DNA of 64,000 bases from Macrostomum lignano. Lineage: Eukaryota. The DNA lies in assembly GCA_002269645.1 (NCBI GenBank), contig NIVC01003307.1, forward strand, positions 1 to 64,000, given 5' to 3'. Shown here piece after piece: positions 1 to 64,000 of this stretch (its first letter is position 1; each line of letters opens with the position of its first letter). The notes beneath the pieces were generated by a model. The model was not told the origin of the DNA. It searched no databases and saw only the letters and a list, made by a program, of their open reading frames with translations. Both the position numbers and the translations under genes were made by a program.

Positions 1-93
1 AAAACGCGATGTTTCTCACTTCCAATTCGACGAACAGTGAGCGACAGCTTTGAAGCCCCCTTGAAAATCTTGACGTAGTCGTCGTGGGAGACT

Positions 94-3000
94 TCATTCT
101 TCAGCACGCTTCGTTGGATGCCTTTTGCTTTTGCTTTGCATGCCGCCGGAGCTTTCAGCGAGGAAAGAATAGAGCTTGGGCCTTAGCAGCACCCACTCAA
201 TCTGTTGCAGTCCACCAGCTTCATCTTTAATGCAGCCTAGCTTGGCCTTTAGTCGATTCGAGAAGAAGAAGGAATTAGTGAAAAATTGGAGTGTCCAAGA
301 GGCCTTCGGCATGCAGGATTGGCAGCACTTCTCTCTGCAAACTAAGGTTTCTAAGCTCAAAAACAACGAGTCTGTATCGCTACCGCAAACTCGAACTCTT
401 GCTCCATCACGGAATTCTAGCATGGGTTTTATTTTGTCATAGTAAAGTCGATACATGATGATCTGGAGGCGATCTAGAACACACTGCCCCATGAAATTGG
501 GCGATCAAGAGTTACTTCGTGCTTTTGAAGCTCAATAGATGCTGAGTGACGGCGTAATGATTGTGAATGATGCGACATTTGGTTGAGAAGAAACAGTATT
601 GGCTTTTTTCTGTCAGTACACACTCTGATGTCCCGCCGCTTGCGCACGTTCTCCATTGTTTTGCCAAACAGGAGTTATTTTTCAGTTTATAGAAATCCTT
701 CTCGAAATCATTTTTCGCCATAGAGCGCTTCTCGCTATTCATCTTAATGTAGCGCGAAGACAGGTTCTTGCCTGAATTCGATCATCCTGTGGAGCCCATG
801 CAACTTCATTCCGTGCGATAGATAGAATCGGAGAGCAGACGAGTGCAGTACATAGGAAAACTTGTTGTGGATGTGAGCATTAATTTTTGTACTCCACGGT
901 AGCGCGCAACGGTAGGATTCTCAGTCGTGTTCGCGTCGGGCTGCTGCTGCTGATGATGCTGAGAATGATCATTGTCATGTTGAAGCAGTACCATAATTCT
1001 CGCATGTACTGCGGAAATTCTTCAAAATTCGGACACCTTTTCTCTGGGGCGAATGGAAGATCCTCCGTTGCCGTGTGGATTTCGGCTGGGTAGAGCAAAT
1101 CCGCTTCGACAAGGTAGCCGATTGGAGCGTCATCATCCAGGGAAAGAAAGCGGCACTCGGACCAGGAGCACAGCTCCTCTTGACTGAGCCAGCGAAAGCC
1201 GCCAACAGGTAGGGGCATTGTGAGCGCATGACCATAAAGGTTATTAGCATCAACAGCCAGTAAACTCCTACCTGCTGGTTCATTATCATCATCACTACTT
1301 TCGCTCTGGACATGATGTACATTGACAAAAGACATTCCACCCCGAATTCCTTTCTCAAACATTTTATACATCTCGAGGTCAGTTAGCAGTTCGATCTTGA
1401 CTTGAGAAGACTTTAGTGCAGAAGCGAATGATAAGCCTGGGAGTTGACACAAAATGCACCGGATCTAGCTTGTCTTCCTGCAAACTCAGCCTTCGAAACC
1501 CTTCAAAGATATCTGCTAGTTGCCTGATGTCCAGCTCCAAGTAGCAGAGCATGTAATCGCGCAATGTTGTAGATTCGAATTCAGTCCAGGCCTTCTGCGC
1601 ATGCCGATACTCCGCCTCGGTACAGTGGCTGTTGGTGAGTCGGTTAAAAAAGCTTTCTACTTTGGTAGTTGGCGATCATCAAGCACATTCAAATTCGAGA
1701 GATAATCATACGGGAAAACTCCCTTACTAAACAGTAATCGCTTGAGAGATTTGGATACTTTGATCGCATCGCATTAGTGATGGGACAGTTGTCCTCCGGC
1801 AAGTTCTTAATAAGTTGAGAGAGACTGCTGTGTAGGAATTGCAGTGAGTCGATGAATTGTAGCGTGAAAAACAGGGGCTTTTTTACGCCATCTTTCTCAT
1901 ACTCATCAATCTGGAACTCGACCCTCATGGAGAGGTACGACTCGGCAGTTTGGGGGATGACGCTCACCCTCCAACCAGTCATGTCACCCAGCGCAGTTGA
2001 GAAAATCAAATGCAGGTCATATCCGCGAAGATTGTGGAAAACTATTGGCAAAAATCGCCGTTTCAGCCGAGCAAGCTTGTTACACGAAGCGCAGGCAGCA
2101 CCCTTGTATTCACCGCTGAGGTGGTCGTGATCCCAGTGCTTGTCAGAAGATGAAATGAACACTGCATTGCATAAATAGCACTGTGTGGAATCTTGAAAGC
2201 TGCGCCTGTTGTCATCACTGTTTCTGTCAGCAATCTGATGACTAAACTCGGTATTCCAACCATAAACTTCACGAGCAAGACGTTCGAGTGAGGCCAAAAA
2301 CTGTTTCACGACAGAATTCGGATTGGGTCCGCTGCAGAGGAAAACATCCTCACTCGGCCTCAGAATTTTGCTGCTCATACCCTCTCTTGGAATAACAATG
2401 TAGCCAGCAGCTACAGGTACATGCTCAGTTAACTTGGTGACAGTAACTTCTCTTTCAGGCTTCACTGGTTCACGTGGGGTGTTCAGAGCTTCAAAATCTG
2501 CGTAGACAACAAATGGGGGACTGATTGTCTTTTCCCAAGCCATGAACTGCATTGTGTTGCTACTTGCATCAGGCATGCGCTCCATGATGGCTGGTTTCAG
2601 TTGAGGATTGCAGCTGTCTCGATGCTGCTCCAACTCTTCCTGGAATCGAAACGGAGAAATGCACTTCTCACACCATTTGCGATTCCTCAGACCTTTTTTG
2701 CTGTTCAGGAGCCGGTCCAGGTTCGAAACTGCACACCAGTGTCCAGTCCCACAATTCTCATCACCACCATCATCATCATCAGCATCATCGGAGCTGGAGT
2801 TGCGAAGCAAGAGTAGAGGAATAACCTTGCGAGAGGCACAAATCCCAGGAAGAGGCTGGCGAATGACATAGGCCTCATCATCTTCCCAGCTAAAAACTGT
2901 GAAACAGATTTCGGAATTCTTTTCCTCTATAACGTCTAAATCGGAAATTGCGACTGGTAGTGCGATGCCGCTCAGATCGATTTCATCCAACCATCTGCTG

Positions 3001-3607
3001 TAAGTTGTTAGTCGATGGCAAGACTTCATCACACCTGGATCTCTGATGTGCAGGTAAGCGAGACAGGCAAACAGAAAGCAATTGTTTCCATCGCTCGGTG
3101 GGTTGATTATGGCCTTCTTGACGGCCAGCTGATTGGGCAAAGAAAAATTCGCGCATCGTCCACGATAGTAGCGAATGCGATCAGTGAGGGCAGAGCACAG
3201 ATCAAAATAGTTGATTTGCTCAACTATCCAACCGCTCCCATTTGAATTGTAGGCATCAATCTTGCGTTCCAGCCAGAAAACTGCTGCAACCACCACAATT
3301 CAAAATCTCTTAGATCAGAGAGAAGCTCAAGACCGCATGCGATCCACTTATCTTCTGCATTGATTACCGCAGCTTCCTTGATTCTCACCATTCTAATGTT
3401 GAACTTAAGCTGCGCTCGAATAGATTTATTCTCGGATGAATCGAATCTCATCTCAACAGCCTGTAGCACTGCAAACTTCGTTGATGATAAAAAATGAAAT
3501 GGCTCGAGACCTCTTGATGCTGGAGTGAAGCGTCTGACCTGCAGCGTGTCATCATGCGCACTAGCGTGAATAGCCGAGCTGAATTGAATGCCTGCATGAA
3601 TTAGCAT
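94..3607 (-). pseudogene. Polinton/Maverick (adintovirus-like) protein-primed DNA polymerase B, broken by frameshifts and a stop
   Basis: Motifs in successive frames: GSGW; Cys/His insert CYLC...DHDHLSGEYKGAACASCN; FHNLRGYD; FIDSLQFL; KGVFPYDY (read in a shifted frame, 1690-1720); GIRGG; VDANNLYG; FEKDFYKLKNN / MENVRKR; SDTDSL; LRPKLYSF. In-frame TAG near 1657. ORF 3224-3607 is probably the frameshifted N-terminus. Confidence 0.9.
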
Positions 3608-3679
3608 GTTGTTGGGTGTACGCGTTTCACTCGACAGTTAAAATTTATAAATCATAATCCTAATTCCACCTCATTATGG

Positions 3680-4615
3680 TGCGGGAATCGGTTAATCAGG
3701 AATCAGTGAATCGGGAATCGGCGAATCGGGAATCGGTGAATCAGGAATCGGCGAATCGGGAATCGGTGAATCAGGAATCGGCGAATCGGGAATCGGTGAA
3801 TCGGGAATCGGCGAATCGGGAATCGGCGAATCAGGAATCGGTGAATCGGGAATCGGCGAATCGGGAATCGGCGAATCAGGAATCGGTGAATCGGGAATCG
3901 GCGAATCGGGAATCGGCGAATCAGGAATCGGTGAATCGGGAATCAGTGAATCAGGAATCGGGAATCAGTGAATCGGGAATCGGGAATCGGTGAATCGGGA
4001 ATCGGCGAATCGGGAATCGGTGAATCGGGAATCGGCGAATCGGGAATCGGTGAATCGGGAATCGGCGAATCGGGAATCGGTGAATCGGGAATCGGCGAAT
4101 CAGGAATCGGTGAATCGGGAATCGGCGAATCGGGAATCGGTGAATCGGGAATCGGTGAATCGGGAATCGGCGAATCGGGAATCGGTGAATCGGGAATCGG
4201 CGAATCGGGAATCGGTGAATCGGGAATCGGCGAATCGGGAATCGGTGAATCGGGAATCGGCGAATCGGGAATCGGTGAATCGGGAATCGGCGAATCGGGA
4301 ATCGGTGAATCGGGAATCGGCGAATCGGGAATCGGTGAATCGGGAATCGGCGAATCAGGAATCGGTGAATCGGTAATCAGTGAATCAGGAATCGGGAATC
4401 AGTGAATCGGGAATCGGGAATCGGGAATCGGTGAATCGGCGAATCGGGAATCGGTGAATCGGGAATCGGTGAATTGGTGAATCGAGAATCAGTGAATCGG
4501 TGAATCGGCGAATCGGGAATCGGTGAATCGGCGATTCGGGAATCGGTGAATCGGGAATCAGTGAATCGGTGAATCGGTGAATCGGGAATCGGTGAATCGG
4601 CGAATCGGGAATCGG
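3680..4615. repeat. 15-bp minisatellite (GAATCGGGAATCGGY) built on AATCGG
   Basis: Direct tandem units; explains the spurious NRES/GIGES ORFs. Confidence 0.97.
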
Positions 4616-5400
4616 GTTTCGTGACTACTTTTGCTTGTATTTATAGAGGGAAGAGTCTACTTTACTGGCTTTACTAATCACATTGGATTGACTCACTGGT
4701 TGGTTCGATTTCGATAGCAAAATTGGTAGACTCAAGCGGCCGATCACTTGCTGATGATGATGATGAAGTGTCTCTCGAAGAAGCCATCTCGGTTCGGTTG
4801 ATGACACGGCTTAGAGCATTTTCGATGAGAATTAGATGAGGAAATTTGCTGAAATACATATTTGTGAAATTATTTTTTCTTGCAAAAGTAAATTTAAATC
4901 CCTAATTTGTGGATATACGCTCGTATTAAGTGTACATATTTTCGAAAGTTGTACTTCGGGTCTTGTCGTTACGTGTCAAATTTCGGGTCTAATAAAGGGT
5001 CTAATAAAAGGGTTTAATAAAAGGGTCTTATAAAACGAATTCTAAAAATATTTCAAAATAACTCAAAGCTGCAAACTTTTCCAAAATTCAGCGCTTCATT
5101 GCGCTTTAAAATTTATATTTTAAAAAAGCAATGATACGCTACATTATTAGAAGCACAAGTTAAAGAAGGAGATTACAAACCCAAACAGAATCAAACCCAA
5201 TCTGCATTCACACCCAAGCACAGCTTGATCAACGCGCACTGCCTGCATAAATATGAACTTTAAAAATAGCAATGAGATGTTGAAAAGAAAAATAAATATT
5301 ATTCACTTTTGCAATATACAGATAATCATCTCGCAATTTAATTCAACACAGAATGTTTGCTAATTTAATATTTAACGACTGGTACATTAGAATTATTAGT

Positions 5401-6312
5401 TTAGAATTGAGAATTGCTCAGGCGAATACGGAAAGCCCCTCCCAAGTCAATCCAATATTCACCCGTAACACTGTTGGGCAGAACCAGCTGGATGCAGAGA
5501 GGTGCTGGCTGCTGCACTTCATTAGCGGCCGCAGGCTGAACCTCAGTCGGTGGTGGCGGTGGTGCAGGCGCAGGGCCTGAGTCCATATCGCGAATCAGGT
5601 CAGACAGGCTGACTTCGGCCGCAGGCTGAACCTCAGTCGGTGGTGGTGGTGGTGGAGGCGCAGGGCCTGAGTCCATATCGCGAATCACGTCGGACAGGCT
5701 GACTTCTGCCAGCATCCTGGCACGCTCCATATTTTTTTCGGGAACAGGGATTGCACGCCGCTGCTGCTGCTGTTGCATTTCTTGCTGCTCCTGTGCTTCA
5801 GGCTCACCATCGAGGTTCTCGAAGAAAGCGGTGTCCAGCTCATTCAGCTCGAAGTCAGGGGTGCCACCTCCATCAGCAGCATCAAGCAGGGGAGCTCCGA
5901 CATCACCGTCGAGTAGAGCAGCAGAAGCAGCAGCAGGCTGGGCGTTGGGCTGGTCACCAGTGTTCGTTACTCGGCCGCATAAGCTCGTGATAACTTGACT
6001 CAAAGTGCTCACCGGCTCTCGAATGCGTTCTGCCGCCCTGTTGCATTCCTCTTGACGTGCAACTTCCAGAGCAGTAATGCGTGCCTGCTCGCGGTCTTCA
6101 GCAGAGCTCCAATTAACAGTCGAATGATTTTTATGCCTTTTGATTTGGCCTCTAACGGTGAAGAGCTCAACGGACTGGCATTCATGGCATAGTAGCCATC
6201 GGGTGACACTGCAGCCTTCATTCGCTACATGGTGCTTTAGTCCACCGAGCATACTAATATTGCAGGCGACACACACCTCATGAACGTAGGATGGGCACCG
6301 AGAATGGCTCAT
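5401..6312 (-). CDS. Intronless 303-aa protein with two N-terminal zinc-finger-like motifs and a 30-aa tandem duplication; function unknown
   Basis: ATG-initiated after AT-rich upstream sequence; CVAC...HH...C and CHEC...HKNH motifs; 90-bp duplication at 5531 and 5621. Confidence 0.6.
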   Translation of the reverse strand: MSHSRCPSYVHEVCVACNISMLGGLKHHVANEGCSVTRWLLCHECQSVELFTVRGQIKRHKNHSTVNWSSAEDREQARITALEVARQEECNRAAERIREPVSTLSQVITSLCGRVTNTGDQPNAQPAAASAALLDGDVGAPLLDAADGGGTPDFELNELDTAFFENLDGEPEAQEQQEMQQQQQRRAIPVPEKNMERARMLAEVSLSDVIRDMDSGPAPPPPPPPTEVQPAAEVSLSDLIRDMDSGPAPAPPPPPTEVQPAAANEVQQPAPLCIQLVLPNSVTGEYWIDLGGAFRIRLSNSQF

Positions 6313-6894
6313 GGTTTAAAATTTAATCAAGGGGTTTTTTGTGAAAATTTGAAATTTCGAAGTCCGTTTAAATCTCAACAAAATATATTTTAATGGCTCA
6401 GTAGAATTTTTCAGTCCTTATATTCAAATCACCAGGCAATATCGCCTATATGTACACATACAGATATGTTTACACGTTACATATGTGTATGCACTAATTA
6501 TTTTCTTACCGTTATTGAGCAATAATAATAATAAAACTGATAACATTCCCCCCGTCCCGTGCATCAGTTAGTTTTAAAGACCTCCACCCCAGACCTGCAC
6601 CCCACTTCCCCGCGGCCAAATCAGCAGTATCAAGAAAAACAATAACAAGGCAATAAACGGCGCTTTGCGAGCTCACTTTCACAACAAATTCAGTCCAGTT
6701 TGCGAGACTCGTACTAAAGTGCGGAGGAACTCATGAACATAGGCCTATGTATTCCCACTGCCAACAAAGTTTAAATATTGTGGAGATCGGAAGCCAGGTT
6801 CGCCCAATTTTCAATTAACTATGGTTAATGTACGCTAGAGGAGTTTTTTACTATTTTAGAGTCAGTTTTGGGCTTCCCAGGAACTTATGCTGCT

Positions 6895-7410
6895 TTCCCC
6901 TGCGGCAGAGTCCACCAATCCATTTACATAGAGCTCTATTCGGCTTTTTTCATTGAAGATCGAGTAGTAGGAAAATGAAAAGCGTCAAATTTTTCTTTTT
7001 TTGTCTAATTAGATTAATTACTTCTCAAAGGATAAAAACATTTTCATTTAAAATCTAGAAACTAGTATTCTTTTGAAATGTTTGAAATGTTATTTCAAAT
7101 TCGTCCTTTCGTTTCTATAGAAATACGATAAAAGATCGAGAAAATTTCTCGAACCGAATTCCAGAATCGGATCGCGGTTTTGGAACCGACTATGAAAACG
7201 GAACAGACAATATGAAAAGCTTCGAACCGATTCTGGTCCTGGAATCGGTCATATGAAAAGCCCGTATATTTCGCTCTCCGACCCCCCCCCCATGGAAATT
7301 CCGTGGCTTTCCCTGCGGCAGAGTCCACCAATGCATTTACATAGGCGCTATGTTTACACACATAGGCCCGTGGTTTTCCCACGGAAATTCCTGCGGCAGA
7401 GTCCACATTT
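6895..7410. repeat. Three dispersed direct repeats CCTGCGGCAGAGTCCAC, with short palindromes between them
   Basis: Copies near 6895, 7309 and 7389; palindrome 7137-7151; hairpin 7227-7248. Confidence 0.8.
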
Positions 7411-7421
7411 CCCCTACTACT

Positions 7422-7965
7422 CACTATGGCAATGAGATTCTCCCTAAATCCACCACTATAGCAATGAGATTCTCCCCAAATCCACCACTATAGCAATGAG
7501 ATTCTCCCCAAATCCACCACTATAGCAATGAGATTCTCCCCAAATCCACCACTATAGCAATGAGATTCTCCACAAAATCCATCACTATAGCAATGAGATT
7601 CTCTCCAATCAGCCTCTACATTGCTTGAACTTCAAGCTCCCAGAAGCCCCACCTGCAACCCACTTGGCAGCTGGCCAGCAGCGCGGACGCCTCCCCAGCC
7701 GACATCGCACTGGACAGATCCGGGGACAACGGGCCGCGCTGGTGGGTCTCAGAAATCCCATTGGGAGTCAGTCTGTCTCAGAAATCCCATTGGGAGTCAG
7801 TCTGTCTCAGAAATCCCATTGGGAGTCAGTCTGTCTCAGAAATTCCATTGGGAGTCAGTCTGTCTCAGAAATCCCATTGAGAGTCAGTCTGTCTCAGAAA
7901 TCCCATTGGGAGTCAGGATCTGTCTCAGAAATCCCCATTTAGAGTCAGTCTGTCCCAGAAATCCC
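7422..7965 (+). pseudogene. Inverted, internally deleted fragment of LRRC40: intron-1 satellite, first 76 nt of exon 2, intron-2 satellite
   Basis: 7600-7746 is the reverse complement of about 13155-13305 (2 substitutions in the exon part, small intronic deletion). About five 32-bp units lie before it and about seven 29-30-bp units after it. Confidence 0.92.
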
Positions 7966-8489
7966 AAAAAATCAAAAAAAAACTGAAGCAGGTAGCCAAT
8001 AATTAGATTCGAGGCACAGGCAGCCTCAAGACATAGATAAAAGCAAACTGCCATAGAAAAAAGACTGCTTCGACATTTCCAAGCTTTTCTCTTGTTTAAA
8101 TTGATTGTAAACTGTTTAATATTGATTAAGAGTTGTCAAGAATGAATTGGAATTTTCGGGTACCCGAATTTTTTAAGTCAGGATATTTTTGTCAGTGTAT
8201 GAGAGGATGCAGAAAATTTTTGATCAGTACTTGTAGATCTCCAAAACAAGGTCAGAATGAGCTGCTTTAGCACCGTTCAGGCTTTTATTGAATTACTGTA
8301 TTACCGAATTCTCTCAGCATTGTCGAAATTAAAACAGAATTTGTCAAAAATGAAGCTTGATCTGTCAATATTAATTGTAGATTTTGGCTGCCCGGCCATA
8401 TAGAGTGTCAATATTGAAGACCAATATTGAAGTCCATGGCTGGGAAACCAGGCATGCGGACAGGCCAGGAAAATTGGAATACAAGTTGG

Positions 8490-8910
8490 CTACAAGGCAA
8501 AAGCAGGACTAGGGAGATGTAGATAGGAATTATTTAAGTGGAACAAAATATATGAGTTAAATGGAAAAAATATTTTGAGAAGAGAATATTGAGACATAAG
8601 AGAGATGGAAAAATAGGGTAGACTGACGAAAAGCAGGGTAGAGATGGGGCAGAGATGGTTGGAGATGAGAAAGAAAAGAGATGTGTTCGGGAATGGGAGA
8701 CAGAAGAGCTGGAAGACTGTGCATGGAGCTGTACAGACAGAGATGGGTAAGAGATAGGAGAATGGGAAAAATGGGGGGGAGAATGGGACTGATAGTGGGA
8801 GAGATGGAGGACAATGAAGGAGAGATGGGGGAGTTGGATGAGAGAAGGAGGGTAAAAGGGAGAGAGAGAGAAGGGGAGATATGGTAGAGATAAAAGAGAA
8901 ATGAACGAGA

Positions 8911-8950
<40 letters not shown>
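8490..8950. repeat. GA-rich purine tract ending in (GA)n
   Basis: Low-complexity purine run; (GA)n at about 8914-8950. Confidence 0.8.
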
Positions 8951-8952
<2 letters not shown>

Positions 8953-9810
8953 TCGAGTATGTCTCGTAAGCTAGTCACTAAAGACAAAAAGCGATGGTGC
9001 GAACTAACCGACTATAAGACTCCGCACAACTCACCCCAAACGACTGTGGCGCAGCATTTGGTGAACAACCAAAAAAATTCCACGGCCAAGTCGTCGCCTC
9101 GAAACTCGACGCAGGCGAAATCGTCAGCTCAACTAAATGTGGATCTGGCGTGGCTCAGTGCTGGAACTGTCTGGTTTGCGCTCCGGCTGTCCTCGCGGTA
9201 TCTGCACAGCAGTGGCTGATCCAGTGAGCTCGCAGTTCAGTCAGCAGCGAGATGTTTCTCTACTTGGATTTTCAGAGTCAGATAAGAAGTACGCTCGTAG
9301 CTATGCTGTATCCCGAACCTGTTTAGCCTCTGAATACCCTGTGATTTACGATTATCTGCACTGCAATCAAACCAAATTGGTATTCTCAAGCCTGACCCAC
9401 CATTCATTCAATGTATTCAATCTGCTCATAATTAATCTTAATTTCTAAGCCAACCCAGTCACTGGACTAAATCGCAAATCCAATAGCTGTCAATTTGTTT
9501 TATTCTCGGATCCTACAACTCCGAATTATTAGCGTGAACGCCATCATTATCTGTTTTTGTCCTGGCTTCAGTGTGCGAGCCAAAGTCTCCAAAATGCGAG
9601 GAGAGAGAGCGACAGTTTCGGTACTAAAAAATAAAGTACTTTGCCGGTTCCGGCCTCGTTTGCGCCACCTGTTCGCTTACTGTTTTCTATGCCCCTCACT
9701 GAACGGAATTTATGCAACGTAAATCAAGAAATCGATATTAAACTGTATAATTTGTATGCATAAAAACAAAAAGGAAAATTGAGCATACAAAGCAGGCACT
9801 TTTACAAGCA

Positions 9811-9816
9811 TTTATT
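9811..9816 (-). terminator. Candidate AATAAA polyadenylation signal of LRRC40
   Basis: TTTATT on + strand about 280 nt past the stop; other ATTAAA/AATAAA hexamers also lie nearby. Confidence 0.35.
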
Positions 9817-10091
9817 ATTACATATTGATGCTGTGTGACATGAATGCTTAATACACAGAGCACTGGTACTGTACAGTCACAACGGACACCGTCGCATTCA
9901 CGGGTAAGTGAAACCTTAAAAATGAAGCTATTATCTCGATATTGACATCTCTGTGCACCTAAGCAAAGTCTTTGCTTGAAAATAAAAATCCTCAAATTTT
10001 TAATCTCATTTTGAATTGCAATAATGCTAAGCTGTAAACTACTTATTCGAGTAGTAATCATAGCGCACTAAATCTGTAATCAAATCCAATT

Positions 10092-10510
10092 CTAACCGGC
10101 AATCCTATTGCGCAGGTATTCTAGCACAAAAGCGGTGCCCTTGGCCAGCTGATCGGGCCGTGGCACCCGAAACCGGTTGCCCTCCAGGTGCAGATTGCGC
10201 AGGTTGGTGCACAGGCCCAGCTGGGGAGGCACCGTAGCCAAGCTGTTATTGGTCAGATCCAGCGTGGCCAAGCTGCTCATGCCGCGCAGTCTGTCCGGCT
10301 GCAAGGTCGCGATGCAGTTATTAGCCAATAGGACGGTTTCCAGGCGGGGCAGACTGTACAGCGGCTCAGGAAATTCTGCTATGCGATTGTAGGACAGCAC
10401 GAGATTCTGCAGCTGCTTGAGCTGGGACACCTCCATGGGTAGGCTGGTGAGCTGGTTGACTGACAGATCTAATACCTGCAAATGAGCAGTAGTAGTACTA
10501 GTAGTAGTAT

Positions 10511-10566
<56 letters not shown>

Positions 10567-10645
10567 GTAGTAGTATTAGTAGTAGTAGTAGCAGTAATAG
10601 TAGTAGTAGTAGCAGTAGTAGTAGTATTAGTAGTAGTAGTAGTAT

Positions 10646-10685
<40 letters not shown>

Positions 10686-10686
10686 T

Positions 10687-10729
<43 letters not shown>

Positions 10730-10769
10730 CGGTAGTAGTAGTAGTAGTATTAGTAGTAAAAGTAGTAGC

Positions 10770-10801
<32 letters not shown>

Positions 10802-10934
10802 CAGTAGTAGTAGTATTAGTAGTAGCAGTAGTAGTAGTAGTAGTAGTAGTAGCAGTAATAGTAGTAGTAGTATTAGTAGTAGTAGTAGTAGTAGCAGTAG
10901 TAGTAGTAGTAGTATTAGTAGTAGTAGTAGTAGC

Positions 10935-10969
<35 letters not shown>

Positions 10970-10971
10970 CA

Positions 10972-11007
<36 letters not shown>

Positions 11008-11108
11008 GCAGTAGTAGTAGTAGTAGTAGTAGTAGCAGTAATAGTAGTAGTAGTATTAGTAGTAGTAGTAGTAGTAGCAGTAGTAGTAGTAGTATTAGTA
11101 GTAGTAGC

Positions 11109-11140
<32 letters not shown>

Positions 11141-11171
11141 CAGTAGTAGTAGTAGTATTAGTAGTAGTAGC

Positions 11172-11203
<32 letters not shown>

Positions 11204-11204
11204 C

Positions 11205-11251
<47 letters not shown>

Positions 11252-14200
11252 CAGCAGTAAAAGTAGTAGACAGGCCCCCACCTGCCCAACGCCCAGACTC
11301 ACCGTCAGTGAAGCCAGCTGAGCCACTCCGGCGTCCAGCTGACCAACCAGGCAATTCTTGCGAAGCGACACCTCCAGGAGGCTGTCGGCGAACGGCGGCT
11401 TCGCCAGCCGCTCGGGCAGTCCAGCCAACTCGTTGCCGGAGAGGTCAATCCGGGTCACGCTGACGCCAGTCTCCGAGTTGTTGGCCAACAGTTCGAGCAG
11501 CGGTTCCGGCACTTCCGCTACTCGCTTGTCGGCATATTTTAAACTGCCGGTGACGCGCAGCTCGCCCAGGTCCAGGCCGAACTGCTGCTGCAGGGCCTGC
11601 GGGTTCGGGACGGGTTCGATTCTTATTTCTGAGACAGACTGACTCTCAGTGGGGATTTCTGAGACAGACTGACTCTCAATGGGGATTTCTGAGACAAGCT
11701 GATTCTCAATGGAGATTTCTGAGACAGACTGACTCTCTCAATGGGGATTTCTGAGACAGACTGACTCTCTCAATGGGGATTTCTGAGACAGACTGACTCT
11801 CAATGGAGATTTCTGAGACAGACTGACTCTCGATGGGGATTTCTGAGACAGACTGACTCTCAATGGGGATTTCTGAGACAGACTGACTCTCAATGGGGAT
11901 TTCTGAGACAGACTGACTCTCAATGGAGATTTCTGAGACAGACTGACTCTTAATGGGGATTTCTGAGACAGACTGACTCTCAATGGAGATTTCTGAGACA
12001 GACTGACTCTCTCAATGGGGATTTCTGAGACAGATTGACTCTCAATGGGGGTTTCTGAGACAGACTGACTCCCAATGAGGATTTGCTTCAGTTCACCTCA
12101 CCTGTAGAGCAGTTTTGGGGGCCGGGTCCTTTTTGCTGATTTTTTTACTACAGGCGGACGCAGCTGCGGCGACTTCCGTAGCGGAGCCGCCAGAAGCGAC
12201 GGCGGCAGCGGCGGCGGCGGCAACGGCGGCTGCGGCGTCAACGGCGGCCTCGGCAGCCGCGGGCTGGGCGATGCGCGAAGCCAGATGCTTTTTGATGGCC
12301 TCAGTGCCCCTGGCAACAACTTCGCGACGCAGGGCTCGAAGCGGATTGCCGTCCAGCAGGATGCACTTCAGCCCAGTGAGCAGGCCGAGCTCGTTTGGCA
12401 GGCTGCTCAAATCGTTATTAGTGAGGTCCAATCGCTCAAGCAGAGGCAGCAACCCAGCCAACTCGACGGGCAGTTCAGACAGGCAGTTGCGCTTCAGATC
12501 CAGATGGCGAAGGCTGACGCCCAGCGGACGGAGCCTGTCTGGCAACAGCCGGCTAATCCTGTTATTAACCAGGTGCAACTCCTTGAGCTTGGCTGGTGAA
12601 TCTGGATCGGCTCCAATTGGCGGCAGGTCGGTCAGCTGATTGTCGGACAGGTCCAGCACCTCCAGAGCCGGATAGGGGCCGCCTGGCAGGTGCTCGAGCC
12701 GGTTGCCGGCCAGGCCAAGGCGACTCAAGGCTGGGAGGTGGGCCACCCCAGCTGGCAGGCTGTCAATCCGGTTGCCGCCGGCCTCCAGACAGCGGAGGCA
12801 GCGCAGCATGGCGATACTGTCCGGCAGGCCGGTCAGCTGATTGTCCGCAATGTCCAACTCGGACAGACTGTCCAGCCGGCCAATGTCGGGCGGCAATTCG
12901 GACAGGCAGTTGGCTGACACGCTCAGCTGGACAAGGGAGCCGCTGGAGGCCAGGCTGGGCGGCAACTCGATCAGCCGATTCTTCGAGGCGTTGAGGCTGC
13001 GCAGCTCAGCGAGCTGCCCGACGGCGTCAGGCAGGCGGATCAGCCGGTTGTCCCGGACATCGACAACTGCCAGATGGGGAAACTTGACGATGGACTCGGA
13101 CAGAGACTCCAGCCTGTTGGCTGACAGGTAGAGCTTCGTCAGCTCTGCAACCTCCCACCAGCGCGGCCCGTTGTCCCCGGATCTGTCCAGTGCGATGTCG
13201 GCTGGGGAGGCGTCTGCGCTGTTGGCCAGCTGCCAAGTGGGTTGCAGGTGGGGCTTCTGGGACTGCGCTGCGACTTGAAGTTCAGCCAATGTAGAGGCGA
13301 ATTAGGGAGAGTCTCATTGCTTTAGTGGCGGACTTGGGGAGAATCTCATTGCTTTAGTGGCGGACTTGGGGAGAATCTCATTGCTTTAGTGGCGGACTTG
13401 GGGAGAATCTCATTGCTTTAGTGGCGAGTTTGGGGAGAATCTCATTGCTTTAGTGGCGGACTTGGGGAGAATCTCATTGCTATAGTGGTGGACTTGGGGA
13501 GAATCTCATTGCTTTAGTGGCGGGTTTGGGGAGAATCTCATTGCTTTAGTGGCGGGTTTGGGGAGAATCTCATTGCTATAGTGGTGGGTTTGGGGAGAAT
13601 CTCATTGCTTTAGTGGTGGGTTTGGGGAGAATCTCATTGCTATAGTGGTGGACTTGGGGAGAATCTCATTGCTATAGTGGTGGACTTGGGGAGAATCTCA
13701 TTGCTATAGTGGCGGACTTGGGGAGAATCTCAATGCTTTAGTGGCGGACTTGGGGAGAATCTCATTGCTATAGTGGTGGGTTTGGGGAGAATCTCATTGC
13801 TTTAGTGGCGGACTTGGGGAGAATCTCATTGCTATAGTGGTGGGTTTGGGGAGAATCTCATTGCTTTAGTGGCGGACTTGGGGAGAATCTCATTGCTATA
13901 GTGGTGGGTTTGGGGAGAATCTCATTGCTTTAGTGGCGGACTTGGGGAGAATCTCATTGCTATAGTGGTGGGTTTGGGGAGAATCTCATTGCTTTAGTGG
14001 TGGACTTGGGGAGAATCTCATTGCTTTAGTGGCGGGTTTGGGGAGAATCTCATTGCTATAGTGGTGGACTTGGGGAGAATCTCATTGCTATAGTGGTGGA
14101 CTTGGGGAGAATCTCATTGCTATAGTGGTGGGTTTGGGGAGAATCTCATTGCTATAGTGGTGGACTTGGGGAGAATCTCATTGCTATAGTGGTGGACTTG

Positions 14201-14776
14201 GGGAGAATCTCATTGCTATAGTGGTGGGTTTGGGGAGAATCTCATTGCTTTAGTGGTGGGTTTGGGGAGAATCTCATTGCTATAGTGGTGGACTTGGGGA
14301 GAATCTCATTGCTATAGTGGTGGACTTGGGGAGAATCTCATTGCTATAGTGGTGGGTTTGGGGAGAATCTCATTGCTATAGTGGTGGACTTGGGGAGAAT
14401 CTCATTGCTTTAGTGGCGGACTTGGGGAGAATCTCATTGCTATAGTGACGGACTTGGGGAGAATCTCATTGCTATAGTGACGGACTTGGGGAGAATCTCC
14501 CCCTCTTGGCAAGAAACTAGCCAGCTAGAGGCCAAAAGACCAGCAACTCACCTGCCACACTTTATCGGGCACATGAGACAAATCTTTATTAGAAAGATTC
14601 AGCACTCCAGTCTGCTTAGCTGTCTTCAACAATCCGTTCGGCACATTATCGTTGAATCCTTCGGCAGGGCCCGCTGGGCCGCCAGGCAGAGCTGACGCTT
14701 TCGGCGAAGTCATCTGACGACCTCGACGACCATCGAAGTTTGGATCCATGAAGTTGTTGCGCCTTCCAAAACTCAT
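10092..14776 (-). CDS. LRRC40: Leucine-rich repeat-containing protein 40 ortholog; exons 14776-14552, 13229-12102, 11596-11303, 10475-10092
   Basis: N-terminal VPNGLLKTAKQTGVLNLSNKDLSHVPDKVW, RWWE..ELTKL, tandem LRRs, and C-terminal LEGNRFRVPR...KGTAFVLEYLRNRI match the LRRC40 pattern. All introns GT-AG, phase 0. Exon 2 and 3 acceptors have nearby in-frame alternatives. Confidence 0.9.
10487..11268. repeat. (TAG)n/(CTA)n microsatellite filling LRRC40 intron 3
   Basis: About 780 bp trinucleotide array; source of the poly-T/L/S ORFs. Confidence 0.98.
11626..12080. repeat. 30-bp minisatellite in LRRC40 intron 2
   Basis: Unit ATTTCTGAGACAGACTGACTCTCAATGGGG. Confidence 0.97.
13305..14499. repeat. 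32-bp minisatellite in LRRC40 intron 1
   Basis: Unit GGGGAGAATCTCATTGCTWTAGTGGYGGRYTT. Confidence 0.98.
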
Positions 14777-15194
14777 CGTAGTAGCGGGATGGGGGGCGCT
14801 GAAGTTTGATAAAGTGCAAGACTAAATAACAGCTTCAAATTCCTCTCTATAGTGATTGCCTTTTTACTCTGGCTAAGACTAGGAGCAATCAAAGTAAAAC
14901 ATTGGTTTGGGGCATAGACATTATGCATTTTTTATTAGAGGCTGTGTGCACACTGGCGCACTTTAAGCGACTTTGTTCACACAACCGGCGAGAGGCATTA
15001 CTGCCCATTCAGCAGACTCCCTGAGCAGGCAAACAAGTGCGCGGATATGTACACAGTCATAAGCACAAGCACACACACAGGAATGTACAGCGGCCCTAAC
15101 TTTATTTACTTCATTGTGATTTTGGGGGGTTAACCATCAAGGGCGTGAATTGCACTGAGCAGAACCAAGCCAAGATTCCAATTCAGCCCTAAAT

Positions 15195-15272
15195 TAATGT
15201 GACTGCACTTGGAATCGAGCCTGGGCCGCTGGTACATCAGAGCGCCACGCTAGACCACTGGGCTATGACCCC
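15195..15272 (-). mobile_element. tRNA-derived SINE head or tRNA pseudogene
   Basis: Minus strand has A-box-like TAGCCCAGTGGTCTAG and B-box-like GGCTCGATTCC at tRNA-like spacing; acceptor stem does not pair. Confidence 0.5.
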
Positions 15273-15409
15273 CCCCCATAGACATCATGCAACTTGTATG
15301 TAAACTCACTCTCTAGAATGGGGCTGGGGGAGGGAATACGCACTGACTGAGGATAGAAAGAGGTCTGGATTTATGGGTACAAGAAGCATGGACTTCTCTA
15401 AGTAGAGAA

Positions 15410-17335
15410 ACCAGATGCTAGCTAGAGAAGCCAGATGCTAGCTAGAGAAACCAGATGCTAGCTAGAGAAGCCAGATGCTAGCTAGAGAAACCAGATGCTA
15501 GCTAGAGAAGCCAGATGCTAGCTAGAGAAGCCAGATGCTAGCTAGAGAAACCATATGCTAGCTAGAGAAGACAGATGCTAGCTAGAGAAGCCAGATGCTA
15601 GCTAAAGAAGCCAGATGCTAGCTAGAGAAACCAGATGCTAGCTAGAGAAGCCAGATGCTAGCTAGAGAAGCCAGATGCTAGCTAGAGAAACCAGATGCTA
15701 GCTAGAGAAGCCAGATGCGAGCTAGAGAAGCCAGATGCTAGCTAGAGAAACCAGATGCTAGCTAGAGAAACCATATGCTAGCTAGAGAAGCCAGATGCTA
15801 GCTAGAGAAGCCAAATGCTAGCTAGAGAAGCCAGATGCTAGCTAGAGAAGCCAGATGCTAGCTAGAGAAACCAGATGCTAGCTAGAGAAGCCAGATGCTA
15901 GCTAGAGAAGCCAGATGCTAGCTAGAGAAACCATATGCTAGCTAGAGAAGACAGATGCTAGCTAGAGAAGCCAGATGCTAGCTAAAGAAGCCAGATGCTA
16001 GCTAGAGAAACCAGATGCTAGCTAGAGAAGCCAGATGCTAGCTAGAGAAGCCAGATGCTAGCTAGAGAAACCAGATGCTAGCTAGAGAAGCCAGATGCTA
16101 GCTAGAGAAACCAGATGCTAGCTAGAGAAACCATATGCTAGCTAGAGAAGACAGATGCTAGCTAGAGAAGCCAGATGCTAGCTAAAGAAGCCAGATGCTA
16201 GCTAGAGAAACCATATGCTAGCTAGAGAAGCCAGATGCTAGCTAGAGAAGCCAGATGCTAGCTAGAGAAACCAGATGCTAGCTAGAGAAGCCAGATGCTA
16301 GCTAGAGAAGCCAGATGCTAGCTAGAGAAACCATATGCTAGCTAGAGAAGACAGATGCTAGCTAGAGAAGCCAGATGCTAGCTAAAGAAGCCAGATGCTA
16401 GCTAAAGAAGCCAGATGCTAGCTAGAGAAACCATATGCTAGCTAGAGAAGCCAGATGCTAGCTAGAGAAACCAGATACTAGCTAGAGAAGCCAGATACTA
16501 GCTAGAGAAGCCAGATGCTAGCTAAAAAACCAGATGCTAGCTAAAGAAGCCAGATGCTAGCTAGAGAAGACAGATACTAGCTAGAGAAACCAGATGCTCA
16601 CTGGAGAAGCCAGATGCTAGCTAGAAAAGCCATCTAGCTACAGAAGCCAGATAGGGTTTTATTTTTCACCAGAGACAAGGTGCAAAATTGCACCCTATGC
16701 TCAATTTTAAGGCTTTAAGTGCAATTTCTCTTTTTTCATATTTTTAAAGCAGTACAAATGAGGCTTCAATGGAAAAATAGGTTATGAGAATGCACCTAAA
16801 CTGCATCCACTTTTCAATTTCAGGATGTGACTTAAAATTTAAGGTATATATGCACACTGTGCACAAAAAATAAGCCTAGAAGCCAGATGCTAGCTGCCTA
16901 GCTAGAGAAACCAGATGCTAGCTAAAGAAGCCAGATGCTAGCTAGAGAAACCAGATGCTAGCTAAAGAAGCCAGATGCTAGCTAAAGAAGCCAGATACTA
17001 GCTAAAGAAGCCAGATGCTAGCTAGAGAAGCCAGATGCTAGCTAAAGAAGCCAGATGCTAGCTAGAGAAACCAGATGCTAGCTAGAGAAGACAGATGCTA
17101 GCTAGAGAAACCAGATGCTAGCTAAAGAAACCAGATGCTAGCTAAAGAAGCCAGATGCTAGCTAAAGAAGCCAGATGCTAGCTAGAGAAGCCAGATGCTA
17201 GCTAAAGAAGCCAGATGCTAGCTAGAGAAACCAGATGCTAGCTAAAGAAGCCAGATGCTAGCTAGAGAAGCCAGATGCTAGCTAAAGAAGCTAGATGCTA
17301 GCTAAAGAAGCCAGATACTAGCTAAGAAAGCTAGA
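15410..17335. repeat. 20-bp minisatellite (CCAGATGCTAGCTAGAGAAG) in the LRRC40-NDC80 intergenic region, interrupted at 16654-16876
   Basis: Direct tandem units. Confidence 0.97.
16654..16876. mobile_element. Possible small MITE inside the 20-bp array
   Basis: Unique AT-rich 223 bp with imperfect ends GGGTTTTATTTTT / AAAAAATAAGCC and TA on both sides; weak. Confidence 0.3.
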
Positions 17336-17990
17336 TACCTCTCTAACTAGATAATATATCTTAAAATATATTTATTCTTTACCCATGGTATAGGTATTTG
17401 GCATTGAAATTTTAGTAAAGAAGGCATATAAAACCTCTTGAAATGCAAATAGTTAGTGATTTCAAGTCTAATAGCTATTTGACTTAGCCTATAGGCCTAG
17501 GTCTAGCTTCAAAAATAGGGCCAATAGGGCCTACCAAACTTAAAATCCTATTTAAGTCACAGAATACTGAGCTAATATATAGAATGCCAGTGTCATCCAA
17601 AAAGTGAAGCTTAAATCTTTATTCCCTGAGCACTTACTTTTTGACCATAAACAAAAAACAAAAGTAGCATTTAACCAAAGAATATTAAGCTAATACAAGC
17701 TTCTTAGTTTGTAGTCATTTGCACAGGACTATTCTTTTCTTAAAATTTTGACTGAACTTTAATGTTACTTGTCTGTCACTAGATCGTCTTGTCGCCGGAT
17801 TGTCTGGAAGCCTGAAAGGAATAGCAATCCTAGAAGATTGGTAGCTCTCCCTCAATACTAGTAGCCAGTAATAGCTATGGTGGTCTTAGTGTGTGGCAGT
17901 CTTAGTCATGCGCCTTTATTCTTTGTACCTAGTGGCCTACTCCTTTTATATATTACATATTTAATATCTAGTTAAAATATAATTTGTACC

Positions 17991-18965
17991 GGCTTCTAGA
18001 CAATCCGGCAACAAGACGATCCAGCAACAGACAATCCAGCGACAGTCAATCCGGGGACAGACGATTCGGCGACAGATATAAAATCAACATATATTAGCAT
18101 ATATATGGATTAGTTGAGCTACTATTTTTAGCTCTTTGTACTTGTACTTAAATACTTTAATAACAATTACTTAAACTACAATTGTTGCAGTTATTACTGT
18201 TGTTCTTATAGCTGTTGATTTTCAAAATGTCATTTTCAAAGAAAGCTACCCCTATAAAAATATATAGACAGTGGGGACAGATACTAGCAGACTGTCGAGG
18301 CTGAAATGTTATTGGAGATACATGTACATGCATTAGAGATCAAAATATTCAATCATTCATGAATTTTCTGCACCTAATGTAACCACTGATCACTCATGCT
18401 TAAAAGTAAGTGACAATTTTAAAACAGAAAAAAATGATTACAAAACATTAATCATCCATCTCGATGTTTTAAAATGTGAAATATATTCAATGTTCAATGT
18501 GTTCAATGTTCAGTTGTGTTCAGATTGGCAAATGGGGTTTATATTTACATGTACATGCGGAAAAGCAAATAGTGTAGAATATAATATTGGATCATAATCA
18601 TACAAATTTGATTTCCAAGCAGATTTAACTGATAAAATTGTATTCAGAAAGAAATTAATCTAGAAATTAGCTAAAACGATCCAGAAAAATTAGCCGGCGA
18701 AACACAACCTTTCTTTGAAAATAACATTTTGAAAATCAACAGCTATTTACAGCTGTAATAATAAAACTGCAAAAATTATAGTTCAGGTAATTGTTGTTTA
18801 ATTATTTAAGTATTACATAGTAATAATAAAGACCTAAAAATAATAGCTTAACTATATGCTGATATATCTTGATTTAATATCTGTCGCCGGATCGTCTGTC
18901 GCCGGATTGACTGTCGCCGGATTGTCTGTCGCCGGATCGTCTTGTCGCCGGATTGACTGGATACC
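17991..18965. mobile_element. Non-autonomous DNA transposon (MULE- or Merlin-like) with long TIRs and a 9-bp TSD
   Basis: Perfect TSD ATTTGTACC at 17982-17990 and 18966-18974; GG...CC termini; about 250-bp imperfect inverted arms with 15-16-bp GTCGCCGGAT subrepeats; no ORF. Confidence 0.85.
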
Positions 18966-20225
18966 ATTTGTACCTCAATGTCATGACCTCAATATCCTCA
19001 ATAATATATTTCTACTTCAACTTTGTCTTTATTATGTGTATGTCAATTGTCAAGTTAACTTTTATTAAATCAATTTTTGCATATAAAATAAAAAAATGTA
19101 AATAAAATATAACAAAATGTATAAATCAATATTGTAGATCAGTAGGCCTAGTCAGTTGATATAATATAATGACCAAGCCATTGGTTTAAATAACCCAATG
19201 GCTTCATGGCTGTGTTTTAAACTTATTGGGAGCCAAGGGCTCTATGAATTTAATTTTTTAGCTACAATTTTAGCAAGCCAGACAAAATAGTAGAATAGGT
19301 CAGAGAAGATAGTTATCAACATTGATGCTTGTGGTTTTTTCAGTCCCAATTCTTAAGAGTTTATTCTTTGTCAGTAGCTCAAGAATATAATGTTTCACAG
19401 AAATAAGACTGAGTTTTAGCTAGGATACAACTTATTCTATTATATGGGGATCTATCATATGGAACCAAAGAATGAAAGTATTCTTTTTCAAAGAATGAGC
19501 TTAGTATTCTTTGGTTGGAACTTACAAATAGCCTTTAAGGCATTTTACAAAGACAATGTCTATGGTAAAAACTTCATGTTACTCATATCTTTAGGACACA
19601 TCTAGAGTTATCCTTGAGTTGAAAGTTACATAATAAATGAGCCTAGATTTTATAGGATATTATTAGCATTGATAATTATTTTCATAATATTTTATTGTTG
19701 CTAGCTTTATTGTTGTTGCTTAATTATCTCATGCCATCTCCAATAGAACTTTAATTTCTTTCTTAGTAAAATTAGATCTTCACTTGTTAGCCATCTATAT
19801 GATGATTGTTTCTTTGTAATTCTATGTATAAAATAAAATGGAAGGTCTTTTCTAATATGTGCAAATTGTGTATAGCCAGTCCTATCCCCAACTGCCTCCA
19901 TATACCAAAGCTCAAACTTTGCTAGGATCAGGGTTAGAAGTGACTCTTAAGTGTCTATGAAATGCATTTGTAACTGAGTCATACGTTCAACCATAAACTT
20001 GGAACTGTAGATTCAATCTTAGGAGGATTTTGTAAAATGCCCCCCCCCTTTTGGTTCATTCATTCTTTGTCTCATTGTCGTGTATTCCGATATCCCTTTT
20101 TGTTTTTGTTGTTGCTGTATGGCCAAAACATGTGTGCAGGCACCCCACATAAACAAAAATTGTATCTAGGCACTATGATCACCTGTTTGTCTTCTGCCAA
20201 TTCAAACACATACGCACTGGCCAGT

Positions 20226-23200
20226 ATGAAGCGCTCTGGACTGCCCAGACCTCAGCAATCTGATGCCAACACTCGCCGCAGCCGGCCCCATGGCACCCTG
20301 ACTGAGCGCAAAAGCAGCTTCTTACCCAGCAGTGTGGCAACGCCTGGAAAGCGCCAGACAGAGAAAGATACCAGAAACTTGAAAGATCGTACCTGGCAGA
20401 AAGCTGTGGTTATTCGCGCCCAGTCATTTATTGAAGTGGTTGGCCTGCAGGCGCTGTGCACCAGTTCGCTGAAGCCGGGCTCGATTTGGACTTTGAAGGA
20501 GATCTACAATGTGCTTGAAGGCTTCGTGTCTGGCGTTATTGACTTAGGTCAGTCGTCGTCTTTCTCATCCATACCAGCCGATAGCAAGCAGCGGGCGGAG
20601 CAGCTTTACAATAAGATCGAGTATCTAGGCTATCCATATGTGCTGAGCAAGCAGGTGAGTTTCCAAATAAGTTCAGCATAGGTGTCAGAAGTTTAACGGT
20701 GATTGCTAATGTGAAGCTTTGAGCTTGTGAATGAATTTTCGAGCTTGTGTGAAGCATCGAGCTTGTGTGAAGCATCGATCTTGTGAATGAATCTTCGAGC
20801 TTGTGTGAAGCATCGAGCTTGTGAATGAATCTTCGAGCTTGTGTGAAGCATCGAGCTTGTGAATGAATCTTTCAGCTTGTGAATGAATCTTCGAGCTTGT
20901 GAATGAATCTTTCAGCTTGTGAATGAATCTTCGAACTTGTGAATGAATCTTTCAGCTTGTGAATGAAGCATCGAGCTTGTGAATGAATCTTCGAGCTTGT
21001 GAATGAATCTTCGCGCTTGTGAATGAATCTTCGCGCTTGTGAATGAATCTTCGAGCTTGTGAATGAATATTCAAGCTTGTGAAAGAATCTTCGAGCTTGT
21101 GAATGAATCTTCGAGCTTGTGAATGAATCTTCGCGCTTGTAAATGAATCTTCGAGCTTGTGAATGAATCTTCGAGCTTGTGAATGAATCTTCGAGCTTGT
21201 GAATGAATCTTCAAGCTTGTGAATGAATCTTCGAGCTTGTGAATGAAGCTTTGAGCTTGTGAATGAAGCTTCGAGCTTGTGAATGAATCTTCGAGCTTGT
21301 GAATGAATCTTCAAGCTTGTGAATGAATCTTCGAGCTTGTGAATGAATCTTCAAGCTTGTGAATGAATCTTCGAGCTTGTGAATGAATCTTCGAGCTTGT
21401 GAATGAATCTTCGAGCTTGTGAATGAATCTTCGCGCTTGTGAATGAATCTTCGAGCTTGTGAATGAATATTCAAGCTTGTGAAAGAATCTTCGAGCTTGT
21501 GAATGAATCTTCGAGCTTGTGAATGAATCTTCGAGCTTGTGAATGAATCTTCGAGCTTGTGAATGAATCTTCAAGCTTGTGAATGAATCTTCGAGCTTGT
21601 GAATGAATCTTCGAGCTTGTGAATGAATCTTCAAGCTTGTGAATGAATCTTCGAGCTTGTGAATGAATCTTCAAGCTTGTGAATGAATCTTCGAGCTTGT
21701 GAATGAATCTTCGAGCTTGTGAAAGAATCTTCGAGCTTGTGAATGAATCTTCAAGCTTGTGAAGCTTCGAGCTTGTGAATGAATCTTCGAGCTTGCGAAT
21801 GAAGCTTCAAGCTTGTGAAGCTTCGAGCTTGTGAATGAATCTTCGAGCTTGCGAATGAAGCTTCGAGCTTGCGAATGAAGCTTCGAGCTTGTAGACTGTC
21901 CAGCTTGTGAAGTGAATACGCTATAGTCATTCGGTAATTTTTCAAGTATTCTAAACCGCACTCTTTATAAAGGTGTTGAGTTCGCCCAACACGCCGCACA
22001 ACTGGCCGCTAGTGCTCGGCCTGATCGATTATCTCTGCGACAAGCTCGACGAGCGCAAAGACGGCGCCGCCCAGTACCAGCGGATGTTGCAGCGGCCCGG
22101 CGAGTGCGGCGCCAGCCTTGGCGACATTCTGCACGCCATGGAGGAGGGCTACGCTTTCTTCTTGCAGCATGGCAAAGATGGCGGACACTTTGTTGACCGG
22201 CTGGTTCAGCCCTCGCTAATTAGAAAGCGACGCGATCTGGCACAGGCCGAGGAGAAGGCGCGCTTGGCTGCCGAGGAGGCGCGCGTTTGGAAAGAGCGCG
22301 CTGTGCCGGCGCAACGGCTGCAGCAGGTGCGGTCTCGGGCGGAGATTTGGGCTCGGGGTGTCAGACGGGTGGAAAAGAGGGTGTCAGACTTGAGTGGGGA
22401 AGAGTGTCAGAAAGAGTGGGGAAGAGGTGTCAGACTGAGTGGGGAAGAGTGTCAGAAAGTGTGGGGAAGAGTGTCAGAAAGAGTGGGGAAGAGGTGTCAG
22501 ACTGAGTGGGGAAGAGGTGTCAGACTGAGTGGGGAAGAGGTGTCAGACTGAGTGGGGAAGAGGTGTCAGACTGAGTGGGGAAGAGGTGTCAGACTGAGTG
22601 GGGAAGAGGGTGTCAGACTGAGTGGGGAAGAGGTGTCAGACTGAGTGGGGAAGAGGGTGTCAGACTGAGTCGGGAAGAGGGTGTCAGACGTGATTAATTA
22701 GTTCTTAGCTTCATCATAGATTATGCTGATTGACTGGCGATACAATTAGAAGCTGCATTCTCAATTTCTCAGGAGCTTCAAGAGCTCCAGGAGCGATTCG
22801 CCCGCGCCGAGCAGGAGGCGGACCGGCTGCGCGAACGGCGCTCCCAGCTGGAGTCGGAGCTGCCGCTGAAGGAGGCGGAGCTGGCCGCCGGCCGCACCCA
22901 GATCGACCGGCTCCGTGACGAATGCGAGCAGCTGTCTGAGCGGATCCGGGCCCAGCCAGTGTCTCAGGTGCGTTGTTTGAATTGATTTTTACTTTTTTTA
23001 AAAATATAAAGTCCGAGAGATCAGTTACTGAAAGTAGAAATGCAGACATTTTACTGTTATAAATTTCGCACGCGGTGCAAAAATTATTGGCACGAAAAAC
23101 AGTTTGTGTTGTTATCTGTCCCCGGGTTCGATTCCTTGGAGCGACCGAGTAAGAAAATGACCTGCTTTCAAGTTTTTTTCGCTACATATCGTCTCAGAAA

Positions 23201-26081
23201 TAATGACGTTTATTTTTTCATTGACTAAAGGCCCAAGTGATGTCGATTCGCGGCGACATCAAAGAGCTGGAGTCCTATATTGGTCGGCTCGACGAGACAC
23301 TAGCCAACACCGAGCAAGCTATCTGGGCTTCCGAAACGCAGCTGAGTGCTGATCACGACAAATTGTCCCAGGTGAATTCTACCTAAGTTAAGAAGAATAA
23401 GGATCAGTTGGGATTTGGGAAGAATTGAAATCAGTTTAATCAGTTGGGAAGAAATGGGATAGTTTGGACAAATTGAGATCAGTAAGGGAGAAATAGGGTC
23501 ATTTGGGATGGGAAAAATGGGATCAGTTGAGAAGAAATGGGATCAGTTGGGAAGAAATGGGATCAGCTGGTAAGAAATGGGATCAGTTGGGAAGAAATGG
23601 GATCAGCTGGAAGAAATGGGGTCAGTTGGGATAGGAAGAAATGTGATCAGTTGGGAAGAAATGGGATCAGTTAAGGAGAAATAGGGTCAGTTGGGAAGAA
23701 ATGGGATCAGTTGGGAAATGTGATCAGTTGGGAAGAAATGGGATCTTTTGAGAAGAAATGGAATAATTTGAGAAGAAATGGGATCAGTTGGGGAGAAATA
23801 GGGTCAGTTGAGAAGAAATAGGATCAGTTGGGGAGAAATAGGGTCAGTTGAGAAGAAATGGGATCAGTTGGGAAGAAATGGGATCAGTTAAGGAGAAATA
23901 GGGTCAGTTGGGAAGAAATGGGATCAGTTGGGAAGAAATGGGATCAGTTGGGGAGAAATGGGGTCAGTTGAGAAGAAATGGGATCAGTTAAGGAGAAATA
24001 GGGTCAGTTGGGAAGAAATGGGATCAGTTGGGAAGAAATGGGATCAGTTAAGGAGAAATAGGGTCAGTTGGGAAGAAATGGGATCAGTTGGGGAGAAATA
24101 GGGTCAGTTGGGAAGAAATGGGATCAGTTGGGGAGAAATAGGGTCAGTTGAGAAGAAATGGGATCAGTTGGGGAGAAATGGGGTCAGTTGGGAAGAAATG
24201 GGATCAGTTGGGGAGAAATGGGGTCAGTTGGGAAGAAATGGAATCAGTTGGGAAATGTGATCAGTTGGGAAGAAATGGGATCTTTTGAGAAGAAATGGAA
24301 TAATTTGAGAAGAAATGGGATCAGTTGGGGAGAAATAGGGTCAGTTGGGAAGAAATAGTAATGTTTAATCATAGTCATACCCGGTATACACATCGAATAA
24401 TGTAATGTGAGCAGCGTACCATCAAACTCGCGCAACAGTGCAACTTGCTTCTCCACCCAACAGGCCTGCAACCAAGTCAATGTTCGGCTCGCCCATCTAG
24501 GCCTGCCGCAGCGCGCAGTGCCAGAGCTAAACGATGACGCGCACCAGTCCAATCAGGCTATTGAGCCGGCAGTGAAGCGTCATTTAGCCTATCTGGCTGA
24601 CCAAATCAGCGAGGCCAATCGTAAGCGTGAGGAGGCTCGGAAGCGGCTAGACAGCATTATTGATGCGGTTGAGACTCAGGAGGCCAGGCTGGCTACTATT
24701 AATTCTATGATCGAGGCTGAGAAAGCTTCAAAGCGGCGATCGGAGGAGGCAAAACTGCAGGAGGTGCGTTGAGTTGGATGTTGCTCACTTCATCTGAGCA
24801 GTGGGTCATTCAATTCTATGAGCAGTGGGTCATTCAATTCTATGAGCAGTGGGTCATTCAGTTCTATGAGCAGTGGGTCATTCAATTCTATGAGCAGTGG
24901 GTCATTCAATTCTATGAGCAGTGGGTCATTCAGTTCTATGAGCAGTGGGTCATTCAATTCTATGAGCAGTGGGTCATTCAATTCTATGAGCAGTAGGTCA
25001 TTCAATTCTATGAGCAGTGGGTCGTTCAATATTATGAGCAGTGGGTCATTTAATTCTATGAGCAGTGGGTCATTCAATATTCTTTGAGCAGTGGGTCATT
25101 CAGTTCTATGAGCAGTGGGTCATTCAATATTATGAGCAGTGGGTCATTCAGTTCTATGAGCAGTGGGTCATTCAATATTATGAGCAGTGGGTCATTCAGT
25201 TCTATGAGCAGTGGGTCATTCAATATTATGAGCAGCGGGTCATTCAATTCTATGAGCAGTGGGTCATTCATTATTATGAGCAGTGGGTGATTATTTGAGT
25301 ATAAGTAAGATAACAATAAAAGTCATGGGCTTGCTGATAACAATAAAGGTCATGGGCTTGCTGATAACAAAGGTCGTGGGTTTGCTGATAACAATGAAGG
25401 TCATGGGTTTGCTGATAACAGTTAAGGTCATTGACTTACTGATAACAATAAAGGTCATGGGTTTGCTGATAACAATAAGGGTCATGAGTTTGCTGATAAC
25501 AATAAAGGTCATGGGTTTGCTGAGTCGATTCCGTCACCCCATTTCCTTTCCCCAACCAGCTGTCAGCATCCGTGGACGCAGCTACAAAGCAGCTGGCGAG
25601 CGCGGAGGCGGCCTGCGACCGCCAGCAGGAGCGCCTGGCCCGGGCGGTCGAACGCGAGCGGGACGCAGCCAGCCGGCTGGCCGTTTTCGAAGCCGAGTTG
25701 TCGCGCAATCTCGCATCGGCTATCGATGCCGTTAAACAGGCCGGCTCGATGGAAATAGAAATAGTTGCTAGGCGAGCCGAACTCGACTCGGATAGGCGAC
25801 GGCTAAGCGATCGATTAGCCGAACTGACCAGGCGCTGCAGCCACCAGCTGGTGTCAATAGTGAGCGATATTGTGGCCACTAATAATACTAATCTGATGGC
25901 CGCTCTTCTGCCCAGAATTCAAGAGCTGCACGATCAGCATCGGGGCGGAGTTGTTGGTGACAACGACAATGTCGGCGACGGCGATGACGCCGAGCTGTTG
26001 GCCGCGATTTGCTGTGTTAGTGACAAGAATCCAGAACTTGAAAAGTCTAGTAGCAATGGGAATGATGACGGTGAAAATTAA
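20226..26081 (+). CDS. NDC80: Kinetochore protein NDC80/HEC1 ortholog; exons 20226-20654, 21973-22326, 22773-22967, 23231-23371, 24464-24763, 25560-26081
   Basis: KDTRNLKDRTWQK and YLGYPYVLSKQ|VLSSPNTPHNWPLVLGLIDYL match the Ndc80 CH domain, followed by a long coiled coil (AQPVSQ...IW). All introns GT-AG, phase 0, frame continuous. Alternative in-frame ATG at 20175. Confidence 0.85.
20715..21895. repeat. 20-bp minisatellite in NDC80 intron 1
   Basis: Unit GCTTGTGAATGAATCTTCGA. Confidence 0.97.
22360..22690. repeat. 23-bp minisatellite in NDC80 intron 2
   Basis: Unit GAGTGGGGAAGAGGTGTCAGACT. Confidence 0.95.
23400..24358. repeat. 20-bp minisatellite in NDC80 intron 4
   Basis: Unit GGGATCAGTTGGGAAGAAAT. 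Confidence 0.96.
24794..25520. repeat. Two adjacent arrays (24 bp then 27 bp) in NDC80 intron 5
   Basis: TATGAGCAGTGGGTCATTCAATTC to about 25290, then ATAAAGGTCATGGGTTTGCTGATAACA from about 25310. Confidence 0.96.
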
Positions 26082-26119
26082 TTATCTATTATTATTTCAA
26101 TATTATGAATTAATAACGG

Positions 26120-26725
26120 CAAAACCATAGACTATTGGAATTAATATTCACCGCCGATTAAAGCCATAGACTATTGGGATTCCTATTCTCCGCCGCTTAA
26201 AGCCCATAGACTATTGGAATTCCTATCCTCCTCCGATAGACTATTGGAATTCCTATTCTCCTCCGCCGCTTAAAGCCCATAGACTATTGGAATTCCTATT
26301 CTCCTCCACCGATTAAAGCCATAGACTATTGGAATTCCTATTCTCCTCCGCCGATAAAAGCCATAGACTATTGGAATTTATTCTCCTCCGCCGATTAAAG
26401 CCATAGACTATTGGAATTCATATCCTCCTCCGATAGACTATTGGAATTCATATTCTCCTCCGCCGCTTAAAGCCCATAGACTATTGGAATTCATATCCTC
26501 CTCCGATAGACTATTGGAATTCCTATTCTCCTCCACCGATTAAAGCCATAGACTATTGGAATTTATTCTCCTCCGCCGATTAAAGCCATAGACTATTGGA
26601 ATTCATATCCTCTTCCACTTGAAGCCATAGACTATTGGAATTCATATCCTCTTCCACTTGAAGCCATAGACTATTGGAATTCCTATCCTCCTCCGCCGCT
26701 TAAAGCCATAGACTATTGGAATTTG
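26120..26725. repeat. About 41-bp variable minisatellite just downstream of the NDC80 stop
   Basis: Core CCATAGACTATTGGAATT with related variable linkers. Confidence 0.93.
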
Positions 26726-27339
26726 TGTTAATTCCAATGCGACCAATTCAAGACTGCTAAAATTCATCCTAAGTATATATTACTGATAGTAACATCGCAT
26801 ACCGGTGTTAATCATTCTCCTATCTCTATTGGTGTAAGTATAACTTGTAATTAACTCTCAATGGCTCGATCGACAGTCAATGTATTTAGAATCGGTGCTT
26901 TAATAACTATATTTTTTTAACTTGTCTAAATTAACACTCGGTTAAGTTTTTAATGCATTTTGTGTCTCTTAGGGCCTAATTTATTATATATTTTTATAAA
27001 AATGCTTACCTATGCTAGCCGTGAACTTACTTTTATACCGCTATTTGCATTGAGTTCAGTTTCATCAGCTGAGCTCAGCATTTGATTTTGTTTCAATTCA
27101 ACTTCGGTGTTGGGCTGCATTTATAAAGTTAATTTTGCGCTATTTTGCGTAAACAATTTATCATCAATGAATTTAAACTATAAAACGCCGTGTTTCTAAT
27201 TTTGTTATAACTTAAATATCTATTGGTTGGCTCTTCTTTTGCGTTTTTATTTTCTGCCACGCTCTGGGTTGCCATTTAATATCGCAAATTAATTTTTTTA
27301 GGGACTGGGAATCTGGTATCTACGATACACTACATTCTA

Positions 27340-27397
27340 TCTATGTATCTATCTATCTATTGTGAATAAGGAAATAGGAAAGGCGTTAGACTTCATT

Positions 27398-27465
<68 letters not shown>

Positions 27466-27468
27466 CAC

Positions 27469-27549
<81 letters not shown>

Positions 27550-27552
27550 CAC

Positions 27553-27589
<37 letters not shown>

Positions 27590-27592
27590 CAC

Positions 27593-27649
<57 letters not shown>

Positions 27650-27812
27650 ATCTAATTCATCTATTTCCTTAGTCTATCTAGTCTATCCTCTAATCTATCT
27701 ATTTCCTTATTCACAATAGATAGATCTTCTATAAATATCCATCTATCTATCTATCTATCTATCTATCTTAATGAAGTCTAACGCCTTCTCTATTTCCTTA
27801 TTAACAATAGAA
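27340..27812. repeat. (GATA)n microsatellite inside a fold-back structure
   Basis: TGTGAATAAGGAAATAGGAAAGGCGTTAGACTTCATTAAGATAG (27361-27404) recurs inverted at about 27760-27810, with (TATC)n facing (GATA)n. Confidence 0.9.
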
Positions 27813-28017
27813 TTTCGAATCGGTAAAATTTCACTGGGCCTGTATGGAGAGCGGCCATGCAAATTTGAAACGAGTGTCAGATTGACAGCATTCAATACCG
27901 CTGACACATTCAACGAGTATTTTAGAAGTCACTGAGTTTGTGTTAAAGCTGCTTGAACGCGGTGCCCTCTAACTGCCTGGGTTTCAATGCTTTGCTGCGC
28001 AGGAAATTAATAACAGT

Positions 28018-31000
28018 ATGCGACGGTCCGGGGCGCCCAGTCAATCGGCCTATCAGTCCTGGCATCAGGCCAAGCGGCCCTGTCTCGCTCAGCAGCAGCA
28101 GCAGCAGCAACAGCCAAAACAACCAGCCAGCAGTGTCTGCTTGCGCGAATCTTCAAATAGTCAGGAACAGCAGCCGGGCTCTGGGGATGCGAAACCAGCT
28201 GCTGAGGGCAGGCAGTTTGCCTGCGTCTGGGGCAAGAACTCCGCCAAGAAGCACAAAGTGGGCCTTTCGTCTGGTTTCGTTCAATTGTCTAAGCCTTGTC
28301 CTCAGCCTCCCTGATCCTCAAGCCTCTCTAATCTTCAAGCCTCTAATCCTCAGACCTCCCTGATCCTCAGGCCTCCCTGATACTCAAGCCTCTCTTATCC
28401 TCAGTCTTCTCTAATCCTCAAGCCTCCCTAATTCTCAAGCCTCCCTAATTCTCAAGCCTCCCTAATCCTCAAGCCTCCCTAATTCTCAAGCCTCCCTAAT
28501 TCTCAAGCCTCCCTAATCCTCAAGCCTCCCTAATTCTCAAGCCTCTCTTATCCTCAGTCTTCTCTAATCCTCAGGCCTCCCTAATTCTCAAGCCTCCCTA
28601 ATCCTCAAGCCTCTAATTCTCAGTCTTCTCTAATCCTCAGGCCTCCCTAATTCTCAAGCCTCCCTAATCCTCAAGCCTCTAATTCTCAGTCTTCTCTAAT
28701 CCTCAAGCCTCCCTAATCCTCAAGCCTCCCTAATTCTTAAGCCTCCCTAATCCTCAAGCCTCCCTAATTCTCAAGCCTCCCTAATCCTCAAGCCTCTCTA
28801 ATCCTCAAGCCTCCCTAATCCTCAAGCCTCCCTAATTCTCAAGCCTCCCTAATCCTCAAGCCTCTCTAATCCTCAGTCTTCCCTAATCCTCAGTCTTCCC
28901 TAATCCTCAAGCCTCAACCCCCCCCCCCGGCCAACAGGTGTGGGAAGGCGACGGCCTGCTTCGTGTCCTCGGTGCCCGAACTGCCGTCCTGCTGGACGCA
29001 GCCACCGGCGCCGTGCTCGGCCGCGGCTGCGACCTAAAACCGGCTGAGCTGGCCGAGCTGGACGAGGGCTCCCGGCTCAGCCTGGGCGGCCGTCTGGTGG
29101 AAATCTGCGGCCCGGCCGGGCCCATCGAGGCTCCACCACAACCTTCGGCTAGGTGAGCTCCTTCTGTCCGACCATTCTCATGTCCCACCATTCTCATGTC
29201 CGACCATTCTCACGTCCGACCATTCTCATGTCCGATCATTCTCACGTCCGATCATTCTTATGTCCGATCATTCTCATGTCCGATCATTCTCATGTCCGAT
29301 CATTCTCATGTCCGATCATTCTCATGTCCGACCATTCTCATGTCCGATCATTCTCATGTCCGACCATTCTTATGTCCCATCATTCTGATGTCCGATCTTT
29401 CTCATGTCCGACCATTCTCATGTCCGACCATTCTCATGTCCGACCATTCTCACGTTCACTCTAACCCTAACTCTTTCTTAGCTCTCAGTCGAACTCAGAC
29501 CAGCCAGTAGCAGCTCAGCAGCCGCAGTCTTTGGACGGGCAGAACCTGTCTGAGCAGGCTGCCGCCACCGCCGCTGCTGTCGCCTGTCGCGCCCGCGCCG
29601 CCTTCAAACCGGTGGCTCTGTCCACCGCCGAGGCCGTCCCGCCGCCCCGCGTGCCGGCCGGCCTGGCTGCAGGCGTCGATCCGGACGCTTTCGTCCTGCC
29701 GCCGCCACCGCCGACGCTGCTCTGGGACCGGGACCGGGGCGCCGATACTAGGGATGTCGAAGCCGGCGACGATGGCGGCGAACTGTACGACGTAGTTGTC
29801 GATCGGCGTCTGACAGCCCGGCTGCGGAGGCATCAGCGCGACGGCGTGGCTTTTCTTTACTCCTGCGTGCTGGGCAGCCAGGTGGGGGGGGGGATTAAGT
29901 CTCTTCTCGAATGCTCGTATTCACGCAAAGTTCAAGACAAGGGGTAAATCTTTGTTGCGCACCTTCTCAGCCAAGAGTCAAATCGCCAGCTTTCCGGACC
30001 GTCAAGACATTCAAGGATTCTGCCAGAAGGTCGGCCATTCAGCACTTCCGCCTCAGTGCAGCCTTGCCAAGCCTCCAGATTTCATCAGCACGTCGGCTAA
30101 ATGTGTCTGCATGATCAGCTTTGGCTTCCTACACCCAGGCGTAGCTTCTGGACCTTCAACAGGTGGCACCAGTTGACTATGGACACCCTGTTGCGAATTT
30201 CGCTAGTTTCGCTGATCAAGCCTCGACAGTTGGCAAGCCTCAACTGCTGGACATCCTCAGCTGGTCTCTTGAGCATTCAGTCATCACCCCGACTCCGTCG
30301 ACACCTTCAGCAGATAATTGGCAGACCTCCACTGTTGGGTATCCTCAACTAGTCTTTCAGACGCTGTTTGCACCTTAAAGAGGGGAAACCGGGGGACTAT
30401 AAACCTTATAAACCTTAAGGGCCAGATAAAAAGTCTTGATGGTTGCTGCGGGCCAGATGAGAGTGGAAAGGAGATGAAATGGGGGAGAAAAAAGAAAGGA
30501 GAGATGAGAGATGACAAAATAGTTGGAGAGATGAGAGGCGACATGAGAGAAGAGATGAGATAAAAGATAAGATAGCGAAGTGAGGAGAGATGAGAGGAGA
30601 GACGAAAGGTGAGGAGATGAGAGAAGAGAGAGGAGATAAAATGCGATGAGAGGAGAGAGGAGATGAGAGGAGAGAGGAGATGAGAGGAGAGAGGAGATGA
30701 GAGGAGAGAGGAGATGAGAGGAGAGAGGAGATGAGAGGAGAGAGGAGATGACAGGAGAGAGGAGATGAGCTGAGAGAGGAGATGAGAGGAGAGAGGAGAT
30801 GAGAGGAGAGAGGAGATGAGAGGAGAGAGGAGATGACAGGAGAGAGGAGATGAGCTGAGATAAGAGAAGAGAAGAGAGGAGATGAGAGGAGAGAGGAGAT
30901 GAGATGCGATTAGAGGAGATAAGATGACAGAGGAGATGAGAGGAGAGAACTTAGAAGAGACACAAACCTTGAGCGGGCCAGATTGCTATTTTGCAGTTTC

Positions 31001-34000
31001 AAAGGACCCGAGGGCCGGATAGAGAGGCTTTGCGGGCCGCATGTGGCCCGCGGTCCGGAGTTTGCCGACCCCTGCTATAAACAGACTAGTGATATTAAAG
31101 AAGAGAGGGCTGGCGACTTGACTCTGGTTTGAGAGGGTGCGCAACAAAAAGTTAGCCCGTGTTCTAGAGATTTCGTGTGCCTGCATACGTTGCTCCGTTC
31201 TGGTGCAGCAAAAAATTGTCCGGGTAGGGGCGAAGGCGGAGAAAGTGTACATGCCTGACGAGTAGAGAGTCTGGGCCGCTGTAGCCGCTGTACACGCTGT
31301 GTCTGTTGTATACTCAGCAGCAACTTTGAAAGTCGCCACTCTATGCGCCAGTGAGCAATTTCTCTTGGACTATTCTGAAATAAAAGATGCGAGAAAACTG
31401 ATCGGGGCAGCTTTAATCCGTCCAACCCTCGCACACCGCTCCCTCCACTTCATTCCTCAACTCAAGTCTGCCGCGTGGCGTAGCTGAGTTGCGTCACTCG
31501 CAAAGATTGAGAGAATCCACCTGCACTCTCAAAACTGGCGATCACAGACGGAATCTTCTGTGATGGCGACTTTTCGATATTGCTGAGTAGGCATGACTGT
31601 CTGAGTAAGAAGTAACTGAGTCACAAAATATGTTCCCAGGTCCCGGGCAGCTATGGGGCCATCCTGGCGGACGCCATGGGCCTGGGCAAGACTCTGCAGT
31701 CCATCTCGTTGGTGTGGACTCTGCTGCACTCCAGCCCGTACAGCGCCACCAAGCCGCTGGTCCGTCGGGCGCTGATTGTGACGCCGGGCAGCCTGGTGGC
31801 CAATTGGAGGCTAGAATTCTACAAATGGCTGCCCTGGGCTCGATCCCTGCTGGACTCGAGAATGCTTTATTGCGTTGGTCACGAGGGCGCCAGGCCGGAG
31901 GACTATCGGGGCCAGGCTGTGCTGCTCATCAGTTATGAGATGCTGCTGAGATGGGCGGCAAGGCTCTCTGAGCATAGGTGGGTGTTGGTTTTTACTGTAC
32001 TTTTTTGGTTTTGGTTTTTACTGGTTTTTAAAAGTCTGTACTTTTTCCATTGGTTTTTTCAGGAATTTCACAGGTACTATAAAATTATAGGTTACGATTA
32101 AAGTGTGAGAAAAGACAGAGCGTCTACTATTTTTCAGTAGTTTGTCTGCGCAGTACCATTTAAATTTAATGTGACAGCTAAAATGACGTTTCATTCCTCG
32201 GGTTTTGTGGCCTCTGGTAAGGTTAAGAATGAACATCAAGCATCTAACTCGATGTACACAAGTGATCGCAAGACGGACGAAACTCAGCCTAGCAGGCAGG
32301 ACCAATGTGACTCAGCTAAAGAGAGAGCAGTATGAATAGAGGTCAAAGTCAGACGGACGAAACTCAGCCGGGGGGGAGGAGGGTAGGCCCAATCTAGCTC
32401 AGCCAATGAGAGAGCAGTAAGGAGAGAGGTCCAAGTCAGACGGACGGAACTCAGCCGGGGGGCAGGCCCAATCTAGCTCAGCCAATTAGAGAGCAGTAAG
32501 GAGAGAGGTCCAAGTCAGGCGGACGAAAATCGTTATTTGAATCTTTGTGGGCATCAGAATTCACCCGCTTTCCCGCACCGATCAGCTTCGACCTGTTGAT
32601 CTGCGACGAAGGCCACAGGCTGAAAAACGCGGCCACCCAGACAGCGCAGGCCCTGGCGGCGGTTGGCGCCAAACGCAGAATTGTCCTGACGGGCACGCCG
32701 GTGCAGAACGACCTGGACGAGCTGTACACCCTGGTTGATTTCGTCAGCCCCGGCCGTCTGGGCAACTGGCCGCAGTTTCGGGCCGCCTTCGTTGAGCGCA
32801 TCGCCGCCGCGGCCGACTCCGCCGCCACGGAGGACCAGCTGGACAAGGGCCGGGCGGCGGCTGAGAAGTTCGTGCGAAACCTGACCATGCTGACTCGATC
32901 TGCATGTAGTCCTGATTTTCAATTAGATATGGGGACCGGATTTGCTGCCGCCCAACTCCAGCTCCGATATTTCACTCCTCAGCTCTGCATCTTCTATACC
33001 ATCCTTGACCCCATCCTTAATAACTCCATTCTAAACCCCTTTGAATTCCATCTTCTAGTTCTACCATATCCTTGACCCCGACCTCAACACGATCTTCTAT
33101 TTCAATCCTATACTCGTCCTACATTTCATCCTCGACCCCATCCCATTCTCAACGCCATCCCATTCTCTACCCCATCCTCAACCCCATCCTCAGCCCCTCC
33201 TCAGCCCCACCGTAAGACCCCATCCTCAATCCCGTCCTCAGCCCCATTATAAGACCCCATCCTAAGACCCCATCCTCAAACCCATCCTCAGCCCCATCCT
33301 CAACCCCATCATAAGACCCCATCCTCAGCCCCATCCTCAACCCCATCATAAGACCCCATCCTCAGCCCCATCCTCAACCCCATCCTCAACCCCATCCTCA
33401 ACCCCATTCTCAACCCCATCTTCAACCCCGTCAGCCCCATCCTCAACCCCATCTTCAACCCCATCCTCAGCCCCATCCTCAACCCCATCATAAGACCCCA
33501 TCCTCAGCCCCATCCTCAACCCCATCATAAGACCCCATCCTCAGCCCCATCCTCAACCCCATCCTCAACCCCATCCTCAACCCCATCTTCAACCCCGTCA
33601 GCCCCATCCTCAACCCCATCTTCAACCCCATCCTTAGCCCCATCCTCAACCCCATCTGCAACCACATCCTCAGCCCCATCCTCAACCCCATCCTCAACCC
33701 CATCCTCAACCCCATCCTCAACCCCATCCTCAGCCCCATCCTCAACCCCATCCTCAGCCCCATCCTCAACCCCATCCTCAACCCCATCCTCAACCCCATC
33801 CTCAGCCCCATCCTCAACCCCATCCTCAACCCCATCCTCAACCCCATCTTCAGCCCCATCCTCAACCCCATCCTCAGCCCCATCCTCAACCCCATCTTCA
33901 ACCACATCCTCAGCCCCATCCTCAACCCCATCCTCAACCCCATCCTCAACCCCATCCTCAACCCCATCCTCAGCCCCATCCTCAACCCCATCCTCAGCCC

Positions 34001-37000
34001 CATCCTCAACCCCATCTTCAACCCCATCCTCAACCCCATCCTCAACCCCATCCTCAACCCCATCCTCAACCCCATCCTCAGCCCCATCCTCAACCCCATC
34101 CTCAACCCCATCCTCAGCCCCATCCTCAACCCCATCCTCAGCCCCATCCTCAACCCCATCCTCAACCCCATCCTCAACCCCATCCTCAACCCCATCCTCA
34201 GCCCCATCCTCAACCCCATCCTCAGCCCCATCCTCAACCCCATCCTCAGCCCCATCCTCAACCCCATCTTCATCCACATCCTCAGCCCCATCCTCAACCC
34301 TATCCTCAACCCATCCTCAGCCCCATCCTCAACCCCATCTTCAACCCCGTCAGCCCCATCCTCAACCCCATCTTCAACCCCATCCTCAGCCCCATCCTCA
34401 ACCCCCGTCAGCTCCATCCTCAACCCCATTGTTCTGTTGTTGAATTAACGAGCGCAGAAACAAGATAGATAATTATCCGGGCGCCCAGTGGCACCAAAAG
34501 AGGGTTTGGCCAATAGGAGGGCGGCTCGTATATTTATGCACGCGGGGAAGGAAAGTTCTAGAAAGACCGGGAGAGGAAACTTCTGGAACTATGCGTAAAC
34601 AAGTCCTGCTGTGGAAGTTTCTAGAAACCATGTCCCCGAACTATCCCTACGCATAGCATGCCTTTGCAATACACAACACCCATCCCCAACCCCATCCTCA
34701 ACCCCATTCTAAGACCCCTTAAATCTCGGACACGGAGGCACCAGCAGGCCCCACAAACACCACCCCACACCAGACTGAGCCGCCTCATCGCCCCAATGGT
34801 GCTGCGCCGATGCCACGAGGACATCGACTCTGCCGGCAGCCTGCCGCCGAAGCGCGAACTGGTAATCTTCTGCCGGCCGTCCGACCTTCAACGCCGCCTA
34901 TTCGACGTCGTGTGCGGCTGCGCCGCCGCCGTCGAGGTGCTGTCGGACGAGCTGGGCCACACGGCCCGCCTAGCTGATGGTGAGCACCTGCGCCTCATCG
35001 GGCTGCTGCGCAAGGTGGCCAGCGATCCCGCTTTGCTGCATGCGCATCTGGTCGCTGTAAGTAGTAGGCTGCGCACGCTTTGCTTGGTGTCAAGGTTTTC
35101 TATTTTTCCCCGGCTTTTACTGATGGTTCCAGTGGCACTATGAAGAGATCCCATCTTCCCCCGTAGATCCCATCCTCACCTAGGAGATCCCATTCTCACC
35201 TAGAAGATCCCATTCTCACCTAGAAGATGCCATTCACACCTAGAAGATCCCATCGTCACCTAGAATATCCCATCCTCACCTAGGAGATCCCATCCTCACC
35301 TAGGAGATCCCATTCTTACCTAGGAGATCCCATCCTCATCCCGAGAGATCCCATCCGCATCCCCAGAGATCCCATCCGCATCTCGAGAGATCCCATCCCC
35401 ACCCCAACCATCCCATCAATATCTGGCACTAATTTAGAAAGAAACACCTGTACAAGTTCTGTTAATCATCCATAATTTTCCCGCTATTCCCCACGATCCG
35501 CCAGAAGCAGCAAGCCGCTGGCGGGAGGGGCGGCAACAGCAAAAACTACGACGACTTGTCCCGCCAGCTGATGTCGGAGTTTCCGCTAGACTTCGACGCC
35601 GACGGCGGCTTGAACGAATTGATCGATGACAATCTCGTAGCCACTTCCTCGTCCGGCAAGCTGTCGGTGACGTCCCATCTGCTGCAGCGCATCTGCCGCG
35701 GCCGCAGGCGCAACTGCGTCCTGGCGTCGAATTCTACGAAGACGCTGGACCTGCTGGGCCGCCTGTGCGCCGCCCTCGGCTTGGCCAGCCTGCGCCTGGA
35801 CGGTGCTACGCCGACGGCGACTCGTCAGCGGCTTGTCGATCAGTTCAACGACACCCGCTGCGTCGGCGTCGGCGGCGGCCGGGTCCTCCTGCTCAGCACC
35901 AAAGCCGGCGGAGTCGGCCTGAACCTGACGGGTGCCAGCGACTTGATTCTATTCGATATCGACTGGAATCCGGCCAACGATGCCCAGGCTACGGCTAGGA
36001 TCTGGCGGGAGGGGCAGCGGAGGCCGTGCAGCGTCTACAGGCTGCTGACCGCGGGCAGCATTGAGGAGCGAATCTTTCTCAGACAGGTTCTCAGGCGCTG
36101 CTTTGGCTGGTTTTCTGCTTCACTGATCTCAGTTTTTCATACAGTAGTCTGTCACTCTGTCAGGTATTCTGACATTGTCAGTAGTCTGTAACTCTGTCAG
36201 GTATTCTGACATTGTCAGTAGTCTGTCACTCTGTCAGGTATCCTGACACTGTCAGTAGTCTGTCACTCTTCTGTCAGAAGTATCCTGACACTGTCAGTAG
36301 TCTGTCACTCTGTCAGGTATCCTGACACTGTCAGTAGTCTGTCACTCTTTGTCAGAAGTATACTGTCACTGTCAGTAGTATGTCACTCTTTGTCAGAAGT
36401 ATACTGTCAGTAGTATGTCACTCTTTGTCAGAAGTATACTGTCACTGTCAGTAGTATGTCACTCTTTGTCAGAAGTATACTGTCAGTAGTATGTCACTCT
36501 TTGTCAGAAGTATACTGTCACTGTCAGTAGTATGTCACTCAGTCGGGTATCCTGACACTGTCAGTAGTCTGTCACTCAGTCGGGTATCCTGACACTGTCA
36601 GTAGTCTGTCACTCAGTCGGGTATCCTGACACTGTCAGTAGTATGTCACTCTTTGTCAGAAGTATACTGTCACTGTCAGTAGTATGTCACTCTTTGTCAG
36701 AAGTATACTGTCACTGTCAGTAGTATGTCACTCAGTCGGGTATCCTGACACTGTCAGTAGTCTGTCACTCAGTCGGGTATCCTGACACTGTCAGTAGTCT
36801 GTCACTCAGTCGGGTATCCTGACACTGTCAGTAGTATGTCACTCTTTGTCAGAAGTATACTGTCACTGTCAGTAGTATGTCACTCTTTGTCAGAAGTATA
36901 CTGTCACTGTCAGTAGTATGTCACTCTTTGTCAGAAGTATATTGTCACTGTCAGTAGTCTGTCACTCTTTGTCAGTAGTCTGTCACTCTTTGTCAGTAGT

Positions 37001-37613
37001 CTGTCACAAAACGGTTTATTTCCACCCGGTCTCCATGGCAAAAAACACACCCATTCTCCAGGTGAAGAAGCTCGGCCTATCCCGGAGCATCCTGGACTCG
37101 GCCTCTGGCGCCGCGTCCGCTTTGATTAGCGGAGCCAACGGCTCCAAGAAGTCGTCGACGCCCCGATTCACTCGGCAAGAGCTGGCCGAGTTGTTCACCT
37201 TTGTCGGCGACACCGACTGCCTCGCTCACGACTGTCTCAACTGCCGTTGCCTCGGAAGCGGTGGGGGCGACGACGAACAGCCGGCAGCTCCGCCGCAGCA
37301 GCCCCCGCCTGCGCCGGCGGCCGTTCGCCGATGCCAGCTGGGCTACAATTTTGCTGACAGCGAAACCGCGTCGACGCTTCTGGAATCAACGACTGATCGG
37401 CGACAGCGCGGCGGCGGCGGTGGCGGACCTGTCGGCAGCGGCGGTCTGGCTCTGCTGTCCGACTGGCATCACGTGTCTGCGGCGGCGGCTGCTGCTTCCG
37501 GCAGCGACTTTGCAGGTTTCGGCGGCTTCGAACAGACTTTGATGGCAGCTGGCGACTCGGTCAGCTTCGTGATGTGGCACGAGGTTGGCGGCTGGGAGGC
37601 TGCGAGTGACTGA
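28018..37613 (+). CDS. RAD54B: DNA repair and recombination protein RAD54B (SNF2 family); exons 28018-28257, 28938-29152, 29482-29881, 31640-31977, 32586-32867, 34774-35056, 35505-36086, 37062-37613
   Basis: RAD54B-type N-terminus MRRSGAPSQ and KKHK|VWEGDG; helicase motifs LADAMGLGKT, DEGHRLKN, TGTPVQNDL, STKAGGVGLNL, WNPANDAQATARIWREGQ. Splice phases are consistent (0,2,0,2,2,0,0); the exon 5 donor (GTTCGT) is the least certain. Confidence 0.9.
28300..28915. repeat. 17-bp minisatellite in RAD54B intron 1
   Basis: Unit CTCAAGCCTCCCTAATY. Confidence 0.96.
29167..29455. repeat. 16-bp minisatellite in RAD54B intron 2
   Basis: Unit TCCGAYCATTCTCATG. Confidence 0.96.
30640..30950. repeat. 12-bp GA-rich array in RAD54B intron 3
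   Basis: Unit GAGAGGAGATGA. Confidence 0.93.
31010..31074 (-). mobile_element. hAT (Charlie/MER58-like) transposon terminus
   Basis: Minus strand CAGGGGTCGGCAAACTCCGGACCGCGGGCCACATGCGGCCCGC resembles hAT-Charlie ends; partner end and 8-bp TSD not found. Confidence 0.5.
32270..32525. repeat. Degenerate tandem repeats in RAD54B intron 4
   Basis: Recurring CTCAGC..A.GAGAG(A)GCAGTA...GAGGTC.AAGTCAG.CGGACG.AA blocks. Confidence 0.75.
33170..34430. repeat. 12-bp minisatellite in RAD54B intron 5
   Basis: Unit A(A/G)CCCCATCCTC. Confidence 0.98.
35145..35400. repeat. 20-bp minisatellite in RAD54B intron 6
   Basis: Unit GATCCCATYCTCACCTAGRA. Confidence 0.92.
36140..37005. repeat. 35-41-bp variant minisatellite in RAD54B intron 7
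   Basis: Unit GTCAGTAGTCTGTCACTCTGTCAGGTATCCTGACACT and variants. Confidence 0.95.
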
Positions 37614-37644
37614 TTGAAGCTGGACAGTGTCTCCGCTCAGTGTC

Positions 37645-38375
37645 TGAGAATCTGCCTCTCCGCTCCATCATTCCTTGAGAATCTGCCTCTCCGCTCCATC
37701 AGTCCTTGAGAATCTGCCTCTCCGCTCCATCAGTCCTTGAGAATCTGCCTCTCCGCTCCATCATTTATTGAGAATCTGCCTCTCCGCTCCATCATTTCTT
37801 GAGAATCTGCCTCTCCGCTCCATCATTTATTGAGAATCTGCCTCTCCGCTCCATCATTTATTGAGAATCTGCCTCTCCGCTCCATCATTTCTTGAGAATC
37901 TGCCTCTCCGCTCCATCATTCCTTGAGAATCTGCCTCTCCGCTCCATCATTTCTTGAGAATCTGCCTCTCCGCTCCATCATTTATTGAGAATCTGCCTCT
38001 CCGCTCCATCATTTCTTGAGAATCTGCCTCTCCGCTCCATCATTTCTTGAGAATCTGCCTCTCCGCTCCATCATTTCTTGAGAATCTGCCTCTCCGCTCC
38101 ATCAGTCCTTGAGAATCTGCCTCTCCGCTCCATCAGTCCTTGAGAATCTGCCTCTCCGCTCCATCAGTCCTTGAGAATCTGCCTCTCCGCTCCATCATTT
38201 CTTGAGAATCTGCCTCTCCGCTCCATCAGTCCTTGAGAATCTGCCTCTCCGCTCCATCAGTCCTTGAGAATCTGCCTCTCCGCTCCATCATTTCTTGAGA
38301 ATCTGCCTCTCCGCTCCATCAGTCCTTGAGAATCTGCCTCTCCGCTCCATCAGTCCTTGAGAATCTGCCTCTCCC
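37645..38375. repeat. 31-bp minisatellite starting about 30 nt after the RAD54B stop
   Basis: Unit TTGAGAATCTGCCTCTCCGCTCCATCAKTYC. Confidence 0.97.
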
Positions 38376-38984
38376 TCCAACAAACCAGTGATTTAATTTT
38401 CCAAACTTGATGCTTTGCTCTGTTTATGTACTCGTATCCCAATTTTCCTGGCATTTTTTGCTTTCAGAAGCAAGCCCTGCGTCAGTTAGAGTTTCTCCTC
38501 GGTCGATTTAGCTTGTCGATTATTAGTTTTTTTTTGCTTTGTCTTCTGCGAATAATTTGGCTAATTTTCTGCTTTCGCATTTCCCCCGATTATTTTTTCC
38601 TTCTAATTGCTCGACACAGGTGGGCAAATTGCTTCAGCAAATGCAATTTAGCAATTAGCAGGTGTTGTTGTTACTGCCAACTTGCCGGGCGAGTTTCTGC
38701 AACAAGTTTTATTGCTTTTCTGCCTTTTCTGAAAAAAATTTTTTATAATTCCTAAGGAAGTCAAATCTGCTCAACTCTTGCAAAAAGCTGCAAGTGCAAA
38801 AGTTTTCAAGCTTTTCCCCTCTTTGCTGGGCTTTTGAGCATTCGAAAAAGTCAAATAAAATCTTGCTTTTAACTTATTTTTTGACACGATTTTCAGTTGC
38901 CAATTTGGCTCAGTCTAATAATATCCTGCTCACTGTTTTGCTCCCTGGCTACCACCACTAACTTCATCTTCTTCTACTACTCTC

Positions 38985-39400
38985 CCCATTCTCCCAGCTC
39001 CACATTCTCCCCATTCCCCACCTCCACATTCTCCCCATTCTTCCATCTCCATATTCTCCCACCACGTTCTCCCCATTCTCCCTCCTCCACATTCTCCCCA
39101 TTCCCCACCTCCATATTCTCCTCATTCTCCCCATGCTCCCATCTCCCCATTCTCCCATCTTCCCATTCTCCCCATTCTCCATTCTCCCCATTCTCCATTC
39201 TCCCCATTCTCCCATCTTCCCATTCTCCCCATTCTCCCATCTTCCCATTCTCCCCATTCTCCCATCTTCCCATTCTCCCCATTCTCCCATCTTCCCATTC
39301 TCCCATCTTCCCATTCTCTCCATTCTCCCATTTCCCCATTCTCCCATTCTCCACATTCACCCACCTCCCCATTCTCCGCATTCTCCCATTTCCCCGTCTT
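38985..39400. repeat. Pyrimidine-rich 9/17-bp array upstream of the OXSM 5' acceptor
   Basis: Unit CCCCATTCTCCCATCTT and variants. Confidence 0.93.
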
Positions 39401-39440
39401 CCCCACTATCAAAATCCCAACCGCTCCCAAACGATTGCAG

Positions 39441-40076
39441 AGCGGCTGCCGTCGAGTTGTGATCACCGGCCTCGGGCTGGCCGCCCCAGTCGGCGCCGGC
39501 TGGCGCACAGTCTGGGCGCAAGTGCTTGCCGGCCGGCCAAATTTCGGTCGTCTGTCCGAGGCGGACGGCTACTCTGGACTGCCCTGCCGAGTGGCCGGCC
39601 TGATCCCCGAGCCCGAGCTGTCCGGCTGGCCGAGCTGGCAGTTTGACAAGCGAAACCGTGCCGAGATGTCCCGCGCCTCCGCTCTGGCGCTGGCAGCGGC
39701 GCGCGAGGCTGCCCAAGGCGCCGATTTGGCCGGGATGCGACGGCGCTCGCCGGACTCGCTGATCGGCGTGGCCATCGGCTGCGGCATGGACGGGCTGGAG
39801 ACGGCGGTGGACGCCGGCGTCGGGCTGCGCAGCGGACGCGGCTACGCGGAGGTCGGGCCGCACTTCCTCACCAAGCTGCTCAACAACATGCCGGCCGGCC
39901 GGGTGGCCATCGAGTTCGGCGCCACTGGGCCCTGTCTGGCGCCGAATTCCGCGTGCGCCAGCGGCGCCGACGCTATTGGCGCCGCGTTTCGACTGGTGCG
40001 CGACGGAATCGTGGATGCGGCCCTGTGCGGCGGCACCGAGGCCTGCATTGGCCCGCTTGCGGTGCGTGCGTGTCTG

Positions 40077-40143
<67 letters not shown>

Positions 40144-43100
40144 GTCTGTCTGTCTGTCCGTGCTCGCCAAGAACTCAGCATCCGTTATGTGCGTTGCCCA
40201 TCCCACCAGCCGATTAAATTTAATTCAAATCTCCCTCAGGTGGCGGCCTTCAGTCGCGTCCGCGCCCTGGCTACTCGCTTCAACGACAATCCGCTGGCAG
40301 CTTCGCGGCCTTTCGATGCCGACCGGTGCGGATTCGTCATGTCGGAGGGCGCCGGCGTGCTGGTGCTGGAGGCCCTGGACTCCGCGCTGGCCAGAGGCGC
40401 CCCGGCGCCAATCGCTGAAGTCCTTGGCTACGGCGCCGCCTGCGATGCGCATCATCTGACGGCGCCGAAGCTGGGCGGCGACAGCGGCGCCAGGCGCTGC
40501 ATGCTGGCCGCGCTTCGGGAAGCCGGCAACCACTCTGGTAGTTATTAGTGCCTTGTCTGCTTCTATCTTGTCTGCTTCCATCTTGCTTCCACCTGATCTG
40601 CTTCCACCTGATCTGCTTCCACCTGATCTGCTTCCACCTGATCTGCTTCCACCTGATCTGCTTCCACCTGATCTGCTTCCACCTGATCTGCTTCCACCTG
40701 ATCTGCTTCCACCTGATCTGCTTCCACCTGATCTGCTTCCACCTTGTCTGCTTCCATTTTCTCTGCTTGCACCTTGTCTGCTTCCATTTAGTCTGCTTCC
40801 ACCTGATCTGCTTCCATTTAGTCTGCTTCCACCTTGTCTGCTTCCACCTTGTCTGCTTCCATTTTGTCTGCTTGCACCTTGTCTGCTTCCATTTAGTCTG
40901 CTTCCACCTTGTCTGCTTCCACCTTGTCTGCTTCCACCTTGTCTGCTTCCACCTTGTCTGCTTCCACCTTGTCTGCTTCCACCTTGTCTGCTTCCACCTT
41001 GTCTGCTTCCACCTTGTCTGCTTCCACCTTGTCTGCTTCCACCTTGTCTGCTTCCACCTTGTCTGCTTCCACCTTGTCTGCTTCCACCTTGTCTGCTTCC
41101 ACCTTGTCTGTTCCCTCTGGTAAATAAAACAGATAACACCACAAGATAATTTGCGAATCTTGTCAGATTCACTACCGATTTCCTTGTTTGAGGTGCGAAA
41201 CTGGTGAAACCACCAGATTCGTCACCAGGTAATTTTAGTGTTATCTGATTTGTCTGTTATCTGGTGAGTTATCTGAATTTCACCAGATAACATGGCCCGA
41301 ATCTTGCTGAGTAATCAGATTACACGACAAGATTCGCCACCAGGTAATTTTTTGTTTTCTTGTTTGACTGTTATCTGGTGAGTTATCTGAAATTCGCAGG
41401 ATAACATGGCGCGAATCTTGTTTGAAAGACAGATAACAGTACAAGATTCGCCACCAGATAATTCTCTGTTATCTTGTTTGATTGAATCTTGTTTGAATCG
41501 GAATTTCACAGGATAACATGGCGCGAATCTTGTTTGAAAATCAGATAACAGTACAAGATTTAAATCGAGATAACTGTGTGTCATCTAGTCTGTAAGAAAC
41601 CTGTGTGAATCTGAAATTTACCGGATAACATGATGCGAATCTGGTTTGCAAACCAGATAATGGAAAATATTTCAATCAAGATGTGTTATCCGGTTTGTAA
41701 GACCCCGTTGTACTTTTCACCCAGAATTTTTTCCAGAATTTCGTGATCCAGACCCGATTTATTAATTGATTTCCAAGTGAAGGCCCGGATCAGCATTTTT
41801 GGCCCGGAATAGCCCCTTTTTCCGGAAATGTGATCCTGCAAAAGTTCGGGAAAAAGGAAAGCTGTTCCGGCTGCATTTTCCAAAATGAAATCAATCCTCG
41901 CTTCTGTTGTGGCTCAAGGCAGCTTTTATAAGCTGACCTGCGATGGATAATCAATCCTCGCTTCTGTTGTGGCTCAAGGCAGCTTTTATAAGCTGACCTG
42001 CGATGGATAATCAATCTTCGCTTCTAGTGTGGCTCAAGGCAGCTTTTATAAGCTGACCTGCGATGGAAATCAATCCTCGCTTCTAGTGTGGCTCAAGGCA
42101 GCTTTTATAAGCTGACCTGCGATGGATAATCAATCCTCGCTTCTAGTGTGGCTCAAGGCAGCTTTTATAAGCTGACCTGCGATGGAAATCAATCCTCGCT
42201 TCTGTTGTGGCTCAAGGCAGCTTTTATAAGCTGACCTGCGATGGATAATCAATCCTCGCTTCTGTTGTGGCTCAAGGCAGCTTTTATAAGCTGACCTGCG
42301 ATGGATAATCAATCCTCGCTTCTAGTGTGGCTCAAGGCAGCTTTTATAAGCTGACCTGCGATGGAAATCAATCCTCGCTTCTAGTGTGGCTCAAGGCAGC
42401 TTTTATAAGCTGACCTGCGATGGATAATCAATCCTCGCTTCTAGTGTGGCTCAAGGCAGCTTTTATAAGCTGACCTGCGATGGATAATCAATCCTCGCTT
42501 CTGTTGTGGCTCAAGGCAGCTGATGAGCTGACCTGCGAGGGGTAAAGTGCCATATATCAGCAAACGCTAGCGCTCGTAATGTGAGGCCGTGCCACAAACA
42601 AGATAACAAAAAGGATAACACGATGTTTCCCTGCAGGATTCGCATGAATTACCCGACTGTTACCTGGTCAACGAATCCTGTTTGCCAGACAGGATAACAA
42701 ACAAGATAACAAAAAGGATAACACGATGTTTCCCTGCAGGATTCGCATGAATTACCCGACTGTTACCTGGTCAACGAATCCTGTTTGCCAGACAGGATAA
42801 CAAACAAGATAACAAAAAGGATAACACGATGTTTCCCTGCAGGATTCGCATGAATTACCCGACTGTTACCTTAGTCAGCGAATCCTGTTTGCCAGACAGG
42901 ATAACAAACAAGATAACAAAAAGGATAACACGATGTTTCCCTGCAGGATTCGCATGAATTACCCGACTGTTACCTGGTCAACGAATCCTGTTTGCCAGAC
43001 AGGATAACAAACAAGATAACAAAAAGGATAACACGATGTTTCCCTGCAGGATTCGCATGAATTACCCGACTGTTACCTGGTCAACGAATCCTGTTTGCCA

Positions 43101-44062
43101 GACAGGATAACAAACAAGATAACAAACAGGATAACACGGTGTTTCCCTGCAGGATTCGCATGAATTACCCGACTGTTACCTGGTCAACGAATCCTGTTTG
43201 CCAGACAGGATAACAAACAAGATAACAAACAGGATAACACGGTGTTTCCCTGCAGGATTCGCATGAATTACCCGACTGTTATCTGGTCAGCAAATCCTTT
43301 TTGAATCTTGTTTGAAACAAGGAAACGTAAGATTTCGTCACGCAAACAAGATTCATACAAGATAACATTTTGCATAACCGGAATAGGGCATGTTATCTTG
43401 TTTGAGCGAATGTTATCTTGTGGTGTTATCTGGTTTATTTACCAGAGGGTTTCCACCTGATCTGCTTCCATTTAGTCTGCTTCCACCTTGTCTGCTTCCA
43501 CCTTGTCTGCTTCCACCTTGTCTGCTTCCACCTTGTCTGCTTCCACCTTGTCTGTTTCCACCTTGTCTGCTTCCACCTTGTCTGCTTCCACCTGATCTGC
43601 TTCCACCTTGTCTGCTTCCACCTTTTTTTTGCAGCAGCTTGGCAGCGGCCGCTCGCCCTCCAGGTTGGCCACGTGAACGCGCACGCCACTTCGACTCCGA
43701 TTGGCGACTCCGCCGAATGGCTGGCCATCGAGTCGCTGCTGAGCGGCGTTGACGCCTCCGTCATCCAGCCAGGCTGCCTGGTGGCTTCGTGCAAAGGCGC
43801 CCTCGGCCACCTGATCGGAGCTGCCGGCGCTGTGGAGGCCGCGCTGACTGCGCTGTCCTGCCAGACTGGCCGCGTGCCGCCCACGGCTAATCTGGCGCGG
43901 CCCGACCTGCCGACAGCGTCGGAGTCGCTCCGTCTGGTGCCCGACGGTCCGCCGGCGGATTGGCCGACTAATCCAGCGGACGGTCGGCGGGTTGCTCTGA
44001 GCAACAGCTTCGGGTTCGGTGGCGTCAACGCTTCGCTGTGTATTGCCAGTTACCTGCCCTGA
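39441..44062 (+). CDS. OXSM: 3-oxoacyl-ACP synthase (OXSM/FabF-type ketosynthase); exons 39441-40061, 40240-40537, 43635-44062; no genomic ATG at the 5' end
   Basis: RRVVITGLG, NSACASG (catalytic Cys), SRPFDADRCGFVMSEGAGVLVLE, NAHATST (His), KGALGHLIGAAG (His), SNSFGFGGVN. Intron phases 0 and 1. Confidence 0.92.
40070..40160. repeat. (GTCT)n microsatellite in OXSM intron 1
   Basis: Direct observation. Confidence 0.97.
40549..43622. repeat. 15-bp minisatellite in OXSM intron 2, split by a transposon into 40549-41112 and 43450-43622
   Basis: Unit CCTTGTCTGCTTCCA / CCTGATCTGCTTCCA on both sides of the insertion. Confidence 0.95.
41113..43449. mobile_element. Non-autonomous TIR transposon (CACTA/EnSpm-like) carrying internal 60-bp and 103-bp satellites
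   Basis: 37-bp TIR CCCTCTGGTAAATAAA(A/C)CAGATAACACCACAAGATAA; 2-bp TT duplication restores CTGTTTCCA; many subterminal AGATAAC motifs; 60-mer at 41890-42530 and 103-mer at 42595-43290; no transposase. Superfamily is inferred. Confidence 0.85.
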
Positions 44063-44149
44063 TTGTGCATTTGACAATTGAACCGGATTTCCATTCGCTG
44101 ATTTGCATTGCTTTTTGGCTCGGTTTTATAATGTGTATTAATCTGATTG

Positions 44150-44885
44150 CTCCTGTACAAGATGGGTTCCTTGTGTACAAGATGGGTTCCTTGTGTGCAA
44201 GATGGGTTCCTTGTGTACAAGATGGGTTCCTTGTGTACAAGATGGGTTCCTTGTGTACAAGATGGGTTCCTTGTGTGCAAGATGGGTTCCTTGTGTACAA
44301 GATGGGTTCCTTGTGTACAAGATGGGTTCCTTGTGTACAAGATGGGTTCCTTGTGTACAAGATGGGTTCCTTGTGTACAAGATGGGTTCCTTGTGTGCAA
44401 GATGGGTTCCTTGTGTACAAGATGGGTTCCTTGTGTGCAAGATGGGTTCCTTGTGTACAAGATGGGTTCCTTGTGTACAAGATGGATTCCTTGTGTACAA
44501 GATGGATTCCTTGTGTGCAAGATGGATTCCTTGTGTGCAAGATGGATTCCTTGTGTGCAAGATGGATTCCTTGTGTGCAAGATGGATTCCTTGTGTGCAA
44601 GATGGATTCCTTGTGTACAAGATGGGTTCCTTGTGTACAAGATGGGTTCCTTGTGTACAAGATGGATTCCTTGTGTACAAGATGGGTTCCTTGTGTACAA
44701 GATGGATTCCTTGTGTACAAGATGGATTCCTTGTGTACAAGATGGATTCCTTGTGTGCAAGATGGGTTCCTTGTGTACAAGATGGATTCCTTGTGTGCAA
44801 GATGGATTCCTTGTGTACAAGATGGATTCCTTGTGTACAAGATGGATTCCTTGTGTGCAAGATGGATTCCTTGTGTACAAGATGC
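44150..44885. repeat. 20-bp minisatellite downstream of the OXSM stop
   Basis: Unit ACAAGATGGRTTCCTTGTGT. Confidence 0.97.
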
Positions 44886-45979
44886 GATCATGCAGTCGTA
44901 CAAGATTGACTCCTTGTGTACAGGATTTGATTATGCTATTGTACAAGAGAAATTTCTTGTGTACACGATGCCATTTTGCCATTGTAAAAGATAAGATTAG
45001 TGCTCGTTTTGACGACCCTTCAGTTCAATGCGTTTTGTAAATCAATATAGATTCCGGTATGACAAAATTGACTTGAATTTTACAAGATTTGTGACAAACT
45101 GCAATATTGACTAAATTTATAGAGAACTACATCGATGTAAATTTGTACAAGCTTAATTACACACGCAGCTTGCAATGAACGTACATTAATTTGGCTGGGA
45201 GTAAATCATTTTGCAACAGTTGTCTTCACAGTGCATGCGTGTAAATAAATATGTACGCATTGAAAGCTTCCCGTTCAAGCAGGCGCATCATCTCCTATTC
45301 CACGTGCTGGTATTCGATTCCATGTAATGCGGCCGGCTAGCTAATATCCCAGCCTGACATAATACACTGGCCGAGACAGCGAGAGAGAGACACGAGAATC
45401 TCGGATTCTCAAGTTTCCAGCGGGTTGGAACTAAAAGAGAAAAGAGAGAGAGAGAGAGCCGATGGAGGGGGGCCCAGACTGACTGCCAGCCAGGCTCTTT
45501 TTCTTGCTTGACATTTGAGACGGCCTTTTTTCCTGTTCCAATGCGAGTTTATTCTCTTCCCCTACCGCCTCTTCCTCCTTCCCACCCCCCCCCCTATCGC
45601 CTTGCGCTCAGGAAGCCAGCTGTTGATCACAGGACTTTCCTGTGCGTCTGTGTGCGACGATTCATCTGCGGCCTTTATGCATATAGAATCTTGGCCTGAT
45701 TATCGATGTCATTTAAATGAAAACTTGAATCTTTCTTTCTTTTTGCTCGACCTAGGGCTTGTTTTTTGTTAGTCAAGATGGTGGAGACGTTAAATATCAG
45801 TCTATTATGTAAAGCCAGCTTGTGGATGCGAGCTGTGTACTCGTAGCTACCAACTGAATTAAAAGTTCGGAATTAAGATAGCAATTACCTTCGCAGACAT
45901 GTAAGATTGTTTTAAAAACATGCACTTGTACAATTATTTGCCAATCTGGAGTAAGATCGCAGGTTTTTTTCTATACTGG

Positions 45980-48900
45980 TCAATGTACACTAGCCAGTCC
46001 TTGGGGTGTTGGGCGGCTGGGGTAAGAGGTAATTGATTGGCTTCTGTGGCGTTTTAGAATTTTATATGCTTGCTAATGTACATTGGCCACTAGCCTGTCC
46101 TTGGGGTGTTGGGCGGCTGGGGTAAGAGATAATTGATTGGCTTCTGCGGTGTTTTAGAATTTTATATGCTTGCTAATGTACATTGGCCACTAGCCTGTCC
46201 TTGGGGTGTTGGGTGGCTGGAGTAAGAGATAATTGATTGGCTTCTGCGGTGTTTTAGAATTTTATATGCTTGCTAATGTACATTGGCCACTAGCCAGTCC
46301 TTGGGGTGTTGGGCGGCTGGGGTAAGAGATAATTGATTGGCTTCTGCGGCGTTTTAGAATTTTATATGCTTGCTAATGTACATTGGCCACTAGCCAGTCC
46401 TTGGGATGTTGGGCGGCTGGGGTAAGAGATAATTGATTGGCTTCTGCGGCGTTTTAGAATTTTATATGCTTGCTAATGTACATTGGCCACTAGCCTGTCC
46501 TTGGGGTGTTGGGTGGCTGGGGTAAGAGATAATTGATTGGCTTCTGCTGTGTTTTAGAATTTTATATGCTTATGTACATTTTATATGCTAATGTACATTG
46601 GCCACTAGCCTGTCCTTGGGGTGTTGGGCGGCTGGGGTAAGAGGTAATTGATTGGCTTCTGCAGCGTTTTAGAATTTTATATGCTTGCTAATGTACATTG
46701 GCCACTAGCCTGTCCTTGGGGTGTTGGGCGGCTGGGATAAGAGATAATTGATTGGCTTCTGCGGCGTTTTAGAATTTTATATGCTTGCTAATGTACATTG
46801 GCCACTAGCCAGTCCTTGGGGTGTTGGGCGGCTGGGGTAAGAGATAATTGATTGGCTTCTGCGGCGTTTTAGAATTTTATATGCTTGCTAATGTACATTG
46901 GCCACTAGCCTGTCCTTGGGGTGTTGGGTGGCTGGGGTAAGAGATAATTGATTGGCTTCTGCGGTGTTTTAGAATTTTATATGCTTATGTACATTTTATA
47001 TGCTAATGTACATTGGCCACTAGCCTGTCCTTGGGGTGTTGGGCGGCTGGGGTAAGAGATAATTGATTGGCTTCTGCGGCGTTTTAGAATTTTATATGCT
47101 TGCTAATGTACATTGGCCACTAGCCTGTCCTTGGGGTGTTGGGCGGCTGGGGTAAGAGATACATACATACATACATGTACACCGCCGCAAAAGAAAGCAA
47201 AAGGAAAAGGGGGCAGCACGGGACGGAAGAGCAAAAAAAAGGGGGAAAAGAAACGGAAATGTGAGAGCGTGGCGGCAGTGTCAGAGCACTCTCCTTCTGG
47301 CTTGCTCCCTGAAGGCAGCCGCAGCGTTGGTCTGGCCGATGACACCGGCGTCAGCCAGCAGGCAGTCCACGTACCGGCGCGTCCTGGCCTGCCTCGGCGC
47401 CAGGGGCCCCGCAGCGTGAGCAGCAGGACGTCCTGCACCGGTTCAGGGCAGTAGGTTTCGGCGCGGATCACGTGGCCCGCCAGCTGCAGCCGCCGCCGCC
47501 GGATGGTCTCGCTGGGTGGTCGCAGGCCGGCTCGTCGTAGAGGGCCGCGTTCGAGACCACCTCAGGGTAGGAGATGCCGAAGGCCGCGCGCAGCAGGCTG
47601 GAGTGGGCCGCGTCCAGCCGCTTCTCCAGCGTCTCGGTCAGCGTCCACGTCTCGGCGTTGTAAGTCAGGACGGTCTCGACCACCGCCTGAAACAGCCGAG
47701 ACCTCAGGCGATCTGGCAGCGCGGCGCTCTGCAGAACAACCCGGACTGAGCGGAAGGCCGCCCAAGCCAGGCCTCTGCGTCGCGCCAGGTCCTCCTGAAC
47801 GCTGGGCACCAGACCGCCGAGGTACGTGAAGCGCGTGCAGCGGGGTAGAGGGGCCGCGTGACCGTCTGCGCCGCGGCAGGTGATATTGGCAGGCAGCTCC
47901 GCTGGCACCGTCAGGACCTCCGTCTTGTCGGTGTTAACAACCAGGCCGACCGTAGCCGCTATCGCCACCAGGCTGTCCAGCATCCGCTGGGCTCCATCCG
48001 CCGTGGAGGCCAGCAGCGCCAGGTCGTCGGCATAGCCCAGCAGCGACAGTCTCTTCTCTGGATGGCGGCTGCTCGTGCGCCTGCACAGCATGAAGCCGTC
48101 GGCGTCGGATGGAAGCGCAGTCCGCAGCACCCAGTCGTAAGAGATAATTGATTGGCTTCTGCGGTGTTTTAGAATTTTATATGCTTGCTAATGTACATTG
48201 GCCACTAGCCTGTCCTTGGGGTGTTGGGCGGCTGGGGTAAGAGATAATTGATTGGCTTCTGCGGTGTTTTAGAATTTTATATGCTTGCTAATGTACATTG
48301 GCCACTAGCCTGTCCTTGGGGTGTTGGGCGGCTGGGGTAAGAGGTAATTGATTGGCTTCTGCGGTGTTTTAGAATTTTATATGCTTATGTACATTTTATA
48401 TGCTAATGTACATTGGCCACTAGCCTGTCCTTGGGGTGTTGGGCGGCTGGGGTAAGAGATAATTGATTGGCTTCTGTGGCGTTTTAGAATTTTATATGCT
48501 TGCTAATGTACATTGGCCACTAGCCTGTCCTTGGGGTGTTGGGCGGCTGGGGTAAGAGGTAATTGATTGGCTTCTGCGGTGTTTTAGAATTTTATATGCT
48601 TGCTAATGTACATTGGCCACTAGCCTGTCCTTGGGGTGTTGGGCGGCTGGGGTAAGAGATAATTGATTGGCTTCTGCGGCGTTTTAGAATTTTATATGCT
48701 TGCTAATGTACATTGGCCACTAGCCTGTCCTTGGGGTGTTGGGCGGCTGGGGTAAGAGGTAATTGATTGGCTTCTGCGGCGTTTTAGAATTTTATATGCT
48801 TGCTAATGTACATTGGCCACTAGCCTGTCCTTGGGGTGTTGGGCGGCTGGGGTAAGAGATAATTGATTCGCTTCTGCGGTGTTTTAGAATTTTATATGCT

Positions 48901-49190
48901 TGCTAATGTACATTGGCCACTAGCCTGTCCTTGGGGTGTTGGGCGGCTGGGGTAAGAGGTAATTGATTGGCTTCTGCGGTGTTTTAGAATTTTATATGCT
49001 TGCTAATGTACATTGGCCACTAGCCTGTCCTTGGGTTGTTGGGCGGCTGGGGTAAGAGATAATTGATTGGCTTCTGCGGCGTTTTAGAATTTTATATGCT
49101 TGCTAATGTACATTGGCTACTAGCCTGTCCTTGGGGTGTTGGGCGGCTGGGGTAAGAGATAATTGGCTTCTGTGGGGTTTTAGAATTCTG
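45980..49190. repeat. 100-bp satellite array interrupted by a LINE
   Basis: Unit begins CATTGGCCACTAGCCTGTCCTTGGGGTGTTGGGCGGCTGGGGTAAGAGATAATTG; period 100 (46081 to 46181). Confidence 0.97.
47162..48136 (-). mobile_element. 5'-truncated non-LTR retrotransposon (RTE-like) with a 10-bp TSD
   Basis: RT motif LGYADDLALL, GLVVNTDKTEVL, FTYLG, YNAETWTLT; (TATG)n 3' tail; TSD GTAAGAGATA at 47152-47161 and 48137-48146; one frameshift near 47535. Confidence 0.92.
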
Positions 49191-49771
49191 TGCAAGTGTT
49201 ATTGATGCAAAAAAAACAATTATAAATAGATTCTTCAGTAAAACTAATTTACGAACACAAAAATATTTCAATCGAGGATTGTAAAATGAGTAGTGTTTTT
49301 GTATTCCACATTGTATTGATATTTAAAAATCTCATGTGGATTTTATACATTGTTCAGAATCGATGGAAAAATACTACACAGGAAAATACAGATACTATAT
49401 TATGTGTGGCATCAAAATGTTAGTTCTTGTGACCTAAGCTCAAATTATTGACAGAAAAGCTCGAGTGATTGAACACTGTACAGTGTACACAGGACTACCT
49501 AAAAAGTGCAGACCGTCAAGCAGACACTATAAACAAACAGCAAAACAAAGACTTATATCGGACCAAAAAGTGCAATCACGAGTTACACAGACGGACATGG
49601 GGAACGCTGCAGTGTGCTCAACAGTACAACAGAAAAAATTGCAGACAAAAAACGACCGAGAAAGCCGGAAAAGCCGCGATAATCTGCAACTCCTATTGGG
49701 GCTCATTCAGGACGCAAAAAGGGTTTACGATCAGTTGTAGTTTTAGGGAGAATTGTGGCTTCTTATCGATC

Positions 49772-51736
49772 TCAAGCGGTCGGTGACACGGGTGTCGACA
49801 AAGGCGTAGCAGTTCCAGTCTGGCGCTGCTGCTCCTGCTGCTGTTGTGTTTGCTGTCGCGGAGCCTGTAGTTGCTGCGGCTGCTTCGGCCGGCTGCACTT
49901 GCGAATCCCGGCCTGCCGGACCGCGGCCTGGTGGTCCAGCCGGTATTTGTCACGAATGGACTGGATCTTGCCCGCTGGCAGGGCGCCGCCGCACCCGGCT
50001 GCCCCAGTTGGCTGCTCGTAGATCTGGCGGCGCCGGCGCATCAGGTAGTCTTCGGCTGGGGACGGACTCGCCGAGTTGTTGTTCATCGGACAGTCGCTGT
50101 TCAAGCCGTCCTCGTGCGCTGCCATCATCGATGCCGCTTCGCCGGTGCCAAGCTTTGGCATCGTCAAGTCCATTGCCTGCGACGGCGACGCGATGTCGGC
50201 GTTGTTGAACCGGACTACGGCAGGGGCGACAGCCGCCGCTGAGGCTGGCTGAGAGTCCAGGTCCAGGCAGTAGCGCCTGGTTGCTTCCGCCTGAGACGCA
50301 GCCGGCAGGCTGGTGGCACTGCATGATGTCGGAGTCGCTGCCGCCGATGTCGCTGCCGCCGATGTCGCTGCTCCCGATGTCTGCACTGCGTCGATCCCGG
50401 TCGTCTTGCCGCAGCTACCGGCCGGGTGCCAGCCGTGTTCGCTGAGGATCCGCAGAATCTCCGGCGCTTCCTTGAACACCGGGATAGGAATCGGTACCGG
50501 GAACGGCACTGGGATCGGCGCCAGGCGTGGTACGAAAACGGCGCCATCGATTGAGCAGTTCATTGCCGACGAAGCTGGCGGTTGCGACTGCGTTGGAACT
50601 CGGGGTGGCGCGGGAGGCGGCGCCGGCGGCGGTGGAGGCGGGGGCAACAGCGGAGCTTGCGGCGGTGGCGGTTGCGGCTCCAAACCCGATGATGCCGAAG
50701 ACGAGACCGCCGTCGCTGCAGCTGCCGCATTCGCCAATCGCTGTGACGCCAACAGGGCCGCTGCCGCGGTGGCCGTCGGATCCGTCGGTAAGCACCCGTT
50801 CAGCGGGTACGGTGGCATCAAGTAACCGTCCAGCGGTGCGGGGCCGCCGCTCGCGCCGCCGCCACCTCCGCCAGAACCGGCTACCAGGGCGCTAAACCAG
50901 AGGTGGCGCAGCATCTCTGCCGACGGCGGGTGCGGCGGCGGGTGCGGCGTAGGCAGCATCTGCTGGTGGTGAAGCGCGTTGTGGTGATGATGCAGGGCCT
51001 GATGGTTGGCGTAGCCGTTCTGCTCCGGCTCGGAGTTTGAGTGAGCGGAGGCGGATCTGCGGCAGTTCCCGGAGACCGCGGCTGCTCCTCCAGTTCTGCG
51101 CGTCCGATTGACGGCTGTTGCGGCTGCCGCGCTAGCAGAGTTGGAGCCCGACAGCAGGCCGTGGAAGCGCAGCGCGACCATCGGGCTGCCGCCAACGCCG
51201 CGCTCAGAGTCGTCTCCTGTTAGCGGCCTCGGCGGAGGCAGCGGCGGCAGTGGAGGCGGAGGCGGAGGCTGGCGCTGCTCCGTGGACGCCGCCGCCGCCG
51301 CTGCCGCCTCCGCCATCTCCTGCATGGCGATCTTCCGGACATTCTTCTTGAAGCAGCGGGCACAGTCGTCGCCGCAGAAAAGCAGCCGCTCATTTTCGGC
51401 ATAGTCAACGCTCACCGTCTGCTGCCGGGTCTTCTTGCACCAGTCGCAGATGGTCTGGCTCTTGAACAGGGCGCGCCTAGAAGACAGGAAGCATTTCTCC
51501 GAGCAGAAGCGCTTCTGGCCGGAGTTTTCCGTCTCCACGGCGAACTGCAGGCTGCTGCGTCGCTGATGGCACCAGTGGCAGAACTTCACCGGAGCCTCCG
51601 GCTCAGTTCCCGAAGCTGGAGCTGGAGGCGGAGCGCCTCCGACTGAAGACGCGCCGTCGCTTCTTGACGGAGACACCTGCTGCTGCTCCGTCTCTGAGTT
51701 GCTGTTGCAGCTGCTGCTTTGCTTGAGAGCCTTCAT
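49772..51736 (-). CDS. SOBP: Sine oculis-binding protein homolog (FCS zinc fingers, Pro-rich); single long ORF
   Basis: CHWC...FCSEKCF..SRRALFK and CDWCKKTR...FCGDDC match the paired SOBP FCS fingers; PIPVPFPVPIPIP motif. C-terminal end and absence of introns are less certain. Confidence 0.8.
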   Translation of the reverse strand: MKALKQSSSCNSNSETEQQQVSPSRSDGASSVGGAPPPAPASGTEPEAPVKFCHWCHQRRSSLQFAVETENSGQKRFCSEKCFLSSRRALFKSQTICDWCKKTRQQTVSVDYAENERLLFCGDDCARCFKKNVRKIAMQEMAEAAAAAAASTEQRQPPPPPPLPPLPPPRPLTGDDSERGVGGSPMVALRFHGLLSGSNSASAAAATAVNRTRRTGGAAAVSGNCRRSASAHSNSEPEQNGYANHQALHHHHNALHHQQMLPTPHPPPHPPSAEMLRHLWFSALVAGSGGGGGGASGGPAPLDGYLMPPYPLNGCLPTDPTATAAAALLASQRLANAAAAATAVSSSASSGLEPQPPPPQAPLLPPPPPPPAPPPAPPRVPTQSQPPASSAMNCSIDGAVFVPRLAPIPVPFPVPIPIPVFKEAPEILRILSEHGWHPAGSCGKTTGIDAVQTSGAATSAAATSAAATPTSCSATSLPAASQAEATRRYCLDLDSQPASAAAVAPAVVRFNNADIASPSQAMDLTMPKLGTGEAASMMAAHEDGLNSDCPMNNNSASPSPAEDYLMRRRRQIYEQPTGAAGCGGALPAGKIQSIRDKYRLDHQAAVRQAGIRKCSRPKQPQQLQAPRQQTQQQQEQQRQTGTATPLSTPVSPTA

Positions 51737-52919
51737 TGCAACCTTGGCGTGCTCGAAGGCTGTCTGGAGAAGTGAAATCGGGGGAGGTTGGCCGCGGTGA
51801 AGATTTGACTGTTGTCCGCTCCAGCCAGCCGCTTATTTATCTGGCTCGATCCTCCACCCGCCCCTCCTCCGAAAGTCGTGGATTCCAACTAACGGATGAG
51901 GATGAAAGTCCCGGGACTAATTTTTTATTGGCAATTGCTTTCGCCAGTTCCACCCCCTTACCGCCTTTGCCTTTGCCTGTGCTCTGGCGTCGCGGCAAGG
52001 CGCAAAAAGAGAGGCTGTTTAACGGATCGAATAACTTGCAGACGCGGAATCTTCAAAGCAGGTAGCTGGGCGAGTTCCCGACTTATAATCACTTTTGCTG
52101 GTCCATTTTTTTCAGATCTGGTTGGAAAAGCAGAGACGGCCGGTTGCTTTTTTGTAGAAGAAGATTTTCTGCAGTTATTCGAGCTCCGCTTAGCAATAAT
52201 TGCGCACAGTTGGCGGTCCAGAGGAGACGGAAGATTTGGGATAAAAAAAAAACACACGCGCTACCTCCGAGGCAACGGATGAGTGCGCAATCGCTTCGCG
52301 TAATTCAATATCCTTCTGCATCAGCCCCTAATTGGGCTGTGTCCACAGGCTCGCAAGCAGTTTTGCCAGCAATTTTGCCAATTTTCCCGGGGATAATTTG
52401 TGCAATTTCTTGCAACTACTAACTTTTTTCGCTAGTTCATTTCTCTTGGCTTTGCGCTATTCGAAAATCTCAGTTGAAAAAAGTTGCATAGAAGAAAATA
52501 GGAAGTTTATTCCCAGTGCCACGGGCTGGTCGGTCGCCGCTCCCTGACACGCAATACTCTGCTCCCCGCTCTCTCGGCCGGGTGAAAGCTGCCTTCGCCA
52601 CTGCTGTCTGCACTGCTGCCTCCCCTACAGCCCGCCCGTCTCAGCTTTCTCCTCGCCGTATCGGGTTTCCCAGCCCCCGCCGGCCCTCCCCGAGTTCGCT
52701 GCGAACGGAACGGAGGTACCGGGGAGGGCGGCACCCCCCCCCCAGGAAACTGGAGAACCCAAGGAAAACAAAAGCGAGAGAAGAGGGGCTGAAGGGTGGA
52801 GGAGAAGTCCTATATAGTTGCTGTCAGAAGGGTGTTGAGGCAGAGGCGCCCCGTAATCTGAGAGATCCTTCAAAGACCGCACATGAGGTGTTACCTGACC
52901 CTGGCCTGCCTCTTCTCTT

Positions 52920-52992
<73 letters not shown>

Positions 52993-53201
52993 CTAGCAGT
53001 GTCCTTCTTCCAGTCTATGGGCCCATTCGAACCTTGACAACAAGGATCGTCTGTTTTAAAATTGGCTTAACTATTTAGGTATCTCAGAGATCTCGTAGTA
53101 TAAGGTTACTGTAAATACTGCATCTAAGGGTGCATCTGTGCACCATATCTACCGTATTGGATGTCTTCTATGCTGATGCAGACTCCTGGCTAAGTGTTCA
53201 A

Positions 53202-53645
53202 GCACAATCCAGTGCTGACATCCTCAGACCACTCTGGTGTGTGTCTGAGCAGCCCTACACTGCACAATCCAGTGCTGACATCCTCAGACCACTCTGGTGT
53301 GTGTCTGAGCAGCCCTACACTGCACAATCCAGTGCTGACATCCTCAGACCACTCTGGTGTGTGTCTGAGCACCCTACACTGCACAATCCAGTGCTGACAT
53401 CCTCAGACCACTCTGGTGTGTGTCTGAGCAGCCCTACACTGCACAATCCAGTGCTGACATCCTCAGACCACTCTGGTGTGTGTCTGAGCAGCCCTACACT
53501 GCACAATCCAGTGCTGACATCCTCAGACCACTCTGGTGTGTGTCTGAGCAGCCCTACACTGCACAATCCAGTGCTGACATCCTCAGACCACTCTGGTGTG
53601 TGTCTGAGCAGCCCTACACTGCACAATCCAGTGCTGACATCCTCT
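53202..53645. repeat. 60-bp minisatellite
   Basis: Unit GCACAATCCAGTGCTGACATCCTCAGACCACTCTGGTGTGTGTCTGAGCAGCCCTACACT. Confidence 0.96.
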
Positions 53646-55173
53646 CGGCCTCCTTGTTCACTGCAGCCGAAGACTTGAAGGTTTCGGGTGCTCCGAACGC
53701 TTTTAAGGAAACTAGAACTAAGAGAATCGAGACACCCAATATGCCTAGGGAATGACAGGGAGCAAGGGCACGGCTGAGAGGGTTGGGGCTTGAGCGGATT
53801 GCGTTACACAGCAAATACAAGCTAAGGCAGTAAAGAGGTGGCTGGAGTAGAGGGGGGCAAGGACTAGAGAAAGGTTGCTGCCGCCCTTCCCTCTCCGGGT
53901 CTCGGTGTCAGGTTCGGCCCCCTAGAAATTAAGTGGAATAGGAGGGCGGAGGGTGGGGTGCAGCGTAATCTGAGAAGCCGGTGTTGGCTCACTCACGGAC
54001 GGGTTCAGCTCAGCGCACTCGTCTACGGAGGGGGCCCGTTGGACGCTATCCGACACTGGCGAGCTTCCGAGAGAGGGAGAGACAGGGTGTTAGCAGTGTG
54101 GCCGGCTCTGACACTCACTCTCGCTTTCCAAATTTCATAGTCTATCTTATATTAAGCTTGAGAATAGCAATAATGCTGGTTACAGGTGGTGGGAACTATG
54201 CCGACAGACAGACTAACAGCACAACCTCTTGCGCATTATATATGTATTCTCGTGTGACAGTTTTACTGGCTTCTGTATTCTAAACTAAACACGGGTGTCA
54301 AAATGCGTGGGAGAGTATACTGTGTCATGCCTCGATTTATTCTCTAGTTAGGTGTCTGCATGGCAACATGAATATTCTTACTTGGGGCGTAGCCGAGAAC
54401 ACGGATGTAACCCCTGACTTTCTTATCATTTCTAACTTGTTGGGTTGGCCTTCGCGCGTGACAAGGCCACAGTTTTCAGAACCGACCCAGTGACTTTAGA
54501 GGAAGGGAGTTACCGGTATCTTTTGCACGAATTGTTTGCTCCACGCTTCCAGAAGAGATCTTTATATTAGAAAACTATTTATTCCATAGAGTAAAACAAA
54601 CTCACCGATTGAGATAATTTTGCAATAAACTGCCGAACAGACAAGGCTGGTCAATGTCGATTTAGTTCCTCTTGTCCGTTAGCCTGCCCCAGCACAGCAT
54701 ATATCCACACACCAGCGGCGGCCTACGGTGAAGTCCTGGGCCAATGGGCGTCCCTCTCTCTCTCTCTCTGAACAGCCCCGCCCTGCCCCCCTTCTCCCTT
54801 ACACAACATGTCTGCCCCTCCGGTAACCCGATCCGTCTTAGTAAGTGATAGGCCTTCAGCCTCAAAGCCACTAGCTGGCTCTGCTGGGCGGGGGAGGCAT
54901 CTCCTTCCTTCCATCCCCCCAATCCCGCTAAATGATCCCATTCCCCCATCTTCCCACCAATGCGTCAGTTTCCCTTCTAACCCTTCTCCGCTTGCGATTC
55001 TCAGTTTCTCTCCAATACGCCGCGGCCATCGCTGAGCAGCCTTCGCCTCCTGCTCCCCCCCCCCCCGACTCGAATGCCTGAGCGAGTTGAAATCCTATCT
55101 GGTTTCACTCCCCGAAGCCTGCCGTGGCCGCACCCACAGCCACCCACCTGCCACCGAGGGCACCATGCGACCG

Positions 55174-55232
<59 letters not shown>

Positions 55233-55437
55233 CAAAGGAAAGCGCAACTTGTTAATTACAACAATAAGACGATGCCACCTGATCCCCGAGGTCGAGCTTC
55301 GAGCCTTCAGCCTCCGCAACTGCTCTGTCTGCTTTTTGCCGCTTCATCAATTCTCCATGGTCCCAAAATTAGCCGCAAAAAAAGTTAGGAAAGCACGAGA
55401 GATTATTAGCTGCGGTATTAGGGGGCAAGCGGATGAG

Positions 55438-55987
<550 letters not shown>

Positions 55988-56389
55988 GGACTGACTGGAC
56001 TACAAATTGGTTGCAAGGTTTTGCAGGACTTCGGCATTCAGTCTGTGATTCTATAGCTCGTAAGCTACTCGTATTAGGTAAAATTCGTGAAGGATATCCA
56101 GAACTAACTACTACCATATACAATGAGTAGGCAGTGACGCATAGAAAATACTCTTAAGCGTATAGCTGCTATTATATAGCATTTCATTAGTTCGCTACTG
56201 TTGTCATTACAGAACTTCTGCATGCAAGTATAACTCATTTAAGATGCAGGCCAGGACCCTCTACAGGTAGATGAACAACTCTTGGGGCAGTTGAGTCACC
56301 GGCCACACTGCTTGACCTGTCCGCGTGGCAGCTTGAGTCAGGATTAGGAGGTGGCTGTTGCTGAACAACAAAACAACAAAATACGATGT

Positions 56390-58480
56390 CAGTCAGTTAG
56401 CAGACAGCGTCACAAGGCGCGTTTCAAGGCCTGGGCGCGAACGTAGGCCGCGCCGCCGGCAGTGTCCGGGGCGCCGGCATCAGCCAGCAAAGGCAGTCGA
56501 CGAAACGCCGAGTACACGCCTGCCCGGTGCCTGTAGCGTCAGCAGCAGCACCTCCTGCACCGGCTGTGGGCAGTATGACTCGGCGCAGATGATGTGGCCT
56601 GCCAGCTGGAGTCACCGACGGCGCAACAGTTCGCTGGGACGGGACAGGCCGGTTCGGCGATAGAGTGCCTCATTGGTGACTCGCTCGTAGCCGATCTAGC
56701 CGCAACGCTCACCAGCCGGTCCAGCTGGCGTTGGGCGCCCTCGACGGTCGAGGACAGCAGGGCGAGATTATCGGCCTAGCCCAAAACGCTAAGCCGCCTT
56801 TCCGGTTGACCCGGCGTCGACCCACGCGTCGCAGCTCGACTGGCGGGTCCGCGCTTCCTCGATGACTCGGTGAAGAGCCAGGATCTGCGTCACTGTGCCA
56901 CGATGGGGCCGGAAGCCGTTCTGCTCAGGACGCAGGTACGGGTCCAGCACGGGCTGCAACCGCGATAACAGCATCCGGTTGAACAGCTTCGCAGCGCAGG
57001 ACTGAAAGCAGATACCTCGGTGCTCCTCAAGCCGCGTGGTGCACGGTTTCTTCGGAATAGCGACGATGTGCGCCGTGGTCCATTCGTTGGGTGCCGCCTC
57101 AACGAAAAACACGTGGTTCATCACACTGGCGACCTCGCTGGCCACACAGTGGAGTCGCAGCGCATCGATGGGCACCTCGTCCGGACCCAGCGCTTTCCCG
57201 CTCGGTGATTGTTGGGCAAGCCTCACAACGTCGGCTGTGCTGACTGGCGCTACATTAAAACTCTCCTCTGCCGGCAACGGCGTCTCCGGTGGCAGCCTCA
57301 GATCGTTTGGCAGCGGGGGCGACGGCGCGCTGACGATGGCGGTGAAGAACTTGAGCGGGCAAGGTTGAGCGGGATGCGCAGCTTCCGCCCGGTCAGAGCA
57401 TTGATGGCGGACCAGGCCACGCGCTCTTTAGCGTCGGGTCCAGCGGAGGTGACAGCCTGGATGGCGTCATCCACAGCGCCCTGTTGCCGCTGCAGGTAGA
57501 CAGCCGCCAGAGCCTCCTCCGCCTCGCGAGTTGGCCGCCTGCTCAGACGGAGCCTCTCCAGCTCTGCCCTCGCTTGCCGGATCGCAGGGTCGTCCCGCCA
57601 GACCGACTGTCTATGTTGGGCCGGTTGCATGAGTGGGACGGTGCTCACGAAGACGCACAAGCACGTGGTCGAGCTGTGCCTGCCTCCGCGTTTCTTTCTC
57701 CGCTTGCAGCCCACGAAGGTCGCGAGCCTGCCGGGTGGCTTGCGCAACCGGGTGTTGGCCGACACCATGTCCTGCCTCTCCAGGAAGTCTTCCAGCGCTC
57801 CGGTGTTTCCGTTCTCGCGCGGTGTCACAAACAGCGACCGCTCGGACCTACGCAAAACCGCGTTCAGGTCTCCGAGGACGACCACTGTGTCACGCTGCGC
57901 CGTCTCCTCCACCTGGGCCGAGAGCTGCTCGAAGAAGACTTGAGCCTCGTCAGGTCGGGTGGCAGGAGGCGCATACGCGCAGAACAGGCGAGCGTTCCGG
58001 CCGCGAAGCCGGGCGTCGACCGAGGCTGCTGCAGCCTCGGTCCGATCAGCGCTCCAATTCCTCCACGGCCTCGTTGGTCCGCCGACGTGTACCAGAGGGT
58101 CCAGCCGGCGCCTAGGTCCTCACAGTGAATTCCCGGGTCGGCCCTGATGGACACCTCTTGCAGCGAGATGACATCGCATCTGAGGTCGAGCGCTAGCTGC
58201 GGCAGCAGCCCTCTCCGCCAGGCGGCCTTGAGAGTGCGGCAGTTCAGCGTCCCGACCCGAAGCGTGCCTTTTGTTACGGCTGGGGCTTGATGACAGTGAG
58301 CCTCACGGTCCCCGGCGCCACCCGGAAGATCCGATTGGCTAAGTAAGGCAGCAGCTCGACGGGCGGAACCACGTTGCCGACCTCGCCGGTTTCGCTTACG
58401 CCGACGTTCAACTCACCGGCGCTCGCTTCGCTGCCCTCTCTTGGTCTTGGCACTGTTGGCCGCCGAGGTGCCGAGGTGCA
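56390..58480 (-). mobile_element. Decayed RTE-like LINE with internal deletions (APE endonuclease plus RT)
   Basis: TLRVGTLNCRTL..ISLQE, GGIG, AYAP, LGDLNA, QLDHVL, KALGPD, AIPKK, EQNGFRP; catalytic motif mutated to LG*ADNLALL; C-terminal ESYCPQPVQEVLLLTL resembles the 47-48 kb copy. Confidence 0.9.
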
Positions 58481-58625
58481 AATATAATAAGTCTGAGTCT
58501 AATAACTATAATAAATATAATAATACGACGTAAGTTGCTGAGCATAGCAGAGTCGCTGAGGAGGACCCCCAATATTCGATGTTTTGGTATTAGTTAAATA
58601 TCTCGTCAAATCCGGAGTCAGGGTG

Positions 58626-59082
58626 GTGCCTAATCGGGAGTCAGGGCGTGCCTAATCGGGAGTCAGGGCGTGCCTAATCGGGAGTCAGGGCGTGCCTAAT
58701 CGGGAGTCAGGGCGTGCCTAATCGGGAGTCAGGGTGTGCCTAATCGGGAGTCAGGGCGTGCCTAATCGGGAGTCAGGGTGTGCCTAATCGGGAGTCAGGG
58801 CGTGCCTAATCGGGAGTCAGGGCGTGCCTAATCGGGAGTCAGGGCGTGCCTAATCGGGAGTCAGGGCGTGCCTAATCGGGAGTCAGGGCGTGCCTAATCG
58901 GGAGTCAGGGCGTGCCTAATCGGGAGTCAGGGCGTGCCTAATCGGGAGTCAGGGTGTGCCTAATCGGGAGTCAGGGCGTGCCTAATCGGGAGTCAGGGCG
59001 TGCCTAATCGGGAGTCAGGGTGTGCCTAATCGGGAGTCAGGGTGTGCCTAATCGGGAGTCAGGGCGTGCCTAATCGGGAGTC
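58626..59082. repeat. 22-bp minisatellite
   Basis: Unit GTGCCTAATCGGGAGTCAGGGY. Confidence 0.97.
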
Positions 59083-59427
59083 ACGAAAAAATCTTTGCGC
59101 AGGTAGGAGACGAAAAAAGCCGCTAAAAGCACGATAGCACTCGACCAATTAGCCAATTACGTAAACAGGAAAATTGTCGGAGCAGCAAGGACGGCCAATT
59201 TGAGGAAATAAAACAAAAAAGTGATTTATTCGACAAAATAGTCTTTGACAAGAAAAAACTGCTAGAAAAGAGAAATTCTGACTAAATTGCCGCTAATTGC
59301 TGAAGAAATTATTTTTCCCAGCTGCTCAAAACCTCAATTTTCCAAATTGCCGCAATCACAATTTTCACTCAGGGATTTCTTTATAAATGCGGGACCGAAG
59401 GCCATTGCCGGCTGATTATGAAACGCG

Positions 59428-61455
59428 ATGCTCTGCCAAGCCCTGTTGCTGCTCATAGCGGCCGCTGCCGTCCGGTGCTGCGACACGGACGCCTGCACCG
59501 AGGACGGCGCCGCCATGCTGCTGAAGATGAACCGCTCCGCCGACCCGTGCTCCGATTTTTACAGCTACGCCTGCGGCGGCTTCAGCTCGGCGGCGGGCGC
59601 GGCCGGCCACTACGCCGGCCTGGACGGGCCGGGCTCGGCCGGCTCCGCCTACACCGACACCAGCCTGCAGCTGGGCGCCCAGACTGAGGCCCGGCTGTTC
59701 CGCCTGGTCACCGACTTGGCGACAGACGGCGGCGATTCCGGGGCTCCGGCCGCTGCCAGGCTGGTTGGCGCCACCTTCGCCAGCTGCCGGTCCTGGCACC
59801 GGAGCTCGGTTGCTAAGCAACGCGAGAGTCTGAGGTCGCTGCTGCATCGGCTGGCCCGGAACCGGCGCGAGTCGGGCAGCCTCGAGCAGCTGCTGGCCGC
59901 TCACGCCAGGTCAGGCTTCACCGGCCCGTTCCGCCTGGAGACAGGAGATTCTGGAGCCGGCTTCATCCGCCAGAGACGCTTCGGCTACGCCGGCAATTCG
60001 GCTGAACTCCGGCGCGCCCTGCGCCTGCTCCGCGGCGCCGGCTTTCCTGCGCGCAGCGCCATCGTCGCCAGCGCTGTGGCTGTCGATGTCGCCGAATTAA
60101 TCGACACTGTCGAGCCCAAGGCACCGACAAAAAACGACGGCGAGATGTCAAGCAGCACCCTGGCTGAGCTGGACACGGCCTCCGCCTTCAACTGGACGAT
60201 GTACGTGCGTCACCTGTTTAAGAAGATGAAGCTCCAGCTTCCGGAATCGTTCGAGCTGATGCATCACCGACTAAAGGGACTCGAAGCTCTGCTGAAGCAT
60301 CTCGGCAAACTGCCAATCGCCCAGGTGCAAGCCTTCCTCACCCTGGATGCCGTAGTGGAGCTGCAGGGCAGCCTGCTCAACCTACACCAGCACCAGCACA
60401 CTGACGACAGCCCCAGCCCCAGCCCCAGCTCCATGTCCAGCTCTAACAGCCAGCAGTTGTACATCAGGCGGCAGTGCCTGCACCTGGTGAAGCAGCTGCT
60501 CGGACCCGCCGTGGCGCATTTCTATCACCAGCGCTACCTGACCTCGGCCGCTCTGCCCACCGCGGCCAACGTTGCCGACAACATTCGCTCGTCTATGGCC
60601 GAACTCGCGCTGGAATCCCCGGCGCTCGGCTCTGCGGCGGAGCGAGCTCGCGTGGCTGAGAAGCTGCACTCAACCCCCGTGTATCTGGGCTACGGCCGCC
60701 AGAGCTGGGGCCTGTCCGATCCGTCGGCACGGGAGGTCATCCGTCGGGTCCGATCCCGCAATGGCGCCCTGGAGGCCGCGGCGCTGGGCCTGGCGCTAGA
60801 ATCCCGCGCTAGACAGAGGCTGGACTCGCTGTTGAGCTGCAGCAGGGGAGCGGAGGACCCGATCGAGCGCATGGACCCGTTCATCGCCAATGCGTACACT
60901 CTGAGCACTGCAAGCCAGGAGCGGTTCAGCGTCATCTTGCTGCCTCTGTCCTTGCTGCAGTCTCCCGCCTATCGACCCGACTATCCGGCCTTCTCCATCT
61001 ACGGCGGCCTGGGTCTCCAGCTGGGGCACGAGCTCGGGCACTCCCTGGCCAACTACGCTAAGCTGGAGCGACGAAATGGCGAATGTCGAAACGGCGGCGC
61101 AACCCGATGGGAGCGCCTGGCCGACTGGCTGGGCCTGAGGGCCGCGCACCGGGCCTACCGGACGCGGACACTCGTTGCTAAGGACGCCGTGCCCGCTGTC
61201 ATGACAGCCGGTGGCGCCGGTTCAGGCAACGCAGCCGAGCGCCTGTTTTTTGTTCGCGCGGCCCAGGACTTCTGCGCCTGGGGCTCCGGCGCCGCGGAGG
61301 GCGCCGTGTTTAAAGCCGACGCTGAGCATCCGACCGCGAGCCGGCGGGTGAACGGCATGCTGAAGGACTCCGTGGAGTTCGGCCGGGCGTTCCGCTGCCC
61401 GGCTGGGAGCCCGATGAGGCCCGCTAAGAGACGGCAGCTGCTGGAGACCTGCTGA
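59428..61455 (+). CDS. Intronless M13-family (neprilysin/ECE-like) zinc metallopeptidase with an N-terminal hydrophobic signal
   Basis: MNRSADPCSDFYSYACG, NAY, GHELGH (HExxH), ERLAD (ExxxD), HP...R, FRCPAGSPM and terminal Cys. Confidence 0.88.
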   Translation: MLCQALLLLIAAAAVRCCDTDACTEDGAAMLLKMNRSADPCSDFYSYACGGFSSAAGAAGHYAGLDGPGSAGSAYTDTSLQLGAQTEARLFRLVTDLATDGGDSGAPAAARLVGATFASCRSWHRSSVAKQRESLRSLLHRLARNRRESGSLEQLLAAHARSGFTGPFRLETGDSGAGFIRQRRFGYAGNSAELRRALRLLRGAGFPARSAIVASAVAVDVAELIDTVEPKAPTKNDGEMSSSTLAELDTASAFNWTMYVRHLFKKMKLQLPESFELMHHRLKGLEALLKHLGKLPIAQVQAFLTLDAVVELQGSLLNLHQHQHTDDSPSPSPSSMSSSNSQQLYIRRQCLHLVKQLLGPAVAHFYHQRYLTSAALPTAANVADNIRSSMAELALESPALGSAAERARVAEKLHSTPVYLGYGRQSWGLSDPSAREVIRRVRSRNGALEAAALGLALESRARQRLDSLLSCSRGAEDPIERMDPFIANAYTLSTASQERFSVILLPLSLLQSPAYRPDYPAFSIYGGLGLQLGHELGHSLANYAKLERRNGECRNGGATRWERLADWLGLRAAHRAYRTRTLVAKDAVPAVMTAGGAGSGNAAERLFFVRAAQDFCAWGSGAAEGAVFKADAEHPTASRRVNGMLKDSVEFGRAFRCPAGSPMRPAKRRQLLETC

Positions 61456-61694
61456 TGAGGCGCTGCCCAATCGCCCAGCCTCTCTGAGCTTTTGAAACTG
61501 CGTTGGACGAAACGGAGACTTTTACTGTTGTTGTATTTGATGGCTTGTTGCTTCTGCCTCTGTTGTTGTTTTGTTGTTCCGTCTGTCGGAAAGTTGCTTA
61601 GTCGATTTGTTAGCACATTTTTTGGTCCTTTCAGTTGCTTCTGGACTTCCGTTGCTTTTTGCACTTCTCCAATTTTTCTTGATAAAGGCTGTTT

Positions 61695-64000
61695 ACTGAT
61701 GAAGATTATTGATTGCTGAAGATTATTGATTGGTGAAGATTATTGATTGGTGAAGATTATTGATTGGTGAAGATTATTGATTGGTGAAGATTATTGATTG
61801 CTGAAGATTATTGATTGGTGAAGATTATTGATTGGTGAAGATTATTAATTGCTGAAGATTATTGATTGGTGAAGATTATTGATTGGTGAAGATTATCGAT
61901 TGATTAAGATTATTGATTGCTGAAGATTATTGATTGGTGAAGATTATCGATTGATTAAGATTATTGATTGCTGAAGATTATTGATTGGTGAAGATTATCG
62001 ATTGATTAAGATTATTGATTGCTGAAGATTATTGATTGGTGAAGATTATCGATTGATTAAGATTATTGATTGGTGAAGATTATTGATTGCTGAAGATTAT
62101 TGATTGCTAAAGATTATCGATTGGTGAAGATTATTGATTGGTGAAGATTATTGATTGGTGAAGATTATTGATTGGTGAAGATTATTGATTGGTGAAGATT
62201 ATTGATTGATGAAGATTATTGATTGATGAATATTATTGATTGATGAAGATTATTGATTGATTATGATTATTGATTGATGAAGATTATTGATTGGTGAAAA
62301 TTATTATTTGGTGAAGATTATCGATTGGTGAAGATTATCGATTGGTGAAGATTATTGATTGCTGAAGATTATTGATTGGTGAAGATTATTGATTGGTGAA
62401 GATTACCGATTGCTGAAGATTATTGATTGATTATGATTATTGATTGATGAAGATTATTGATTGGTGAAGATTATTGATTGGTGAAGATTACCGATTGCTG
62501 AAGATTATTGATTGATTATGATTATTGATTGATGAAGATTATTGATTGCTGAAGATTATTAATTGGTGAAGATTATTGATTGGTGAAGATTATTGATTGG
62601 TGAAGATTATTGATTGCTGAAGGGTATTGATTGGTGAAGATTATTGATTAATGAAGATTATTGATTGGTGAAGATTATTGATTGATGAAGATTATTGATT
62701 GCTGAAGATTATTGATTGCTGAAGATTATTGATTGCTGAAGATTATTGATTGGTGAAGATTATTGATTGGTGAAGATTATTGATTGCTGAAGATTATTGA
62801 TTGCTGAAGATTATTGATTGCTGAAGATTATTGATTGCTGAAGATTATTGATTGGAGAAGATTATTAATTGGTGAAGATTATTGATTGATGAAGATTATT
62901 GATTGATTATGATTATTGATTGCTGAAGATTATTGATTAGTGAAGATTATTGATTGGTGAAGATTATTGATTGGTGAAGATTATTGATTGGTGAAGATTA
63001 TTGATTGCTGAAGATTATTGATTGGTGAAGATTATTGATTGGTGAAGATTACCGATTGCTGAAGATTATTGATTGATTATGATTATTGATTGATGAAGAT
63101 TATTGATTGGTGAAGATTATTGATTGGTGAAGATTACCGATTGCTGAAGATTATTGATTGATTATGATTATTGATTGATGAAGATTATTGATTGCTGAAG
63201 ATTATTAATTGGTGAAGATTATTGATTGGTGAAGATTATTGATTGGTGAAGATTATTGATTGCTGAAGGGTATTGATTGGTGAAGATTATTGATTAATGA
63301 AGATTATTGATTGGTGAAGATTATTGATTGATGAAGATTATTGATTGCTGAAGATTATTGATTGCTGAAGATTATTGATTGCTGAAGATTATTGATTGGT
63401 GAAGATTATTGATTGGTGAAGATTATTGATTGCTGAAGATTATTGATTGCTGAAGATTATTGATTGCTGAAGATTATTGATTGCTGAAGATTATTGATTG
63501 GAGAAGATTATTAATTGGTGAAGATTATTGATTGATGAAGATTATTGATTGATTATGATTATTGATTGCTGAAGATTATTGATTAGTGAAGATTATTGAT
63601 TGGTGAAGATTATTGATTGGTGAAGATTATTGATTGGTGAAGATTATTGATTGATGAAGATTATTGATTGATTATGATTATTGATTGGTGAAGATTATTG
63701 ATTGGTGAAGATTATTGATTGGTGAAGATTATTGATTGGTGAAGATTATTGATTGGTGAAGATTATTGATTGGTGAAGATTATTGATTGATGAAGATTAT
63801 TGATTGATTATGATTATTGATTGGTGAAGATTATTGATTGGTGAAGATTATTGATTGGTGAAGATTATTGATTGGTGAAGATTATTGATTGGTGAAGATT
63901 ATTGATTGCTGAAGATTATTAATTGGTGAAGATTATTGATTGGCGAAGATTATTGATTGGTGAAGATTATTGATTGCTGAAGGGTATTGATTGGTGAAGA
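61695..64000. repeat. 17-bp minisatellite running to the window end
   Basis: Unit GAAGATTATTGATTGST. Confidence 0.98.

What the first reader, a model, noticed from the sequence alone, without database searches (positions are those of the whole stretch)
38985..39470. OXSM has no start codon of its own; a spliced-leader AUG would fit exactly
Seen: the ketosynthase frame opens at a phase-0 acceptor (ACGATTGCAG|AGC GGC TGC CGT CGA GTT GTG) after a 400-nt AG-free pyrimidine array. The first in-frame ATG lies inside the catalytic domain (about 39666). The two upstream donor-like sites I checked (38619, 38661) have an in-frame stop before any ATG. Known: flatworm spliced leaders end in AUG, which can act as the initiator. 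Inference: trans-splicing yields MSGCRRVVITG..., making translation obligately SL-dependent and leaving no obvious mitochondrial presequence.
Basis: partly seen in the sequence, partly recalled or inferred. Interest (0 to 1): 0.7.

Follow-up and report, generated by a model that had tools for sequence, protein, structure and literature searches.

The report
Flatworm OXSM gene started by spliced-leader AUG
The mitochondrial-type ketoacyl synthase (OXSM) gene of the flatworm Macrostomum lignano has no start codon of its own and almost certainly borrows the AUG at the end of the worm's trans-spliced leader, a mechanism described in flatworms in 2006, so this is an ordinary new example.

Summary
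The window is the first 64 kb of Macrostomum lignano contig NIVC01003307.1. A three-exon OXSM orthologue (39441-40061, 40240-40537, 43635-44062) opens at a TTGCAG acceptor. There is no in-frame ATG until codon 76, and the ketoacyl-synthase domain already starts at codon 4 of the exon.

- The published M. lignano spliced leader ends in ...TTGCATG. Joined at 39441 it reads MSGCRRVVITG.
- All three homeologous gene copies share the acceptor and the ATG-less start, and all look selectively maintained.
- No conserved cis exon could supply an in-frame ATG. One copy has no candidate in 2.6 kb.
- Every public model is 5'-partial. The UniProt models begin exactly at the acceptor.
- I could reach no RNA reads.

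Two points deflate the finding. Initiation at the leader's AUG has been established in flatworms since Cheng et al. 2006. A short N-terminus with no presequence is normal for invertebrate and fungal OXSM/CEM1 orthologues. The "AG-free pyrimidine array" is a minisatellite whose AG-free run varies from 441 to 931 nt between copies. The gene lies 677 repeat-adjusted nt downstream of a RAD54B-like gene, which fits the distance part of the published operon criterion.

Verdict: a new member of a known kind, of low interest.

The parts
28018..37613 (+). Upstream same-strand gene, a RAD54B-like SNF2 helicase. It has its own ATG (MRRSGAPSQ...) at 28018 and its stop codon at 37611-37613. It is the likely first gene of a two-gene transcription unit.
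   Evidence: Pfam SNF2-rel_dom, ResIII and Helicase_C on the called gene. RAD54-like names on the relatives found. ATG position. Stop codon read from the sequence.
37645..38379 (.). A 31-bp tandem array (23.7 copies) in the intergenic region or outron.
   Evidence: TRF.
38380..38980 (+). Unique, AT-rich intergenic or outron segment. It holds the two donor-like sites (exon ends 38619 and 38661), neither preceded by an in-frame ATG. It is 97.6-98.4% identical between homeologs, and its first ~92 nt are absent from copy L001.
38981..39395 (+). Pyrimidine-rich minisatellite (TCTCCCCAT)n. Its length is not conserved between copies.
   Evidence: TRF. AG-free runs of 441, 842 and 931 nt in L003, L001 and L002.
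39396..39440 (+). Unique 45 nt ending in the acceptor TTGCAG (39435-39440). It is identical in all three copies and is the inferred trans-splice acceptor.
   Evidence: The trans-acceptor motif [T/C]TNCAG is from PMC8629364.
39441..40061 (+). OXSM exon 1 (207 codons, phase 0). It starts SGCRRVVITG, and the ketoacyl-synt domain begins at its 4th codon.
39666..39668 (+). First genomic in-frame ATG (exon codon 76). Starting here would delete about 71 of the 252 positions of the N-terminal ketoacyl-synt domain.
40240..40537 (+). OXSM exon 2. It carries the first catalytic His, in the motif DAHHLTAP.
43635..44062 (+). OXSM exon 3, including the TGA stop at 44060-44062. It carries the second catalytic His (VNAHATSTP) and the NSFGFGG motif.
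   Evidence: The gene end agrees with the NCBI model.

Best explanation
The gene is the Macrostomum lignano orthologue of mitochondrial 3-oxoacyl-ACP synthase (OXSM/CEM1, KAS II type).

Proposed mechanism:
1. Its pre-mRNA carries no initiator codon.
2. The sequence upstream of 39441 is an outron.
3. The 35-nt spliced leader (CGGTCTCTTACTGCGAAGACTCAATTTATTGCATG) is trans-spliced onto the TTGCAG acceptor.
4. The leader's 3'-terminal AUG becomes the first AUG of the mRNA, in frame.
5. Translation gives a 449-residue enzyme starting MSGCRRVVITG.

The gene probably sits as the downstream member of a RAD54B-like/OXSM transcription unit that trans-splicing resolves.

Shown here: the gene structure, the frame, the absence of any usable genomic ATG, the leader sequence (from the literature), conservation of the arrangement in three copies, and the orthologue-like N-terminal length.

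Inferred: that trans-splicing happens at this acceptor, that the leader AUG is the initiator, operon membership, and mitochondrial import without a cleavable presequence.
For: 1. Identity. The best named relatives are animal mitochondrial OXSM at 42-48% identity. The best solved structure is human mitochondrial ketoacyl synthase 2C9H/2IWY, E 1.6e-89. Pfam ketoacyl-synt and Ketoacyl-synt_C both match. The Cys-His-His motifs are present.

2. The domain alignment begins at residue 5 of the protein numbered from the leader Met (profile position 2 of 252). The N-terminus therefore has to lie at or just before the acceptor, and Met76 cannot give a complete fold.

3. The M. lignano leader ends in ATG and is followed by a GTAAG donor. 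About 30% of M. lignano genes are trans-spliced, and the trans-acceptor motif is [T/C]TNCAG, here TTGCAG (PMC8629364). The leader has only that one ATG, and it is in frame.

4. No cis alternative. In the 1827-nt intergenic region there are only 6 ATG-to-GT phase-0 combinations, all with donor matches of 2 of 6 or fewer. Copy L001 has none in 2575 nt. The one candidate with a decent donor, in L002, depends on a copy-specific 1-nt deletion.

5. The three homeologous copies share an identical acceptor and an ATG-less start. Their ORFs are intact, with 0.7-0.9% CDS divergence against 1.6-2.4% in the intergenic segment. Synonymous:non-synonymous codon changes are 5:4, 7:2 and 8:4.

6. Public models. 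UniProt A0A1I8G1G1, A0A1I8IIW1 and UPI0007A2E60F all begin SGCRRVV, exactly at the acceptor. NCBI PAA52056, PAA57390 and PAA52871 are flagged 'partial' and start 21-36 nt downstream. None has an upstream exon.

7. Orthologues with their own ATG start 1-12 residues before RRVV[VI]TG. Two crabs/shrimps have the same 4-residue spacing (MGCVRRVVVTG, MGSMRRVVVTG).

8. Precedent. In S. mansoni the leader AUG is in frame in 28% of trans-spliced transcripts, and more than 40 cDNAs need it (Cheng et al. 2006, as reported in PMC9851317 and PMC12582326). PMC10468722 calls the Macrostomum leader's final ATG a translation start codon.

9. The repeat-adjusted distance to the upstream gene is 1827-735-415 = 677 nt, below the published 1-kb operon threshold.
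Against: - No RNA read, cDNA or peptide spanning the leader-exon junction could be obtained. No Logan transcript-derived protein for this gene is in the collection, and the gene is not in the supplementary tables I searched.
- The NCBI models begin 21-36 nt inside the exon, not exactly at the acceptor. That annotation therefore does not itself document a leader peak at this site.
- The leader AUG has a weak Kozak context, with U at -3.
- A multi-exon 5' region lying further upstream, for instance within the RAD54B-like gene, was not excluded exhaustively.
Confidence: 0.8

Rival explanations
1. An unannotated cis-spliced upstream exon supplies the ATG and perhaps a mitochondrial presequence. 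It would lie in the 585-nt unique intergenic segment, further upstream, or in unassembled sequence. On this reading the public models are simply 5'-truncated.
For: The public models are flagged partial. Vertebrate and insect OXSM carry presequences of 35-58 residues. Two donor-like sites exist at 38620 and 38662. In copy L002 an ATG is in frame with the first of these.
Against: The window copy has an in-frame stop before both donors. L001 has no ATG-to-GT phase-0 candidate at all, although its ORF is equally maintained. The L002 peptide is F/L-rich translated T-rich DNA and depends on a 1-nt indel. Three loci and two annotation efforts found no upstream exon. Close invertebrate orthologues have no presequence either.
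Confidence: 0.08
2. Translation does not use a leader AUG. Either it starts at a near-cognate codon on an unspliced or differently processed transcript, or it starts at Met76 and gives a truncated, probably inactive protein. In the second case the locus would be drifting toward a pseudogene.
For: There is no genomic ATG before codon 76. The upstream frame is open through the satellite. An aberrant isoform lacking both catalytic His is on record (P0002).
Against: All three copies keep an intact 448-codon frame with an excess of synonymous change. Residues 5-75 align to the structured core of the human OXSM and bacterial FabF structures. The upstream open frame has a different length in each copy and encodes satellite. 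A leader ending in AUG is available and in frame.
Confidence: 0.05
3. The gene is trans-spliced as proposed but has its own promoter in the unique 585-nt segment. It would then be a monocistronic trans-spliced gene, not part of an operon with the RAD54B-like gene.
For: Most trans-spliced M. lignano genes (about 60%) are not in operons (PMC8629364). The raw intergenic distance is 1.8-2.6 kb. The AT-rich unique segment is conserved between copies.
Against: The repeat-adjusted distance of 677 nt is under the published 1-kb operon threshold. No AATAAA or ATTAAA follows the RAD54B-like stop codon in two of the three copies. Conservation between such recent duplicates says little either way.
Confidence: 0.35

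Closest known systems
Flatworm mRNAs initiated at the spliced leader's 3'-terminal AUG (Cheng, Cohen, Ndegwa & Davis 2006, J Biol Chem 281:733; called 'slORFs' in PMC9851317)
   Same: The leader ends in AUG, and the acceptor is in phase 0 with a conserved ORF that lacks its own initiator. The leader AUG would be the first AUG of the mRNA.
   Different: The species is a free-living macrostomid, not Schistosoma, and the gene (OXSM) is different. Here neither the trans-splicing event nor the translation has been demonstrated.
Mitochondrial 3-oxoacyl-ACP synthase: human OXSM (PDB 2C9H, 2IWY), yeast CEM1, bacterial FabF (KAS II)
   Same: Two ketoacyl-synthase domains, the Cys-His-His motifs, the RRVVITG N-terminal strand, and 42-48% identity to animal OXSM.
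   Different: Vertebrate and insect OXSM have a 35-58-residue presequence. This protein has 4 residues before the fold, like crustacean, mollusc, annelid and fungal orthologues. Its initiator Met is not encoded at the locus.
M. lignano operons resolved by leader trans-splicing (Ustyantsev & Berezikov 2021, PMC8629364)
   Same: The neighbour is on the same strand, the repeat-adjusted gap is under 1 kb, the downstream gene starts at a [T/C]TNCAG acceptor, and repeats inflate the intergenic distance.
   Different: A polycistronic precursor spanning these two genes has not been seen here.

Membership tests
Leader-AUG-initiated flatworm mRNA | The organism's spliced leader ends in AUG immediately before its donor site | tested here: met
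   The organism was identified as M. lignano. The leader CGG...TTGCATG, followed by GTAAG, is reported in PMC8629364. No leader RNA gene lies in the window, so this rests on the literature.
Leader-AUG-initiated flatworm mRNA | The mRNA is trans-spliced to the leader at the acceptor in question | not testable with these tools
   No RNA reads or cDNA were reachable. The support is indirect: UniProt models start exactly at 39441, the acceptor motif matches, and there is no upstream cis donor with an open frame.
Leader-AUG-initiated flatworm mRNA | The leader AUG is in frame with the conserved ORF | tested here: met
   Leader plus exon 1 translates to MSGCRRVVITGLGLAAPVGAG. The neighbouring AG acceptor at 39443 would give an out-of-frame product ending in a stop.
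Leader-AUG-initiated flatworm mRNA | No genomic in-frame AUG can give the complete conserved protein | tested here: met
   The first in-frame ATG is codon 76 in all three copies. There is no in-frame ATG upstream in the window copy or in L001. The domain starts at residue 5.
Leader-AUG-initiated flatworm mRNA | Translation actually starts at the leader AUG | not testable with these tools
   This needs Ribo-seq, N-terminal proteomics or a reporter assay.
OXSM / KAS II condensing enzyme | Ketoacyl-synt N- and C-terminal domains | tested here: met
   PF00109 at 1.5e-45 (residues 5-256) and PF02801 at 7.4e-23 (residues 267-394).
OXSM / KAS II condensing enzyme | Catalytic Cys-His-His motifs | tested here: met
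   SACASG (starts at residue 171), DAHHLTAP (277) and VNAHATSTP (321) align to the corresponding motifs of human OXSM 2C9H.
OXSM / KAS II condensing enzyme | Closest relatives are mitochondrial OXSM, not cytosolic FAS or a bacterial contaminant | tested here: met
   The top named hits are animal 'mitochondrial 3-oxoacyl-ACP synthase'. The gene is spliced and sits in a flatworm contig.
OXSM / KAS II condensing enzyme | Mitochondrial localisation | not testable with these tools
   No targeting predictor was available. The first 40 residues carry 5 Arg and no Asp or Glu, like the crab and shrimp orthologues. This is suggestive only.
M. lignano operon (criterion of PMC8629364) | Adjacent same-strand genes with a repeat-adjusted intergenic distance under 1 kb | tested here: met
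   1827 nt minus TRF arrays of 735 and 415 nt leaves 677 nt.
M. lignano operon (criterion of PMC8629364) | The downstream gene is trans-spliced, or a polycistronic precursor exists | not testable with these tools
   No RNA data were reachable.

The most novel reading that the evidence does not exclude
OXSM expression in M. lignano is gated entirely at RNA processing. On this reading an unspliced or polycistronic precursor cannot be translated into enzyme. The basic, acid-free first ~40 residues of the thiolase fold itself serve as an uncleaved mitochondrial import signal. The AG-poor minisatellite abutting the acceptor is retained because it keeps a single unambiguous trans-splice site. Mitochondrial fatty-acid and lipoate synthesis would then be coupled to trans-splicing capacity, which is reported to be enriched in neoblast genes.
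Probability: 0.1. Interest if true: 0.45.

Novelty: new member of a known kind. Interest (0 to 1): 0.22.

Why it matters
The main value is practical. All six public models of this gene (three UniProt, three NCBI) are 5'-partial because annotation pipelines trim or ignore the leader's ATG. Adding the leader-derived Met completes the protein to 449 residues. This is a clean, conserved-enzyme example showing that genome-only gene finding in Macrostomum, and in flatworms generally, will systematically miss start codons. It also shows that 'partial' flags on trans-spliced genes may mark complete proteins. It reminds annotators that OXSM/CEM1 orthologues in many invertebrates and fungi lack a cleavable presequence. 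It does not open a new mechanism.

Tried and rejected
- Transcript evidence through the protein collection. A search with the N-terminal 135 residues found no M. lignano fragment. The P0001 cluster holds only UniProt, NCBI and UniParc models and no Logan transcript. I therefore judged an exact look-up of 'M+protein' pointless and did not run it.
- Supplementary tables of three M. lignano papers, searched for Mlig013427 and OXSM. Nothing was found. A full-text search for the locus tag gave 0 papers.
- Locus tag of the upstream gene, which would have shown whether it shares a transcription-unit name with OXSM. The short-query search returned only similar-length fragments from other organisms.
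- Closest non-Macrostomum homologue, P0004 (Logan contig L004). I checked it for a leader-type 5' end. It has its own ATG (MGGMRRVVVTG) and an ordinary 5' UTR, so it says nothing about conservation in flatworms. P0028 (L005) was fetched but not pursued.
- Leader RNA gene in the window: none.
- The idea that sense-strand AG avoidance is a general property of satellites in transcribed regions. I rejected it because a purine-rich array with 112 AG lies in a RAD54B-like intron.
- Conservation of the unique intergenic segment as a test for a hidden exon. This is uninformative, because the copies are about 98% identical everywhere.

Full report
**Where we are.** The window is the first 64 kb of Macrostomum lignano contig NIVC01003307.1 (assembly Mlig_3_7, GCA_002269645.1). 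Locus L003, fetched through the NCBI protein PAA52056, matches window 29462-54062 with identical coordinates.

**The gene.** Three exons (39441-40061, 40240-40537, 43635-44062) have canonical boundaries (cag|...|gtgcgt, cag|...|gtagtt, gcag|...TGA). They encode 448 residues.
- The product matches Pfam ketoacyl-synt (residues 5-256 when numbered from an added Met; profile 2-251 of 252) and Ketoacyl-synt_C.
- Its best solved relatives are human mitochondrial beta-ketoacyl synthase 2C9H/2IWY/9N50 (E 1.6e-89), ahead of bacterial FabF.
- Its best named relatives are animal 'mitochondrial 3-oxoacyl-ACP synthase' at 42-48% identity.
- The Cys-His-His motifs SACASG, DAHHLTAP and VNAHATSTP are intact.
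It is the OXSM orthologue.

**Checking the observation.**
- The acceptor reads ...aacgattgcag|AGC GGC TGC CGT CGA GTT GTG.
- Only one AG (38996) lies between 38913 and the acceptor AG, which leaves 441 AG-free nt.
- Positions 38985-39440 are 83% pyrimidine.
- The frame is open upstream to TAA 38919 without an ATG.
- The first in-frame ATG is at 39666, codon 76.
- The two donor-like sites (exon ends 38619 and 38661) each have an in-frame TAG before any ATG.

One re-description is needed. The 'array' is a degenerate minisatellite, (TCTCCCCAT)n at 38981-39395. With only 9 G in 456 nt, the absence of AG is what the composition predicts.

**Is there a cis source of an ATG?** I scanned the whole 1827-nt interval between the stop codon of the upstream gene (37611-37613) and the acceptor. 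I looked for any ATG that runs open, in phase 0, to any GT. Six combinations exist. All match the donor consensus at 2 of 6 positions or fewer, and all use two ATGs at 38410 and 38426.

M. lignano is a hidden polyploid, and two further copies of the locus could be fetched: L001 (NIVC01002494.1) and L002 (NIVC01003172.1).
- All three copies have the identical last 49 nt before the exon, the same acceptor, and no in-frame ATG before codon 76.
- L001 lacks the segment that holds those two ATGs and has no ATG-to-GT phase-0 candidate in 2575 nt.
- L002 has one candidate ending at the better donor (CAG|GTGGGC). It exists only because of a copy-specific 1-nt deletion, and it encodes Phe/Leu-rich translated T-rich DNA.
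- The three coding sequences differ at 9-12 of 1348 nt (0.7-0.9%), with synonymous:non-synonymous codon changes of 5:4, 7:2 and 8:4. The unique intergenic segment differs by 1.6-2.4%.

All three copies therefore look maintained, and the only 5' feature they share is the acceptor.

**Does the leader fit?** Ustyantsev & Berezikov (PMC8629364) give the single M. lignano leader as CGGTCTCTTACTGCGAAGACTCAATTTATTGCATG, followed in the SL RNA gene by GTAAG. They report that about 30% of genes are trans-spliced. The top motif at trans-acceptors is [T/C]TNCAG, and here it is TTGCAG. The leader contains one ATG, at its very end. Joined at 39441 it reads ATG AGC GGC TGC CGT CGA = MSGCRR. Using the adjacent AG (exon start 39443) would be out of frame and would terminate. 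No SL RNA gene lies in the window.

**Do existing models agree?** All public versions lack a Met.
- Three UniProt/UniParc models (A0A1I8G1G1, A0A1I8IIW1, UPI0007A2E60F) begin SGCRRVV, exactly at the first codon after the acceptor.
- The three NCBI models are flagged 'partial' and begin 21 or 36 nt further in.
- None has an upstream exon.
- The Mlig_3_7 annotation mapped reads end-to-end after trimming leaders (PMC5730564). I infer that this explains the ragged 5' ends just inside a trans-spliced exon.

This is indirect evidence that the mature mRNA stops matching the genome at 39441. It is not a read-level demonstration.

**Is the resulting N-terminus sensible?** Yes. Among relatives with their own ATG, molluscs, annelids, a bryozoan, crustaceans, a red alga and many fungi start 1-12 residues before the RRVV[VI]TG strand. 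Examples are MSGISPSGRRVVVTG, MYGPRRVVVTG and MKRVVVTG. Two decapods have the same 4-residue spacing (MGCVRRVVVTG, MGSMRRVVVTG). Only vertebrates and insects carry extensions of 35-58 residues.

The first 40 residues of the M. lignano protein hold 5 Arg and no acidic residue, as in the decapods. Bacterial FabF-like sequences have 2-4 acidic residues there. 'No obvious presequence' is therefore the norm for this orthologue group, not a peculiarity created by trans-splicing. Whether the basic N-terminal strand acts as an import signal is my speculation.

**Context.** The upstream same-strand gene is a RAD54B-like SNF2 helicase. It has SNF2-rel_dom, ResIII and Helicase_C domains and RAD54-like relatives, with its own ATG at 28018 and its stop at 37611-37613. 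Subtracting the two tandem arrays (735 + 415 nt) from the 1827-nt gap leaves 677 nt. That is under the 1-kb repeat-adjusted threshold used to call M. lignano operons. No AATAAA or ATTAAA follows the RAD54B-like stop in two of the three copies. A two-gene transcription unit is plausible, but a separate promoter in the 585-nt unique segment is not excluded.

**Comparison with what is known.** That the flatworm leader's 3'-terminal AUG serves as initiator is established. Cheng et al. 2006 found it in frame in 28% of S. mansoni trans-spliced transcripts and required by more than 40 cDNAs (as summarised in PMC9851317). PMC12582326 and PMC5832876 say the same. For Macrostomum, PMC10468722 explicitly labels the leader's final ATG a translation start codon and mentions the annotation problems it causes. 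The present case meets every membership feature I could test: leader ends in AUG, AUG in frame, no own AUG. The two experimental features, trans-splicing at this site and initiation at the leader AUG, remain untested.

**Verdict.** The main rival, a hidden cis exon, I put at about 0.08. Non-AUG or Met76 initiation I put at about 0.05. The finding is a new example of a known mechanism and is useful mainly for correcting six 5'-partial public gene models. Interest is low.

**What failed.** No transcript-level data could be reached: there were no Logan-derived proteins for this gene, nothing in the supplementary tables, and no paper mentioning the locus tag. The search meant to recover the upstream gene's locus tag returned only foreign fragments. 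The closest non-Macrostomum homologue turned out to have an ordinary ATG and 5' UTR.

Noticed in passing
window 38981-39395; L001 ~8848-9979; L002 ~8686-9964: The pyrimidine minisatellite just upstream of the OXSM acceptor differs about 2.5-fold in length between the three homeologous copies, while the 45 nt next to the acceptor are identical. The satellite-to-acceptor distance is 480, 1133 and 1280 nt. The AG-free runs are 441, 842 and 931 nt.
   Followed up: yes
whole window: 24.4 kb of the 64 kb (38%) lies in tandem arrays with periods of 4-200 bp. Every intron of OXSM and several of the RAD54B-like gene are filled with them. The two arrays that abut acceptors (38981-39395 and 43451-43624) have one AG each. 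A sense-strand purine array with 112 AG (30587-30948) shows there is no general AG avoidance.
   Followed up: partly
L002 8153-8345 (equivalent to window 38426-38619): A 1-nt deletion specific to copy L002 puts an ATG in frame with the CAG|GTGGGC donor and creates a 64-codon potential 5' exon. This frame is closed by a stop in the window copy, and the ATG is absent from L001.
   Followed up: yes
window 40419|40420 and 43732|43733: UniProt A0A1I8IIW1 (376 aa) joins ...APAPIAE to SLLSGVD..., using a GT inside exon 2 and an AG inside exon 3. This removes 72 residues, including both catalytic histidines. It is probably an aberrant or non-functional splice isoform.
   Followed up: partly
window 49772-51736 (-): A 654-codon uninterrupted ATG-initiated ORF, Cys-rich at its N-terminus and low-complexity Pro/Ala-rich elsewhere. 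It has no Pfam hit and was not among the genes listed as called in the NCBI record for this stretch. An old 757-aa UniParc model (UPI0007A2E60F) fuses OXSM to the antisense of this region, which looks spurious.
   Followed up: partly
window 47471-48130 (-): A reverse-transcriptase fragment (RVT_1, 29.2 bits, just under the 29.6 cut-off). It is a retroelement remnant flanked by 200-bp-period arrays.
   Followed up: partly
window 61700-64000: A 17-bp satellite (TGAAGATTATTGATTGG)n fills the last 2.3 kb. It accounts for the GC of 0.28 and the GC skew of +0.84 in the final bin.
   Followed up: yes
window 21955-26078 (+): Several GC-rich open frames encode Glu/Arg/Leu-rich, coiled-coil-like sequence upstream of the RAD54B-like gene on the same strand. 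There are no Pfam hits for the two largest pieces. It may be another member of the same transcription unit.
   Followed up: no
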